Shown piece after piece: positions 1 through 64,000 of a stretch of DNA of 64,000 nt. A model generated the notes under the pieces. That model saw only the letters and a program-made list of their open reading frames with translations, ran no database searches and was not told the origin of the DNA. The stretch lies in the NCBI GenBank assembly GCA_000004985.1, contig GG738896.1, one strand, 5' to 3'. Numbering within the stretch: position 1 is the stretch's first letter; the number at the start of each line of letters is the position of its first letter. The position numbers and the translations under genes were made by a program. Source of the stretch: Naegleria gruberi (taxonomy: Eukaryota).

Positions 1-17
1 GATCACTTCCATTCTTT

Positions 18-491
18 TTGATTTTCACTAAAAAGTTGGTCATGGAGGAAAAGCTCAAATTATACGATTTGACCTACGTCCCATTCAAAACAGAACTTCC
101 ACAGGATTTAAAAGTTGAATTGAAACTGAATGAAGAAAATAAGAAGGATTTATTGGTTAACATTTTGAAAATGAAAAATAGTCAAATTGATAATCTCACA
201 CCTAGAGAAATTCAATTGATTGATAGATTTTCATCTGATACACGTTATTCACCATCTCAATTATTGAAAATCATTGGAGGTGATAAGACTATTGAAAGCT
301 CCTCAACTGTGAAACATTCCGAATTTGTAAATAAGAATATTGAATTCTTTAAGGAACAATTTTTCAATGTGATTCAAGATCCAGAAAGAAAGGAACAAGT
401 TATTCGTGATCATCAAATTATTGATGTTAAAGATTTTGATCATACCATCCAATCCATGCATTCCATTTTCAAAAGTATTTCAAATCACTAA
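18..491 (+). CDS. hypothetical protein; N-terminus may be truncated by the window edge
   Basis: 157-aa ORF ending in TAA. Coding-like composition but no recognisable motifs. Confidence 0.3.
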   Translation: MIFTKKLVMEEKLKLYDLTYVPFKTELPQDLKVELKLNEENKKDLLVNILKMKNSQIDNLTPREIQLIDRFSSDTRYSPSQLLKIIGGDKTIESSSTVKHSEFVNKNIEFFKEQFFNVIQDPERKEQVIRDHQIIDVKDFDHTIQSMHSIFKSISNH

Positions 492-1002
492 TTTATTGAG
501 ATTCATTTATCACTCAAATATTTACCAAATACAAGTGCAAATAATATAATAGAGGATATATAAATCACAACTATATATCTCAATATTAGTAGAATTGAAA
601 AGAAGGTTGTTTTATCCAATAATAAAACTTGTTCATGTAAAATATTTAAATTTAATCCCCAAATAATTAAATCAAAACAAGAATTTAATATTAATACAAA
701 AATTAGATAGATATTCATTTTACGACACGATTTACTCATCATCATTGATCCGAATATAAAAGAAGCGAGTATTAAATAGTAGGAAATTAAAAAGGTTGTC
801 TCTACATCATTTGTAAAATGTATCCAATTTACTTGATGTAATATTTGATCCTTGATTGCAATCCTCAAACTTTTAAAAAATACAAGAATGGTATCATTGT
901 ACAGTGATGACATTTTTTTTAAATATATAATTAAATTTAAATTCATTACAAAATAATATTAATTATTAATATTGTTGATATTTAAAAAGAATTTAAAAAA
1001 AA

Positions 1003-1353
1003 ATGCGTAAATTCCTTCCGAACCTCAAAGTTGATAGTCCATTCAAGAAGAAGGCTACACAAGTACCAGCCCGAAGTACAGACAGCCTTGATGATGATGA
1101 TGATAGATCGGAACGTTCCAATCGATCCAACCGATCAACAGTTTCAACTCCAAAGAAATTGGTTGATAGTTCTCCATTAGTTGGTTCTGAGAAATCATCT
1201 AGTCTTCCATTTACATCAGTTTCTGAGGTAAAACGATCGATACAACAGGAAAAGGATTTGTATGTCTTTATATTAGCAGATAACTTATTAATTATATTAA
1301 AGATTAATTGTTTTGGGATATGGAGTGGAATATATAACTCCTACAAAGACTAG
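1003..1353 (+). CDS. hypothetical Ser/Asp-rich protein; possibly the 5' exon(s) of one gene with 1542..2009
   Basis: ORF starts with ATG. A candidate GTAAAA donor sits after codon GAG at 1227. Downstream segments are coding-like in other frames. Confidence 0.25.
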   Translation: MRKFLPNLKVDSPFKKKATQVPARSTDSLDDDDDRSERSNRSNRSTVSTPKKLVDSSPLVGSEKSSSLPFTSVSEVKRSIQQEKDLYVFILADNLLIILKINCFGIWSGIYNSYKD

Positions 1354-1541
1354 TTTGGAGGCTTTGTTGGAATTTGGAAAGGATCCAGGTCTTGAATATA
1401 AGGATAGAGTTAAAATTATATTAATTGATGAGGAAGTTAATGTATGTTAATGAAATTTGTGAATTGGAATTAATATTTGGAATTTAATAGAGAAAATTTT
1501 GTAATGAGAATAATCTGGTTGTTGGAACACCAATTTTACAA

Positions 1542-2009
1542 ATGTATTACAATTCAAAGAATATTAAATTTAGATTTGAAGATAGTGTAGGAAAATCAAT
1601 GGGTGAAACATCGTCACAAAAGGGATCTAAAAAAACAATTGATGAGGACAATGAATCAAGACCTAGAAATGTATATATTGGACAACTTCACTATTCAATT
1701 ATTCATACACTTGTTGTTTTAACATTTGAAGCAATTAGTGATGCAGAGGAAGAGGAGGCCGAAGAAATTATTGTAGAGGTAGATATGGCCATTTTGAGAG
1801 GAGAAAAAGAATTGGATGCTGAAGCAGATGATAAATTTGATTCATCTGTAAGTGATGAAACTGACAGTGGAGAAGAAACAGAGGAAGAAGATAGTGACTC
1901 TGAAAGTGTAAAATTAGCAAATAGTGCATCAAATGCTAAATCATTAGATCAAGATGATGAAGATGGTGATTTTGACGACGAAATGTCGAGAGCAACAAAT
2001 GTAAAGTAA
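1542..2009 (+). CDS. hypothetical protein with long acidic (E/D-rich) tail; possibly a nucleoplasmin-like chaperone
   Basis: 155-aa ORF. A hydrophobic beta-like core (NVYIGQLHYSIIHTLVVLTFEAI) is followed by poly-E/D tracts. The exon linkage to 1003..1353 is unresolved. Confidence 0.25.
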   Translation: MYYNSKNIKFRFEDSVGKSMGETSSQKGSKKTIDEDNESRPRNVYIGQLHYSIIHTLVVLTFEAISDAEEEEAEEIIVEVDMAILRGEKELDAEADDKFDSSVSDETDSGEETEEEDSDSESVKLANSASNAKSLDQDDEDGDFDDEMSRATNVK

Positions 2010-2179
2010 ATCTCGTAATTTATTTGAACAACAACTTGTTGCCTTTCTTTTCATTGAATACTAAATAGTTAAACAGTGAAGAGAAATGATCTGGTACTGG
2101 GGCAATGACAACCATATTTTCACCCCTGTTATTAAGTAGAATAGTTTGTTTAAAATGTAAATGAACTATTTCATAAAAC

Positions 2180-3457
2180 TTACTTTGAATTAAGATATGG
2201 AAGCTTCATAGCTCTGTGATGTAAATGAAGTCTCTTTAAGCTCTTATCTGGAACTACGTGTGTCAAACTTTCTGGCACACCTTCACCATACTTGTAATCA
2301 CCTAAAATTGGAGCTCCCAAAGCACTAGCACAATGAACTCTAAGTTGATGTTTTCTTCCTGTCACTGGATAGAGAGCTACCCAAGCCAATTTATCAGTCA
2401 TGTGGTCGATGGTCTTGTATTCAGATACAGAGATTTTTGACGAGTCTGTCTTATTATCCACAGGAACTACTTTTTCTACTCCATTTGCATCTTTTTGAAT
2501 GTCGATTACCATCTTAATTCTTCCAGTAGTTGGTGTTGGAACGCCAACAGTGACAGCCCAATAACACTTCTTAAGTGGAACAGTTGATTCCTGTAACCAT
2601 TGTTGCATTCTTATGGCACCAGCTCTATTTCTAGCAACAATCAACACACCAGTTGTATCTCTATCCAATCTGTGAACAAGTTTTGGTCGCACATTGAATC
2701 CGTCCAATCCAGTCAGTGCATCCAAAAGTGCATCGATGTGGAATGTTTGATTACTTCCTCCCTGAACACAAATACCATATGGCTTGTTAAGTGCAATAAT
2801 TTCATCATTCTTGAAGAGGATCCAACTTCTAATTTCCTCAATTTGTTCCTGTGTTAATTCGAGTTTCATTTTACCTCCATTCTTACTATAAATTGGATTT
2901 CCCAAAGTTTCTGATGAGATGGTATCCATTTCATCATCTCTGTCTATTTTATCAGTTTCTCTTTGTGCCTTATTGAACTGTTCTCTTTTTCCTGTTATAT
3001 GCTCGTCAATTTCCTGTCTCTTTTCACTATCAATGAAATCTTTTGGAATTTTAATAATGTCTCCCTTAAAAACTCGTTCATTATTTTCCTTAACAGCAAT
3101 TCCATTCTTGAAAAGTTGCTTCTTTCTCGTAATTTTCTGTATCAGACCAAAATTAATGGCAAGAGTTTTTGTTAGGAATTTATCCAATCTCATATCATCG
3201 TGTTCCTGTGAAACTGTTAATGTGACATATTTCTTTTTTAAGGAGCTAGAATTGACCTCGTTTTTGGAAGTAGATTTATCTTGATTGGATTCAACAATTG
3301 GCATAGAAGAGGCCTGGTGATCAGGTTTCACACTTGTTGTTGGAGTATTTTCAAGTAATGTTGAATCTTCTTGTTGTTTATCATTTCCTATTTTACAATT
3401 CAAATAAATTTCATCAAATGAACAAAAAGTTTGTAATTTATATGCCGATAATATCAA
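2180..3457 (-). CDS. RluA-family pseudouridine synthase (RPUSD-like)
   Basis: 425-aa ORF with the catalytic motif KLVHRLDRDTTGVLIVARN (HRLD..TSG signature). The C-terminal region is conserved (HQLRVHCASALGAPILGDYKYG). Confidence 0.75.
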   Translation of the reverse strand: MILSAYKLQTFCSFDEIYLNCKIGNDKQQEDSTLLENTPTTSVKPDHQASSMPIVESNQDKSTSKNEVNSSSLKKKYVTLTVSQEHDDMRLDKFLTKTLAINFGLIQKITRKKQLFKNGIAVKENNERVFKGDIIKIPKDFIDSEKRQEIDEHITGKREQFNKAQRETDKIDRDDEMDTISSETLGNPIYSKNGGKMKLELTQEQIEEIRSWILFKNDEIIALNKPYGICVQGGSNQTFHIDALLDALTGLDGFNVRPKLVHRLDRDTTGVLIVARNRAGAIRMQQWLQESTVPLKKCYWAVTVGVPTPTTGRIKMVIDIQKDANGVEKVVPVDNKTDSSKISVSEYKTIDHMTDKLAWVALYPVTGRKHQLRVHCASALGAPILGDYKYGEGVPESLTHVVPDKSLKRLHLHHRAMKLPYLNSK

Positions 3458-3505
3458 AAATTAAGTAACAAACCATAAGAAATGGTTAGTTAAGGAAGAA
3501 TATGA

Positions 3506-3895
3506 TTACACACCCTTTCCGAATGGTTTTCCTCTAGTAGCAGCTTCCTTCTTTTGTTCTTCAAAAAGTTGTTGGTCATATTCATCTTGGAACAATGGAG
3601 CTTCATTTCCCCACTGTTGCATCATTTCATCTCCAAAATCTTCACTCAAATCAGTTTCAGCCTCGGATTGAAGATATTCCCACAAGAATTGACGAAGTAA
3701 ATCTTCATATTGTCTAGAATCCATCCCCGATGCAAATTGTTGAATATCCTTATTATTATTATTCATTTGCGTAACATTTTGAGAGAAACATCTAATGATG
3801 GAATATTGTTGTTGGTTTGCTGCTGATGAAGCAACTTTTGAAATCAAAGGCTTTGAGAGTTTGGAAATGTTTTTGAGCATTTTTTTTATTTTCAA
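3506..3895 (-). CDS. hypothetical small acidic protein
   Basis: 129-aa ORF with no recognisable domain. Confidence 0.25.
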   Translation of the reverse strand: MKIKKMLKNISKLSKPLISKVASSAANQQQYSIIRCFSQNVTQMNNNNKDIQQFASGMDSRQYEDLLRQFLWEYLQSEAETDLSEDFGDEMMQQWGNEAPLFQDEYDQQLFEEQKKEAATRGKPFGKGV

Positions 3896-4078
3896 TTTTT
3901 TGAAAAATTTAAAATTGATTGAATTTAAAAATTTAAATTGTTTGAAGTTAATTATTGAGAGAGCTTGTTAATGGTGGTGAGTGAGAATGAGCTTTTCAAA
4001 AATGGAATACAAGATAATGGATAGCAGAAAATTGTGTTTATTCTTTCAAAACTCCACATTCAATCATAAATTCTAATA

Positions 4079-5129
4079 GAGGTTAAAATTATTGAAATGA
4101 GAAAGAGTACTTACTCTTAATGTGGTTGGTGAGTTCTCGTAATCCGAGGACTTCTCTCAGATCATTGTGTCCAGCATTCTTGATCCATAAGGCTGGATAT
4201 GGATTTTTAACATGTTTGTGAATATAAATGCCATGGTCAACTCTGTAAAATGTTGATAAATATTTTTGTAAACAATTTGATGATAACTTACGGAACTAAC
4301 TCATCATTTTCACCATGAATAATAAAAACAGGAGCTTCAATAGCACCAATTCTCATATAACTTGGGAAAATATCAACCAATCTTCCTGCAAATACATTTG
4401 TAACAGTTCTTACAATACTTTCGAATGGACTTTCTAAAATTACACCAGAAACTCTACGATGATGAGCTGCCAAATAGATGCTAGCTGCAGTTCCCATCGA
4501 TGTACCATATAGAATAACATTTTCAGGTGAAACTTTCAAAGAATTCACAACATAATCAAAAGCAGTCAATGCACATTCATAAACACCTTCTTCACTTGGT
4601 TCTTCAACATTTGACAAGACTCCATATCCAAAATACTTTACAATTCAATCAATTATTATGAATAATAGCTAACGTACTTCATAATGAACAATATTGACAT
4701 TCAATTTATCTCTCAAAATTGTTAGATAATCATAACTCATTCCAATATCCATTCCATTTCCTAAATTTTACAAGAATTTTTCTTCAAACCATGCGAAATT
4801 TCACTTAAATTACGTACCATGACTATAGAGAATGGTTGTTTTTACACTTTCAGTCTTTGCTTTAAAATAATACAGTGCCACTTCCTTTCCAGTTTTAATT
4901 CCTATTAATAATTATGATGATGATGACAATATAAATTGATTAATGATAAACGATGATAATTAACGATAATTGATGAATACGATGATGATGAAGGAAATAT
5001 AACATGATGAGGAATGTGATGAAATTTTTAATATTTACCTGGAGTGTAGATGACAGGATGTGGTTTTTCGGTTGTGTAGGATGCTGGTTTAGGAGGTTGA
5101 AAAGTTAATGAAGAAACAACTGAACCCAT
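4079..5129 (-). CDS. alpha/beta-hydrolase ABHD17-like (putative depalmitoylase); multi-exon, at least 5 exons
   Basis: Exon 1 is 5039..5129 (MGSVVSSLTFQPP...) and ends at a GTAAAT donor. Internal exons encode YSHGNGMDIG, the nucleophile elbow GTSMGT, IIHGENDELVP and AGHND. Together these give a Ser-Asp-His triad in ABHD17 order. The 3' end is approximate. Confidence 0.6.
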
Positions 5130-5325
5130 CCTCTCTCTCAATTATTATAATTTTTTTATGTCACTGATCAAGAAATGTAGTGACGGGTAATGATTTTAGT
5201 TAGTTCATTTGTTGTTCAGTAGAAAATTTCACTTTTTTACTATGGAACTATTCATACAAAAGTTCAACAAATGAAATGTTTGGTATTTAATATTTAAATA
5301 TATTTAATAATTGTAAAATAATTAT

Positions 5326-5949
5326 TTGATGAATGGAAAAATGAAAAAATTACAATCATTGAAAGCACCCACTTGTTCATTCAACAAGACTAAAAATTGC
5401 CTACACTCAAAATTTATCTTCAATTCCAAGATTAATCAAAGTTTTGAATTTTCCATCCCGAAGAATTTTAATCAAATTTTAAATTTTCATCAAACAAGCC
5501 TTCGTCAATTTTCTCATCATTCAATTAATTATATTAATAATAATAACAATACAAAGGAAGAAAGAACGATGGAAGAATTATTAAAAACATTTACCAATGG
5601 AATTATTTCGAAAAAGCAATTGAAAGAATTAATTGAATCGTCATCACCATCTTCTGTAAAATATTTTCTATTTGATGTTAGAAGTGAACAGGAAGCTAAT
5701 GGAATATTTCATCCAATATTACCAACTGCTGTAAATATTCCGATTTATCATTTGGAACCAATTTTTGAAATGGATGATGAGGATTTTAAGAGTCAACTCG
5801 GAATTGAAAAACCAAAATCTGATGATTTAATTATTGTCTATTGTGAGCATGGTATTAGAAGTGCAATGGCACAACAAGTATTAATAGAAGAGTATGGATA
5901 TTCAAATGTTATTAATTATAGAGGATCTGCTCATGATTGGTACTCTTAA
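5326..5949 (+). CDS. rhodanese-domain protein (sulfurtransferase-like) with a presequence-like N-terminus
   Basis: 207-aa ORF. Active-site loop CEHGIRS (Cx2GxR) within the rhodanese fold pattern FLFDVRSEQE...IIVYC. Confidence 0.65.
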   Translation: MMNGKMKKLQSLKAPTCSFNKTKNCLHSKFIFNSKINQSFEFSIPKNFNQILNFHQTSLRQFSHHSINYINNNNNTKEERTMEELLKTFTNGIISKKQLKELIESSSPSSVKYFLFDVRSEQEANGIFHPILPTAVNIPIYHLEPIFEMDDEDFKSQLGIEKPKSDDLIIVYCEHGIRSAMAQQVLIEEYGYSNVINYRGSAHDWYS

Positions 5950-6212
5950 ATCATATTGTTTTTTGAATGAATAGTGAAATAATTAATTCATTAATCAATC
6001 GAATTTACATTTTGAAACAAAGTCCCCAATAGGAAGCAATATTCATATTTTGTTCTTTCAGATAGGTACCAAACGAACCAATCAATAGTTTTGATCATTG
6101 TAACTTATGAATTTTCAATAAATAACATTGTAAATTTGCTCTCAGTCCCCACCAGGTTTTAAGCTTGCAGCCACGCAACATTGTAATTTCCGTTTAAAAA
6201 AAATACAACAAA

Positions 6213-6711
6213 ATGTCCTCTGAAAGAAGTACGTATAATTCTATGATAAAATATATTAAACTTTGAAAAAGCTTTCATTGCTTTGAAGCCTGATGCCGTC
6301 CAACGTGGTTTGATTGGTCCAATCATTACCAGATTCGAACAAAAGGGATTCAAGTTGGTTGCTATGAAGCTCATCACTCCAACTGCTGAATTGGCCTCTA
6401 AGCATTACGCTGAACATGATGGTAAGCCATTCTTTGCTGGTTTGGTTGAATTCTTGACTTCTGGTCCAGTCTGTGCTATGGTCTGGGAAGGTCAAGGTGT
6501 CATTGCTGCTGCTAGAAAGCTCATCGGTGTTACCAAGCCATTGGAATCTGCTCCAGGTACTATCAGAGGTGACTTTGCTATCAACGTTGGTAGAAACATT
6601 ATCCACGGTTCTGACAGCACTACCTCCGCTGAAGCTGAAATTGCTTTGTGGTTCAAGCCTGAAGAAATCTCCAACTGGACTCCAGTTGCTAACAAATGGA
6701 TTTACGAATAA
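6213..6711 (+). CDS. NDK: nucleoside diphosphate kinase; join(6213..6228,6272..6711)
   Basis: Exon 1 (ATGTCCTCTGAAAGAA) ends at a GTACGT donor at 6229. The intron ends in AG at 6271. The spliced product is [38 protein letters not shown]..., matching the NDK N-terminus. The full NDK fold includes the active-site His region NIIHGSD. Confidence 0.9.
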
Positions 6712-6746
6712 ATAGTTAGTTACTACTCTAACCTTTAATAGCAAAC

Positions 6747-8087
6747 ATGTTCAATAATATTGTATTAATATTAAGAATAATTAAAAAATATTTTAAATTG
6801 TATTCGGAATTGAAAAACAATGAAGGTTACCTCCCTCTCGATGATCAGGTACCACAACTCCTATTAGAAATTAAATTAGAGGGGTTCCATTTCCCCTCTC
6901 TATTTGTGTTGTTTTGCCAACAGGTAAAAACGATCAAAACAAATTACAGATATTATTATTTAAAAAAAATGTGTGAGTATTCCGATGATCGACTCGTAGA
7001 TATTATCAATCTTGAAATTAAATTACAAAAGGAATGGTATAGTGATACGATAGAGGGTGATATTCGTTTAGAAATTAAAGAAAATTGTAATCAAGTTATT
7101 CGTATTAAAGATATTACTCTCTTTTTGCAGGGATTAGAAAAATTAGAGTATCAAGTGGAGGGTCCGAACCGATCTTTGGCTTGGAAATCTGATGAAAAAA
7201 AGGTACTACAAAGTGAGGTACCGATCGCTGGAGATGGGAAATTAACAAAAGGTCCTCATGTTTATTCTTTTTCAGAAAGATTACCAACCGATATTCCTGG
7301 ATCATTCTTTGAGGAAACCACTTATCTGGGAAAACAGATCAAGGCTCAGATATCTTACTTTGCATCATGTGTTGTTGAACTAAGGGTGGGAAATGAAAAA
7401 GAGTCTCAACATGTTACAATTCACAAACAATTTGAAATTTTTGAAAAATTAGGTGATAGAATGGCTAACAATTTGTTTGCAAGCAGAAATAATCAATCAT
7501 GTGGATTATTGTGGAAAATATCATCGAGAAGAAATATTTACTGTCGAAGAGACAAATGCCAATTTTATTCAGAAGTATTGAACGAAGGCATCTCTTCTGT
7601 ATCATTTATTACTGTCAGATTGCTGCAGATTTTAAAGCTTAACATGGAGAAACAAAATACATCAGAGAATATTATGTTAGAGGTCTATAAAAAGACCTTT
7701 AATGGTATCCTGCCAAAATGTAAAGATTTGAGAAATATCACATTTGATTTACATCCAGATCTTGTTGATTATTTCCTCTATCCACAAACAACTTATGGAA
7801 GTCTTATCAGAGTAGAGTACATGCTCCAATTTTCACTAGATAATTTGATTGAGATCAATATTCCAATAGAGGTTTTATTCAAGCAAGACATTCCAGTAAG
7901 ACCTTTATCTAGAAACACAATATCATTGACTGATCATGAAAAGTCCAATAGAAGAAAATCAAAGAGCTACTACGGAGAGCTTGAAGATTATGAGGAATCT
8001 GTCGTGTTAAATGATCCAAAAGATCAAGATAATTATCACGAAGTAATTTCATTAGAGAAAAATACTGGCTGTTGTACTATTCAATAG
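6747..8087 (+). CDS. arrestin-domain-like protein (tentative)
   Basis: 446-aa ORF. The central region (GDGKLTKGPHVYSFSERLPTDIPGSFFEETTYLGKQIKAQISYFAS) resembles the arrestin N-domain signature. The true start may be the internal Met at about 6966. Confidence 0.35.
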   Translation: MFNNIVLILRIIKKYFKLYSELKNNEGYLPLDDQVPQLLLEIKLEGFHFPSLFVLFCQQVKTIKTNYRYYYLKKMCEYSDDRLVDIINLEIKLQKEWYSDTIEGDIRLEIKENCNQVIRIKDITLFLQGLEKLEYQVEGPNRSLAWKSDEKKVLQSEVPIAGDGKLTKGPHVYSFSERLPTDIPGSFFEETTYLGKQIKAQISYFASCVVELRVGNEKESQHVTIHKQFEIFEKLGDRMANNLFASRNNQSCGLLWKISSRRNIYCRRDKCQFYSEVLNEGISSVSFITVRLLQILKLNMEKQNTSENIMLEVYKKTFNGILPKCKDLRNITFDLHPDLVDYFLYPQTTYGSLIRVEYMLQFSLDNLIEINIPIEVLFKQDIPVRPLSRNTISLTDHEKSNRRKSKSYYGELEDYEESVVLNDPKDQDNYHEVISLEKNTGCCTIQ

Positions 8088-8237
8088 AGAGATTTTATGA
8101 TTTCTAAACATGTCATCTTCTAACTCTAATTATTTCTCTTTTCTTTGTTTTGCTATCCACACTATCTACAAGCAACTGTTTTCTTGACCTGAAAAGATAT
8201 AGGGTAATCTTCTACACTATCTTTTTTTGAACAAGAA

Positions 8238-8310
8238 GCCGACATAGCTCAGTTGGGAGAGCGTAAGACTGAAGATCTTAAGGTCCCTGGTTCGATCCCT
8301 GGTGTCGGCA
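8238..8310 (+). tRNA. tRNA-Phe (anticodon GAA)
   Basis: 73-nt cloverleaf GCCGACATAGCTCAGTTGGGAGAGCGTAAGACTGAAGATCTTAAGGTCCCTGGTTCGATCCCTGGTGTCGGCA. The 7-bp acceptor stem is GCCGACA/TGTCGGC, with a GAA anticodon loop and a TTCGATC T-loop. No encoded CCA. Confidence 0.9.
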
Positions 8311-8637
8311 AATTTTTACAATTCGAGATTTATTTGATAATAGAGAGCAACTTGATTGTTTTTGAATTTGTAGAAACCTAAAGAATTTTTGTCAATTTTC
8401 AAATTTCTTTTTTGCATAATCATAGTTTTGTTGTCTCAATTCGGTAGATATTTCCTCTACCAAATAATCAGGGATTGAATAGCAGTGATAGGATCTGAAT
8501 GTGGATGATCCACCAGTATATTGTGTGGAACAGGTTTAGTCGAGTTTCATTTTTTACCATAGTTGATAAGTTTCTTGATAAAGTTGACAATAGGAGCTGT
8601 TGATGAAGCTTTGATTATGCTTCTAGTAATTGGAGGT

Positions 8638-10248
8638 TTACCAATAGTTATTACAGCTACAAATTCCATTCTTAAAATGATGAAATCTCTTGGCATCCCT
8701 GACAATAATTTCGCAATCCATCACTTTAGAAATAAATGCTGTTGCTGAATGACAATCATTGCAAACCCTCAGGTTTGTGGTTAATAATATTTTCTTGCGA
8801 TCCTTATTCAACACAAAAGCATGAGCAATTGCTGTTTTTTCTGAATGCCTTAACAGGGCTTTAACTCTTTCGTCTTTAGTCTTAAACTCTGTATTTGGTA
8901 CCCATCTTACATCTGGCACATAACCTGCTTTGATGATTTTTCTGAAAATTTCATCTCTCATTTGCTCAACCTCATTGAATCTGTCAAAATTATCATTGCC
9001 AGATACAAATTTGTAGGTTATTCCATTTTCTTCGTGATACACAATGCCGGGCATTACCTGAATACCCTTTTCTTTCATTAGCTCTCTAATTTTATTTGCC
9101 TTTTCAACAAGTCCATAGTTCATGTAAATATGTGATAATAAATAGGCAGAAGGTTCCAATTCATCGATGGATATCATTATTTTGAATACTCTTTCTCCTA
9201 GCTCTAGGTTATTGAATTTTCTACAACCACACATTAAAGTATTCCAAAGTATATAACTATCATCATGATCAATTACACTTTCTGCCTGTTCTAACAGTCC
9301 TTTTCGTGCCAATGCATCTACCATAGCACATTTATTATGTATGGATGGATGCTTAATTGAGGAAAATACTGAATATACATGCTCTACCATTCCAGAATGA
9401 GAAAGAGCATTCAGCAGAATTGTGAAAGTTTTTTCTGTAGGTTCAATATTCTTTTCTATGAATGAAATGTAAAAATTGAATGCTTCAGATCCCTCACCAT
9501 GATGTGCGAAAACAGAAAGGATGTTATTGCATGTTTCAATTGAAAGAGCTTTTTCATATTTCAACAATTCATCAAAAATCTGTTTGGATGCTTCTAACTC
9601 TCCAATTTTTGAAAAATAAAGAGCTATCGAAGATTGTATTATTTCATTATTGTACAACCCATTATCTTGAATGTGTTTTATCACTCGGTTACCACTGTCG
9701 GTTGATACAAATCTAGAACATGCTTGTAACAAAACAAGATATGTTACAATATTGGGTTGAAAATTTTGCTTCAGCATTTCGTTAAAAACTGTAAAAGCTT
9801 CATTAGCATCACCTATCTCAATAAAAGCCTGTATCAAAGCAGTACAGGTTCCGACATTAACTAGACCTGCCTCACAAAACTCATCGTATAAATCAACTGC
9901 CACATATGGTTTACCACACTTTGTGTAAAAGTTCATGATGGATGTTGCGAGCTCAGTAGTAATATTCTCAATAACATCTGGAATCATTCGGTGAATTTCT
10001 ACTCCTTCCTCATATAATCTATTATCTGCACATCCTTTCAGTAAAATTGTAAATTTAATGTCATTTGGTGATATGTTGTTTCCTTGCATTGTTGTAAAGG
10101 TTTGAATAGCTGTTGAAATGTTTCCAGCGCTAATATATGCTTGGAGTAAACAATTCCATGAACCAATATCTACTCCTCCTGTCTTTTTCAGTTTTTCAAA
10201 CTCCTCCATCGCGAGTTCAGGATGGCCACATTTTGTGTAAAATGACAT
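8638..10248 (-). CDS. PLS-class pentatricopeptide-repeat protein with C-terminal E/DYW cytidine-deaminase-like domain (organellar RNA-editing factor type)
   Basis: 536-aa ORF with degenerate 35-aa helical repeats and FYTKCG-type motifs. The C-terminus (HSEKTAIAHAFVLN...NLRVCNDCHSATAFISKVMDCEIIVRDAKRFHHFKNGICSCNNYW) matches DYW-domain HxE / CxxCH / terminal DYW-like signatures. The ORF begins inside a repeat, so the 5' end is probably spliced to the upstream ORF. Confidence 0.85.
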   Translation of the reverse strand: MSFYTKCGHPELAMEEFEKLKKTGGVDIGSWNCLLQAYISAGNISTAIQTFTTMQGNNISPNDIKFTILLKGCADNRLYEEGVEIHRMIPDVIENITTELATSIMNFYTKCGKPYVAVDLYDEFCEAGLVNVGTCTALIQAFIEIGDANEAFTVFNEMLKQNFQPNIVTYLVLLQACSRFVSTDSGNRVIKHIQDNGLYNNEIIQSSIALYFSKIGELEASKQIFDELLKYEKALSIETCNNILSVFAHHGEGSEAFNFYISFIEKNIEPTEKTFTILLNALSHSGMVEHVYSVFSSIKHPSIHNKCAMVDALARKGLLEQAESVIDHDDSYILWNTLMCGCRKFNNLELGERVFKIMISIDELEPSAYLLSHIYMNYGLVEKANKIRELMKEKGIQVMPGIVYHEENGITYKFVSGNDNFDRFNEVEQMRDEIFRKIIKAGYVPDVRWVPNTEFKTKDERVKALLRHSEKTAIAHAFVLNKDRKKILLTTNLRVCNDCHSATAFISKVMDCEIIVRDAKRFHHFKNGICSCNNYW

Positions 10249-10418
10249 AACAGTATTATGTTAGTTAGTACTAATATTCAGTAGCAGTTTTTGAGCTTGG
10301 TTATGTATCCTTTTACCCTCATCAAATAGTCTGTGGTGTGTGCAAGAAGTTAATAAAATGGATTCATCGATACTATATCTTGGAACTGTGTAATCCAAGC
10401 ACATTTAAGTAGAAAAAA

Positions 10419-11537
10419 CTACAAAAAGGCCCTTATGGTTTTAAGCGAAATGGAAAAAAGAACTGGCTTACCACCTGACAGTACTACATACGGTTTATTA
10501 CTTGGAGCTCTTGGAGAAAACAACTTATACTTATATGGAATAGAGCTTGTTAAATGTATTCCTTTATTGAATATTCCACAATCTGGTTTGATCCCAGTCT
10601 CTATCATTTCATATAAACTCTCTATAGCTTTCTTCATATTATTCATTTCTATAAAAGATTGAATTAAACATGTCCAAGAAATTACATCCATTTTTCCATG
10701 TTTTTGTAATTTCATGCACTCCTCATTCGCCAAAGAGTGGTTTCCACATTTGGAAAAGAATGAAATTAGACTTGAAGACAGTTGCAAACTCTCAACTTTT
10801 GATTTCTGGATTATTTCGTATAACTTCATTCCTACACAAACATTATTGCATCTAGTTGCTTCTTTTAGAATGGGAATGTAAACTCCAAAATTAGGTTCAA
10901 TTCCATTTTGTTGCATTTTGAGTATAGCACTAATTGTTTCATTTAATTGACCGTTCTTGATCATACTCGAAATCAGAGATATAAACGAATAGACTGTACA
11001 TTGTCCTTTCTCAATTAAAATATCAACAACTAGTTCACATGATGAGGTATCTCCAATTTTGGAGTAATACTGTAAAATTGCATTGTAAGTAAAGTAGTTT
11101 GGAGCAGCCAAATTCTTGTTTACAATTCTTTCGAATAACCTTACTCCTTGTTTTTCATAATTTGGATGACTAAGTAAATGTTGAATGGCAAAATTCCAAG
11201 ACTTTTCTTTAAGTTTTAGTTCATCATCTTGGTTTAGGCAATCAAACAAGTTTGACAAATCAAGTAAACACTCTTCTAGCTCCTTTTTTTGATTTCCCGA
11301 CACTTTGCACTTGTGAGTCATTGCCAAACATATTTCTATCATGTTGGTTGGTAATAAGTCTTTCTGTTGTTTTGATTTTCGGTAGATTGTAAATAAATTA
11401 TCAAACGAAGCCCCATAGCCCACTAATTCTCGGAAGGTGCTGCTGTTGGTAGTGGTAGAATAATATTTCTTTCCTAAATTCTCAAGAAAGGCTTTCATAG
11501 ATGTGCAAGTCTTCCCTTTGAAAAGTTGTGATATCAT
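10419..11537 (-). CDS. PPR-repeat protein; probably the 5' exon of the DYW-PPR gene at 8638..10248
   Basis: 372-aa ORF with tandem PPR-like motifs (VISWTCLIQSFIEMNNMKKAIESLYEMIETGIKPDCGIF; YFTYNAILQYYSKIGD). Same strand and phase-compatible, with a 170-bp gap to the DYW ORF. The C-terminal 40 aa look like read-through. Confidence 0.55.
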   Translation of the reverse strand: MISQLFKGKTCTSMKAFLENLGKKYYSTTTNSSTFRELVGYGASFDNLFTIYRKSKQQKDLLPTNMIEICLAMTHKCKVSGNQKKELEECLLDLSNLFDCLNQDDELKLKEKSWNFAIQHLLSHPNYEKQGVRLFERIVNKNLAAPNYFTYNAILQYYSKIGDTSSCELVVDILIEKGQCTVYSFISLISSMIKNGQLNETISAILKMQQNGIEPNFGVYIPILKEATRCNNVCVGMKLYEIIQKSKVESLQLSSSLISFFSKCGNHSLANEECMKLQKHGKMDVISWTCLIQSFIEMNNMKKAIESLYEMIETGIKPDCGIFNKGIHLTSSIPYKYKLFSPRAPSNKPYVVLSGGKPVLFSISLKTIRAFL

Positions 11538-11844
11538 TTTTTTATAATATTCTTGTATACTAAGAATTAATAAGCTGAAATGATTTTAAGATTTACTTTT
11601 ATTAACTTTTTAAGTAGGGTTATAAGAGAGTATTATAAGAGATCGATCTATTCATAACAATAGAAGCCAATCCCTCTTTGGTCCTTTCCATTAACTTTCT
11701 GGTTATTTCTAAAAACAAGAAATGCTTTATGTTTCTTAATAAAAGGTTCGGAATGATGCAACTAGTACACTGGTTGGAAACATTTACATCTACATCACTT
11801 CATTCCGATATTCGATTCGACACTTCATATCATCATGATTCCGA

Positions 11845-11870
11845 TCCAGAATCAGCAAATTCCGAAATGC
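11845..11870. promoter_or_regulatory. heat-shock-element-like inverted GAA/TTC units upstream of HSP90
   Basis: CCAGAATCAGCAAATTCCGAAATGC contains a GAA...TTCcGAA arrangement about 120 bp upstream of the HSP90 ATG. Weak signal. Confidence 0.2.
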
Positions 11871-11987
11871 TTTTAAAAATGCTACAACACACCCATTTCC
11901 TACCCAAAATCCAATTAAAAAAAATTTCAAACATTCTCTGTACATACACACTCTCAGCTGTTCGCTTAGTAAATAACATACGTAAAA

Positions 11988-14111
11988 ATGGCCCAAGTTG
12001 AAACTTACAAATTCCAAGCCGAAATCAATCAATTGATGAGCTTGATTATTAATACATTCTACAGCAATAAGGAAGTCTTTTTGAGAGAGTTGATTTCCAA
12101 TGCTTCAGATGCTTTGGATAAGATTCGTTATATGAGTTTGACTGAACCTTCAGTTTTGGATACTGAAAAGGAATTGTGCATTCATTTAATTCCTGATAAG
12201 GTAAACAAGACATTGACAATTAGAGATACAGGTTGTGGTATGGCCAAGCACGATTTAATTAATTGCTTGGGAACTGTTGCAAGATCTGGAACTAAACAAT
12301 TTATGGAAATGCTTCAAGCTGGTGCTGATGTTTCCTTAATTGGTCAATTTGGTGTTGGTTTCTATTCTGCTTACCTTGTTGCTGATCGAGTTGTTGTCAC
12401 AACTAAACACAATGATGATGAACAATACATTTGGGAATCATCTGCTGGTGGCAGTTTTACAATTACTTTGGATGAAAGTGGTGAAAAATTGTCACGTGGA
12501 ACCAAGATTGTTCTTCACATGAAAGACGATCAATTAGAATATTTGGAAGAAAGAAAGTTGAAGGATTTGGTAAAGAAGCACTCTGAATTTATTGGTTATC
12601 CAATCTCTTTACAAGTTGAAAAGACTGAAGAGAAGGAAGTTGATGAAGATGACTCCATGTCAGATGATGAAAAGAAGGACGAAGACAAGAAGGAAGATGG
12701 TCCAAAGATTGAAGAAGTCAAGGAAGTAGATGACAAGAAAAAGAAGAAGGTTAAAGAAGTCAAGAAAGAGCTCGAATTGTTGAATAAGAACAAGCCATTG
12801 TGGACTCGTGATCCAAAGACTGTCACTAAGGAAGAATATTCCAGTTTCTACAAGGCATTGACAAATGATTGGGAAGAACATTTGGCTGTCAAGCACTTTT
12901 CAGTTGAAGGCAACTTTGAATTCAAGAGTTTGTTGTTCACACCCAAGAGAGCTCCATTCGATCTATTCGAACCAAAGAAGAAACTCAACAATATCAAACT
13001 CTATGTTAGAAAGGTCTTTATTATGGATAATTGTGAAGAGTTGATTCCAGAATATTTGAATTTTGTGAAGGGTATTGTTGACTCTGAAGATTTGCCATTG
13101 AATATTTCCCGTGAACACTTGCAACAAAACAAGATTATGAAAGTTATTAGAAAGAATTTAGTCAAGAAGTGTATTGAAATGTTCACTGAACTTGCTGAGA
13201 ATAAGGAAGATTTCAAGACTTTCTATGAAGCATTTGGAAAGAATTTGAAATTGGGTATTCATGAAGATTCTCAAAATAGACAAAAGTTGGCCGAGTTATT
13301 GAGATTCCACTCCTCTCAAACTAAAGGTGAAGATTGGACCAGCCTCAAGGAATATATTGAACGTATGAAGGAAGGTCAAGAATTTATCTATTACATTACT
13401 GGTGAAAGCAGAAAGGCAGTTGCTAGCTCACCATTCATTGAAAAGTGCACCAAGAAGGGAGTTGAAGTCTTGTACATGACTGATCCAATTGATGAATACA
13501 TGGTTCAACAATTGAAAGAATTCGAAGGCAAGAAATTAGTGTGTGTAACAAAGGAAGGATTGAAATTGCCAGAAACTGAAGAAGAAAAGAAGAAGAAGGA
13601 AGAATTGAAGGCCTCATTCGAAGCATTGTGCAAGTTGATGAAGGATATTTTGGGAGATAGAGTTGAAAAGGTTGTTGTTTCTGATAGACTTGGTGATTCT
13701 CCATGTTGTTTGGTTACTGGTGAATATGGTTGGAGTGCAAATATGGAAAGAATCATGAAAGCTCAAGCTTTGAAGGACAATTCTATGGCCTCCTACATGG
13801 TTTCAAAGAAAACAATGGAAATTAATCCAGAAAATTCTATTGTCAATGAATTGAGAAAGAAGGCTGAAGCTAATAAGGCTGACAAGACTGTCAGAGATTT
13901 GGTTTGGTTGTTATTCGAAACTGCCTTATTGACTTCTGGTTTCAGTATGGAAGAACCTCATACTTATGCTTCCAGAATTCACAGAATGATCAAACTTGGT
14001 TTGAGTATTGATGAAGAAGATCTTGCCTCTGAAAAGACTGAAACAACAAGCCAAGAAAATAAGGTTGAAGAAAGTCCAGCTGCTGAATCCTTAATGGAAG
14101 ATGTTGATTAA
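11988..14111 (+). CDS. HSP90: cytosolic heat-shock protein 90
   Basis: 707-aa intronless ORF. N-terminal ATPase signature ([22 protein letters not shown]), a charged K/E linker, and a C-terminal MEDVD. Confidence 0.95.
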
Positions 14112-14121
14112 AATAAATAAT

Positions 14122-16464
14122 TTATCTCTTTTCCTTTACAAAGAATCTCAATAAGAGACCAGCTAAAACAATAAAGAAAACAGCAAAGCTTGCAGTGAAA
14201 ATGATATCCGCATAGAATCTTTCGTGGTCCATTCCCAATTCTTTCAGGAAAAAGTCACCATCACCTGGGAAGCTTGGGAAACCTTTTGGATCAATAACGA
14301 TTGGGAATCCGTGCAATTCATTGATGAGAAGGGCTTCATAGGCATAACTAAAGTATGAAAAGTATTTAATCCATGAGAGGTAGACTGGAAGTGAATCAGT
14401 ATTCAACAAGAATCCAGCAAACAACATATTTCCAAGAATTAACAAAATTGAAATCAAGTTAGCAGAAGCAACACTATTAGCAATTGTACCAATACAAATA
14501 CAGAGAGCTCCACTTGCTAAATTGAATAAAATTAAAATGAAAATAAACCAAAAGAAGTGTGAAGTGATTTCTCTCAAACCAATCATCCACTAATAATATT
14601 TTAGATAATTATTTCTATTGTCAAATAATCAATATTGAAAAATACTTACATAAGCAATAGATCCCATAATAATTGGTGGAATGACACGGAGTGGAATTAA
14701 ATCAAAGAAAGTCTTTGAGAAAAAGTATGAAATTGAAAGATAGTATCCATTTGCTCTTTCTCTCACATAAATTGTACGTTCTGTAATAAATAATTCCAAG
14801 CTAGACATGGCAGCAAAGTTCAACAAAGCACACATGAAGAAAATACTACCCATTCTGTTTTGACAAGCTTGGATATTGTTACTTTGCTGGAAGTAAATGG
14901 CACCAAGTAAAAGACCCATGATAATAGCACTCAAATAGTGAGCTGGCATAAGGTAGAAATTTCTGTAAAAGTTACGGAATGATCTCTTAGATAAAATGTA
15001 AAGTTGCGTATAGAACGAGGTGGCATACTCTTGAACCTTCTTGGTGTAAATATTATCTTCTGTCTTTACCAAGAGATTTTGTGATTCTTGATTTTCAGAT
15101 CCATAACCAGATTGTTTGAAAATTGGTTGTTGGTAAGATAAAGATTGATTATTTTGATTAATAGAAGTTCCTTGAGTCTCATTTTCTGACATTTCTGACA
15201 TGACATCTAATAAAAAGTCAGCAGGATTGTATTGAGATGGACAGTCATGACCAAGTTTTGACAAATAATCCAATGATCCTTCAGCACTTCCACTATAGAA
15301 TATTTTACCATCCTTCATTAAGAGTAAATTATCAAATTGTTGGAAAATATTAGAACGAGGTTGATGGATAGAGAATACAATAGTTCTGTTATGTTTAGTG
15401 GCCAGGTCGCAAATAGTCTTGATGGTTGAGACTGCGTGATATGAATCCAATCCCTTAAAAAGTTTGTCATTCATTAATAAAAGTAAAATTACTAACACTT
15501 GTAGGTTCATCCAAGAAGAGAATTTGTGGTGCAATGACTAATTCACAAGCAATACTGACACGACGTTTTTCGCCTCCAGAAATACCTTAAAAAGTTTGTT
15601 ATTCATGAAATAAAAGTAAAATTACTTACCTCTTGTCATGGCATCACCAATCTTTCTATCACGAATATGTGAAATTCCAAGCTCTTCCATAACAGACTCA
15701 ACACGTCTCTTCTTTTCCGTATATGGGACAGTATCAGGTAAACGAAGCTCCGCACTAAACATGATTGATTCAAAAACTGTCAAGGTACCCATTAAATGAT
15801 CATCTGATTGAGATACATAACCAGCAACTCTCTTATATTGGTTATAGTCAATTGGTTTGTTATTAACCAATAATTCTCCAAAAACATCTCCAGATTTAGA
15901 TCTACCAGCAATAATATCCAATAATGATGTTTTACCAGCTCCAGAAGGACCCATAATAGCAGTAACAGTTCCCGGTTTAAAGGTGTGACTCAATCCATGA
16001 AGAAGTGTAATTCTATTCTTGCTCTTGAGATGGAGAGCCCTTTCTCTTTCCTCCTCCTTTTCTTCCTTTGCAATATCTTCCTCATTGACTCCACTAACTT
16101 CCTGGAGAGAATTGATTTTCTTAGCAGTAGTTCTGATAATATAGGTCAAGTTACGAATTTCCAACTTGGCTCCAAATTCATTATTTCCTGTCTTCATCAT
16201 ATCCTCATATTCATGTTTAACCTTTCTAGTTTGAAGTTTAGAATAAATAATACTGAAAATTAATACAATCATGATAGCAACAAAAATTACTGAACCAACA
16301 GCTCCAGCAACAATTTTAGGTAAATCATTTTGTTTTGGTGGTTGAGGTGCAGGAACGTATACATCAACACACTCAGCAGCATGATCACAAGTTGATTGAA
16401 TAACACCAGGGAAGTTTTCATGTTGAACTATTAGAAAAATATTAACAGGTAAATATTTTAACAT
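14122..16464 (-). CDS. ABCG (White-type) half-transporter core, NBD-TMD; at least 4 exons in this span
   Basis: Walker [15 protein letters not shown] signature [13 protein letters not shown] lies in the 15497..15585 exon. Walker B/D-loop FLDEPTSGLDS. C-terminal 6-TM ABCG-type domain. Introns: 15586..15629, 15454..15496 and about 14587..14646 (GTAAGT...TATTAG). Confidence 0.75.
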
Positions 16465-17372
16465 TGGAATTGAAACTTACTTGAACAAGACTTGGTTTCG
16501 TTATTACACTGTACATTTGCATAACCAGTCATGTGTTCTAATATATACAATACAAACTGGTTATAACATTTTGGAGAAATCATTGAACATGCACAGCCAG
16601 TAGTATATCCACATTTGTATAATACTTCTCCTTTTTCTGGAATTGATAAGACACAATCGTGGAATGTACAATAAAAAGTTTCAGCAAGAGAAGTATCAGA
16701 CTTGTCAAATGATCTGAAATAACAATTTCCACCAGCTGTCTTATTTTCCATTCCATTACAGTCAATTGTGAAATAATTTCCCATGAGAGGTATCATTCTT
16801 TCCGAAGTAACTTCACAACTATAAACCTTTTCTTTCTGTGGAATGTATGATTTATCACAAAAAGCAGCCGAATTGTTCAATCGTTGTTGACAAACGTAAT
16901 CATTACTACACATTCTACAATCCAATCCTTCCCATCCAGGTTGACAAGAACAAACTGGAGATTTATCGTCATCACTACTCGTACTAAATAAATTTCTTCT
17001 TGTGTTCGAATCATCATAAACTTTATCTGTCAATGATTTTCCATTTACACAGTCAATCAAAGAACAATTTCTAATTCCCATGGATAAATCATTCTTGAAA
17101 CCAGGCAAACAAACACATGTTGTATTATCTGTCGAACAATATCCAGCATTCATACATCTCGCATCACTATCACAAATTGTCCAATCGTATTGTTGTTGTC
17201 CAACAATTAGACTACCACTACTCATCATTATGATCACTAGGAAAATAAATAATACTAAACCACTACCACCGAATTTGAATGAATTATTGTTTGGGTTCTT
17301 CCGAATCCTATGTAGACCATGAGAGATCCCACCATTGGAAGAAGATAATGGGTTGGATAGCGATATCTGCAT
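16458..17372 (-). CDS. signal peptide plus EGF-like Cys-rich ectodomain; probable 5' exon of the ABCG gene
   Basis: 304-aa ORF with an N-terminal hydrophobic signal (LVLFIFLVIIMMSSGSLIVG) and EGF-like C-x-C patterns (CVCLPGF, CSCQPGWEGLDCRMC). A GTAAGT donor after TCAA at about 16470 and a TAATAG acceptor at about 16420 join in phase to ...[35 protein letters not shown]. Confidence 0.5.
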   Translation of the reverse strand: MQISLSNPLSSSNGGISHGLHRIRKNPNNNSFKFGGSGLVLFIFLVIIMMSSGSLIVGQQQYDWTICDSDARCMNAGYCSTDNTTCVCLPGFKNDLSMGIRNCSLIDCVNGKSLTDKVYDDSNTRRNLFSTSSDDDKSPVCSCQPGWEGLDCRMCSNDYVCQQRLNNSAAFCDKSYIPQKEKVYSCEVTSERMIPLMGNYFTIDCNGMENKTAGGNCYFRSFDKSDTSLAETFYCTFHDCVLSIPEKGEVLYKCGYTTGCACSMISPKCYNQFVLYILEHMTGYANVQCNNETKSCSSKFQFQC

Positions 17373-17656
17373 TTTTTTAATTTTTTTGAAAAGATTTGAA
17401 AAATCCTTTGTTCCTTGTCGAACCGTTTTTATTCTTTTTGCAAAGTTCTAATGGGTAAACAATGTTGATGTATCAAGGAGGTAAGGATTCGATGGTTGGT
17501 TTTTATTAAGGAATTTTTTAAAGGAAATGTTGGAACAGGACACAAAGTGGAATTAAAGTGGAACGGTAAAGAAAATCTCCAGTTGAACCTTCACAAAGAT
17601 ATAAAGTTTACAAAGGTATGATGAAATTTACAATTTTTTTATTAACAGTTTTTTTT

Positions 17657-19057
17657 TTAAAAATTGAAAGAAACATCCGAATAGGATCCATTCATAAGAT
17701 TCTTAAGGAAGTTTTCAACTCTAACATTTGGAATTCTGATAAAGAATGCAGAATCAGAGAATGGTGAAGAACATACTTTCCATCCTTGAGTTGTTAAATA
17801 TTTAAAGTCATCAAAGCATTCCATTCTTTGAATAACTCTGAAGGACTCATCATCTCTGTCGAACCAATTCTCTTCATCTTCACTATCAGCATACTTGCTA
17901 TGCTCAATATGACCTAGGGCACCATAGCTATTAGCTCCAGCTCCATAAACATCTCCATTGTGAGTTGTAAAGTAAGCAACATCTGAACCACATTCTATGG
18001 ATGTAATTAAAACATTCTTCGAGTCGAAATAGGTAATCTTAATTGGTCTACAACTGGTCATATTTTCAGAATCGTCTAAATGTGGAGTTGTTGAAAAATT
18101 GAAATATCCTGTTACGAATACTTCACCTGATGCATTTAAAAACATTGTGAAATTTTCTCCACATTTTACAGAGACAATTTCTTGATCTGTGAATGGTTCT
18201 ATAAGAACAGGTCCAGCATGTAGTTCAGTTGAACCCAATCCTAGTTGACCAAGTAAATTATTACCACATCCATACAATGATCCATCTGTCTTCTTAAAAA
18301 TAGTATGTGAAGATCCGCAATATATATCCTCAATATTATTCATAGTTGGAAGCATTAGTGGCACAGTTATCACATCTTTGGCATTATAGGTTCCTAGTTT
18401 ACCATAATTATTTAATCCTGAAGCAAATACATAATTTGCAGAAGTAATAAAGAATGTACACGATTCACCACAAACAATTTTTCTAATAACTTCACCATTA
18501 TTAATAGTGATCCTTGAAAGTTGATCGTACATTCTCTCCTTAGGTAGACCCAACTCAAAACATTTGTTTGACCCGAGTCCATAAATTTTACCCTTATTTG
18601 TTAATACAAATAAATGCTCACTTCCAAGAGTTATCTTATCTATAAAATCCTCTGAATCTTTCCAAACAAATGGTAACTTGGTTGGAGCAGTTGTTTCAGG
18701 AAATAATTCATCTGGTTGTTGTTTCTTCTTTTTCTTTTTCAAATTTTGAGTTGATCCACAAACAAACAAGTGTTTTCTACTACTTGTCAAGAAAACTGAA
18801 TATCCACGTGTATCATTACTAACACAATAAACGTGTTCTACCTTTTCATAACCCTCTTCTAATCCATTCATTCTCAGTGTTGGATTTAAATATTTTGGAT
18901 AGTATATTGATTGTGCATTTTGATTGCTAAACCCTAATTGATGACAATGATTTCTTCCCATAGAAAGAACCAATGTTTTGGAAAATTCTTTTTTTCTTTG
19001 TTCCGATCGTGTGGTTGCTGTATTACTGGCAGAAGCAGCAGAATGTGTTTGAGACAT
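17657..19057 (-). CDS. RCC1-repeat (regulator of chromosome condensation-like) beta-propeller protein
   Basis: 466-aa ORF with at least 5 RCC1-type blades (GRNHCHQLGF, GSNKCFELGL, GLNNYGKLGT, GNNLLGQLGLG, GANSYGALGH). No signal peptide. Confidence 0.75.
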   Translation of the reverse strand: MSQTHSAASASNTATTRSEQRKKEFSKTLVLSMGRNHCHQLGFSNQNAQSIYYPKYLNPTLRMNGLEEGYEKVEHVYCVSNDTRGYSVFLTSSRKHLFVCGSTQNLKKKKKKQQPDELFPETTAPTKLPFVWKDSEDFIDKITLGSEHLFVLTNKGKIYGLGSNKCFELGLPKERMYDQLSRITINNGEVIRKIVCGESCTFFITSANYVFASGLNNYGKLGTYNAKDVITVPLMLPTMNNIEDIYCGSSHTIFKKTDGSLYGCGNNLLGQLGLGSTELHAGPVLIEPFTDQEIVSVKCGENFTMFLNASGEVFVTGYFNFSTTPHLDDSENMTSCRPIKITYFDSKNVLITSIECGSDVAYFTTHNGDVYGAGANSYGALGHIEHSKYADSEDEENWFDRDDESFRVIQRMECFDDFKYLTTQGWKVCSSPFSDSAFFIRIPNVRVENFLKNLMNGSYSDVSFNF

Positions 19058-19603
19058 TTTTTCAAATCAAGAAGGAAAATCCGAGAAACTGATGCAGATT
19101 AAAAATCGGAATGTACAACTCCACAATCAAATTGAATCTATTTTTATCTATTACTGATAATTATTTTTAGATTTTTAGAAACACAAGGAGGAAACTGTTG
19201 TTTACAACTCCTGTGAAATATCTGATCAAAATTCCATACAGTATTCATTGTAACACCTCGTACATTGAAAGATATGTTAAAATAAATTTAATATTCTTAC
19301 TTTTGAAATAGTGTTTGTTAGTAATGTGTTATCATGTAACTATTTCATTTCTAAAAGGATATGGGTAAATGAAGTTGATGGAACAGCAACAAATCATTTC
19401 AAGTCACTTTACAATTGCCTTTCCCAGACCTTCCGGTTGAAAGATTTTTGGTATTATTATTGCAAAACGATTGGTCAGCAAACCCTTCTTCCAATTTATT
19501 GTGGAGTTTCTACTTTCCGTTTCTTTCTTGCACCTTCTAAATTGAAAGTAATGAAAACTTCAGCACCAACATTGACATTTGTCTTTCTATTAGTAAAAAA
19601 ACC

Positions 19604-19819
19604 ATGTCATCGTTATTTGAGGGCTTTCTCCTCAACAACACAACAAGGAGGAAACTGTTGTCATCAACAACATCTCTTCTCTTCTTCCTACTCTTGTGCA
19701 TTACATTCTTCTTTTCAACAACGTGCCTTGTTGATGGTGAAAGAATAGATTTTTTTCCATCTACTATAGTAAGCTATGGTGACCAATCTTTTTGCTCTTC
19801 CATGTCCAGTAATTCCTAT
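19604..19819 (+). CDS. putative exon 1 (signal-peptide exon) of the giant receptor gene
   Basis: ATG at 19604. Encodes MSSLFEGFLLNNTTRRKLLSSTTSLLFFLLLCITFFFSTTCLVDGE.... Ends at a perfect GTAAGT donor at 19820. A phase-0 acceptor (TATAG at 20010..20014) re-enters the long ORF frame, which is open from 20015. Confidence 0.45.
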
Positions 19820-20014
19820 GTAAGTTTTAAAGAAGGATTTTCTTGTTATTAATCGGACTTTATGGTTTTTCCCTCCAAAATTTATGATTGTCTTGACAAT
19901 GAATTTGAAAAAATGTGTTGATATTAATTTTATTTGGCTTGCTATCATTGGATTTTCTCTGATCATGTGAACAATATGATGATAAATAATAATATTACTT
20001 TCGGAATGGTATAG

Positions 20015-23000
20015 AAATCATTTAAAAATCCAGTTTCATATCCAACACCTGGATGGCAATTATTATATTTCCAAGGATTTAATTGCCCAAAGAATGGAGT
20101 TCCTGAAGGAATTAGTGATCGTAGTTATGGACAATTGCGTGTTGGATATAATCACATTATTGCTTTTCAAGTGAAAAGTAATAATGGAACACAAAAATTA
20201 AATATTGTAGGAAAAGGTGATAATACAGTTGGTCAATTAGCTATTGATAGATATATTTCTGGTGGAGTCAGATATTTTGCCAATATTACATTTGAAATTA
20301 ACTGGGGAGAGATGGTTAGATTAGTACAAATTGAAGATTTAATAACATCAAGAACTATTGCAAATAATCAAGATGTTGCTAAACTTCAAACTTATGATGC
20401 TTGGGATTCTAATCTTTATTTTGATAATATTAAGGGACACTATTTCCCTGATAATATTATTATTCAAGATATTAATACTTGTTATTTAAATACTTTTATA
20501 ATTTTAAAGAATCAAGAAATTTATGGAACTGGTTCAAATATTTACAAAAGTTTAAGTTTATCAAACGAAAATAGCAAAAGTAACTCTCCTATAAGATTAA
20601 CAATTTTGGAAAATTTTTTAAAATCACAAAGTGATTGGATTGATCAACTTTATTGTGGTTATTCATCTGTTTTTATTAAAACAAAAGCTAATAGAATTAT
20701 TGTATTTGGTAGAAATGATGTAAATCAATTAGGTCTTGGATCTGAATTTAGAGCAAATTCAATTACTCCAACAATTCATCCATTTTTAACATATTATTCA
20801 CAAAATATTGCAAATCTTGATACTATTTCATTTGGTTTAAATTTTACTTTAATTTCATTCAAAGATGGTTCAGTTTATTGTGCTGGTTTAAATAATCACC
20901 ATCAATGTGGTCTTGGTATTAATGAATATACAATTTCAAATTTTGTTCAAGTACCAATACCAGAAAAGATTACAAAAATATCAACAACAGCATATGCATC
21001 ATTTTTTGGTATTGAAACTGGTGAAATATTATCTTCAGGATGGAATTTAGGTTTTATTTTAGGACAAAATATTACTGATGAAAATTATGTTTCATCTACT
21101 CCAGTTAAAATTGAAAATTTAATTTCTCCAAATGATTATCAACTTTCAAAAGGTTTTCAATTATTTCATATAACTTATCAAAATGCAACATCAACTATGG
21201 CATGGGGATCAAATCAATTTTATAGTTCTGGTATACTTTATCAGGGTACTGGAACAGCTGCTTATCCAACTATTTTAGCATTGGGCAATGTGGAACGTGC
21301 TGTTTTAGAATCTATTGCAAATCCATCTGAATGTATTTTAGTTGGTGGTCATGCTGCTGCTAATGGTTGTTCCAATAGTTTATTACAAAGAATTAATTTA
21401 AAAACAGGATTTAATACTACATTTGGTGAATTTCGTTCATATTGCAGTAATTTTGGTACTTTTAATTATTCTACAGAAGTTTGTTCATGTGATGAAAAAC
21501 ATTATGGATATTCATGTCATTTAATCAAACCAGAATTTTTAGGAAATTGTAACCAATCAAGTTTAGAAAATTTTGCTATTGCTCCAAATACATGTTATTG
21601 TGGTGGAGAAGGTTTTTATGGAACATCTTGTGAAAATAAGGCACCTCCTAGATCTGTTTACAGTTTTACTAGATCTTTAAATATTCAAAAATTTACTCTA
21701 AAAAATAAGATGTTTGATTTTGGTTATTTAATAAGTGGTCAATCACATACATTTTTAAAATCTCAATTGAATAATAATAGAGTTTATGTATTTGGTAATG
21801 GATTGAATACAAATGATAAATATGGAATTGGTTTGGCTAGTAATAATATGATAAGTGATACTATTCAAATTTCAACATTATTTGAAAGATTATCAAAGAA
21901 ATTAACTTCTTCAATAAGAAATATTTATCCAATGAAAATTCAATCAGTTGCATTATTTAGTAATGGAGATATTTATAAGACTTTAAATAATTCAGATTTT
22001 GAAATTATTGCAAGTAATGTTAAATATTTAACATGTTCAGATATTACATGTTTTTTTATTACTAATGATAAGAATGTTTATGGTATTTTTGATAATCAAT
22101 ATAATCAACTTGGTTTAACTGATTTTGCAACAAGACAAAAAGTTTATGAATCTCAACCTGTTTTAGTATCACTTTTAAATAATAATTATCATAAGGAGAT
22201 TGTTAATATTTATCCTTCAAATTATTTTACATTATTTGTTAATCAATTTGGTAATTTATTTGGTATTGGTAAAAATACAGAATATCAATTAGGTATTGGA
22301 CATAATTTAAATATTGATAAGTTTATTATTCCATTAATAATTGAAAAACCTGTTTCACATGTTATTGTTACAGAATCTATTACATATTTTAAAGAATTAA
22401 ATTCTGTTTGGAAAACAATGGGTAAAGATATTTTAAATATTGCTCCAATTTCTCAATATTTAATTTATCCAACAGTAATAACATCTTTACAAGAACAAGA
22501 AAATATTTATAGAGCTAAAGGTGATATTATTATTACTCAAACAACAACTAAATTTAGACAATTAACACTTAATCAAGACCTTTCATATGGTCAAGAAAAA
22601 ATTATTGATGTTAATATTATGGGAGATGATATTATTTTAGTTACAATTCCAAGTAATTTTAATTCTATACTTTGTTATAATGGTTATTTAGATATTACTG
22701 GTACTTCATGCATTTGTGATAAAGGTTTTAGAGGAATTGATTGTAATTCTTATTTATGTGATAGAGTAACATGTAATTCATGTATTGGACCAAATATATG
22801 TTCTAAAAATCAATCTACAACAACAAATGAATTGAGATTATTCTCAAAAAATTATGGAATGATACAATCAAAGTTTAATGTTAAACATCATACTATTGGT
22901 GATAATTTTGCTATATTTATAGATTATGATGGTGAAACTAAATTTATTGGTGATAATTTTTATGGTGAATTAGGAATGGGTGGTTATTCTTCAATTAGTA

Positions 23001-26000
23001 TTAGTACCTCAAATTTACAACTTTTAACAAATAATATTTTACTTTTACCAATTTATTTAGCTAATGAAAATGTTAAATCAATTACATCTGGCAATAATTT
23101 TATTATTGTTTTAACAGAATCAGGTAATTTATTCTCTGTTGGTGATAATAGATTTGGTCAATTAGGTCAAAATGATACTATTAGTAGATATTTTTTAACT
23201 AAAATAGAAAGTACAATAACTTTTACAAGTGTAACTTGTAATTCTTTTCATTGTATTGCCTTAGGATCAAACAACAAATATTATGGTTGGGGAGATAACA
23301 CATTTGGTCAATTATGTTTAGATTCAACAACTAAAAAGGTTGTTTACACACCTTCACAAATTATATTTGATGTTATTATAGATGTTGTATCTACTTCAAT
23401 TATGTCAATTGGTCAAAACTCTTCAATATTTTATAGTAATAGTGGAGATGTGATTGCTTGTGGTAAAATAACAGTACCATCAAATTATGCTGATAAATCA
23501 GTAAGACAAAGAGTTTTACCAAATTTCAATATTGATTTACAAGCTATGGAACAAATACCAAGAAAATTCTATACCGATTTATGTTTAAAAAATTCTAATG
23601 AAGAATATTACTGTTTAGGTGAAAACAAATTTGGTACTCTAGGTTTTGGTCATGCTTTACCTCTTTATGGAATTTTTTTATCAAAACATTTTGGTGTTGA
23701 TGGAGGATTATTTTTCCATACTCACACTAATAAGATTAATTTCTATTATTCTAAAAACAAAATTTTAAATTATTTTGGTAATGGTGATTTATTGAATGAT
23801 ATCAACAATATGAATCCAGCAAGACAAACAAATGTTTTTCAATCAATTGGTAAATTTAGTTTCATAACATCAAATGAGAAATTTGGTTATATAATTACAA
23901 ATACTAGCAATTGTTTTAATAGAGGATATTTTTCTAATGGAATTTGTACTTGTAATAATATTAAATATTTAGGTGATGAATGTCAAACAAATACTAACAT
24001 TCCACAAGGTACAACTTCTCAATTCCAAATAATTGATACTTTAGGTAATAATTTTAATTTTACTAATAAGTTTGGAAGTATGTCAAAAATTGAAACATTT
24101 GGTAATTTACCATTTGGTTTTAATAATACTAGAAATAATTTAAGAGTTGTTAGTACCTTTAATTTGGCATTAAATCAATCCACTTCTCAACTTGCACTCA
24201 TTTTTGCTATTGATAATTATGCTAATTTAAACGTTGACATTCAATTTCCAAATAGTGGGAAAATTAGTAAACTTCAAACAAGATTGGAGGAAGGATCTGA
24301 TTACATTTATCATACAATTACTACTGATAATATAGATACTAATGCAATTATTCAAGTAACATATACAACAAATAATTCAGTAATTTTAGATAGTGATATG
24401 AAGAACCAATTTCTTAAAGTTTATACAAGAAATGAAAAAAATAATATTATTCCTATTGGATTGAAATCTAGCTCTGAATTATTATCTGAAGTACTTGCAA
24501 GGTTGAATTTCCTTTTTTCTATTAATGGTCCACATACTGCAGAAATTTCCTCTATTGAAGAATTTCCATGTGATCTAGATGGTAATAATAATGTGATAGG
24601 TCTCAGATTAGATGGAAATTTTTTCAATTATACATTTTATCCAATTCTAAAAGATGAATCTTTCCGTACTTTAAAGAACTTTTACAGCTCAAAAATTTCA
24701 TCAATTAGATATCCTATTCATGAAACATTTAATTTTGCAGAAAGTGATATTAGTCTCATTAATTTATCTAATAATAATAATCTTGAACAATCTGCAGGTT
24801 ATTATGATTTATCACCAGTTAAAAGAACAAATATTTTAATTAATGTTTCAAAATCAAAGATTTGTGATATTCCATTTGCTGATTTATTTATTAATCCTTC
24901 TAAATATAATTTTACAAATACTAATATGTATTGTATGAAACCAATTTTTGATAATTCTTGGTGTAAACCATTAAGTTTTAGAGAAAGTACTTTATACTTG
25001 ACTCAATTTTTTGTTTCTACAAAATTAAGTATTCCACTTGCACTTTGTGACTCATGTTCTATTTTAAATTGTTTTGATTTTTTAACTCAAAATACTTCTA
25101 GATTATCCTATTATTTTGTTTACCCAGATAATAATAAGATTATTTCTAATAATTTTAATATATTTGAAACAAGAAAGGATGTAAATGTTGATTTATTATT
25201 CAATGAATTTAATGAAAATAATTTCCTTAATTTTGATTATATTAATATGGGTATTATTTATAAATATGATTCTCCTATTGGAATACAAGAATTAAAAGGA
25301 ACTATCAAATTACAATATTTGAAATATTTACAAAGTTTCAATTTTACACCTATTGTACTTGCTAGAAATAGTGATAATATTGTTACAATTAAAAGTGAAA
25401 ATATGAAAGATTTCATAAAATATAATCAAGTTTATTGTAAAACAAGAATTAGTGAAGAAATAATTACTTTGGATGACAATGATAAATCAACTTCCTATTG
25501 TAATATTAGAACTGGTATTGAATATAATCAAAATATAACAGTTCAATTAATGGCTTACCCTATATCAGGAAATAATCCTTTTAAAATTGGAGAATTTAAT
25601 GTTTATGTTTTAAATATAACACTTATTCCAAATATTATCAATAAGTATTCTACAAAATATCCACAATTAATATTTATTAATTCTGATTTTACAACAGGAA
25701 GCTTTTTATCAAATTCTAAATTAGAATTTATGGAAAATGGTGAAACTGTTTATAAGATTGATCAACTAAAAATTAGTTATTTCAATACTTTATCCATTAC
25801 TGCAGATATTTATAAACAAAATCTTGACATGTATTTAGATAATGTAAATTTAGGATATTTTACTTCTCAAATTGTTTATAAACAAGTCAATTTAGAAAAA
25901 ATTATTCCATCCTTAAGTTTTAATACTGAAGAGATGCCTACAATTTATTTAGATAGAGAAATTTATTCAAATATTCATTCAAATATTCAGTATAGATGTT

Positions 26001-29000
26001 TAGATACTTTAACAAATACTTCATATTCTGCTCAATACTTAAATTCTAGAATAATATGTAATATTAATAATTTACCTACAAATAATGTAAAATTATTAGA
26101 TTTAATTGTTCAAATAAGAATTTATTCATTTAATGATAATGAATGGTTTACATATAGTAGTAATAGTGTTAAGTTTTATCATTTAATTTCTAATATGAAT
26201 ATTTCTTTAGCAGAAGGATCACAAACCTTTTCAAAATGTCATTATTTATCTTCTAGTACAACAGGTTTCACTCCAAGAATTAAATTAAATGAAATTGTTT
26301 TACCTGAAAGTGAAACTTATAGATTTTCAATATGCCATTATAATAGGTTAAATGAAATTGTTACCTATAGATCTAATTATTATAGAGATAATTTATTTGA
26401 AGCATCAGGATTTACTTTATATCTTAAAAGTGGTTATTCTAATATTTATTTATGTGCTGACTCAATGATTGTATCAAAACCAGTTGTAGTTTTTGTTATT
26501 AATCAAACAGATTATGATTCCAAACCAATTTTTGGTTTTATTGGTTCTGATATTTGGTCTGGTTATATTTTCCATCATCAACCACTTTATTCTGATTCTC
26601 TCTTCAATTTAACCTATTCTTGTGCCTTATTTGGTGATGTTCAAAATTATACTGTTTATTCAACAGATTTAATTACAAACAAAATTGATAATTATTATGT
26701 AACAAGATGTATTTTCACTGGTTTAAATAATATTATCAAACAAGAGGCAGGTTTTTATTTTTCATTACTTGCAAAGAGAGGATCAGAAACTGTTCAATTA
26801 CCAGCTACTTTTATTAATTTCATTTATGGACCAAAACCTACAAATTATTCTACTCCATTTATTTCTCATATTCCATATTCTGGTTATATTTCAACAACTT
26901 TATTAACACAAGATCAGGATAGAGATTTATTTGTTTCTAAAAATCAAAATGGATTTTTTAGATTAACTCTCCCAATTGATTGTTTGTTATTTAAAGTTGG
27001 TGGTACTTATCCTATTGCATCTGCACCACTTGATACAACATCATCAACTCTAAAATGTGATTTAACTAAATATACAGTTACAAGCAGTGAACCATTCGAA
27101 ATATCATTAGGTTCACTTGTTACAGAATATTCTTATTTTGTAGAATTTACATCAAGAACTGTACATTTCACATATTTGAATAAGATAGAATTTAACTTTG
27201 AAGGCTATCCAATTTTAGAAACTGGAAAATCTATTCTTCTAAATTATTATACTAACAAACTTCCTCAATACAAACAAACCCAATTGAATGTTACTATGTC
27301 TGCATTAGGACAATACCCCATTATCAAGTCATGTGATTTTGAACTTACAGGATCTTGTATAGTAGATTATAATTTAACAATTCCAATTACTCCAGTTTTA
27401 CAAACTTACATACTTCAATTTTCATTTATTATTAATGAATTTTTATTGAAACAAACATTGAACATTGAAAATACATTGTTCAATAACAGATTTAATGTAA
27501 TGTACTATTCACCATTCCTCTTTGATTTTAAAACTGATTCAAGCATTTACAATTTCAAGTTACAAATTGATAATGGATTAAATCCTGATTTCAATTTTGA
27601 TCTTGATACTGATGGTATTAGAAGAAGCATTTTTTATGGTTTGAATAATGATAGTATAACAGAAGTTACTTGCTCTAGAATTAGTAATTATAGTACTAGT
27701 ATAGCATCTAATTTAGAAACAAGAATTGTATCAACATTTAAAGGAATTACATTTTCTGTTGATAAGAAACCATCAACTATTTACCTTAGAGAACTTTACA
27801 CTACACCAAATATTGTCTCTCAATCAATTCAAAAAACTATTAATATTACTCTTACTACAGATATTGCTATTCAAAAACCTCTAAAGAAGTATTATATTTC
27901 TTTATTAGATAATAAGTATGAATGTAGTATTGAATCAACATCTTTGATTTGTCCTGTTTTAATTACATATATTGGTAATCCTTTCTACAAGGAAGTTCTT
28001 AAAATTTTAGATGGTGATAATGTTGTAACAAGGATTGGTTTACCATTTATCCTATTCAAACCAATTTCTATTCGTGAAGTTAAACCAACACTTCTACTTC
28101 AAGATAATAACTCTGTTAATACTACAGTTTTAATGGAGCAAACAGTTTTTGAAGATTTAGGAACAGAATTTATATTTTCTTGTTCCATCGAAGATGGTAA
28201 CTTCTCAGCTATTGTTGGTGATTCTAACTCTGTTAGATGTAATTTCAATAACTTGAATACTGGAAGAAAGAGTGTAAAAATTTATCTTTCCTCTAATAAT
28301 CAATACAGATCCATCAAGGAATTATTATTAACTGATATTAATCCAGCAAAAGATTTTGAAGTTATTAAGAATCCAACCATAGCTCTTGATAATTCTATTG
28401 AGCAAAAAACTTTATTCTATACTTCTGAAACCTTTTCATTAACAACTCTTAATATTCTAGTTACAAATACTGAATTCACTTTGAATAATATCTTGTATAA
28501 CATTTCTACTGAAATTGGTTTTTATGGAAAAAACAGCTTTGTTGAAAGTACTACTTATTTGGGAAAATTTGATACATCATACAAATTCCAAGTATCATTT
28601 TATGCTTCAAATAACTATGAAGGATTTGTTCCTCTGAGATTAACAAAAGTTTTATCAGGAACTACTAAAGAATCTAGAGCTCTTACTTCTGATGATTACA
28701 TTTTAACAAAGATATCTGATTTGGTTCTAACTTGTGTAACAAAGGTAACTTTATCAAAGAGTGTTCCAGCATTTGGTGTTGAATCTAATTTACCAAGATT
28801 AGTTCAATTATATTCAAACTTTAACTTTTTAAAATTTATTCCTGATTCTAATCTTTTACAAGATGGAAAGGTTAATTTTAAGTGTGTTTATGAATATTTA
28901 CCAAAATCTAATAAGGCAATTAGTAGCACTACTAGAATTTATAATAACGAAGCATTCGAATGTAATATGACAACACCAGATGTTGGTCAAGTTCAAATTG

Positions 29001-32000
29001 ATCTTTATGTTGAAAAAGATGGACATTCATTATCTCTTAATATTAATTCATGGAATTATATTATTTATGATGGTTTATTCTTACAACCTTCTTATGGTTT
29101 GAGAACTATTGAAAATTCAAGACTGGTAAATCCGTTCAAGATTCAAAAATACTCTGATTTGTCTGGTATTAACTTGAATCAATTTACAAAGTTTAATGGT
29201 AAAATTACTGAACCTGATGTTTCCTTTACTTGTGAAAAGGAATTAAGTTCAGATGGTATCTATCCATTATTGAACTGTACTATTCCTGTTTTACCATCTA
29301 CAAATATTATGTCTTTCAAACAGTATGAATTAAGACTTTACACAAATCCAAGTATGCAACTAATTTCAAATTTCTCACTAGGTTGGCTTCCAACAAGTTC
29401 TCTCTATATTAGTAATATTAATCCAAAAATTATTCAAAAATCTACTAGTAAGACTGATATGAAAACAATTTATGTAGATATCTCGGGAGATAGTAATGTT
29501 ATTTCAAGAACCTTACCTGAAGGTAACTTTGCTATTTATACAAGAAGTGCAGGTGTTGCCCTTTTACAATCTGCTAGACCACCTTATGTTGCTCAACCTG
29601 CATCTATTGCTATTCAAACTTCTAATTTTGAAGAAACTGTAACATTACAATATGTGAACTATAACTTACTTACACCTGTTATTGATATTCCAAAACCAGA
29701 CCTTGTCGATTTTATGAAACTCACTGTGAATGATGTTGAATTGAATAGTATTCAATATTCATCCGACAGTATTAAAGGTTCTAAGGCAAGTGGTGCAACT
29801 ATCTTTTTCACTGTAAGCAAGAATACTGCCACACTATTCATGTTAAATAATGGTGGTTATAATGGTTCTATCAAATGTGTTCAAGATCCAATCACTAGTA
29901 ATAGTGCAACATTTGTGTCTGAATCAACTGATACACTCAAGTTCAAATGCGTTTTAGCAAAGACAAGCTCAATTACAAATTCCTTTATTCTTTCTAAAGT
30001 TGAAATTTACTATAATAATCCAATGGCAGAGAATGGAAATATGAAGGTTTCATCTAGTGCTTTAGATTTTATTTGGTTACCTTCTACTTTACCAATAGAA
30101 CAACCTGTACCATTTGCATTTATCTCCAGAGTTGGTTCTTTTGATATTTCACTTTCAGATAAGAAGGTATTTATTTCCTCTGATAATTTTGTTTGTTATT
30201 TGGCTGATTCTACAAGTACCAATGTAGTGAAAATCAAAGCCATTTATAATCCATCAGGAACTCTCACATGTCCATTCAGTTTTAGCTATTCTATATCAAC
30301 AGTATTTAAAATTTCTATTTACTTTAGTAATGGTCCAAGTGATGTTCTTTTAACAACAACAAGAGATGTAACCTTTATCAATGCACCTTTGGAAATTTCA
30401 TACATTGACCCATTCATTACTTATCACTTACCAGCACTTACTGGTAGTACAACAGATATCAATTACAAGGTCAGCAAATTGAGTTTTATTCCTCAAGGTT
30501 TATCTTGTACTTTTAGAGAAGTTACATCAACAATACCAAGTATTGGTCAAGTTAGAAAAATAACACAAGCTCAAATTCAAGACGGTTTATTTGTTTGTCC
30601 TTTCTTGATTGATCAAACATTCTCATCTTATAATTTACTTACCAAATTAGTGATAGATTTAGGAAGTAATCTTTTAGACATTTCTAGCAATGAGCTTGAA
30701 TTGATTCTTTACAAAAAGAAGCTGACATGGAATATCAACTCATATTTGACAGCATCAAATTTGAATACTAGATATGAACTACGTAATTATGAAATTCCAC
30801 ATTCTTCAAGTTATAGTCTTCAACAATCTGTTGTTGCTACTCCTTATTTAAGATCTCAAAAAATACAAAACTTGAAAACAACAACATTAGATTGTATTGG
30901 AGCTGATCCAGCTAGTTGTACATTTGTTGGTATTGAACCAATGGTTAACAAAATACCTTCATACATGACCACTGCTATTGAATTTATCAATGTTGAAAAT
31001 CAAAGAAAATCTTACATTATTGCTAATGACTTGACATTGTTCCTTAAAAAGTCTTCATTCAATGTTTCTCATATTTCTCCATATATTGCAGACTACAGAC
31101 AAAGTCATGCATCTAATCAAAATTTCCTCTTTACCAGTGCTAGTTTAAATGCTGAGGACTTTGATATTACATGTCAATTCGATAACAAAAAGACAAATAT
31201 GACAAGAAATCAATTTTGTGTTGTTAAACCACCAACTTTACCAAATGGATACCCAAAAACTGGTATTCAAAATGTCACTTTAACTTGGAATGGTATTGAT
31301 TTATATTCTAGAAGTTATCCAATAGATTTCATAGAAGCCTATCAAGTTAATAATTTGATAACTTTTTATTCATATAGATCTAATATTACATTGATTGATA
31401 ATCCTTATGTTCCTCTACCTTTCAGTGGAGATTTTTCTGGCTATACTTTTTCAATTGGACTTTTTGAAAAGAATAGATTAATAGGTGAAGCAACTTGTAA
31501 ACAACTATTTGCTAATAATGCCCAATTAGAATGTGTAAAGGGACCTTTTAGTTATTCAACATCTTATCCAGTTACTTCTATTGTGAAATTATTGATTAAC
31601 GCTCAATCTGCTTTCCAGATGAAAGGAGAAATTGTGTTATATTCTGCTCCTACTATTCAAAGTCTCAGTACTAATTATTTCAGAATTAACCAAATTTATA
31701 CTATGGAAGTCTATGGATCTGTATTCTATCAAAAGGATACGCCAACCCTTGAAATATATTCCAATACTACTTTCAATTCATATCCTACCATGGTTGTTGA
31801 TTCCAATACTATTCGCATTCAAAACATTGGCTTCAATGACCTACAAGAAACTCTAAGAAAATCCAGATTGAAATTTAGTTCAGGTGCCTATTTAGATCTA
31901 CCAGATATTTCTATTTATAAAGGAGTGAAAGAAGATTTCTCGTTGCAATCCATCAATTCAGAAGCATATGATAATGGTGTTATTACAGCAACCACAACTA

Positions 32001-35000
32001 GATCCATTAGCATTGATCTTAAGCTCATCTCAAATACTTTCCAAAACAAACCTCAATCATGCTTGGTAAAGTATGAAGATGGTGTTTTGTCCATCGTTCA
32101 AACATGCTCTGTTACCTATGAAAGTGGTAGCGTTACCCCCGTAGTACACATAACAACTCCATTAATGTGGTATTATGACATTGTTTTCCCAAGAATAATC
32201 TCTTACTCATTCTCATTGGATGGAGGTGCTTTTTACTATACCCATGCAAATTTCAAAATTAAGATGGTGGACGATAGTGAGAATTTCATTATTCGAACTA
32301 TTTATGATCAAAATATTGTTACATTTTCCAATGTTCCTTATTCTATTTTATCTGGTGTCTCACTTTCCTTCATCAAAATTGGAACAAATGGTACAAATTT
32401 GCAAGAACTTGTTTTTACAAAATCTTGTAAAGCAAGCTATTGTAATCTTGATTATGGGCATATAATATTTGAAAATTTAAGACCATTTGAATACTTTGAA
32501 TTTGATCGTATTAGAATCAACAAGGGAGCTTCTAGTAAGATCTTTGCAATTTCAAAGAACCTTCTTATTTTCAATCCTAATAATACTTTATCCTCAATTC
32601 CTTCCGTTTCAATTTCACATTCCAAAGTTCAATTAGGAGCTAAAACAAGTGTAACAATAATTCTTCCAGCTAGTTTTAGTAGTGATCTTTCCAAGATTAG
32701 CACTGTTACTGTGATTTTCAAAGCTGATGGTTCTACCAGTACCCCTTCAACCATATCCAAAGGTTGGACCTCAAAATATTCCTTCATTATTGAAATGGAT
32801 TCTCTACCACCGTGGGATTTGCAAATAGCTGCTATTGCTTTCCAAAATATTAATATTAACGTTATTGCCTCTCCAACAATTACTTTAATCCCTTCATTTG
32901 ACTTTTCTATTATTAATCAGTACCAAAAAGCCAAAGCATCTACAAGATCACAAACTAATCTCAGAGTTACATTTAATAGTGCAATTACTACTCAACAAGG
33001 AATAATTCCTTCAATGAAAATTTCTAATTCAAACACTAATTTATTCAAGTCCTACACTACAAATATTCAAATTGATGGAAATACCAGAACAACAAATGCT
33101 GTACAATTTACTGAATTGACAGTGACAGCTCCAGCAGCTTCATCAATTCTTACTGTTGATAAATCCCTGGTTAGATTCCCTACAAAATTTAGTATTGGCT
33201 TTGCATTCCTGGAAAACCAATATGTTATGAAGGAAATCCTTACCTATGATGATTCTATTGCTGATCCTCCAATTATAGTTAGTGTAAATCCACAGGAAGT
33301 TCCTCTAATTGATCAACCAGTTACTTTGGATATCAAAGCTTCTTCAATAGACTCACAGTCAACTCAATGTATCTTTAGGGCTAGCAAGGCATCCAGTGTT
33401 AATAACACAATAATTGTAAATGCCAATTTCATTGATCAGTATTCCATTGGTTGTACATTTGTTCCTTCTCAAATTGTTACCGAATTGGGTATTTCTAGTA
33501 CTTTAGAAATGGACATGACATTGAGATCTAATTTGGATGAAAGCAAAGAAGTTATCAATATTCCAATCTACAGACAACTTAATATTGATTCTTTCACACC
33601 TAAACAAGGTATTACAACAGGTGAATTTGAAACCACATTCATTGGAAGCTTCCCTATTCATCCTAGAGAAGAGTACTTTTTAACTCAGGGAAGAATGAAA
33701 TTCAGAGCCAAGTTCGGTATCAGAGAATCAACTGACTGCTCAAGAATAAGCTCAACAACTGTAAAATGCAAAGGTGTTAGTAACCCTATCTCTGAAGTAG
33801 ATATTTCCCTATCCAGAAATTCTGTTGATTTTGTGAAAGCATCTGAAAAGTTTGTTTATTATGGATGTGGACCTGGATATGAACAATCTAGTTTCAATGA
33901 ACTTTGTAAACCATGTAAGATTGGTTATTCAAAGAACTTTACTGGTGGTCCTTGTGTTGCATGTGATAGAGGTTACTATGCAAGTCAACCAGGTTCTTTA
34001 GAATGCACTAAATGTCCTTCCTTGCAAACTACATTAGATACTGGCTCTACAAGCATTGACTATTGTGGATGTCCTTCACAAACATATTATTATAATATTT
34101 ACAAGAATTCCTGTGTAACATGTCCAAAAGGTGCTGATTGTCCATCATTTAATACTACTTACCCTATTGCCAAGACTGGTTACTGGCATTCAAATGCAAC
34201 TGGTTATAGTCCTTACAATTTCTATGAGTGCATTCCTTCAACTTCTTGTAATGCAGGTTTGTTTGGAAACTGCACCGATGGTTATACTGGTTTCGTTTGT
34301 GGTTTGTGTGAAGATGGTTTTTATAGAAGTTCCAGATCATGTAGTAGATGTTCAAATCTTGCTCCTCTCTATTTGACACTTTTGATAGGTGGTGTAGCTG
34401 TTATTGCATTGATATTCTTCTTCTTTTCATCAATCAAGGTGCATCACATTTCATCATTGAGTATTGCACTCTTCTTCTTCCAAGTGAATAGTATGTGGAC
34501 AAAGTTTGATTTGAACCTTCCAGAAGAAATCTCTGGACTTTTCACTGCAAGTTCTGCAAGTACTTTCAACTTTGATTTTATTCAGTTCCAATGTGTTTTT
34601 CCAATTGGTTTTGTACCTCAATGGATTTTGAAAATGTTAATTCCTGTAATGCTTTTAATCTTATTCGTAGTGTTGTATTTAATGGGCGAATTGAGAAATA
34701 TTATTGCCAAGTTTGCTGGACCTAAAATTCCATGGAAGAAGTGGGATATTACCGATTTGTACAATGAGTTTATCAAGAGACAAGAAATTGAATCAGATCC
34801 AAAGCTCACTAAGATGCAAAAGTTAAAACATTCTCTCACTGGTATAATGTTCTCAGCTAGAACTGCAATCTACAAATCCCAACACAAAATTATTTGGACT
34901 CTCACCACCTATTTACCAAGAAGTGAGATGAAGAAGTTTTTGAATAATTGTATTCACTCATTCATTACTTTCCTTTCATTGGCCTACATGTATATTATTC

Positions 35001-36013
35001 AAACAAGTGCTGATATTTTCTTGTGTAAGGATCAAGCGGATGGTTCAAAGAACTTGGAACAAGCTCCACACATTACTTGTTTTGAAGGTACATGGTGGGT
35101 AATGTTCCCATTCTCAGTAATTTACTTTATCTTGTTTGGATTGGGAGCAGCTGCATTCTTCCTCTACTCTGCTATCAGATATAGAAAAGTCAAACTTACA
35201 GAAGAACATGCTTTCATTCAGAGATTCAAATTCCTATTTGTCAAATTCAAGCCAAGATATTTCTATTATGAAAGTGTTATTACCATTAGAAAGTTGGTCT
35301 TTTCAGTTCTCTACGTCTTTTTAGCTCCACTTCAAGTAATTGCTTTAGGATTTGTTTTGATTTTCCTTTCATTTGTCATTCACTTACAATTAGTTCCATA
35401 TTCAAAGAAGATGCACAACCTCATTGAATATGTAACCCTAGTTGCCACCCTCCTGACATTATTTACTGGTTTAATTTTCTTCTACGATGTTGAATCCTTG
35501 GTCGGTTTATTGTGGATTAGAACTCTTGCGCTTGTATTGACAATAATCATTTTCGTTCTCACTGCAGCTGTTCTCGTATTGGCTGTCTTGTGGGATATCA
35601 GAACTAGAAAGAGAAAAGAAGCCAAAAAGATTAAGGAAAAATTGGAAGAAATTAAAAATTCCATCAGTAATGGAACTACAGACAAGTCTGATGATAAGGT
35701 GAAGGAAACAATTGTCTTTGGTTTGGACATTGATGAATTTGATGATGATCCAGCTGGAGATAGCTCTCTCAATAGCAAACATGAAACCATTAATGATGTC
35801 TTCTCCAATCTATTCTCCCTCGAAAGAAGAAAGAAGAAAACAGACAAGATTAAACAAAAGGGAGCCAAGATCAAGTCAAAGATTACCAACAAGACCAAAT
35901 CAACATCAGAAAAGACAAATGGTGATGATAGTTTCGATTATTCTGATCAAACTCTATCCACCAACACTACCTCTGGTGACACTAAACAAACTTCCTCACA
36001 ACTTTTCCAATAA
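20015..36013 (+). CDS. giant (>5,300 aa) multi-pass membrane receptor: RCC1-like propeller, EGF-like modules, huge N/S/T-rich ectodomain, ephrin-receptor-like Cys-rich module, about 7-8 TM helices and a charged cytoplasmic tail
   Basis: Single uninterrupted reading frame of about 16 kb. The 'M' at 20135 in the ORF track is a TTG, and the frame is open back to 20015. N-terminal RCC1 blades (GRNDVNQLGLG, GWGDNTFGQLC, GDNRFGQLGQ). EGF-like patterns (CSCDEKHYGYSCH, CICDKGFRGIDCNSYLCD). C-terminal CKPCKIGYSKNFTGGPCVACDRGYYASQPGSLECTKCP (ephrin-receptor-like / GCC2_GCC3 pattern) at about 33.9-34.3 kb. Hydrophobic helices follow from about 34.36 to 35.6 kb, then a K/E/S-rich tail. Confidence 0.85.
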   Translation, partial: KSFKNPVSYPTPGWQLLYFQGFNCPKNGVPEGISDRSYGQLRVGYNHIIAFQVKSNNGTQKLNIVGKGDNTVGQLAIDRYISGGVRYFANITFEINWGEMVRLVQIEDLITSRTIANNQDVAKLQTYDAWDSNLYFDNIKGHYFPDNIIIQDINTCYLNTFIILKNQEIYGTGSNIYKSLSLSNENSKSNSPIRLTILENFLKSQSDWIDQLYCGYSSVFIKTKANRIIVFGRNDVNQLGLGSEFRANSITPTIHPFLTYYSQNIANLDTISFGLNFTLISFKDGSVYCAGLNNHHQCGLGINEYTISNFVQVPIPEKITKISTTAYASFFGIETGEILSSGWNLGFILGQNITDENYVSSTPVKIENLISPNDYQLSKGFQLFHITYQNATSTMAWGSNQFYSSGILYQGTGTAAYPTILALGNVERAVLESIANPSECILVGGHAAANGCSNSLLQRINLKTGFNTTFGEFRSYCSNFGTFNYSTEVCSCDEKHYGYSCHLIKPEFLGNCNQSSLENFAIAPNTCYCGGEGFYGTSCENKAPPRSVYSFTRSLNIQKFTLKNKMFDFGYLISGQSHTFLKSQLNNNRVYVFGNGLNTNDKYGIGLASNNMISDTIQISTLFERLSKKLTSSIRNIYPMKIQSVALFSNGDIYKTLNNSDFEIIASNVKYLTCSDITCFFITNDKNVYGIFDNQYNQLGLTDFATRQKVYESQPVLVSLLNNNYHKEIVNIYPSNYFTLFVNQFGNLFGIGKNTEYQLGIGHNLNIDKFIIPLIIEKPVSHVIVTESITYFKELNSVWKTMGKDILNIAPISQYLIYPTVITSLQEQENIYRAKGDIIITQTTTKFRQLTLNQDLSYGQEKIIDVNIMGDDIILVTIPSNFNSILCYNGYLDITGTSCICDKGFRGIDCNSYLCDRVTCNSCIGPNICSKNQSTTTNELRLFSKNYGMIQSKFNVKHHTIGDNFAIFIDYDGETKFIGDNFYGELGMGGYSSISISTSNLQLLTNNILLLPIYLANENVKSITSGNNFIIVLTESGNLFSVGDNRFGQLGQNDTISRYFLTKIESTITFTSVTCNSFHCIALGSNNKYYGWGDNTFGQLCLDSTTKKVVYTPSQIIFDVIIDVVSTSIMSIGQNSSIFYSNSGDVIACGKITVPSNYADKSVRQRVLPNFNIDLQAMEQIPRKFYTDLCLKNSNEEYYCLGENKFGTLGFGHALPLYGIFLSKHFGVDGGLFFHTHTNKINFYYSKNKILNYFGNGDLLNDINNMNPARQTNVFQSIGKFSFITSNEKFGYIITNTSNCFNRGYFSNGICTCNNIKYLGDECQTNTNIPQGTTSQFQIIDTLGNNFNFTNKFGSMSKIETFGNLPFGFNNTRNNLRVVSTFNLALNQSTSQLALIFAIDNYANLNVDIQFPNSGKISKLQTRLEEGSDYIYHTITTDNIDTNAIIQVTYTTNNSVILDSDMKNQFLKVYTRNEKNNIIPIGLKSSSELLSEVLARLNFLFSINGPHTAEISSIEEFPCDLDGNNNVIGLRLDGNFFNYTFYPILKDESFRTLKNFYSSKISSIRYPIHETFNFAESDISLINLSNNNNLEQSAGYYDLSPVKRTNILINVSKSKICDIPFADLFINPSKYNFTNTNMYCMKPIFDNSWCKPLSFRESTLYLTQFFVSTKLSIPLALCDSCSILNCFDFLTQNTSRLSYYFVYPDNNKIISNNFNIFETRKDVNVDLLFNEFNENNFLNFDYINMGIIYKYDSPIGIQELKGTIKLQYLKYLQSFNFTPIVLARNSDNIVTIKSENMKDFIKYNQVYCKTRISEEIITLDDNDKSTSYCNIRTGIEYNQNITVQLMAYPISGNNPFKIGEFNVYVLNITLIPNIINKYSTKYPQLIFINSDFTTGSFLSNSKLEFMENGETVYKIDQLKISYFNTLSITADIYKQNLDMYLDNVNLGYFTSQIVYKQVNLEKIIPSLSFNTEEMPTIYLDREIYSNIHSNIQYRCLDTLTNTSYSAQYLNSRIICNINNLPTNNVKLLDLIVQIRIYSFNDNEWFTYSSNSVKFYHLISNMNISLAEGSQTFSKCHYLSSSTTGFTPRIKLNEIVLPESETYRFSICHYNRLNEIVTYRSNYYRDNLFEASGFTLYLKSGYSNIYLCADSMIVSKPVVVFVINQTDYDSKPIFGFIGSDIWSGYIFHHQPLYSDSLFNLTYSCALFGDVQNYTVYSTDLITNKIDNYYVTRCIFTGLNNIIKQEAGFYFSLLAKRGSETVQLPATFINFIYGPKPTNYSTPFISHIPYSGYISTTLLTQDQDRDLFVSKNQNGFFRLTLPIDCLLFKVGGTYPIASAPLDTTSSTLKCDLTKYTVTSSEPFEISLGSLVTEYSYFVEFTSRTVHFTYLNKIEFNFEGYPILETGKSILLNYYTNKLPQYKQTQLNVTMSALGQYPIIKSCDFELTGSCIVDYNLTIPITPVLQTYILQFSFIINEFLLKQTLNIENTLFNNRFNVMYYSPFLFDFKTDSSIYNFKLQIDNGLNPDFNFDLDTDGIRRSIFYGLNNDSITEVTCSRISNYSTSIASNLETRIVSTFKGITFSVDKKPSTIYLRELYTTPNIVSQSIQKTINITLTTDIAIQKPLKKYYISLLDNKYECSIESTSLICPVLITYIGNPFYKEVLKILDGDNVVTRIGLPFILFKPISIREVKPTLLLQDNNSVNTTVLMEQTVFEDLGTEFIFSCSIEDGNFSAIVGDSNSVRCNFNNLNTGRKSVKIYLSSNNQYRSIKELLLTDINPAKDFEVIKNPTIALDNSIEQKTLFYTSETFSLTTLNILVTNTEFTLNNILYNISTEIGFYGKNSFVESTTYLGKFDTSYKFQVSFYASNNYEGFVPLRLTKVLSGTTKESRALTSDDYILTKISDLVLTCVTKVTLSKSVPAFGVESNLPRLVQLYSNFNFLKFIPDSNLLQDGKVNFKCVYEYLPKSNKAISSTTRIYNNEAFECNMTTPDVGQVQIDLYVEKDGHSLSLNINSWNYIIYDGLFLQPSYGLRTIENSRLVNPFKIQKYSDLSGINLNQFTKFNGKITEPDVSFTCEKELSSDGIYPLLNCTIPVLPSTNIMSFKQYELRLYTNPSMQLISNFSLGWLPTSSLYISNINPKIIQKSTSKTDMKTIYVDISGDSNVISRTLPEGNFAIYTRSAGVALLQSARPPYVAQPASIAIQTSNFEETVTLQYVNYNLLTPVIDIPKPDLVDFMKLTVNDVELNSIQYSSDSIKGSKASGATIFFTVSKNTATLFMLNNGGYNGSIKCVQDPITSNSATFVSESTDTLKFKCVLAKTSSITNSFILSKVEIYYNNPMAENGNMKVSSSALDFIWLPSTLPIEQPVPFAFISRVGSFDISLSDKKVFISSDNFVCYLADSTSTNVVKIKAIYNPSGTLTCPFSFSYSISTVFKISIYFSNGPSDVLLTTTRDVTFINAPLEISYIDPFITYHLPALTGSTTDINYKVSKLSFIPQGLSCTFREVTSTIPSIGQVRKITQAQIQDGLFVCPFLIDQTFSSYNLLTKLVIDLGSNLLDISSNELELILYKKKLTWNINSYLTASNLNTRYELRNYEIPHSSSYSLQQSVVATPYLRSQKIQNLKTTTLDCIGADPASCTFVGIEPMVNKIPSYMTTAIEFINVENQRKSYIIANDLTLFLKKSSFNVSHISPYIADYRQSHASNQNFLFTSASLNAEDFDITCQFDNKKTNMTRNQFCVVKPPTLPNGYPKTGIQNVTLTWNGIDLYSRSYPIDFIEAYQVNNLITFYSYRSNITLIDNPYVPLPFSGDFSGYTFSIGLFEKNRLIGEATCKQLFANNAQLECVKGPFSYSTSYPVTSIVKLLINAQSAFQMKGEIVLYSAPTIQSLSTNYFRINQIYTMEVYGSVFYQKDTPTLEIYSNTTFNSYPTMVVDSNTIRIQNIGFNDLQETLRKSRLKFSSGAYLDLPDISIYKGVKEDFSLQSINSEAYDNGVITATTTRSISIDLKLISNTFQNKPQSCLVKYEDGVLSIVQTCSVTYESGSVTPVVHITTPLMWYYDIVFPRIISYSFSLDGGAFYYTHANFKIKMVDDSENFIIRTIYDQNIVTFSNVPYSILSGVSLSFIKIGTNGTNLQELVFTKSCKASYCNLDYGHIIFENLRPFEYFEFDRIRINKGASSKIFAISKNLLIFNPNNTLSSIPSVSISHSKVQLGAKTSVTIILPASFSSDLSKISTVTVIFKADGSTSTPSTISKGWTSKYSFIIEMDSLPPWDLQIAAIAFQNININVIASPTITLIPSFDFSIINQYQKAKASTRSQTNLRVTFNSAITTQQGIIPSMKISNSNTNLFKSYTTNIQIDGNTRTTNAVQFTELTVTAPAASSILTVDKSLVRFPTKFSIGFAFLENQYVMKEILTYDDSIADPPIIVSVNPQEVPLIDQPVTLDIKASSIDSQSTQCIFRASKASSVNNTIIVNANFIDQYSIGCTFVPSQIVTELGISSTLEMDMTLRSNLDESKEVINIPIYRQLNIDSFTPKQGITTGEFETTFIGSFPIHPREEYFLTQGRMKFRAKFGIRESTDCSRISSTTVKCKGVSNPISEVDISLSRNSVDFVKASEKFVYYGCGPGYEQSSFNELCKPCKIGYSKNFTGGPCVACDRGYYASQPGSLECTKCPSLQTTLDTGSTSIDYCGCPSQTYYYNIYKNSCVTCPKGADCPSFNTTYPIAKTGYWHSNATGYSPYNFYECIPSTSCNAGLFGNCTDGYTGFVCGLCEDGFYRSSRSCSRCSNLAPLYLTLLIGGVAVIALIFFFFSSIKVHHISSLSIALFFFQVNSMWTKFDLNLPEEISGLFTASSASTFNFDFIQFQCVFPIGFVPQWILKMLIPVMLLILFVVLYLMGELRNIIAKFAGPKIPWKKWDITDLYNEFIKRQEIESDPKLTKMQKLKHSLTGIMFSARTAIYKSQHKIIWTLTTYLPRSEMKKFLNNCIHSFITFLSLAYMYIIQTSADIFLCKDQADGSKNLEQAPHITCFEGTWWVMFPFSVIYFILFGLGAAAFFLYSAIRYRKVKLTEEHAFIQRFKFLFVKFKPRYFYYESVITIRKLVFSVLYVFLAPLQVIALGFVLIFLSFVIHLQLVPYSKKMHNLIEYVTLVATLLTLFTGLIFFYDVESLVGLLWIRTLALVLTIIIFVLTAAVLVLAVLWDIRTRKRKEAKKIKEKLEEIKNSISNGTTDKSDDKVKETIVFGLDIDEFDDDPAGDSSLNSKHETINDVFSNLFSLERRKKKTDKIKQKGAKIKSKITNKTKSTSEKTNGDDSFDYSDQTLSTNTTSGDTKQTSSQLFQ

Positions 36014-36091
36014 ATTTAATTTCTTTCTCATCAAACTCTTTTAAATCTTTTTGTAAAGTTCAAATTTAGAGAGATACAGAATTGGAGACCT

Positions 36092-37693
36092 ATGAACTTT
36101 GAAAAAAAAATGTTTGACTTGTTTCGCTCCAAAAAGAAGGATGAACATGAAGAGAAATCCCTCTCCTTTCTCGTAATACCACATGGCAAGATTCATAATG
36201 ACTCATTCAAAATGTTGCCTATTGATATTGTGCTGGAAATTTTGGATTATATTTGTGGGGACGAGCAATTGATGATGAGCTTGACGAATTGTCATGATCA
36301 GGCGTTGAATAAGCAGATTCCTAGGGAGACTCCATTCAGAGAGAGGAAATGGACGCCTCCTGCATGGGATGTCAATTCCGATTTTAATGAATTAAAATTT
36401 GATGAGAAAAAGTTTTTCAAACAATACTTTGGAAAGTTCCCGAATAGAGATTCTAGTTGTCCAAGGCTGCTATTTAGAAAATTAGATTTGGGAGTGGATA
36501 GGTATTCTCCAAAAGAATTGTGTAGACTAATTCAAATTGTAAATTATGGAAATAAGCCAATTGTGATTGAGAAAACTTTAGCTCGTCAAATATTGCAGTG
36601 TATAAGAAGATTTGGACAAGTAAACGAGGATAAAGAAAAGGATATTGAAAAGAAAATGTTTAAATATTTGAGATATGTATTAAGGAATGGTCTGTGTGAG
36701 AGAGTTATTGGATTGGATATTGCTGGTATTGAAACATTTCCTTCTTTAATTAATGAGTTAGTACTAATGTGTCCGAATATAGAACATGTTAATCTTGGTT
36801 CGTATAACCAGAAGGAAAATTACCATGCAAAGCAAATTCTGATGAAAGATGTCAATGAGTCCATGATGATCTTGAAATTGTTAAAATCCTTTAGATGGAC
36901 TGGACATCATTTTGGTGAAGGTTTTATTGATGAGTTATCGAAACATACACCTCTATTGGAGAAGCTGGTTTTAAAATGTGAAACATCTGTTATATGTTGT
37001 CACGAAGCCATCCTAAATTGGAAGAATCTCAAACTAATTGTTTCAAAAATTAGTCCACATATTTATTCAAGAAATAATGGAACAGCAGAAGATCTATACA
37101 AGTTTTTCAAGAATATAAGTCAATTAGACAAGTTGGAAAAACTTGTTTTGAATGAAAACAATATTAAGGAAGGAAATATTCAATCATTACCTCATTCTCT
37201 GACATGTTTAGATTTGAGTAATACCCAGATTCCAGACAACTTTCTTCAAATTGTCGCATCCTTGCCCCAATTAAAGTCTCTGGGATTGAACTGTTATTAT
37301 GGAGGAAGGGATTCTTTGAAGCATCTCGTTGGATTGAAACACACTCTCGAAGAATTACACATAACCCAAAGTAGTAGTTGTGGAGATGAAGGTGTGATGT
37401 ATATTTCGCAAATCGAATCTCTAAAGAGACTATTTCTAATGAACCTAAGCCAAGATCAAATCAATGACACTGGAGGTTATGAGCTAGCCAAATTGAAAAA
37501 TTTGGAAATTGTTGGTCTTGAATATTGTTACATTTCACACAAAACAGTTAACAGTATTGCAGCAAGTTGTCCTAACATTAAGAAAATCCACATTGATGGA
37601 TGCCACAACATTAAGAAACACAAATTATCAAAGCAAGCCTTCTCTTTAATAGATGATGCATCTTATGCTGTTAGAATTTCAGAAGATCTATAA
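36092..37693 (+). CDS. F-box-like / leucine-rich-repeat protein
   Basis: 533-aa ORF with an F-box-like motif (LPIDIVLEILDYICGDEQL) and LRRs (LTCLDLSNTQIPDNFLQIVASLPQLKSLGL, LKNLEIVGLEYCYISH). Confidence 0.55.
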   Translation: MNFEKKMFDLFRSKKKDEHEEKSLSFLVIPHGKIHNDSFKMLPIDIVLEILDYICGDEQLMMSLTNCHDQALNKQIPRETPFRERKWTPPAWDVNSDFNELKFDEKKFFKQYFGKFPNRDSSCPRLLFRKLDLGVDRYSPKELCRLIQIVNYGNKPIVIEKTLARQILQCIRRFGQVNEDKEKDIEKKMFKYLRYVLRNGLCERVIGLDIAGIETFPSLINELVLMCPNIEHVNLGSYNQKENYHAKQILMKDVNESMMILKLLKSFRWTGHHFGEGFIDELSKHTPLLEKLVLKCETSVICCHEAILNWKNLKLIVSKISPHIYSRNNGTAEDLYKFFKNISQLDKLEKLVLNENNIKEGNIQSLPHSLTCLDLSNTQIPDNFLQIVASLPQLKSLGLNCYYGGRDSLKHLVGLKHTLEELHITQSSSCGDEGVMYISQIESLKRLFLMNLSQDQINDTGGYELAKLKNLEIVGLEYCYISHKTVNSIAASCPNIKKIHIDGCHNIKKHKLSKQAFSLIDDASYAVRISEDL

Positions 37694-37784
37694 AATTAAA
37701 CATTGAGAAGACTAACACCTTATTTAATGGATTAAATTACAAGTTTATATACAGTTAGATTTACATGGTTTTCAATTCAGTAAT

Positions 37785-39044
37785 TTAGTGAATCAAATCA
37801 ACAATGACTCTTTGAAGATCACCATTATACTTATTCAACAAAATTAAATTGGAAACTTCATCAACAAATCCCATGTCTCTCAACAATGCGAGCTCAGTTT
37901 GGTAAAGTGTTGGTTGTGGTTGAACAATTGGTTCTTGGACTACAACAACTGGTTCTTCAACAATTGGTTGTTGAATTGGGTTCAATGGATGAGGAACTTG
38001 GTAAACATTCACTGGTTCAGGAACAATAACAGGTTCTTCTACAACAACAGGTTCTTCGACAGGTTCTTCAACAACAACTGGTTGTTCTTCATATAATTGG
38101 TTATCAATAACAGTTTCTTCTTCCTTCTTTTCAGCACCAAAGATATTTCTCAAGAAACAAGCTGATCTAGGTTGTTGTTCAGTGAATGAGTGAGAACCAC
38201 CAAAGTGAGCATTTCTAACAGTTTCAGATGCAAAACAATCTTCACAAAAGTCAAAATCATCACAGTCATCACACTTGAATCTCTTTCCAACAAAAGCATA
38301 CTTTCCACAACCATCACAAGTGACACCAAAGTGTGGGACTTGAACCTTGTCAATATTTTCTCTGACAAAATCATTAACGTTCAATCCATTCTTCAATTGT
38401 TCAACATCAATATCAACTTCAAGAACATTATCACCGTCCATAGTCTTTTTGAACATGAATGGACAATGTGGATGATTTTCTGGAAGAGGATGGTGTCTTG
38501 GTCTTCTAAATGGACAACCACCTTGTCTTCTACCTTTCCAATATGGACATTCACGTTTTTCTTCTTCTGGTTGCCTTGGTTTTTCTTCTTCCTTCTTCAA
38601 CAAGATGACAGCAATTCTAAAAACTGATCTAATAGCACTTGTTCTACTTTCTCTACAAAGTTGAATACCATAAGCAAGTTCTTCATCACTAGAAATATCA
38701 ACCCAGTGATTTTCATCGTCTTGATAACGAATTAAAGCATTTTCGAGAGTTAAACCACACTTTTCAGTCAAATATCTAGTCAAGTCAGCATAATTTGTCA
38801 ATACTCTTTCACCTCTACGAATAGAAGTTGGCTTTAAAGTTTCCAAAGCAGAGAGATCTTCCTTCTTGGTTTCAAACACTAAAACCTTAACGTGAATAGG
38901 CTTTGGTTGTTGTTGTGCTGGTTGGAAAATATTGTGGAGGTTTGGAAGTTGTTGTTGATGTTGTGGCATTGGTACTTGTTGGCCGTTAGTATTATTGTTA
39001 GCAAGGATTGGATGGTAGATTAAATGTGATGATGGAAAGGACAT
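37785..39044 (-). CDS. p62/SQSTM1-NBR1-like selective-autophagy-receptor-type protein (PB1-like, ZZ zinc finger, UBA)
   Basis: ZZ finger CDGCGKYAFVGKRFKCDDCDDFDFCEDCFASETVRNAHFGGSH. C-terminal UBA (LALLRDMGFVDEVSNLILLNKYNGDLQRVIVDL). N-terminal PB1-like beta-grasp (IHVKVLVFETKK...). Pro/Glu/Val-rich spacer. Confidence 0.55.
   Translation of the reverse strand: MSFPSSHLIYHPILANNNTNGQQVPMPQHQQQLPNLHNIFQPAQQQPKPIHVKVLVFETKKEDLSALETLKPTSIRRGERVLTNYADLTRYLTEKCGLTLENALIRYQDDENHWVDISSDEELAYGIQLCRESRTSAIRSVFRIAVILLKKEEEKPRQPEEEKRECPYWKGRRQGGCPFRRPRHHPLPENHPHCPFMFKKTMDGDNVLEVDIDVEQLKNGLNVNDFVRENIDKVQVPHFGVTCDGCGKYAFVGKRFKCDDCDDFDFCEDCFASETVRNAHFGGSHSFTEQQPRSACFLRNIFGAEKKEEETVIDNQLYEEQPVVVEEPVEEPVVVEEPVIVPEPVNVYQVPHPLNPIQQPIVEEPVVVVQEPIVQPQPTLYQTELALLRDMGFVDEVSNLILLNKYNGDLQRVIVDLIH
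37899..38100. repeat. imperfect 12-nt tandem repeats (AACAGGTTCTTC-like) encoding (E)EPVV units of the p62-like protein
   Basis: Repeated ggttcttc(a/g)acaacaa units are visible. They translate on the minus strand to EEPVVVEEPVEEPVVVEEPVIVPEPV. Confidence 0.6.
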
Positions 39045-39292
39045 ATTTTTTCTTTGATGGCAATAGAAGTTCTAACTTGTTGGTTATTTATAGTTTTTTA
39101 AGAGGTTTCTCAGTGGTAACGTGAAGAAGGAATTGAAAATACAAATAACCTTGCAAAACTTCCGAAAACATGTTTCAATGTAATTACAATGTAGTTCATC
39201 CTGGTTACAGAGTTTGCTTGAATGTTGTACAACAAGGAATATTGATCTATTAATGTATTTTCATAAATATAAATAAGATTAAGAGAGTAATA

Positions 39293-41309
39293 TTACTTGG
39301 CTGATCTTTTAAGTTCTTCCTCTTCAATTTCTTTGAGCCATTGATTCATATGCTTTCTATTTCTCAAAAACCAGAAGGTGTACGATAGAGCAGCAATACC
39401 AACACAACATAAACTTCCACAAGCTAGGAAAACAAATCTGGATGGTGTAGAGAAGAAGAGAGCAGAGAAAAAGACAATAAGGTCAGCAATTTTGGTTAAG
39501 GAACCTTCTGTTGAGTTGACAATACCAGAATCTTTCTGATCTACCAATTGTTGCATAATTTGAATTTCCGCAAGGTCAAAGGCATATAAACCCAATCTAC
39601 TCATGATAATTCCAATAAGGAAGAAGTAAACAGCAAAGTAGAATTGCTCAGACCAGAAATTGAAAACAATAAAGCACAAAACTCCTGCCACTAGAGAGAA
39701 GAATTGGAAGTAAAGGGAAACAAGTCCTCCTCTAAAAACGTTAATTCTCATAATCAAGTAAGGTGCTATAAAGGTTGACAAGAGACCAGAGATGGCACTC
39801 AATGCTTGGAAAGTTCCCAAAACAGCAGAGTGAATTTTGTGACTCTTAAGGTAAGAAAGGAGCAATCCACTATGAGTAAGTACAGTAATAAATAAAAAGA
39901 CAAATGCCAAACTTGAGAGAAATACTTTTTGGGTGAGATATGATTTCCATCCCATAAACAGAATCTAATCAAAATGGAAGTAGATTATTATTGTAAAGTT
40001 ATTAATTCTAGTACGTACCTTGAAAACGTTTTGATGTTTCAAATTAACTGTTTCCTCCTTTTGTTCCAAATCAATTTGTTGCATTCCCTCATTGGCTGCC
40101 AATAATTCTCTTTCACGCTCTTCTTTGATTTTCAATTCTTGCTCCAATTTTGTAATGTGAAGTTCTTTCGTATTATTGTAAACATAGCGAATGCAAATAT
40201 ACTCTGGAACAAGAGAAAACACATTCCATAAACAAACTACAATGGCTCCAATCTTGTATCCTGCAAAAGTAAGAATGAGACCAAATAAAACAGGTGATAC
40301 AATGAGTGAAACCATGTCGAGACGTCTCATCATTGAGTTGATTCTTTCTAATGGAAGTTTTTCGCCTCTGGCAACCACCAAGCACCAATCTTTAGTTCTG
40401 GCCACACTTGTAACCATAGAGGATAAGTCACTTAAAGAACCAATAAGAGCACATGAAAAGAAAAGTACCATTGAAAGAACTGTTTCGAATGGCCAAATAA
40501 ATAGAGCATCTGTTTCAGTTTGAGGTTTTGAATCCTCAGATCTCCATCCAAAATATCCAAGTAAGAAAATTAAAAGAGTAGTTAATGCTACAGAGGCATT
40601 TTGTACAATAAGAGCAATTGACATGACCTTAAATCTTGGCATTGTATCAACCATGTAACCCATATGTGGCCCAAGTATTATTCCAATAAGTTTTTGTATA
40701 AATCCCATAAGTGCCATAGGTAATAATGTTTCTGGGAACATGTCACCAAATATTACAGGTAAAGCAAAAGCCCACATTCTATCACCCTTTCGTATTATTT
40801 CACAATTAATAAAATTAATTTCACACTCTTTCACTTACCCAAGATGCCAAAAAGTGACTTGCATAAAAGACATTTAACTTTCTAGATTTAAATTGAAATT
40901 CATCCTTGAAATACTTTTTAATTTTCTCAATGGTTGATTTCGGAGCAGCATCTTGTTCTGCACTCTTTTCAAATTCCAACATTTCATCGAGTTGAGTTTT
41001 TTCCTGTCCATGAACAATGATTTCATCCTCTGTATGTTCTTCCTCTATATCATCATGTAGAGAGAACATTTGAACGTTTTGTGGTTCGTAACTAATTGTC
41101 TCCTCCGTAGGAACAACAGTAACTTGTCGATTGACATCTGTTGTTTGCTGTTCAGCGATTTGATGATCATCAGCATTAACAAAATCAACAACAGCTACTC
41201 GTGGTTCATTATCAATCACCTGTGGATTATCATTCATACTCGAGTAGTCACCATCATCCTCCAAAGCAAAATGTTGCCTTAAGTTTGCTGGCTCTTCTTC
41301 GTTAAACAT
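39293..41309 (-). CDS. FPN: ferroportin (SLC40A1-family iron exporter); complement(join(39293..39964,40019..40788,40841..41309))
   Basis: Spliced product ...SHFLASW|GDRMWAFALPVIFGDMFPETLL...VARGEKLPLERINSMMRRLDMVSLIVSPVLFGLIL...ILFMGWKSYL... matches ferroportin hallmark segments (GDRMW.FA, VVAGE..L..MN..IRRID). Introns 40789..40840 (GTAAGT..AAAG) and 39965..40018 (GTACGT..TTAG). Exon phases are consistent. Confidence 0.85.
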
Positions 41310-41414
41310 TTTTTTCTTCCTTTTAATATTACTAAGCCCCTTCCAAAATACCAGAATATCAGAGCTATAATGTTGCACAAAAGGAATATTCAATACCGTA
41401 TTATTTCTAGGTGA

Positions 41415-44042
41415 ATGATAGTAACAATATATCAATTTCTAATCAAAATTAAATTGAAGAATTGGCATCGAGAAGTAAAACAAGCCTTTAAAAAAATGAG
41501 AAGAGGAATTAACACACTTTCCAAACTTTCTTCGAAGAGTTTGACAAGACAACAATCTTTGATTGCTAGATTTTTGGTGGAGCAATGTAGAATGTTTTCT
41601 TCATCGGGAGTGAAACTCTCAGAAGGTATTACAACAACACCATACCTTCCGAGAGCATCAATTGAAGAGCAATTTTTCAAAGTTTTTGCTAAAAAGAAGG
41701 ATTTGCCTGAAAGTACTGATGATGGAAAGGTTGTTGCACCAGCTGAGAAATTATCTGGAGTTTTGATTTTAGGACCAAAAGGATCTGGAAAGACAACGTT
41801 TTTAAGCAAAACGATTAGAAAAGTTAGAGAACAAGATAGTAATATTTTGGAAAACGATGGTGTACACACCATAGTAATTGATTTGGGAAGTATCAAATCA
41901 TGGATTCAAACATATTCTACAACAAACAAATTCCAAAAAGCATCAAGCATTTATTTAATTAACACTCTTACAAATCAATTGGAAAAAGAATACGAAAGAT
42001 TTAAGAAGAAACATGAAATTATGTTAAAGAATGAAAAAGTTGAACCAAGTACTACTGTCACATCATCAAATCAAGAGCAAAAACCAATAGAAAATGAACT
42101 CACCACCACAGAAGAGGAAGAGCATCACGAGACTGGACTGAAGGCTGTTGTTCAAGTTCTTGAAGCTTGGGTTGAATATTTACAAGAAGTGAGAAATGTT
42201 CAAGAAGAACTCTCAGAAAAGGATATTTCCGTAGCTCTTGCCAAGTTCATGAATTTATTAGCTCAAAATTCCTTCTCAAAGACTGTTATTTTCTGTGATG
42301 ATTACCAAGAAATGTTTGAACATCCACAAACAAATAAGGCCTATTTTACCATGTTCCCATTCATTGAAATTTTGAAACTCCCAGATAATATTGAATTCGT
42401 TTACGCTTGCGAAGAAAAAACAAATCTTTTCAAATATACAAATACATATCGTGGAAAATCGGAAAAGCATAATTTGATTAACTTCGGAAGACTTAGTAAT
42501 GAGGATGTAGACTTATTCTTGGAAAATTATAAGAAAACCAATGAGAATCCTTTATTGGAACATCCAGAAGAAATCAAAAGACTTACCAACAACTTTATCG
42601 GAGACATTGTGCACCTTCTTAATAATTATAGATCATTTGAGGATTACATTAGAGACTCTAAACAAAATTATCAACACAAGTTAGTTAAGTCAATTTTCGA
42701 AGAAAAGCTTGGTAACGTGAGAAAAGTTATAGCTTTCCAAAAGCAAAAGGATCAATTAGAATCAGGAGAATTTGCCAATATCACCATCGAAGACAAACCA
42801 TTTACTATTGGTGATATTACATTTAATAACCAAGAAGAAGTTACCATGTGTATGGATAGCAGTAGACTTAATTTTTACAATAATGCATTCGATTGGTACC
42901 TTTCTAGAAATGATTACTCTGAGAAATACAACTCTTCTCTCATGGAATCAACCTTACTGGATACAAATATTTGGTATAGAATTTCTTCGAAAAATGGAAC
43001 CAAGTACAAGTTCAGAAATTCGATGGCCGAATCTGTTTTCAAGCAAAATTTGGCAAATCACTTGTATGCCACAAAGTTCAACCTTCACTCTACTAGATCA
43101 GAAAGGATAATGTCTTTGTGGTTGGCCAAGACACCTTTCCCAAAGAAGAGAAATGCATTGATTTTGGAACTTCTTGCTCGTCTTTTGGAGGATCAATCCC
43201 AAATTATTGGAAAAGTAGAATATAGAGCTGGTAAGAAGCTAGAAATTTTGAAAGAAAAATTGAAGCAAAGAATCAAGCCAAAGACTGAAATTGATGCATT
43301 GCTTGAACAAGAGCCAAAGTTAGACATGAAGGGTTTGTCTGTTTGTTTGAATCAACCTAGTCCTCTCATTTCATTCTTCGGTAGAGATCTTTCTGACTTC
43401 TCCAAGGGGTCTCTGATATCTATTAAGCCTGGATCACCTCCATTCAATGTAAATATTCATGAGGTTTCTTCAGACAGTCAAGTTGCCGAAGCTCTCAAAT
43501 CCATTTGTGAAAAAGACTTATTGGATGACATTCATATTGTTTATCCAAAGTATAGTTTGTATAATGACATTGATGTTGTCATTGCAACAAAGGGTGAATC
43601 TGGTCTCGATGTATTTACAATAAGAATTGTTGAAGGAAATGGATTTGGTAAGAAACCAGTTGACTTCCAAGATACTTCCAATGTTAAGAATTATATTTCT
43701 GTTGTCAATAGTTTGAAATCAAATAATTTTGAATCTGTGAATCATCATTTTGCTCTCTTTGCTTTGGAAAAGACTCACACCAACGTAAAGAATTACAAAC
43801 TGTACATTCCAGAAGATTTGGCATCATTATTGCCTAAAGTAACAATCTCATATGTGGAAGATTACTTTACAGAAGATACTGAAAGAATTTCGCAATACTC
43901 CGAATATCTTCAACAATTAGAGGAAGAACTCAAACAAGAGGAGAATGATGAATTGAACTTTGGTGATACTAATACTGTTGAAGCAATGATGTCCCAAATG
44001 GGTCACAAGAATTTGCCATGGTACGATAAGGTTGACATGTAA
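41415..44042 (+). CDS. uncharacterised P-loop NTPase with a presequence-like N-terminus
   Basis: 875-aa ORF. Walker A LILGPKGSGKTTFLSKT. The likely true start is Met at about 41497 (MRRGINTLSKLSSKSLTRQQ...). Confidence 0.5.
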   Translation: MIVTIYQFLIKIKLKNWHREVKQAFKKMRRGINTLSKLSSKSLTRQQSLIARFLVEQCRMFSSSGVKLSEGITTTPYLPRASIEEQFFKVFAKKKDLPESTDDGKVVAPAEKLSGVLILGPKGSGKTTFLSKTIRKVREQDSNILENDGVHTIVIDLGSIKSWIQTYSTTNKFQKASSIYLINTLTNQLEKEYERFKKKHEIMLKNEKVEPSTTVTSSNQEQKPIENELTTTEEEEHHETGLKAVVQVLEAWVEYLQEVRNVQEELSEKDISVALAKFMNLLAQNSFSKTVIFCDDYQEMFEHPQTNKAYFTMFPFIEILKLPDNIEFVYACEEKTNLFKYTNTYRGKSEKHNLINFGRLSNEDVDLFLENYKKTNENPLLEHPEEIKRLTNNFIGDIVHLLNNYRSFEDYIRDSKQNYQHKLVKSIFEEKLGNVRKVIAFQKQKDQLESGEFANITIEDKPFTIGDITFNNQEEVTMCMDSSRLNFYNNAFDWYLSRNDYSEKYNSSLMESTLLDTNIWYRISSKNGTKYKFRNSMAESVFKQNLANHLYATKFNLHSTRSERIMSLWLAKTPFPKKRNALILELLARLLEDQSQIIGKVEYRAGKKLEILKEKLKQRIKPKTEIDALLEQEPKLDMKGLSVCLNQPSPLISFFGRDLSDFSKGSLISIKPGSPPFNVNIHEVSSDSQVAEALKSICEKDLLDDIHIVYPKYSLYNDIDVVIATKGESGLDVFTIRIVEGNGFGKKPVDFQDTSNVKNYISVVNSLKSNNFESVNHHFALFALEKTHTNVKNYKLYIPEDLASLLPKVTISYVEDYFTEDTERISQYSEYLQQLEEELKQEENDELNFGDTNTVEAMMSQMGHKNLPWYDKVDM

Positions 44043-44362
44043 TAAAGATTTAGACTTCTAACATTAATCATGATGAATTTTGCCCAAATATTCTTGTGAG
44101 CAAAAATGACAATAGATTGGCTGTAACTGGGCAAGGATAATAATTTTCCCCTTCCTTAATATTATCATTGTAAAATTTATATCAAAACGACGTTCAGCAA
44201 AATTACATTTTCAAATTGGACAATATTCCAATTATAATAAACTCACCAAAATTGTTCTCTACAAACATTTGGCTTGCCAAGGAAAAAACCTCAAAAAAAT
44301 CCTCCCAACTCTCGACTTGGCTTTAATTATCTGTTAACTTGTGTTGTTGTGTGATCATCTAG

Positions 44363-44370
44363 TATATAAG
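44363..44370 (+). promoter_or_regulatory. TATA-like element (TATATAAG) about 55 bp upstream of the glucokinase ATG
   Basis: Sequence agTATATAAGcc seen directly at this position. Confidence 0.3.
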
Positions 44371-44422
44371 CCAATCAAATAGTCTTTAATTCGGAACAAT
44401 AATAACATTGTAATATTATAAT

Positions 44423-45864
44423 TTGAAAATGATTTCATCATCAAGTAGAGGAAGTTTGAGTAGTGTTAGTAGCAATGATACTACACATCAACCATTTGTT
44501 GTGGATGAGGACTTTTTAAAGGATATTGAAAAGCATTATAGTAAATCATTGAAGAGTAAATCTTTCCAATATATTGTTGGTGTTGATGTAGGTGCAACTA
44601 ATACAAGAATTGCCATCCAATTTATTGTTAATGATGAGGATGATGAAGTATTCATGACTAAATTCCCATGTAATACTGCTACCAACTTGGCAGAACATCT
44701 TACATTTTATGGTAAAGCTTTGGTTAAAATTGTTAAACAAGGAAGTGCTGCTGGTACTATTGCTCTTGCAGGTCCAGTTACTGGAGAAAAGGTTAGAATT
44801 ACAAACTACAAGGAAAATGATCAGGAATTTTACTATTCTCAACTCACTGATACTCTCTTCCCTGCTCATAAGAATACCTTGTTGAATGATCTTGAAGCCA
44901 GTTGTTATGGTATTATTAATGTTGGCACCAATAATCGTCTCCATGAATTCTTCTGTCCATATGATAGTGCTAATAATTTTGCAACACCACAAACAGTAAG
45001 ACTTTCCGATACTAGTGAATGTGAGTAGTAGTTTAATCTCAATTATTATTGAATCATTAATTTATTCATTAGATGCTGTTTTGGCTATGGGAACTGGTTT
45101 GGGAACTGGATTGATTGTTGGAGCTTCTGGAGGTAAATTTAATGTTATTCCATTGGAAGCTGGTCACGTTCATGTTGCTACTCCTGGTACTAATTCATGT
45201 GATTTCCACGAAGATCGTGAAAGAATTGAATTCCTTAGTCAAAAGATTTATAGTGGTATTTACCCAATTGAATATGAGGATATTTGTAGTGGAAGAGGTT
45301 TGGAATATTGTTATGAATTTGAAATTAGAAATATTCCCAATGCTCAAAGAAAGAATGCTGCTCAAAGTATGTGTTTATTATTATCAATTTTTGTAATAAT
45401 TTAATTATGAATATTTTTTAAAAGTTGCTGAATCTTACTCAACTGATGTACATTCAAGAGATGCCATGATTACACACTATCGTTACTTGATGCAAGCTGC
45501 TCAAAATATTGCTATTTTGATTCCAACTTGTCGTGGTGTCTTCCTTGCTGGTGACAATCAAGTATACAATGAAGATTTCTTTAAGGAACACATTAATATC
45601 CTCCAAAAGGAACTCTTCATAACTCACCAAAAGAAAAACTGGTTGACAGACTTGAAACCATACAGACAAATGAAGGAATATAACTTTAATGTTAAGGGTT
45701 GTCTTCAAAAGGCTAAGGAACTAGCCCATCTTGATGTTACTCATGTCACTACCAATACCTCTCCAGCTAAGAACAGCTTTAAGGATGCTCTTTCTGTTGT
45801 TATACCAGCTGCCTTCTTCTCTGTACTTTCCTTCTTCACTGCTAAGAATATGTATGAAAAGTAA
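44423..45864 (+). CDS. GLK: bacterial-type glucokinase (Glk family); join(44423..45020,45073..45366,45425..45864)
   Basis: N-terminal ATP-binding motif [15 protein letters not shown] (compare bacterial Glk LVGDIGGTNARFAL), [20 protein letters not shown] and C-terminal GVFLAGDN. Introns with GTGAGT..CATTAG and GTATGT..AAAAG. Total 1332 nt, in frame. Confidence 0.85.
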
Positions 45865-45866
45865 AT

Positions 45867-46373
45867 CTATTTTACACTTTTTTCTGACTCGGATTTCTCA
45901 GCTTCTTGTTCATCTATCGTCTTGATTAGTAAGGACCTATCATGTTCAAAGAGAAGCACCAAAAGCACTGTTCTTCCAAGGCAATACAGAACACCAAGCA
46001 CAAATATCACTAAAAACATAGCAAAAGCCACAAAGAAACCAGTGGATGTAGTAAAAACAAAGGAATCATCAGTCTTGATTATCTTTGCTGCCTTCTCTGT
46101 AACTCTCTGCCAAACATGAAGCACTAGGAAAACTATGGAACCAATCAGAGAAATTAATGATATAAATACAGAAAAGCCAATATGCGCAAAGAAGTTTTTC
46201 CTCTCTCTCTTGATCTTATCCAAAGTATGCTCTTCTTGAATTTCATAATCATCAACTTCCTCAATTTCCACCGGGGCTAAACTACCCTTCCTTCCTCTAT
46301 TTCCAACTTTAATTTCTATTACATCATTTGATGAGTCTTGAGAGGAACGCACCATTGAGATTTTCTTCGTCAT
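45867..46373 (-). CDS. hypothetical 2-TM membrane protein
   Basis: 168-aa ORF with two hydrophobic helices (FSVFISLISLIGSIVFLVL; FFVAFAMFLVIFVLGVLYCL). Confidence 0.3.
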   Translation of the reverse strand: MTKKISMVRSSQDSSNDVIEIKVGNRGRKGSLAPVEIEEVDDYEIQEEHTLDKIKRERKNFFAHIGFSVFISLISLIGSIVFLVLHVWQRVTEKAAKIIKTDDSFVFTTSTGFFVAFAMFLVIFVLGVLYCLGRTVLLVLLFEHDRSLLIKTIDEQEAEKSESEKSVK

Positions 46374-46809
46374 CTTGTTGGTTTAAAAAGTTTATAACAA
46401 AAAGGTGGTTGTATGTTGTCCTTTTTTCTTTATCTTTGAAAAACAACGAACACACAATATTTGACTATTGTTGAGAGAGATACATTAAGTTGGAACAAAA
46501 GGGGGATTTAAGGCTCCAACAAGTGAAAAAAACAATAGATTGTTAATGAGCATCATGGTCCCAATTAAGGTACCAAGCTTATTTATCTGGATAATACCTT
46601 GAACTGAAAAGATTCTTAGTTAGATGCATCAAGAAACAAAGTTTTGAGCGATCAACAACATTGTATGTTACTTGTTTTGGGTATTGTAAAAGCGATTTTC
46701 TTTGGCTGTTTTCTTACGTTATTCTCCTTTAAAACAATATCTTTTATTGATTTATTATTATATTCTAATACAAGATCAAATATTGATAGAAATGTTTCAA
46801 TCCTCCATC

Positions 46810-48768
46810 TCAATTAACTCCTGTTGATTTAAACCCATCTTTATGGTAAAAGATTCCCATTGATTCTACAGTTTCCTTGAGAGAATGGTGACGTCCAGTA
46901 TATCCCACATAAATTTCATTCAAATTATGAAAACTTGACAGAAAGTTCAAAATCTTTGCTTCTGAATATTCGTTAAAATTGTTCGGTTCCAATTTGAGAG
47001 ATTTCAGTTTTGTTAATTTTTCCATCACCCAATACAGACCTATATGTGATATTTTATCTTCATCGATAATTATCAGGTTCCTAAGCTTTCTTCCTAGTGA
47101 GCTATTGGCTAGGAGTTTCAAATCAGAATCTATCAAACCAACTCTTTTCAAAGTGAGAGATTTCAAGTTGATTAAATTAGAGCTTTCAAAAAGATTAGAT
47201 ATTCCTGTACCTTCTTCCGAAGTAATATTATTTTCTATAACCATTTCTTCAAGAGAATTGAGATTTTCACTCAGTGAGATGATATTCAAATCTATAGGTT
47301 TCAATTTACAGTTTAAAAAAGATAGATATTTCAATGATTTAGAATTATTTCCAGAAAATAACACTTCCAATCCTTCTTTTCCCATCTGAATATCGTTCAA
47401 TTCCAAACGTTGAATGTGAACTAGAAAAGAACAATCTTTCAATTCAGAAAAGTCGATCTTTGTAGTTTCTGATTGTAAAACAAGTTTTTTCAATCTGCAA
47501 AACTTTGGGTGAGATAACAGCTTAAAGAAATCATCTTTAACATCACACGCTACGCAGTCTATAGTTTCTAAACCCCTAATTGCTGATGAAAAAGCAATTG
47601 ATTTTAAAAGGTTGGTCTCAAATCTTCCATACAGACCTCTAACGTTACTAAAATTAGAGCTCATGAGATGTTGAGAGCACTCCTCGTTCTCTGATAGGCT
47701 CCTCAAATTCAAGCACAATCTGCTCAGATTTCTAATACTATTACTCATTGAAAGAGCTTTTAACCCATCAGACTTCATAAACATGTTAAGGTAAAAGATA
47801 TTCTGAATATCTTCTAATTCTTCTAAGTATTCTGATTGACTCAACGTAAGTGCAACACTATTCAAGTTATGTGCACAGCAAAAACGTTTCAATTTCCTAA
47901 AACTGGGGCTTTCAATAAAGTGTTTGAACTCGCCAATTTCTAAACTGGTCAAGTTTTTGATATACTTTCCATTACCTAAATGTTTCAAAGCTTCAGAGGA
48001 GAATTTCCCACCATTCTCAAGCAAATTCAAATCAGTTAAATGTTGAAAATTTTCAGAGTTAGCCATCAATTTAATATCCTCATCCCCAGCAGAACCAATG
48101 TCGTCAATGATATGAAGAGTTTCTAACTTGGTAATGAATGCACTTTTACACAATGCTTCCATTCCATCCGAATTGATAACACTTCCCAGCCATATCAATT
48201 TTTTCAGATTGGAAAAGTATTTACATTTGGAAATTTCACACATTAACTGATTTGAAGTATCATCAGCAGAACCACTATATTCCAACTCTAAAGATTTCAC
48301 CTTTTCCATTTCAGGAAATTTAGTAATCTTTAAATAATTCTCATCAAATTTATCTCTTAGGACGAGTGAAATTTCTTGTACATTCTTGAATATTTTGATA
48401 AATGATTGAAGATAATTAATCGAATAGCATGTCACATCAATTTCTTTTACCTTTGAAAAACATTGACAAGTGGCAAATTTATGAACATCTTGCTTGGCAA
48501 AGAGAGAATTAATTTTCACAAATTTAATACTACTGAGGAGGGGAACATGTTCTCTCTCATAAATTTCCCTATCACTAAATATTCTTCTCAAGTTACCACT
48601 TTCTAATTCTATCGGATAGTTTATCAAAGAAATTGCCAAATCACTCACACTTCTCCACTGCTTGCAAACAAGAGAATAACTATTAACAATTTCATGAAAA
48701 TCTGCAAAATTTTGAAGCAAATAACAAAGCAAATCATTGATAATAAAAGGTGGTGAAGATGAAGCCAT
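46810..48768 (-). CDS. F-box-like / LRR protein
   Basis: 652-aa ORF. N-terminal F-box-like motif (FIINDLLCYLLQNFADFHEIVNSYSLVCKQWRSV). Leu-rich repeats throughout. Confidence 0.5.
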   Translation of the reverse strand: MASSSPPFIINDLLCYLLQNFADFHEIVNSYSLVCKQWRSVSDLAISLINYPIELESGNLRRIFSDREIYEREHVPLLSSIKFVKINSLFAKQDVHKFATCQCFSKVKEIDVTCYSINYLQSFIKIFKNVQEISLVLRDKFDENYLKITKFPEMEKVKSLELEYSGSADDTSNQLMCEISKCKYFSNLKKLIWLGSVINSDGMEALCKSAFITKLETLHIIDDIGSAGDEDIKLMANSENFQHLTDLNLLENGGKFSSEALKHLGNGKYIKNLTSLEIGEFKHFIESPSFRKLKRFCCAHNLNSVALTLSQSEYLEELEDIQNIFYLNMFMKSDGLKALSMSNSIRNLSRLCLNLRSLSENEECSQHLMSSNFSNVRGLYGRFETNLLKSIAFSSAIRGLETIDCVACDVKDDFFKLLSHPKFCRLKKLVLQSETTKIDFSELKDCSFLVHIQRLELNDIQMGKEGLEVLFSGNNSKSLKYLSFLNCKLKPIDLNIISLSENLNSLEEMVIENNITSEEGTGISNLFESSNLINLKSLTLKRVGLIDSDLKLLANSSLGRKLRNLIIIDEDKISHIGLYWVMEKLTKLKSLKLEPNNFNEYSEAKILNFLSSFHNLNEIYVGYTGRHHSLKETVESMGIFYHKDGFKSTGVN

Positions 48769-49705
48769 TTTTTTGAGATAAAATCCGATTGACCAGATTT
48801 ACAAAATGACCTGAATGAAGTGAATAATCTGACACTATTCACCGTCATTGAATGGGAATTGTTGTACAACCAGTAATTAACATCACAAAACACTGAGGCT
48901 GTTCGAATGGAAAGAGTTCATCGTTTTCATCATCCAACCTAAAAGATAAGAAATTGAGTCGTAGCGTGGCAACCTATTGAAGACATGTTTCAATTCTTGC
49001 AAAATTGAAAGAATTTCCATATCCAAACTGCTAGCCCAACCTGGCAACATTTATGTTTCGCCACCTTCTGGAGGAGAAGTTAACTATTTAATAACAGTTT
49101 CTCATAAAAGCACTGTAACTGTTTCAGAAATTAAGAAATCTGGTATACAATTTTGTGACCCAAGGAATAACAGCTAACAATTAATAGGTTTTGAAAGATA
49201 GTTGGATCTTGTTTATTTCTACTGTTTCTTGCAGTTTCTATTGGAATGGTAACTTTTGTTGTAAAGAGAAACCAGCAACAGAAATCTCATCAAACATACG
49301 AATTGTAAATAGTAAACAACCAGATTCATTGCTTTTAACACCACTTTACATTTTCATTATCCATCATCCACCTTCTAATTGACAAGAGTTCGAGCGCCTA
49401 ATTTTTTGAATCCATTCCTTACTGTAAATTTGATTTTGGTGATGAGATTATGAAAAGCTTGCTCAACTGTAGTGGCATGAACAGAGAATACTAAAAGATT
49501 ATTCCACAGTTTCGTTCATTTCTATGGAACAAATCTCAAATTCTCAAGAAGGAAGTTTTCATTCAAGCACCGACTGATGAATCAACGACAGGCACACGAT
49601 ACTCCAACGGTTTCTTTGAGTTTTATTAATAAAAAACAAATAGCACCACATTCGCTCTCTGCCATCGAGTAAAACAAATCATCCGTTAAAATATTTACAA
49701 AAAAA

Positions 49706-50469
<764 letters not shown>

Positions 50470-50544
50470 TATAACCACATAATAAGCATTAATCAATGTT
50501 TAGTTTCACTAACTTATATGTAAATAATCAGTAAATTAGAAAGT

Positions 50545-52590
50545 TTATTCCTCATCTATTTCATCATCAAAATAAGGAACATCTAGCCCTAAATGTTGTA
50601 AAAGAACTGAGGTTGGTCCATATTCTGATCCTTGAGCTTGTAAGGATCTGAGAAGATTCTTCATCACATTAGCATCTGTAATTTCCGATCTTTGTTGAGT
50701 GTCACCGAATTGATATAATTCATCATCCATTTTTTGCATTAGGTCTTCCATTTCTGGATCAATTGTTTCTTCGTCTTCCCAATCGTCATCATCATTTTCG
50801 TTATCGTCAATGTCCTCATCTTCGTCTACTTCCTCTTCTATGTTAAACTTTTCTATCAACTCCTCAATAGGATATTTCCCAAATGTTTCCTTAAGAAAAT
50901 TGTCTAAACGAGATTGATCGTTTGGTGCAGTTGATGATGAGGATATGAATGACCAATCATCCTTACTTGTCTTATGTTTTGATTTGGTTTTTACACCTCC
51001 AATATTTGATTCTTCCTCCTCAATAAATGATTTCACTTTATCCATCATATCTTTGGCTTTCTTTTCTATATCTTGTTCTCCTTCTCCACTTTCTGAAAAT
51101 CCCTTCTGAGAGAAATACTTCTCCATCTCTTCATTGGCAGAGTCAAGCCAATCATCAGTGTCAACTATTAACTTTCTCTGTTTGATTTCTTTCATTGACA
51201 AGGTAGAACCTTCCATTAAAGCTTGCTCAATGAAATAACAATTTGCTGTCTTTCCAAACTCATCATAGTATGTTTTTGATTTGGTCACAAGATTATTGAA
51301 CTTATCAGTGCCACTCATTTCCAAACCAAAGTATCCATGATCGTAGAGATGATCCACATAATCTTCAAAGGAATCAAAAATATCGATTGGTTTTTCCGCA
51401 TGATAGTACATTTCCAGTCCACATAATATCTTGAACCCAAGTTCGTATGCTTTTTCTTGTTTGTCTGTTCTCTTATTGCTAGGTCTGTAGATTGAAGCAA
51501 GTTTTGGAACATCATTCACGTCTATTCTACTCGATATTAATTGTACATATTGACATCTATTTACATTGACAGAATAGTATGTGAAATAATCTCTTAGTGA
51601 ACCATTATCTGATGATGGCTCAGTTGGTAAAAATCTCGAAAATGATTTTAGGAATTTCTCAGTGACAGTGTTTTTACGTGTCAAGTAATAAATACACTTG
51701 GATACAATCTGAGGGTGCTTATCGAGAAGTCTAATCACATCTAAAGGAAGGTAACAAGCTATTTTTTGAGAACCAAACTCTACTGCTTCCTTTGGGAATG
51801 AAGAAAGTCGAGTTGAAATGCAATTTTGAATAGAGTCTTCACTTTGACAGTATTTGGATTCTCTGAAAACCATTTCTACTGCCTTGTGGATATTTTGTAT
51901 TGGTTTGCTAATTGGAAATACTTCATAATATGAATAGGAAGGAGTTTCTGGCTGGTCAGGCAGAATATGTAATTTTCCATTATAAATAAAAACTCTATTG
52001 GTTGTCAATTCGGGTTCGTCATTCATCCATTCTGCAATGTAATCAGCTGCTTCAATTAGAAGGAATTCACCATCTTGGTCAGAAATTTGTACCACTACTT
52101 GATCTTTGAAATTCTTAGAGAGCTCAACAAGAAGATAGGTAATGAACCATTCATCAATGTTGGTCTCTGAAAAATTAACTCTTCCACAAATGTATGGATA
52201 AACAGGTTGATTATTTCTGAGAAACATTTCCTCGGTGCAATCTTCTAATTGCTCTGGAGGAGAAACAAATGTAATATTGAACATATCACCTTGCCAAACA
52301 TAATTTTCGGGAATTCTTTCTTTGAGGAAGTTATGAATCTCGCATGATTTCTCAAAGAATAATTCTTCATTAAAATCTTCAATCGTTTTTGTTTCATCCT
52401 TAAATCTTGATGTCAATTCTGGTTGTACAATAAATATTCTATATGATACAAAGTCATGTGTAAAGTTTTCAGAATTTTTCTGGAACAGATTCTTCAATAC
52501 TTGGTCAATTGGTAGATTTGGATCATAGCAAAACGAATCCTTATTATTCTTAGACTTGGTCTTTTTCTTATTTGTTTTAGGTTTTCTCAT
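50545..52590 (-). CDS. ECD: ecdysoneless (ECD) / SGT1-family protein
   Basis: 681-aa ORF. Segment NIDEWFITYLLVELSKNFKDQVVVQISDQDGEFLLIEAADYIAEWMNDEPELTTNRVFIY matches the conserved ECD core (..DEWFIVYVIK..DNDGEFLLIEAADFLPKWL...NRVFF). Acidic D/E tail and a C-terminal GPTSVLLQHLGLDVP-like motif. Confidence 0.8.
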   Translation of the reverse strand: MRKPKTNKKKTKSKNNKDSFCYDPNLPIDQVLKNLFQKNSENFTHDFVSYRIFIVQPELTSRFKDETKTIEDFNEELFFEKSCEIHNFLKERIPENYVWQGDMFNITFVSPPEQLEDCTEEMFLRNNQPVYPYICGRVNFSETNIDEWFITYLLVELSKNFKDQVVVQISDQDGEFLLIEAADYIAEWMNDEPELTTNRVFIYNGKLHILPDQPETPSYSYYEVFPISKPIQNIHKAVEMVFRESKYCQSEDSIQNCISTRLSSFPKEAVEFGSQKIACYLPLDVIRLLDKHPQIVSKCIYYLTRKNTVTEKFLKSFSRFLPTEPSSDNGSLRDYFTYYSVNVNRCQYVQLISSRIDVNDVPKLASIYRPSNKRTDKQEKAYELGFKILCGLEMYYHAEKPIDIFDSFEDYVDHLYDHGYFGLEMSGTDKFNNLVTKSKTYYDEFGKTANCYFIEQALMEGSTLSMKEIKQRKLIVDTDDWLDSANEEMEKYFSQKGFSESGEGEQDIEKKAKDMMDKVKSFIEEEESNIGGVKTKSKHKTSKDDWSFISSSSTAPNDQSRLDNFLKETFGKYPIEELIEKFNIEEEVDEDEDIDDNENDDDDWEDEETIDPEMEDLMQKMDDELYQFGDTQQRSEITDANVMKNLLRSLQAQGSEYGPTSVLLQHLGLDVPYFDDEIDEE

Positions 52591-53181
52591 TTGAATAAGT
52601 TTTTAATAGTTAAAATGTAGAAATAGGTAAAAAGTGACAATAATCTCGAGTATGGAAATATATATTTCAATCTAATAATATCCAATAAAGTTAAAATAGT
52701 ATTTTCTCTATTATTCGTATTGGTTTTAATTTGTTTTTCCAAAGCGTCTTTAAATCTTAAAGTATGATAATCAATTCTATCCTGTTCAAACCAATTCGAA
52801 ACCTTATTTATCTCCTCCAAAGCAGTCTGAGTGGTAACAAATTTACGATAGGTATTATTCTTTCTAAATTCCGAATCAGCACCTGATGATTTAATTAGTG
52901 ATGAGTCGTTTGTAAATTCAATATTGGCCATAAAATCCAATGTAATTAATCCGATGATGATGATTGATTTTAAAACAACAACAGCAACACCAATAAATAG
53001 CCTTTGATGATTTTTTTTGAATTTTTTAAATAAACATTTTTGTTTTTTAATATTGAACATGAACTAATTTCATCTTGAAGGAGATGTTTCGGAATGACAA
53101 TAAATGTTAAATAAACACAAAGGACATTATTTTCTAAATATTAAATTAAATAAATAATTTAAATATTAAAATTAAAAAAAA

Positions 53182-54090
53182 ATGAGCAAAATCGTCAAGA
53201 ATCTAAGTTTGGGAACGATGGTTTTCCTGGTTGGAGGTCTGGGAGCCACTATGTGGATGCAAAACAAGAGATTTGAATCGGAGAGTAAGATGAAAGACCT
53301 TACCTCTCCTCAGCAGATACAAAAAATTTCCGAGTCTCTTTCACCTTCTGATTTTACTAATTATCCAATTGGACAAATAATACCACTTGATGAGGATTCA
53401 AAACTTGTTAGATTTGTACTTTCAAAGCAAGGAGAGCCATTGAGATTAAATTTAAACAAGACAATTTCTAAAGTAAATATTTTGGATCCGAGAAATAATG
53501 ATGAGAATAGCACAAAATATGTACAAGAGTTTTATCCGATTAATGCATGTGATACTGTTGGATTTTTGGATATTTTGGTGAGCAAGAAGGAACAACCAGA
53601 TTTATTTAAATCAAAAACAGGAATGAGTTTTGGAATTCAAGGACCTTTTGAATCGGAATTTCAATATGATAAAAAGGAAAATAAGAGTCCATCAATTACA
53701 TTGGTAGCTCAGGATGTGGAACATGGAATTTCTCCATCTTTTCAATTAATGTCTGAAATTTTGGTCAACTCCCAAGGAAATAAGAGTAATCAACCAAAGA
53801 TTCATCTCTATTATATTGTATCAAAATCAAATTATCTCTTGAGACAAAGTTTGGATGATTTAAAGATTCCATTCCAAGGAAAATTAGAAGTAACCACCAT
53901 CATGAATAAGGGTGATAAGAAACCATGGGAAGCTCTCTCAGAAAATCTTCACAATATCGAAAAACTCAGACAAAACTCCACCTCAGGATGTCCAATCATT
54001 ATCTGTGGAACCAAAGATTTTGAATCCAACATGAAATCCCACCTCTCCAAACATGATATTTCTTCCATTACTCTCCAAAAAGATCAATAA
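53182..54090 (+). CDS. membrane-anchored ferredoxin-reductase-fold protein (cytochrome-b5-reductase-like, with degenerate NAD(P)-binding motifs)
   Basis: 302-aa ORF with an N-terminal TM (MVFLVGGLGATMWM) and a Cb5R-like layout (FYPINACDTVGFLDILV..; ITLVAQDVEHGISP in place of GGTGITP; PIIICGTKDFES resembling LMCGPPPM). Confidence 0.3.
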   Translation: MSKIVKNLSLGTMVFLVGGLGATMWMQNKRFESESKMKDLTSPQQIQKISESLSPSDFTNYPIGQIIPLDEDSKLVRFVLSKQGEPLRLNLNKTISKVNILDPRNNDENSTKYVQEFYPINACDTVGFLDILVSKKEQPDLFKSKTGMSFGIQGPFESEFQYDKKENKSPSITLVAQDVEHGISPSFQLMSEILVNSQGNKSNQPKIHLYYIVSKSNYLLRQSLDDLKIPFQGKLEVTTIMNKGDKKPWEALSENLHNIEKLRQNSTSGCPIIICGTKDFESNMKSHLSKHDISSITLQKDQ

Positions 54091-54324
54091 TCCACAAAAT
54101 TTCAAAATATATATCGAATTACTAGGATAAAATCAAATAAACCAATACAATGAAACTCAGCATTTTGACCCTTTTCAAAACCATTTCAATTCACTTGTAT
54201 TGTCTTCTAAATTAGAACCTGAAATGTCTATTCAAATTTCTTTTTATTTTTGAAAATTAAAAAACAATATCGCATCTTACTCCGAGTGTAATATATTTTC
54301 TATCCATCACAACACAGCAACAAT

Positions 54325-55032
54325 ATGAGTACGATAAGTAACGAGAGTAGTGATGATCTACCAAAATTTGTACTATATGGAAATCGTTTCTATCGTTCGA
54401 TTGGGATTTCTGTGGATGATTTAGATCCCGAAGGAGCTTTATATACCTATTTATTTAGTTTTGAAGAGGATGATGAAAATTCGCATCAACACAATACACT
54501 TGAATCATCAACAACTTCGGATCCATTATTGAATGCTACGGCAAATTCTACAAATGCCAATACAGATGTTACCACATTACGAAATGATGAAGAAAGTGAG
54601 GAGGATGATGTTGATGAAGATATGTCTGCTGGTACGTGGAGAATTAATAATTATTATAAAATTATGAAACACTTTATGATGATGATAATGCGGATTTAAT
54701 TTAATGAATTTATTCGAAAAGGAGGTGGAGCAGAATTAAGTTCTCATCAAACTCCTAATATTATACAACCTCCAAAGAGAGATGGACATGAATTTGATAT
54801 GCTACAATCAATTTATCAAGTTACAGGCCAATTATTAGCAAGTGCTGAAGAGAGAAGAGTAATTATTACCTATGTCTTGTGGTTTATTAATTTATCTTTG
54901 AAAAACGAAGAATCAGAAAGAAAAAAGATTGCCAGCTCAATTAAGAGGACTGAATTGGAACAAAATTTGATTGATATTGGTTTTAAGGAACAATCATCAA
55001 TTTACAAACATGTTAAACATATTTATGAATAA
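54325..55032 (+). CDS. hypothetical acidic protein, probably 2 exons (54325..about 54640, about 54720..55032)
   Basis: GTACGT donor after ...DMSAG. The acceptor ...TCGAAAAG precedes GAGGTGGAG in frame with the downstream ORF. Confidence 0.3.
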
Positions 55033-55187
55033 TTTGTTTAACAATTTTGTGTAATTGATTCTGTAAATATTTCTATTGTATTAGTTCTTGGCAACATTGA
55101 TTCTTTTTTCAATATTGTTCGATTATCAGCCTTGACTGTAGCCCAATGGTTTTTACACCTGTCAACAATCCAAAATTATAATAAAAA

Positions 55188-57698
55188 ATGGTAATTCATC
55201 AACCACAAGACTCCGCTCAGCAGCAACAGCAACAACAAGAATTAAATTTAAAAACCGTCAAAGTACCTATCGAAGTACAAAAACCACTCCTCTCTTCCTC
55301 TATTCTAAACTCTGAAGATTCCAATGATCCACAAACTGTTCTCACTGAACAAATTGTTCAACAATTGATGGACTATAGAGAGGAAGCTATCGCCAAGGGA
55401 TACCTAACTCTGAATATTCCCTTGCCACCAAATTTAAATTCCTCAACTTCTAATTTCACAACCGACTCACAAACTCTGAAACAATTTATGAGTGAGACGA
55501 ATCCTAAAGTTGAGAAATGTAAACCACAACATCAAGATAAACTTCACAATCATGAATTGAAGAGAGTTACTAAACATATACAGGGACAAGTTGAAAAATC
55601 ACTGATTAGTCAGTCGGAAGTTTCAAATCCATTGATGGATAGAGAACAGTGGTTGGCTCGTGCATTGAAGAGAAATCCAACTGCTTTGGCTTTGATGGAA
55701 AGAATGCGTCCTCTCAGTAAACACCCTTCTAATTGTACTGCTCTGACTCAAGTTCCAAGCGTTGGTGGTGGTCTGAGAGCTAGTTCAAGTTTTAGAAAGA
55801 AGGCCTCTTCATCATCTGGAAATTTGACCGATCAAAATTCTCCAAGAATTTCCACAAATTTACAAAGAAATGGAAGTGATCATAATATTGGCGGAAGTGT
55901 GAATATGACTTTATTAAATTCAATGAATGAGAGTGGATCAAGAGATTCTGTTAGTAATTTAATTTCATCCACAACTTCAATTTCTGGTGGAAGTACCACA
56001 AATTTATTGAAATTGATGGATATGGCAGGAAATGCAACTGATAGTGCTGGTGTTTTGAACGAAGAAGGAAAGAAGAGTATTTTGGATTATTCTAGCATTT
56101 TGGGTACTGTTGAAAATAGAGAAGTTCTCTCACGTGAAGCTCTTCTCCAATTGATCTATCAACATTTTGCTCAACGTGGACTTTATAAGACTATTCAAAC
56201 TATGGAAGAAGAAACAGGTATCAGATATAACGGCTTCAGATCAGAAAAGAATGCCAATAAGGATACACTCGTTACTACACTCCTCAGTCTTGGTATTAAA
56301 GATATTGAAAAGCCATACGCAATGCCACAATCAGATTTGGTCGATTTGGAAGCTGATGTAGAGATTCAAACTTCAAGTATTTATCATCACTTTGATGAAG
56401 ATTACGTTGATGACATGAAGAAACCATTGTGGGCTGAAATTAGTCATGCAGAGGAAGATGCAGAATATGTGGATGGTCATGACTTGAGAGGTGCTACATT
56501 GAACAAACTTATTGAAAAATTGACAAGTACAAGTGCTGATGGTAAATTCATTCAGTGCTTCCTTGTCACTTATCGTTCTTTCACAGTTCCTGAAATTTTA
56601 CTTCAAAAGCTTTGTCAAAGATATAGAGTTCCAAAATCTATTCCAGAAAGCGAAAAGGTACAAATTCAATTGAGAACTGGTGTTATTTTCAACAAGTGGA
56701 TTGAAGAATACTTTTCCTTGGATTGGAACGAAAACATGATTCGTGATTTTATTGTTTTCATTGAAGATTTCCTCTTGAAATATAGAAAGTTGGCCAAGAT
56801 GGGTGAAAAACTCAAACAAAAACTCGCTCAAAAATTGGCCTCCAGAAACAGAGAAACTGCCTTGGTTTTCAGTGAACAATCCCAAGCACCTGACGTACCA
56901 AGAAATGTCTTTTCACCAAAGCTTTCCATTTGGGACATTAAGGAAGAAGAATTGGCCAAACAAATTACATTCATGGATCACAACTTGTATCGTAACATTG
57001 AAGCTCACGAATTGTTGAATTGCTCTTGGTCTAAACCAAAACTCAGACATCGTTCCAAGCACGTTTTACTCAGTAGTGAATTTTTCAACAAACTTTCCAA
57101 TTGGTTCTCATGTCAAATTATTACCGAAGATTCATTGAGAGAAAGAAAGGCCAAATTGACCAAACTCATGAAAATTGCTGTAGCCATGTTCAGACTCAAT
57201 AACTTTAATTCATTGATGGCCCTCAACTCTGTCTACTCAAGTTCAGGTGTCTTCCGTTTGAAGTATGCCATAGGTGAAATCGACGAAGGAACCAAGAAGG
57301 ACTTTACTGATGCCATTGCTGTCATGTCCAACGATTCAAGCTCCAAGAGATACCGTACCTACATTAAGCAAGAAGCTAAACCACCTTTGAATATTTATTT
57401 GGGTATTTATTTGACCGATTTGACCATGATTGAAGATGGTAATCCAGATGTGATCAAACATCCAAAGACTCAAAGAAGTTTAATTAACTGGAAGAAGAGA
57501 CAATTGGTTGCCAATACTATTTCTGAAGTTATGCAGTACAAGAATCCACCTTACAATATTCAACAAGTGCACCAAATTCAAGAATTACTCAAGAATACTT
57601 TCGAAAATCATGAAATGGTTGAAGAAAAGAAACTCTTTGAAAAATCACTCATTACCGAACCAAGAAGTGTTCAAAGAAAAGAAGATTTGAAACAATAA
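55188..57698 (+). CDS. Ras guanine-nucleotide exchange factor (RasGEF_N plus CDC25-homology domain) with a LisH motif
   Basis: 836-aa ORF. LisH (EALLQLIYQHFAQRGLYKTIQTMEEETG). RasGEF_N (LNKLIEKLTS...FLVTYRSFTVPEILLQKLCQRY). CDC25 catalytic motifs (ITFMDHNLYRNIEAHELL; NFNSLMALNSVYSS; IYLGIYLTDLTMIEDGNPD). Confidence 0.8.
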   Translation: MVIHQPQDSAQQQQQQQELNLKTVKVPIEVQKPLLSSSILNSEDSNDPQTVLTEQIVQQLMDYREEAIAKGYLTLNIPLPPNLNSSTSNFTTDSQTLKQFMSETNPKVEKCKPQHQDKLHNHELKRVTKHIQGQVEKSLISQSEVSNPLMDREQWLARALKRNPTALALMERMRPLSKHPSNCTALTQVPSVGGGLRASSSFRKKASSSSGNLTDQNSPRISTNLQRNGSDHNIGGSVNMTLLNSMNESGSRDSVSNLISSTTSISGGSTTNLLKLMDMAGNATDSAGVLNEEGKKSILDYSSILGTVENREVLSREALLQLIYQHFAQRGLYKTIQTMEEETGIRYNGFRSEKNANKDTLVTTLLSLGIKDIEKPYAMPQSDLVDLEADVEIQTSSIYHHFDEDYVDDMKKPLWAEISHAEEDAEYVDGHDLRGATLNKLIEKLTSTSADGKFIQCFLVTYRSFTVPEILLQKLCQRYRVPKSIPESEKVQIQLRTGVIFNKWIEEYFSLDWNENMIRDFIVFIEDFLLKYRKLAKMGEKLKQKLAQKLASRNRETALVFSEQSQAPDVPRNVFSPKLSIWDIKEEELAKQITFMDHNLYRNIEAHELLNCSWSKPKLRHRSKHVLLSSEFFNKLSNWFSCQIITEDSLRERKAKLTKLMKIAVAMFRLNNFNSLMALNSVYSSSGVFRLKYAIGEIDEGTKKDFTDAIAVMSNDSSSKRYRTYIKQEAKPPLNIYLGIYLTDLTMIEDGNPDVIKHPKTQRSLINWKKRQLVANTISEVMQYKNPPYNIQQVHQIQELLKNTFENHEMVEEKKLFEKSLITEPRSVQRKEDLKQ

Positions 57699-57836
57699 GG
57701 CTCTGTAACTTATTTTCCAATGAATTGTACCATATAATAAACCTTTAGTTTCGTATTAATCTGTATGTAATATTGAAATGGAAAATTATTTGAAATGCTT
57801 TTAGCAGATTAAGGATAGCAAAAAATTAGTAAAATT

Positions 57837-57909
57837 TATACCCTGTGGGACTCGAACCCACAACCCCCGGCTCCGTAGGCCGATGCTCTTCCAATTGAGC
57901 CAAGGGTAC
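57837..57909 (-). tRNA. tRNA-Arg (anticodon ACG)
   Basis: Minus-strand read GTACCCTTGGCTCAATTGGAAGAGCATCGGCCTACGGAGCCGGGGGTTGTGGGTTCGAGTCCCACAGGGTATA. The acceptor stem has a G1:U72 wobble, the anticodon loop is CTACGGA, and the T-loop is TTCGAGT. No encoded CCA. Confidence 0.8.
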
Positions 57910-58073
57910 TTTCTTTGAAGTGATATCATTATTCTTTTTATCATTTCCCTTTTTTGTACAGCTAAGGTTCAAGTTTAATAATGCAGTATTAATAATTGTG
58001 GGATTTGAACATTATCCTTAGTGCTTTGAGTTATTAATAACCGTACCAAATTGTATTACACCTCGGAAAAAAA

Positions 58074-58946
58074 ATGTCCAAAAACCAATTCGATTTGTTG
58101 GGAGATGATTCGCTAGTTAAAGATTACGAAAAACACAGAATCATTAATGAAAGAAATCAACCACTACTCTTCCGATCACTAAAAGAAAAAGAAAAATCGA
58201 AAAAGCGAACCAAAAGAGCTGAATTTGAACTAATATATGATATTGAGTATTTGTGGTTTATAGTATTGGAGTTTCTTCCTTTGAGAGATTTATTAAGATG
58301 CTCCGTAGTGAATAAATTCACATGTGGATTGATTCATTCCTATAATTGTTATGGAGAAATATTGAAAAGAGATTTCTTTAATAACAATGAAAATGATAAG
58401 AAAGAGATGGGAAAAATTGTAAAGAATATCGATAATACTGGAGTTTTTGCTTACTTGATTCAGGATTTTATTGGAAAAGCCAAGTTAACTCCTCAAAAAT
58501 TACAAACAATTAAGAATACTATTATGCAAGAACCAGACTCTAAAATGAAGAGAATATTTGGAAAGATTTATTTGGCCATTGAGGAGGAGATTGAAAGTGT
58601 ACAAGAAGAGGCAGAGCTATTGAAGCAACATGTTAGAAGCTTCTTGATTGAAAAGCTTTCTAAAAAGAAGACTGAAAATATGAAAACTAAGGTTAAGGAA
58701 TGTGCTCACAACCATTGTGCAATTTCTCAAATCAGTTTACCTCCATTTACATTCAGACTCGAGTGCTTGGATTGTAAAGTGGCTGCAAGTACCAACTTTA
58801 GGCCAGAAAATGTTTTCAGAAAGGAAGTTCGATCAAGACTATGTAGATACCGAGTTCTGGACACATCAACCAAATTTGACAAGTATGTCTTGAATACTAC
58901 TTCACATTCTTTTGAATTTGATCCAGATACTGTGTATAATTGCTAA
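58074..58946 (+). CDS. hypothetical F-box-like protein
   Basis: 290-aa ORF with an F-box-like stretch IEYLWFIVLEFLPLRDLLRCSVVNKF. Confidence 0.3.
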   Translation: MSKNQFDLLGDDSLVKDYEKHRIINERNQPLLFRSLKEKEKSKKRTKRAEFELIYDIEYLWFIVLEFLPLRDLLRCSVVNKFTCGLIHSYNCYGEILKRDFFNNNENDKKEMGKIVKNIDNTGVFAYLIQDFIGKAKLTPQKLQTIKNTIMQEPDSKMKRIFGKIYLAIEEEIESVQEEAELLKQHVRSFLIEKLSKKKTENMKTKVKECAHNHCAISQISLPPFTFRLECLDCKVAASTNFRPENVFRKEVRSRLCRYRVLDTSTKFDKYVLNTTSHSFEFDPDTVYNC

Positions 58947-58995
58947 GATAATGAATGGGATTAAATAATTCAATTTATTTCTTTATAAAACAAAA

Positions 58996-59952
58996 ATGCA
59001 CAAGCAAATACCTTCACCATCCTCAACTTTGATCAAACTTGATAAATTCTCAGATACTGATGATTGGCCAGTACAAGTTTCGGAATGGACTTGTCCAAGT
59101 TGTTCTCATCAAAATCAAAAATCATACAAGTGTTGTGAAAATTGTTCTTTCCAATCATCTCAATTCTTTTTCAATAACAGAGGAGCACACTTTAAATCGG
59201 AGAAGAAGATTGACAAGTTTTATCAAGTTTTTAAAAAGAAAAAGGTTTTCCTACCTGTAGTCCACGTTTGGGATGTTGCTCATGCTCTAAAGAATGCAAA
59301 ATTACTCTACGATCATCACGTAGATGGTCTCTTTCTCATCAATAATAATTGCTCGGCTGACATCTTGATCGATGCTATTAAAAGTGTTAGAAGGGAATTT
59401 CCAGACAAGTGGCTTGGTATTAATATTTTGGGTATTTCTATTAGGGAATTATTTCTGAAGATTGCTGATTTGGATTTTGATGGATTGTGGTTGGATAGTG
59501 CCATGATTACTGAGGAGAGTGAATTCCAGAATATTGCAGAATTCATTCAGGATCAATTGGGGAGTATGAATTTCAAAGGATTGTACTTTGGTGGAATTGC
59601 ATTTAAATATCAGAGGACTGTTATCAAAGATTTGAAAAAAGTAATTGATATTGCTAGCAGCTATGTGGATGTTATTCTCACATCAGGTGAAGCAACTGGA
59701 ATGCAAATTAAGGAGGAAAAACTGAAAAAGTTTACAGAGCTAGTCAAATGTAATCCTTTAGGAATAGCTTCTGGTGTGACGAATAAGAATTTGATCACAT
59801 CAATTAAACATGCAGATGTGTTCATTGTTGGTACATATATTGAGCACTACGTAACAGGAGATATTGTTGAGGAGAAGCTGGAAGAAATGTTAAAACTATT
59901 TCAAATGTACAATGAAATGCTAGAGAAGAGGAAGCAAGATGATATTCAGTAA
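58996..59952 (+). CDS. RanBP2-type zinc finger fused to a BtpA/SgcQ-like TIM-barrel domain (tentative)
   Basis: WTCPSCSHQNQKSYKCCENCSF matches W-x-C-x2-C...N...C-x2-C. The downstream VFLPVVHVWDVAHALKNA...VFIVGTYIE resembles BtpA-family (PF03437) barrels. Confidence 0.4.
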   Translation: MHKQIPSPSSTLIKLDKFSDTDDWPVQVSEWTCPSCSHQNQKSYKCCENCSFQSSQFFFNNRGAHFKSEKKIDKFYQVFKKKKVFLPVVHVWDVAHALKNAKLLYDHHVDGLFLINNNCSADILIDAIKSVRREFPDKWLGINILGISIRELFLKIADLDFDGLWLDSAMITEESEFQNIAEFIQDQLGSMNFKGLYFGGIAFKYQRTVIKDLKKVIDIASSYVDVILTSGEATGMQIKEEKLKKFTELVKCNPLGIASGVTNKNLITSIKHADVFIVGTYIEHYVTGDIVEEKLEEMLKLFQMYNEMLEKRKQDDIQ

Positions 59953-59960
59953 GGAATAAA

Positions 59961-61484
59961 TTAAATCTTTTTTAGTTTGACAGTAAATGAATTATTGGCA
60001 GAGCTGGTAATTGTTCTTATGGAGTGACCTTGTAATTCCTCAGATTCTCCATATTGTGCTACACTCGAGGAAGAAAATTGGAAAATTTGACCACCACTTC
60101 CTTGTGATGAGAGAGGTGTGGGTATTTCTCTTCCTTGATACTCGTTCAATCTTCCAGTTTCATCCTTGAAATCTTTCACTGAGCAAATAAAATCTGGATT
60201 CATCTTGCTTACCGATTCACATACATCCAAAAAACTGTGTGGGAGGATGTATCCGCCACTGACCTCCAGTGAGTAAGGTTTGTTATTGCCATTCTCGTTA
60301 TTTGTTCTTGGGAATAATTTACATTTTTTCAAGGTGGAATTAATGAAAATATGTGGACTGATTATTTGAGGAACATCATAATCTAAAAATCTCAAATGAT
60401 AATTTCCCAAAAAGTCAATTAGTGAGTGAAGATTGCTTCGTCCAATAATAACCAAGTACCTATACTGATTGCTGATTTCCTCTGGTCTGGATGCCAACAT
60501 GACGTTATCTGCCTCAGTTCTCATCTCTGGCTTATTCACAGAATGTTCACTAAATTCAATGTCCTCAGCTTTCAATCTACTAATTAAATCCGAACTTGGC
60601 TGAGAGACGATACACCTTTTGGCTTTTGATGAAAAGGCAGATTCGTTTAAAAAGATGAAGGAACTTTTCTGGCCATAATCTGGAAGGAGGTAAAAGTAAG
60701 GGCATAGACCTTCAATGAAGGATGTGAAAACTGAAATTAATGCCTCACACCAACAATTATACCTCTCATTTAAAAACTCGATATCTAATCTTTGTAAATT
60801 CTTATCAAAAGTCTCATAAACATCTGACAAATTTTCCAAATTTTCTCTGTTATAGTTAGGTAATTCTCTTATTTTGGAATACATAGAGTGAGGTAAAAGA
60901 GATGAAGGATAAATATGATAGAGAAGGCCTTTGAAGAATTCACTTGAGGTTTGCGGTTCTTGATGAATTGGTGAAGGAGTCATTGGACTCTGACTAAAAC
61001 TTTGTGAAAATCTCGTATTCGTTACAACATTACTAGTAGAGTTACCAGTTACAAAACTGGACAATCCCACAACTTTAGAATTTCCACTAATATTATTCGT
61101 CCAAATAAAATTCGCCGATGACTTGAAAGTTATAAATGTTTTCAAAGTATAATCAATAGGAATATTCTTGATCAATTTAACATCCAATTCTCTTTCCTGA
61201 TTGGCAATCTTTTTCTTATTCGCTACTGCTGATGGCTTTCCCAAAAGAGCAAATCCTTGAAAGAGTTTCTTTTTCTGCTCTTCGGAAACTTGTCTCTTGG
61301 TAGCACCCACTCCGAGATTTAATAATTTATTGTCAGCCTCCGTCAGCTTTGGCTTCTTGCTTTCGGTGGTAGATGAGGAATCGGCAGAAGACGAGTGATG
61401 ATCATTTTCAGAAGGGGAGGATCTTTTCATTTTTTTTTGAATTTGTTTTTTATTAAATTTTGGCGCCAAATTTGAGTTATTCAA
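59961..61484 (-). CDS. hypothetical protein (Ser/Thr-rich N-terminus, conserved-looking C-terminal region)
   Basis: 507-aa ORF with no confidently recognised domain. Confidence 0.35.
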   Translation of the reverse strand: MNNSNLAPKFNKKQIQKKMKRSSPSENDHHSSSADSSSTTESKKPKLTEADNKLLNLGVGATKRQVSEEQKKKLFQGFALLGKPSAVANKKKIANQERELDVKLIKNIPIDYTLKTFITFKSSANFIWTNNISGNSKVVGLSSFVTGNSTSNVVTNTRFSQSFSQSPMTPSPIHQEPQTSSEFFKGLLYHIYPSSLLPHSMYSKIRELPNYNRENLENLSDVYETFDKNLQRLDIEFLNERYNCWCEALISVFTSFIEGLCPYFYLLPDYGQKSSFIFLNESAFSSKAKRCIVSQPSSDLISRLKAEDIEFSEHSVNKPEMRTEADNVMLASRPEEISNQYRYLVIIGRSNLHSLIDFLGNYHLRFLDYDVPQIISPHIFINSTLKKCKLFPRTNNENGNNKPYSLEVSGGYILPHSFLDVCESVSKMNPDFICSVKDFKDETGRLNEYQGREIPTPLSSQGSGGQIFQFSSSSVAQYGESEELQGHSIRTITSSANNSFTVKLKKI

Positions 61485-61529
61485 CAGTTATTTGTTAATA
61501 TCTCAAAGTGTTTAAATAGTATTTGACAA

Positions 61530-63866
61530 TTATTGTGTAATTTGGAATACTTCAATTTCTAAAACTCTAAAATTAGCACATCCAGCCAAATATTTCGAAA
61601 TAGACTTTGAACTATAATTGCCCGTATCTGGAAGGTAATACGTGTGTCCAAATTTCGAATAAGAATTGAGATTTTCATTGCAATTATCAGCAATGCAAAA
61701 GTCATTTCCACCTCCAAATATTGGTAAATAAGAAGCTTTTGCAGAAATAGCAAATCTGTGTTGACCTGGCTTGATATTGAACTTGTTAAAAATATATACC
61801 ATTCCATTGCTAGTCACTTTTTGAAATATTTTAAAGATGAAAGCTGAAGTATCAGAGACGTATTCTACACCAGTGTTAGCCCAACTTTGCATTGTGAATC
61901 CTCCAAAAATATGTCCAAAATCTGACTGAATAATTGTAAGAGTAGGTCCCTTATTATCACAAAGTTCATGGAATTTTGATGCCTTGAAACCATCTCTTGA
62001 ACCTCTGTAGAGTAGAGTGGGCTTAATACGAGATTTGGTATGAACATTAATCTCATTGAACATTCTAGAATTTGGAATAATATTTGAGTTGAAAAAAATG
62101 TTCTTGAATTTTTCAGAATTACAATCAAAGGTATCATTATCGGCATTGAAAATGGCTTGTTCGAAATTGGAATTGGCAAAATCACACATTCTCAATTTAC
62201 ATGTGGAAAAGTTGCACTTTTTCAAGTTCGAGTCAAGAAATTTGCACTTGTCGAATAGCAAGTTCTTGAATTGATAATTTTCAAAGTTAATGGAATGGAA
62301 GGAACATTCGGTGAAGGTAATGTCATACAATTGAGATTCGGGAAATACGAATTCTCTATCGAAAGAGCATCTCCAAAATTCCACACATATGATTTCACAA
62401 TTTTCAAATTTGGTTTGGAAGGAACAATCTGAAAATCCAATATTCAACAATTTGCAGTCCTTAAACTTGTTGTTTTTCAAGTTTTCTAAATGACAATTTT
62501 CAAATGTGAAATCTGAAAATATGCATTCAGTAAAGCAATACGCCAAATTTAAATTGGTTTCGAATAGAGATCCAATCTGACTGTGTTTGACTTCTATACC
62601 TTGAATTGTAAGAGAGTTAAGTAAATCAGGGGAAATTTTGGAAAGATTAATTTGACACTTTTTCAATGTACTTCCCTTAATTGTATTCGAAAAATCGAAA
62701 TGTCTCATGTCCATATCAGAAAATGTGCATACATTGAGAGTACATTCTTTGCATTGCAAACTCTTTACACCAGTAAAGAACGATCCATCAAGAGTACAAT
62801 TCACAAACCTGCAACTTTCAATATTATTTGATTGATTGAATTGAAGTTGAACTCGACATGAAATCATTTTAGCACCTGCAAAGTTTGCCTTATCAATCAA
62901 ACAATTCTCAAATCTCACATTTCTAAATGTAGTTTTGGAAAAGTCACAATTAATGAAATCATAATGATAGGAGAATGTAATTAATGCAATTTCCATTCCA
63001 CTGAATTTCATATTTCTAAAGTATTTGGAATTCATGTGATTGTTAAATAATTGACCAAGTGTACTATTGATTGGAATTTTCTTCAATTCCTTCCAATAAT
63101 TCTTCAACTTGAAAACCTTACAAGCAGAAATCAATTGTTGCTTCAAAGTTGGTGATAAATCACTACTTGCAATGATATTGCCAAACTTGAACCATTCCAA
63201 TAGGTGCTTGAATACTGTTGGATCACAATCAACAAAGAAGGAACCATTCTTTTCGGTAAAGATATTGGTTCTTTCACCTTTCAATAATTTGATGAATAGA
63301 TTGGTTTCGTCCTCTCTTTTTGTGGAGGTGAAATATTTCTTATTGGTCATTATTAGTTGACCACCAATATTGAAATATATTGGATCCAGTTCCATTTCGT
63401 CATCATCGTCATCTTCAAACTCATCTTCGGATTGTTCTTCTTCAACTTGTTTCTTTTCTGCCTCCTCAACTGCTTCTTTTTGCTTTCGTTCAATTTCTTC
63501 CAAAATTGTCTTCCTTGTTGAACATTCTTCCAAATGTTCTAGAATTCTCCCTCTAGCTTCTTCTTTATTGCAATAACTACAAACTACCATCAGCTTGTCA
63601 ATGTAGTTTTTAATGTTTTTCGGAGCAGGTTTAGTTTGAAAATTGGCATCATGACATTTAGGACAAGTTGAAAGGGACTTGGCACATGCTAAACAAAACA
63701 TATTTTCACAAATAGTATGGAAAACAGGATCAGACAATGGCAGAGAACAGGAAGAACACAGCCACTCTTCTTCTACCTTCTCCACAAACGAAAAATCGAG
63801 TATTGTCGCATGAGATTGTGGTGTCACCTGCTGCTTCACTGTCAACATTTTTTTTTCAAGGAACAA
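61530..63866 (-). CDS. multidomain protein: RING/TRAF-type zinc fingers, BTB (KCTD-type), pentapeptide repeats, C-terminal TLDc domain
   Basis: N-terminal CSSCSLPLSDPVFHTICENMFCLACAKSLSTCPKCH plus VVCSYCNKEEARGRILEHLEEC (RING plus TRAF-like ZnF). BTB_2 (IYFNIGGQLIMTNKKYF...FFVDCDPTVFKHLLEWFKFG). Pentapeptide-like repeats (CDFSKTTFRNVRFENCLIDKANFAGAKM...). TLDc-like C-terminus (LLYRGSRDGFKASKFHELCDNKGPTLTIIQSDFGHIFGGFT...LPIFGGGNDFCI). Confidence 0.6.
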   Translation of the reverse strand: MFLEKKMLTVKQQVTPQSHATILDFSFVEKVEEEWLCSSCSLPLSDPVFHTICENMFCLACAKSLSTCPKCHDANFQTKPAPKNIKNYIDKLMVVCSYCNKEEARGRILEHLEECSTRKTILEEIERKQKEAVEEAEKKQVEEEQSEDEFEDDDDDEMELDPIYFNIGGQLIMTNKKYFTSTKREDETNLFIKLLKGERTNIFTEKNGSFFVDCDPTVFKHLLEWFKFGNIIASSDLSPTLKQQLISACKVFKLKNYWKELKKIPINSTLGQLFNNHMNSKYFRNMKFSGMEIALITFSYHYDFINCDFSKTTFRNVRFENCLIDKANFAGAKMISCRVQLQFNQSNNIESCRFVNCTLDGSFFTGVKSLQCKECTLNVCTFSDMDMRHFDFSNTIKGSTLKKCQINLSKISPDLLNSLTIQGIEVKHSQIGSLFETNLNLAYCFTECIFSDFTFENCHLENLKNNKFKDCKLLNIGFSDCSFQTKFENCEIICVEFWRCSFDREFVFPESQLYDITFTECSFHSINFENYQFKNLLFDKCKFLDSNLKKCNFSTCKLRMCDFANSNFEQAIFNADNDTFDCNSEKFKNIFFNSNIIPNSRMFNEINVHTKSRIKPTLLYRGSRDGFKASKFHELCDNKGPTLTIIQSDFGHIFGGFTMQSWANTGVEYVSDTSAFIFKIFQKVTSNGMVYIFNKFNIKPGQHRFAISAKASYLPIFGGGNDFCIADNCNENLNSYSKFGHTYYLPDTGNYSSKSISKYLAGCANFRVLEIEVFQITQ

Positions 63867-64000
63867 TTTCCATAAAAGGGTGGTTTGACTGTGATTGATT
63901 ATATTGGTTACGATTCAATAATGGAAGGTTTAACTTTAAATACCATTATTGTAAAATATTGTAAAATATGTTAACAACCGAAATACTCGTACTATTATCC

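What the first reader, a model, noticed from the sequence alone, without database searches (positions are those of the whole stretch)
61530..63866. Unusual domain fusion: RING/TRAF zinc fingers, KCTD-type BTB, pentapeptide repeats and TLDc
KCTD9-like proteins combine BTB with pentapeptide repeats. Here the same core is prefixed by RING plus TRAF-type zinc fingers (E3-ligase-like) and suffixed by a TLDc domain, which is linked to oxidative-stress and V-ATPase regulation. This could be a self-contained Cullin3-adaptor/E3 hybrid with a TLDc effector. I do not recognise this as a described architecture.
Basis: partly seen in the sequence, partly recalled or inferred. Interest (0 to 1): 0.5.

Follow-up and report, generated by a model that had tools for sequence, protein, structure and literature searches.

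The report
Naegleria RING–BTB–pentapeptide–TLDc multidomain protein
The five-domain protein is real: it is an already deposited but unstudied Naegleria gruberi gene, one member of an amoeba-specific family that looks like self-assembling ubiquitin ligases with a TLDc "reader" domain, which is moderately interesting rather than surprising.

Summary
Window 61530..63848 (-) is one uninterrupted CDS. From its first ATG it is 772 aa and identical to Naegleria gruberi XP_002672659.1 / UniProt D2VTE4, "TLDc domain-containing protein".

All five modules were verified by HMMs, PDB sequence or profile searches and AlphaFold/Foldseek:
- An LNX/TRAF-like RING plus one C2HC (TRAF-type) zinc finger.
- A helical/acidic linker.
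- A KCTD/T1-type BTB.
- About 59 pentapeptide repeats.
- A C-terminal TLDc.

It is not a gene-merging artefact. The same domain order recurs in N. gruberi D2VDD4 and D2VNL9 and in N. fowleri A0A6A5C0N9. Sub-architectures occur in Naegleria and Willaertia. The T1-BTB–TLDc core is widespread in eukaryotes (rotifer, sponge, dinoflagellate, slime moulds). Naegleria appears to have added the RING–ZnF and the pentapeptide helix.

The most likely mechanism is inferred, not shown: a BTB-oligomerised RING E3 that uses TLDc as its target-binding domain, with the β-helix as a rigid arm. The "Cul3 adaptor" part is untested and is made less necessary by the built-in RING.

Caveats for this copy:
- It has Ser at the E2-contact Ile position (CSSC).
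- It has no canonical RING His.
- It carries a premature stop in a 97.6%-identical environmental contig.

I found no literature on it. I rate it a new variant of known kinds, of moderate-low interest.

The parts
61530..63848 (-). Complete CDS (ATG 63848..63846, stop TAA 61532..61530), 772 aa. It equals N. gruberi XP_002672659.1 / D2VTE4.
   Evidence: ORF list, sequence, exact identity to P0151.
63654..63758 (-). Variant RING finger, aa 31-65: C31-x2-C34-x9-H44-x2-C47-x4-C52-x2-C55-x6-C62-P-x-C65. The canonical His position is N49. The E2-contact position is S33 (CSSC).
   Evidence: All 8 candidate ligands are invariant in 5 paralogues. Profile hits to LNX2/LNX1/TRIM21/RBBP6/TRAF6. Fold match to LNX and TRAF6. 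Pfam RING models score below cutoff.
63519..63593 (-). Single C2HC (TRAF/LNX-type) zinc finger, aa 86-110: C90-x2-C93-x11-H105-x3-C109.
   Evidence: C90, C93 and H105 are invariant columns in the family alignment; C109 lies one column off in the paralogues, which have x4 spacing. It aligns with the post-RING finger of LNX2/LNX1 and superposes on TRAF6 RING-ZF1. Pfam zf-TRAF does not hit.
63399..63518 (-). Long helix followed by an acidic, disordered linker (aa 111-150). Paralogues have a roughly 100-aa coiled-coil-like helix here.
   Evidence: AF2 helix 99-138/141, then pLDDT <50 for 137-153. Paralogue alignment.
63063..63395 (-). KCTD/T1-type BTB domain, aa 152-262.
   Evidence: Pfam BTB_2 21.7 bits vs cutoff 21.4. 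PDB profile hits to KCTD1/15/16/17/5/9 and SHKBP1. Foldseek KCTD17 TMt 0.82. KCTD16/15/1/9.
62133..63041 (-). Pentapeptide-repeat right-handed beta-helix, aa ~270-572. About 59 pentapeptides (about 15 coils), Cys/Phe-rich, with a less regular stretch at aa ~385-430.
   Evidence: Pfam Pentapeptide_4, _3 and Pentapeptide all above cutoff. Foldseek HetL/Qnr/AlbG/MfpA. Period-5 autocorrelation about 7 sd above shuffles. AF2 strand pattern.
61533..62090 (-). TLDc domain, aa 587-772. It keeps G620, F648-G649-G650, G714 and E766, and has the subfamily motif F-H627-x2-C630-D631.
   Evidence: Pfam TLD E 1.2e-21. AF2 pLDDT 80-97. Foldseek NCOA7/Skywalker/OXR2/mEAK7. Profile vs PDB. Invariant columns. 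Numbering.

Best explanation
This is a genuine, single-exon Naegleria gruberi gene. It encodes a modular protein built on the TRIM/TRAF plan: a catalytic end, an oligomeriser and a recognition end.

The proposed mechanism has four steps, and all of them are inferred from homology:
1. The N-terminal LNX/TRAF-like RING with its adjoining C2HC zinc finger recruits an E2~ubiquitin.
2. The helix and the T1/KCTD-type BTB assemble the protein into a homo-oligomer (tetramer or pentamer, as in KCTDs). This brings the RINGs together.
3. The roughly 15-coil pentapeptide beta-helix acts as a rigid arm or an extra binding surface.
4. The C-terminal TLDc domain binds the target. V-ATPase V1 is the only well-established TLDc client.

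On this reading the protein would be a self-sufficient oligomeric RING E3 with a TLDc substrate receptor. The BTB would serve for assembly rather than for Cul3 recruitment.

What is shown here: the ORF, the identity of the gene, the five domains, and the recurrence of the architecture in a heterolobosean paralogue family.
For: Gene and architecture:
- The ORF is continuous and is an exact match to the deposited 772-aa model.
- The same domain order occurs in D2VDD4, D2VNL9 and N. fowleri A0A6A5C0N9, and sub-architectures occur in further Naegleria and Willaertia proteins.

Catalytic module:
- The 8 candidate RING ligands and three of the four finger ligands are among only 37 invariant columns at about 32% pairwise identity; the fourth finger Cys is present in every paralogue but one column off.
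- The best solved relatives are RING-ZnF units whose flanking finger is required for E3 activity: LNX2 (5din, E 1e-14; PMC4741457), TRAF6 (PMC5702613) and RNF125 (PMC4944129).
- Asn at the canonical His position also occurs in the aligned RBBP6 RING, CCGN.

Oligomeriser: the BTB fold matches pentameric KCTD1, KCTD9 and KCTD17 T1 domains.

Recognition module:
- The TLDc fold is confident, and it matches NCOA7 and mEAK7 as seen bound to V-ATPase (7une, 7u8o, 7uzg).
- The Gly/Gly/Gly/Glu residues whose mutation abolishes or weakens NCOA7-V-ATPase binding (G815, G845, G896, E938; PMC8608904) have conserved counterparts: G620, G649/650, G714 and E766.
- BTB+TLDc pairing recurs independently in insects and across protists and animals. 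That pattern fits TLDc acting as the cargo end of a BTB scaffold.
Against: - No biochemical, expression or interaction data exist for this protein or any paralogue.
- This particular copy has Ser33 where the paralogues, LNX and TRIM21 have the Ile/Leu that contacts the E2 (CSSC vs CxIC). It may be a weak or dead E3.
- The Pfam RING models do not reach their cutoffs. The proposed eighth ligand (H44) is an inference that I could not check in coordinates.
- The TLDc belongs to a divergent subfamily, with the FHxxCD motif absent from mEAK7 and Skywalker in the alignments. The position equivalent to NCOA7 S817 is not conserved. V-ATPase binding therefore cannot simply be transferred.
- The conserved Gly and Glu residues are mostly structural-core residues.
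- A 97.6%-identical environmental contig carries a TAG stop at L552 and 5 non-synonymous against 2 synonymous changes in 293 codons. This hints at relaxed constraint, or at assembly error.
Confidence: 0.45

Rival explanations
1. Cullin-3 substrate adaptor. The KCTD-type BTB docks on Cul3-Rbx1 and TLDc and/or the pentapeptide helix presents substrates. The protein's own RING is auxiliary, for example priming or chain-type switching, which would make it a two-ligase hybrid.
For: The BTB is KCTD-type, and several KCTDs, including KCTD9, KCTD5, KCTD17 and SHKBP1, are Cul3 adaptors (hits; review PMC8127222). The insect BTB-BACK-TLDc proteins have the classical Cul3-adaptor layout.
Against: Cul3 binding is not universal among KCTDs (Smaldone 2015, cited). 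The best-scoring BTB relatives here are KCTD1, KCTD15 and KCTD16, which from my own knowledge are non-binders. A covalently attached RING-ZnF makes Rbx1 redundant. Nothing in the sequence tests the interface.
Confidence: 0.15
2. Non-catalytic oligomeric scaffold or regulator. TLDc, multimerised through the BTB, modulates a partner such as V-ATPase assembly, as Oxr1 and mEAK7 do. The RING-ZnF has degenerated into a protein-interaction or dimerisation module.
For: S33 replaces the E2-contact Ile, N49 replaces the canonical His, and the RING HMMs are sub-threshold. Characterised TLDc proteins act by binding, not by catalysis. Many relatives lack the RING altogether and carry only BTB-TLDc or multiple TLDc domains.
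Against: All eight candidate Zn ligands and the adjoining finger are retained across paralogues. The AF2 model of the module is confident and is TRAF6/LNX-like. Paralogues do keep the Ile/Leu.
Confidence: 0.22
3. A decaying or fast-evolving surplus paralogue of an expanded lineage-specific family, with little or no current function in this strain's relatives.
For: There is a premature stop and a 5:2 non-synonymous to synonymous ratio in the near-identical metagenome contig. No relative in the library exceeds about 42% identity outside its own cluster, so no clear N. fowleri orthologue exists. This is the most divergent family member: short linker, CSSC, and a divergent BTB sequence.
Against: In the window genome the 2.3-kb ORF is intact. 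All Zn ligands and the TLDc core residues are kept. The difference counts are tiny and neighbouring genes show similar ratios. The stop may be a metagenome assembly error.
Confidence: 0.12
4. Annotation or assembly artefact: two or more adjacent genes read as one ORF.
For: None beyond the unusual length of the domain list.
Against: There is no stop codon in 2,316 nt of 33% GC sequence. The same order recurs in at least 3 further proteins on other scaffolds and in another species. There are no paralogous fragments elsewhere in the window.
Confidence: 0.02

Closest known systems
Naegleria/Willaertia paralogue family (N. gruberi D2VDD4, D2VNL9, D2VR88, D2VZ46, D2VQJ8; N. fowleri A0A6A5C0N9; Willaertia magna KAL9651469)
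   Same: The modules and their order are the same, with 30-37% identity over the full length. The Zn ligands are invariant, the BTB motif is shared, and the TLDc subfamily motif LLYRGSRDGF..FH..CD..GPT is shared.
   Different: The window protein has a short acidic linker in place of a roughly 100-aa coiled coil, CSSC in place of CxIC, and a more divergent BTB. Other members lack the repeats, the RING or the TLDc. All of them are uncharacterised.
KCTD9 (KHA-BTB-pentapeptide repeats)
   Same: A T1-type BTB is followed directly by pentapeptide repeats. The KCTD9 BTB is a detectable relative: E 2.5e-4 and TMt 0.71-0.74.
   Different: No Pfam family covers the N-terminus where KCTD9 has its KHA domain. 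The N-terminus carries RING-ZnF and the C-terminus carries TLDc. The repeat region is far longer, at about 59 pentapeptides. The BTB is no closer to KCTD9 than to KCTD1, 15, 16 or 17. Cul3 binding is unknown.
LNX1/LNX2 Zn-RING-Zn and TRAF5/TRAF6 RING-ZF1 catalytic units
   Same: These are the best sequence and fold matches of aa 12-114: E 1e-14 to 6e-5, TMt about 0.7, rmsd 2.5-3.1 A. In both, a RING is followed by a C2HC finger, and in TRAFs that is followed by a helix.
   Different: There are no PDZ domains (LNX) and no MATH/TRAF-C domain (TRAF). There is only one finger. The canonical His is replaced by Asn, with an invariant His three residues before Cys3. The last ligand pair is CPxC, not CPxD.
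T1-BTB-TLDc proteins of other eukaryotes (Brachionus 'KCTD21', Symbiodinium 'KCTD12', Oscarella, Physarum, Planoprotostelium, an MMETSP transcript) and insect BTB-BACK-TLDc (Bombyx Bmmp, Drosophila CG7102)
   Same: A BTB lies upstream of a TLDc domain of the same subfamily. The insect proteins show that the pairing is functional in vivo, through a wing phenotype that depends on the BTB.
   Different: They have no RING-ZnF and no pentapeptide helix. The insect proteins use a classical BTB+BACK rather than a T1-type BTB.
OXR1/NCOA7/mEAK7/TBC1D24 TLDc proteins
   Same: The TLDc fold is the same, with TMt up to 0.79. The core Gly/Gly/Gly/Glu residues are conserved.
   Different: Sequence similarity is only remote (profile E 1e-6 to 1e-10). 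The FHxxCD motif is subfamily-specific. The partner domains are entirely different. V-ATPase binding is untested.

Membership tests
RING-finger E3 ligases | Eight cross-brace Zn ligands with C3HC4-like spacing | tested here: inconclusive
   Eight invariant candidates are present: C31, C34, H44, C47, C52, C55, C62 and C65. The canonical His position is Asn, as in the aligned RBBP6. Using H44 as a ligand is an inference. The Pfam RING models score 14.5-15.5 bits, below their cutoffs.
RING-finger E3 ligases | RING fold | tested here: met
   The AF2 pLDDT is 82-92 for aa 21-100. Foldseek finds LNX2, LNX1 and TRAF5/6 at TMt 0.67-0.71, rmsd 2.5-3.1 A. The profile hits LNX2 at E 1e-14.
RING-finger E3 ligases | E2-contact hydrophobic residue (CxIC) and E2-dependent ubiquitin transfer | tested here: not met
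   The residue was read from the sequence: the window protein has C-S-S-C (Ser33), whereas the paralogues have Ile or Leu. Catalytic activity itself is not testable with these tools.
TRAF family | TRAF-type C2HC zinc finger(s) after the RING | tested here: met
   One finger is present, C90-x2-C93-x11-H105-x3-C109. C90, C93 and H105 are invariant columns; C109 is one column off in the paralogues. It aligns and superposes with TRAF6/TRAF5 RING-ZF1 and with the LNX post-RING finger. Pfam zf-TRAF gave no hit at E<=1.
TRAF family | C-terminal MATH/TRAF-C domain | tested here: not met
   There is no MATH hit in Pfam. The C-terminus is BTB-pentapeptide-TLDc. The protein is therefore not a TRAF, only TRAF-like at the N-terminus.
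KCTD family | T1/KCTD-type BTB domain (Pfam BTB_2) | tested here: met
   BTB_2 scores 21.7 bits against a cutoff of 21.4, which is marginal. This is reinforced by profile hits to KCTD1/15/16/17/5/9 and by Foldseek KCTD17 at TMt 0.82.
KCTD family | Homo-oligomerisation and, for a subset, Cul3 binding | not testable with these tools
   Only single-chain prediction is available. Cul3 recognition is not universal among KCTDs.
KCTD9-like proteins | KHA domain + BTB + pentapeptide repeats | tested here: not met
   The BTB-pentapeptide adjacency is present. No Pfam family other than weak RING matches was reported N-terminal to the BTB at E<=1; I did not confirm that a KHA model is in that library. 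That region is a RING-ZnF. The BTB is not preferentially KCTD9-like.
Pentapeptide-repeat proteins | Tandem A(D/N)LXX-like pentapeptides forming a right-handed quadrilateral beta-helix | tested here: met
   Three Pfam models score above cutoff. The period-5 signal is about 7 sd above shuffles. The AF2 strand ladder and Foldseek hits to HetL, Qnr, AlbG and MfpA agree.
TLDc proteins | TLDc domain (Pfam PF07534) and fold | tested here: met
   77.8 bits against a cutoff of 24.5. Foldseek NCOA7 TMt 0.77-0.79. Profile vs mEAK7 at 7e-10. Conserved G620, G649/650, G714 and E766.
TLDc proteins | Binding to V-ATPase | not testable with these tools
   Known for mammalian and yeast TLDc proteins. Here it is only an inference, weakened by subfamily divergence.

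The most novel reading that the evidence does not exclude
Heterolobosean amoebae evolved their own TRIM/TRAF-like family of self-oligomerising RING E3 ligases. In it a TLDc domain, held out on a pentapeptide beta-helix arm, is the substrate receptor. If the client is the V-ATPase, this would couple ubiquitination directly to proton-pump regulation, for example at the contractile vacuole or phagosome. It would also give the first example of TLDc used as an E3 targeting module.
Probability: 0.15. Interest if true: 0.55.

Novelty: new variant of a known kind. Interest (0 to 1): 0.3.

Why it matters
TLDc domains are currently understood almost only through five mammalian and two yeast proteins that bind the V-ATPase. 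How BTB/KCTD scaffolds and pentapeptide helices are used in eukaryotes is also poorly known.

A family that wires TLDc to a RING-ZnF ligase head and a T1 oligomeriser would show TLDc acting as a portable recognition module in ubiquitin signalling. It would also offer a tractable set of natural domain-deletion variants in Naegleria: RING±, repeat± and TLDc± paralogues.

As it stands this is a database-known, uncharacterised, lineage-specific domain shuffle. It is useful for domain-architecture surveys. It does not resolve any long-standing question.

Tried and rejected
- The search for homologous proteins gave nothing useful. I tried the whole protein, the N-terminal profile and the full-length profile. 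It missed proteins that are in its own collection and returned only 0, 4 and 6 hits, the last set mostly bacterial pentapeptide proteins. Family membership therefore rests on the exhaustive HMMER search plus cluster look-ups.
- Foldseek against afdb50 was unavailable, so I could not run an architecture-wide structural census.
- The look-up of encoding contigs found no record for the 772-aa protein. The fragment P0001 led to one metagenome contig.
- Literature searches for TLDc+pentapeptide(+BTB), TLDc+Naegleria, the accession numbers, and Naegleria+pentapeptide repeat found nothing relevant.
- Prokaryotic or viral origin is rejected. The neighbours are eukaryotic (HSP90, RasGEF, SGT1/Ecd, RCC1, PPR-DYW, ferroportin), and the protein is an exact match to an N. 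gruberi protein.
- A local tandem duplication is rejected, because the window holds no paralogous segment.
- The NCBIfam hits to HalA, Qnr and HetL are generic pentapeptide similarity far below their cutoffs, and I disregarded them.
- A catalytic Cys-His-Asp reading of the TLDc FHxxCD motif is not pursued. H and C sit three residues apart within one short motif, and I could not inspect coordinates.
Full report
WHAT IS THERE

The window carries an open reading frame at 61530..63866 on the minus strand (778 aa counted from a TTG). The first ATG is at 63848, directly after a run of nine A's. From that ATG the product is 772 aa. It is identical, residue for residue, to Naegleria gruberi NEG-M XP_002672659.1 / EFC39915.1 / UniProt D2VTE4, automatically named "TLDc domain-containing protein".

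The rest of the window agrees with Naegleria:
- GC is about 33%.
- The genes are dense, eukaryotic and mostly intron-less: HSP90, RasGEF, SGT1/Ecd, RCC1 proteins, ferroportin and an ABC transporter.
- There is a plant-type PPR-E-DYW deaminase.

DOMAIN CHECK

Numbering is that of the 772-aa protein; window coordinates come.

TLDc (aa 587-772):
- Pfam TLD scores 77.8 bits against a cutoff of 24.5.
- AF2 pLDDT is 80-97.
- Foldseek finds NCOA7 at TMt 0.77-0.79, plus Skywalker/TBC1D24, OXR2, and mEAK7 as bound to V-ATPase.
- A 16-sequence subfamily profile finds mEAK7 at E 7e-10.

Pentapeptide repeats (aa ~270-572):
- Three Pfam models score above cutoff.
- The period-5 hydrophobic autocorrelation is 0.39, against 0.00 ± 0.057 for shuffles.
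- AF2 shows a strand ladder.
- Foldseek hits HetL, Qnr, AlbG and MfpA.
- This amounts to about 59 pentapeptides, or roughly 15 coils.

BTB (aa 152-262):
- Pfam BTB_2 is marginal, 21.7 bits against 21.4.
- A five-paralogue profile hits KCTD1/15/16/17/5/9 and SHKBP1.
- The model superposes on KCTD17 at TMt 0.82 and rmsd 2.1 A.

RING plus zinc finger (aa 25-112):
- Pfam RING models are sub-threshold and zf-TRAF is silent.
- The family profile finds the LNX2 Zn-RING-Zn crystal structure at E 1e-14, LNX1 at 3e-11, then TRIM21, RBBP6, RAG1, TRAF6 and RNF125.
- The single sequence already finds TRAF5 at 8.6e-4.
- The AF2 model superposes on LNX2, LNX1 and TRAF5/6 RING-ZF1 at TMt about 0.7 and rmsd 2.5-3.1 A.

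DETAILS OF THE RING

In an alignment of five paralogues at about 32% identity, only 37 columns are invariant. Among them are:
- C31, C34, H44, C47, C52, C55, C62 and C65 in the RING.
- C90, C93 and H105 in the finger. The fourth finger ligand, C109, is one column off in the paralogues.

The position of the canonical RING His ("CGH") is Asn, Gln or Met in the family. The same Asn is seen in the aligned RBBP6 RING, "CCGN". An invariant His three residues before Cys3 probably supplies the missing ligand. That is an inference, because I could not inspect coordinates.

The window copy is unusual in reading C-S-S-C. Every paralogue, and LNX and TRIM21 as well, has Ile or Leu at the E2-contact position.

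NOT AN ARTEFACT, BUT A FAMILY

An exhaustive HMMER search of 1.84 billion representatives gave 70 hits below 1e-30. I mapped the five query segments onto the best 150 and ran Pfam on ten of them. The architectures found were:
- Full RING-ZnF / BTB / pentapeptide / TLDc order: N. gruberi D2VDD4 (710 aa) and D2VNL9 (685 aa), and N. fowleri A0A6A5C0N9 (1099 aa).
- RING-ZnF-CC-BTB-pentapeptide: D2VR88.
- RING-ZnF-BTB-TLDc: D2VZ46, and Willaertia KAL9651469.
- BTB-pentapeptide-TLDc: D2VQJ8.
- BTB-TLDc alone: D2VKP2 and D2W381.

The BTB of the window protein is most similar to Naegleria BTBs whatever their architecture. That indicates domain gain and loss inside one lineage-specific family.

Outside the Heterolobosea, the T1-BTB-TLDc pair, without RING or repeats, is found in:
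- A rotifer (Brachionus, named "KCTD21").
- A sponge (Oscarella).
- A dinoflagellate (Symbiodinium, named "KCTD12").
- Physarum and Planoprotostelium.
- A marine transcriptome.

Insects have BTB-BACK-TLDc proteins with a genetic phenotype: Bombyx Bmmp and Drosophila CG7102.

The parsimonious history is therefore a widespread BTB-TLDc core that, in Naegleria, acquired an N-terminal RING-ZnF(-coiled coil) and an inserted pentapeptide helix. The alternative, a KCTD9 with extras, fits less well. The BTB is not preferentially KCTD9-like, and no KHA-type family was reported for the N-terminus.

HOW IT PROBABLY WORKS

This section is inferred. The layout has a catalytic RING with an activity-supporting zinc finger, then a helix, then an oligomerisation domain, then a variable C-terminal binding domain. 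That is the TRIM/TRAF design.

In LNX2, TRAF6 and RNF125 the finger next to the RING is needed for E2 engagement or activity (PMC4741457, PMC5702613, PMC4944129). KCTD T1 domains form tetramers or pentamers, as in the solved pentameric KCTD1, KCTD9 and KCTD17 hits.

Characterised TLDc domains are binding modules for the V-ATPase. The residues whose mutation abolishes NCOA7-V-ATPase binding have conserved counterparts here: G620, G649/650, G714 and E766.

My best reading, at confidence about 0.45, is an oligomeric and self-sufficient RING E3. Its TLDc picks the target and its pentapeptide helix is a rigid arm or second surface. The BTB would serve for assembly.

The rivals are:
- A Cul3 adaptor (0.15). 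Cul3 binding is not universal in KCTDs, and the built-in RING makes Rbx1 unnecessary.
- A non-catalytic TLDc scaffold with a degenerate RING (0.22). This is favoured by S33, N49 and the sub-threshold HMMs.
- A decaying surplus paralogue (0.12).
- An annotation artefact (0.02).

A HINT OF RELAXED CONSTRAINT

An environmental contig (ENA ERZ929261, locus L001) is 97.6% identical to window 57836..62409. In the 293 codons it shares with this gene there are 5 non-synonymous and 2 synonymous differences. One of the non-synonymous changes is TTG to TAG at Leu552, inside the repeat region. Neighbouring genes show no stops, but their ratios are similarly noisy. The counts are too small to decide between a real null allele and an assembly error.

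No relative above about 42% identity exists outside the gene's own cluster. This copy therefore has no evident N. fowleri orthologue.

NOVELTY AND SCORE

Every domain is a known kind, and the protein is already in public databases under an automatic name. BTB+TLDc and BTB+pentapeptide pairings both have precedents. What is new is the five-module combination and its restriction to a heterolobosean paralogue family, for which I found no publication. I rate it a new variant of a known kind, with interest 0.3.

The most novel reading not excluded is a protist-specific, TRIM-like E3 family that uses TLDc as substrate receptor and possibly targets the V-ATPase. I give it a probability of about 0.15 and an interest of about 0.55 if true.

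LIMITS

- There is no transcript, interaction or activity data.
- Only single-chain structure prediction was available, and I had no access to coordinates.
- The afdb50 structural census was unavailable.
- The word-indexed homology search performed poorly on this repeat-rich query.

Noticed in passing
window 20135..36013 (+): A single 5292-aa ORF with an RCC1-like beta-propeller near aa 913-1172 and an ephrin-receptor-like Cys-rich module near aa 4600. It spans the AT-richest part of the window (GC 0.23-0.25 at 22-28 kb). This is a giant protein of unknown function.
   Followed up: partly
window 8638..10248 (-) and 10419..11537 (-): A PPR protein with an E motif and a C-terminal DYW deaminase domain, next to a second PPR gene. 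This is the plant-type RNA-editing factor architecture. From my own knowledge it is already reported in Naegleria.
   Followed up: no
L001 (ENA ERZ929261 metagenome contig) vs window 57836..62409; stop at window 62195..62193: An environmental contig 97.6% identical to the window carries TTG->TAG at Leu552 of the target gene. It has 5 non-synonymous and 2 synonymous differences in 293 codons. This is either a null allele in a wild N. gruberi relative or an assembly error.
   Followed up: partly
window 59961..61484 (-), real ATG about 61431: The downstream neighbour starts about 100 bp after the target's stop. It has no hit in the Pfam copy used here. Its homologue on L001 carries a precomputed PF27662 (DONSON) hit.
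   Followed up: no
TLDc domain, aa 626-631 (window ~61956..61973) and the family alignment A3: The BTB-associated TLDc subfamily from very different eukaryotes shares an invariant F-H-x2-C-D motif (H627, C630, D631), plus a nearly invariant G-x-D. The motif is absent from mEAK7 and Skywalker in the alignments. Its role is unknown. It may mark a client other than the V-ATPase.
   Followed up: partly
N. fowleri contig of 730,860 bp (locus tags FDP41_001763 to FDP41_001807): At least five TLDc, RING or T1-BTB family genes share one N. fowleri contig within about 45 locus tags: 001763, 001771, 001772, 001798 and 001807. This suggests a tandem-expanded cluster. The N. gruberi paralogues lie on different scaffolds.
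   Followed up: no
P0002 (JGI metagenome, 1833 aa): The second-best hit is a protein made of seven tandem TLDc domains and nothing else (Pfam TLD 499 bits, 7 stretches). Its organism is unknown.
   Followed up: no
window 39293..40834 (-) and 14629..16464 (-): Ferroportin and an ABC transporter are each split over two adjacent ORFs. This is presumably caused by introns, so not every gene in this window is single-exon.
   Followed up: no
tool behaviour: The word-indexed homologue search returned none of the Naegleria paralogues that are demonstrably in its collection. It even missed the 99%-identical cluster representative P0001. Negative results from it on repeat-rich queries should not be trusted.
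   Followed up: yes
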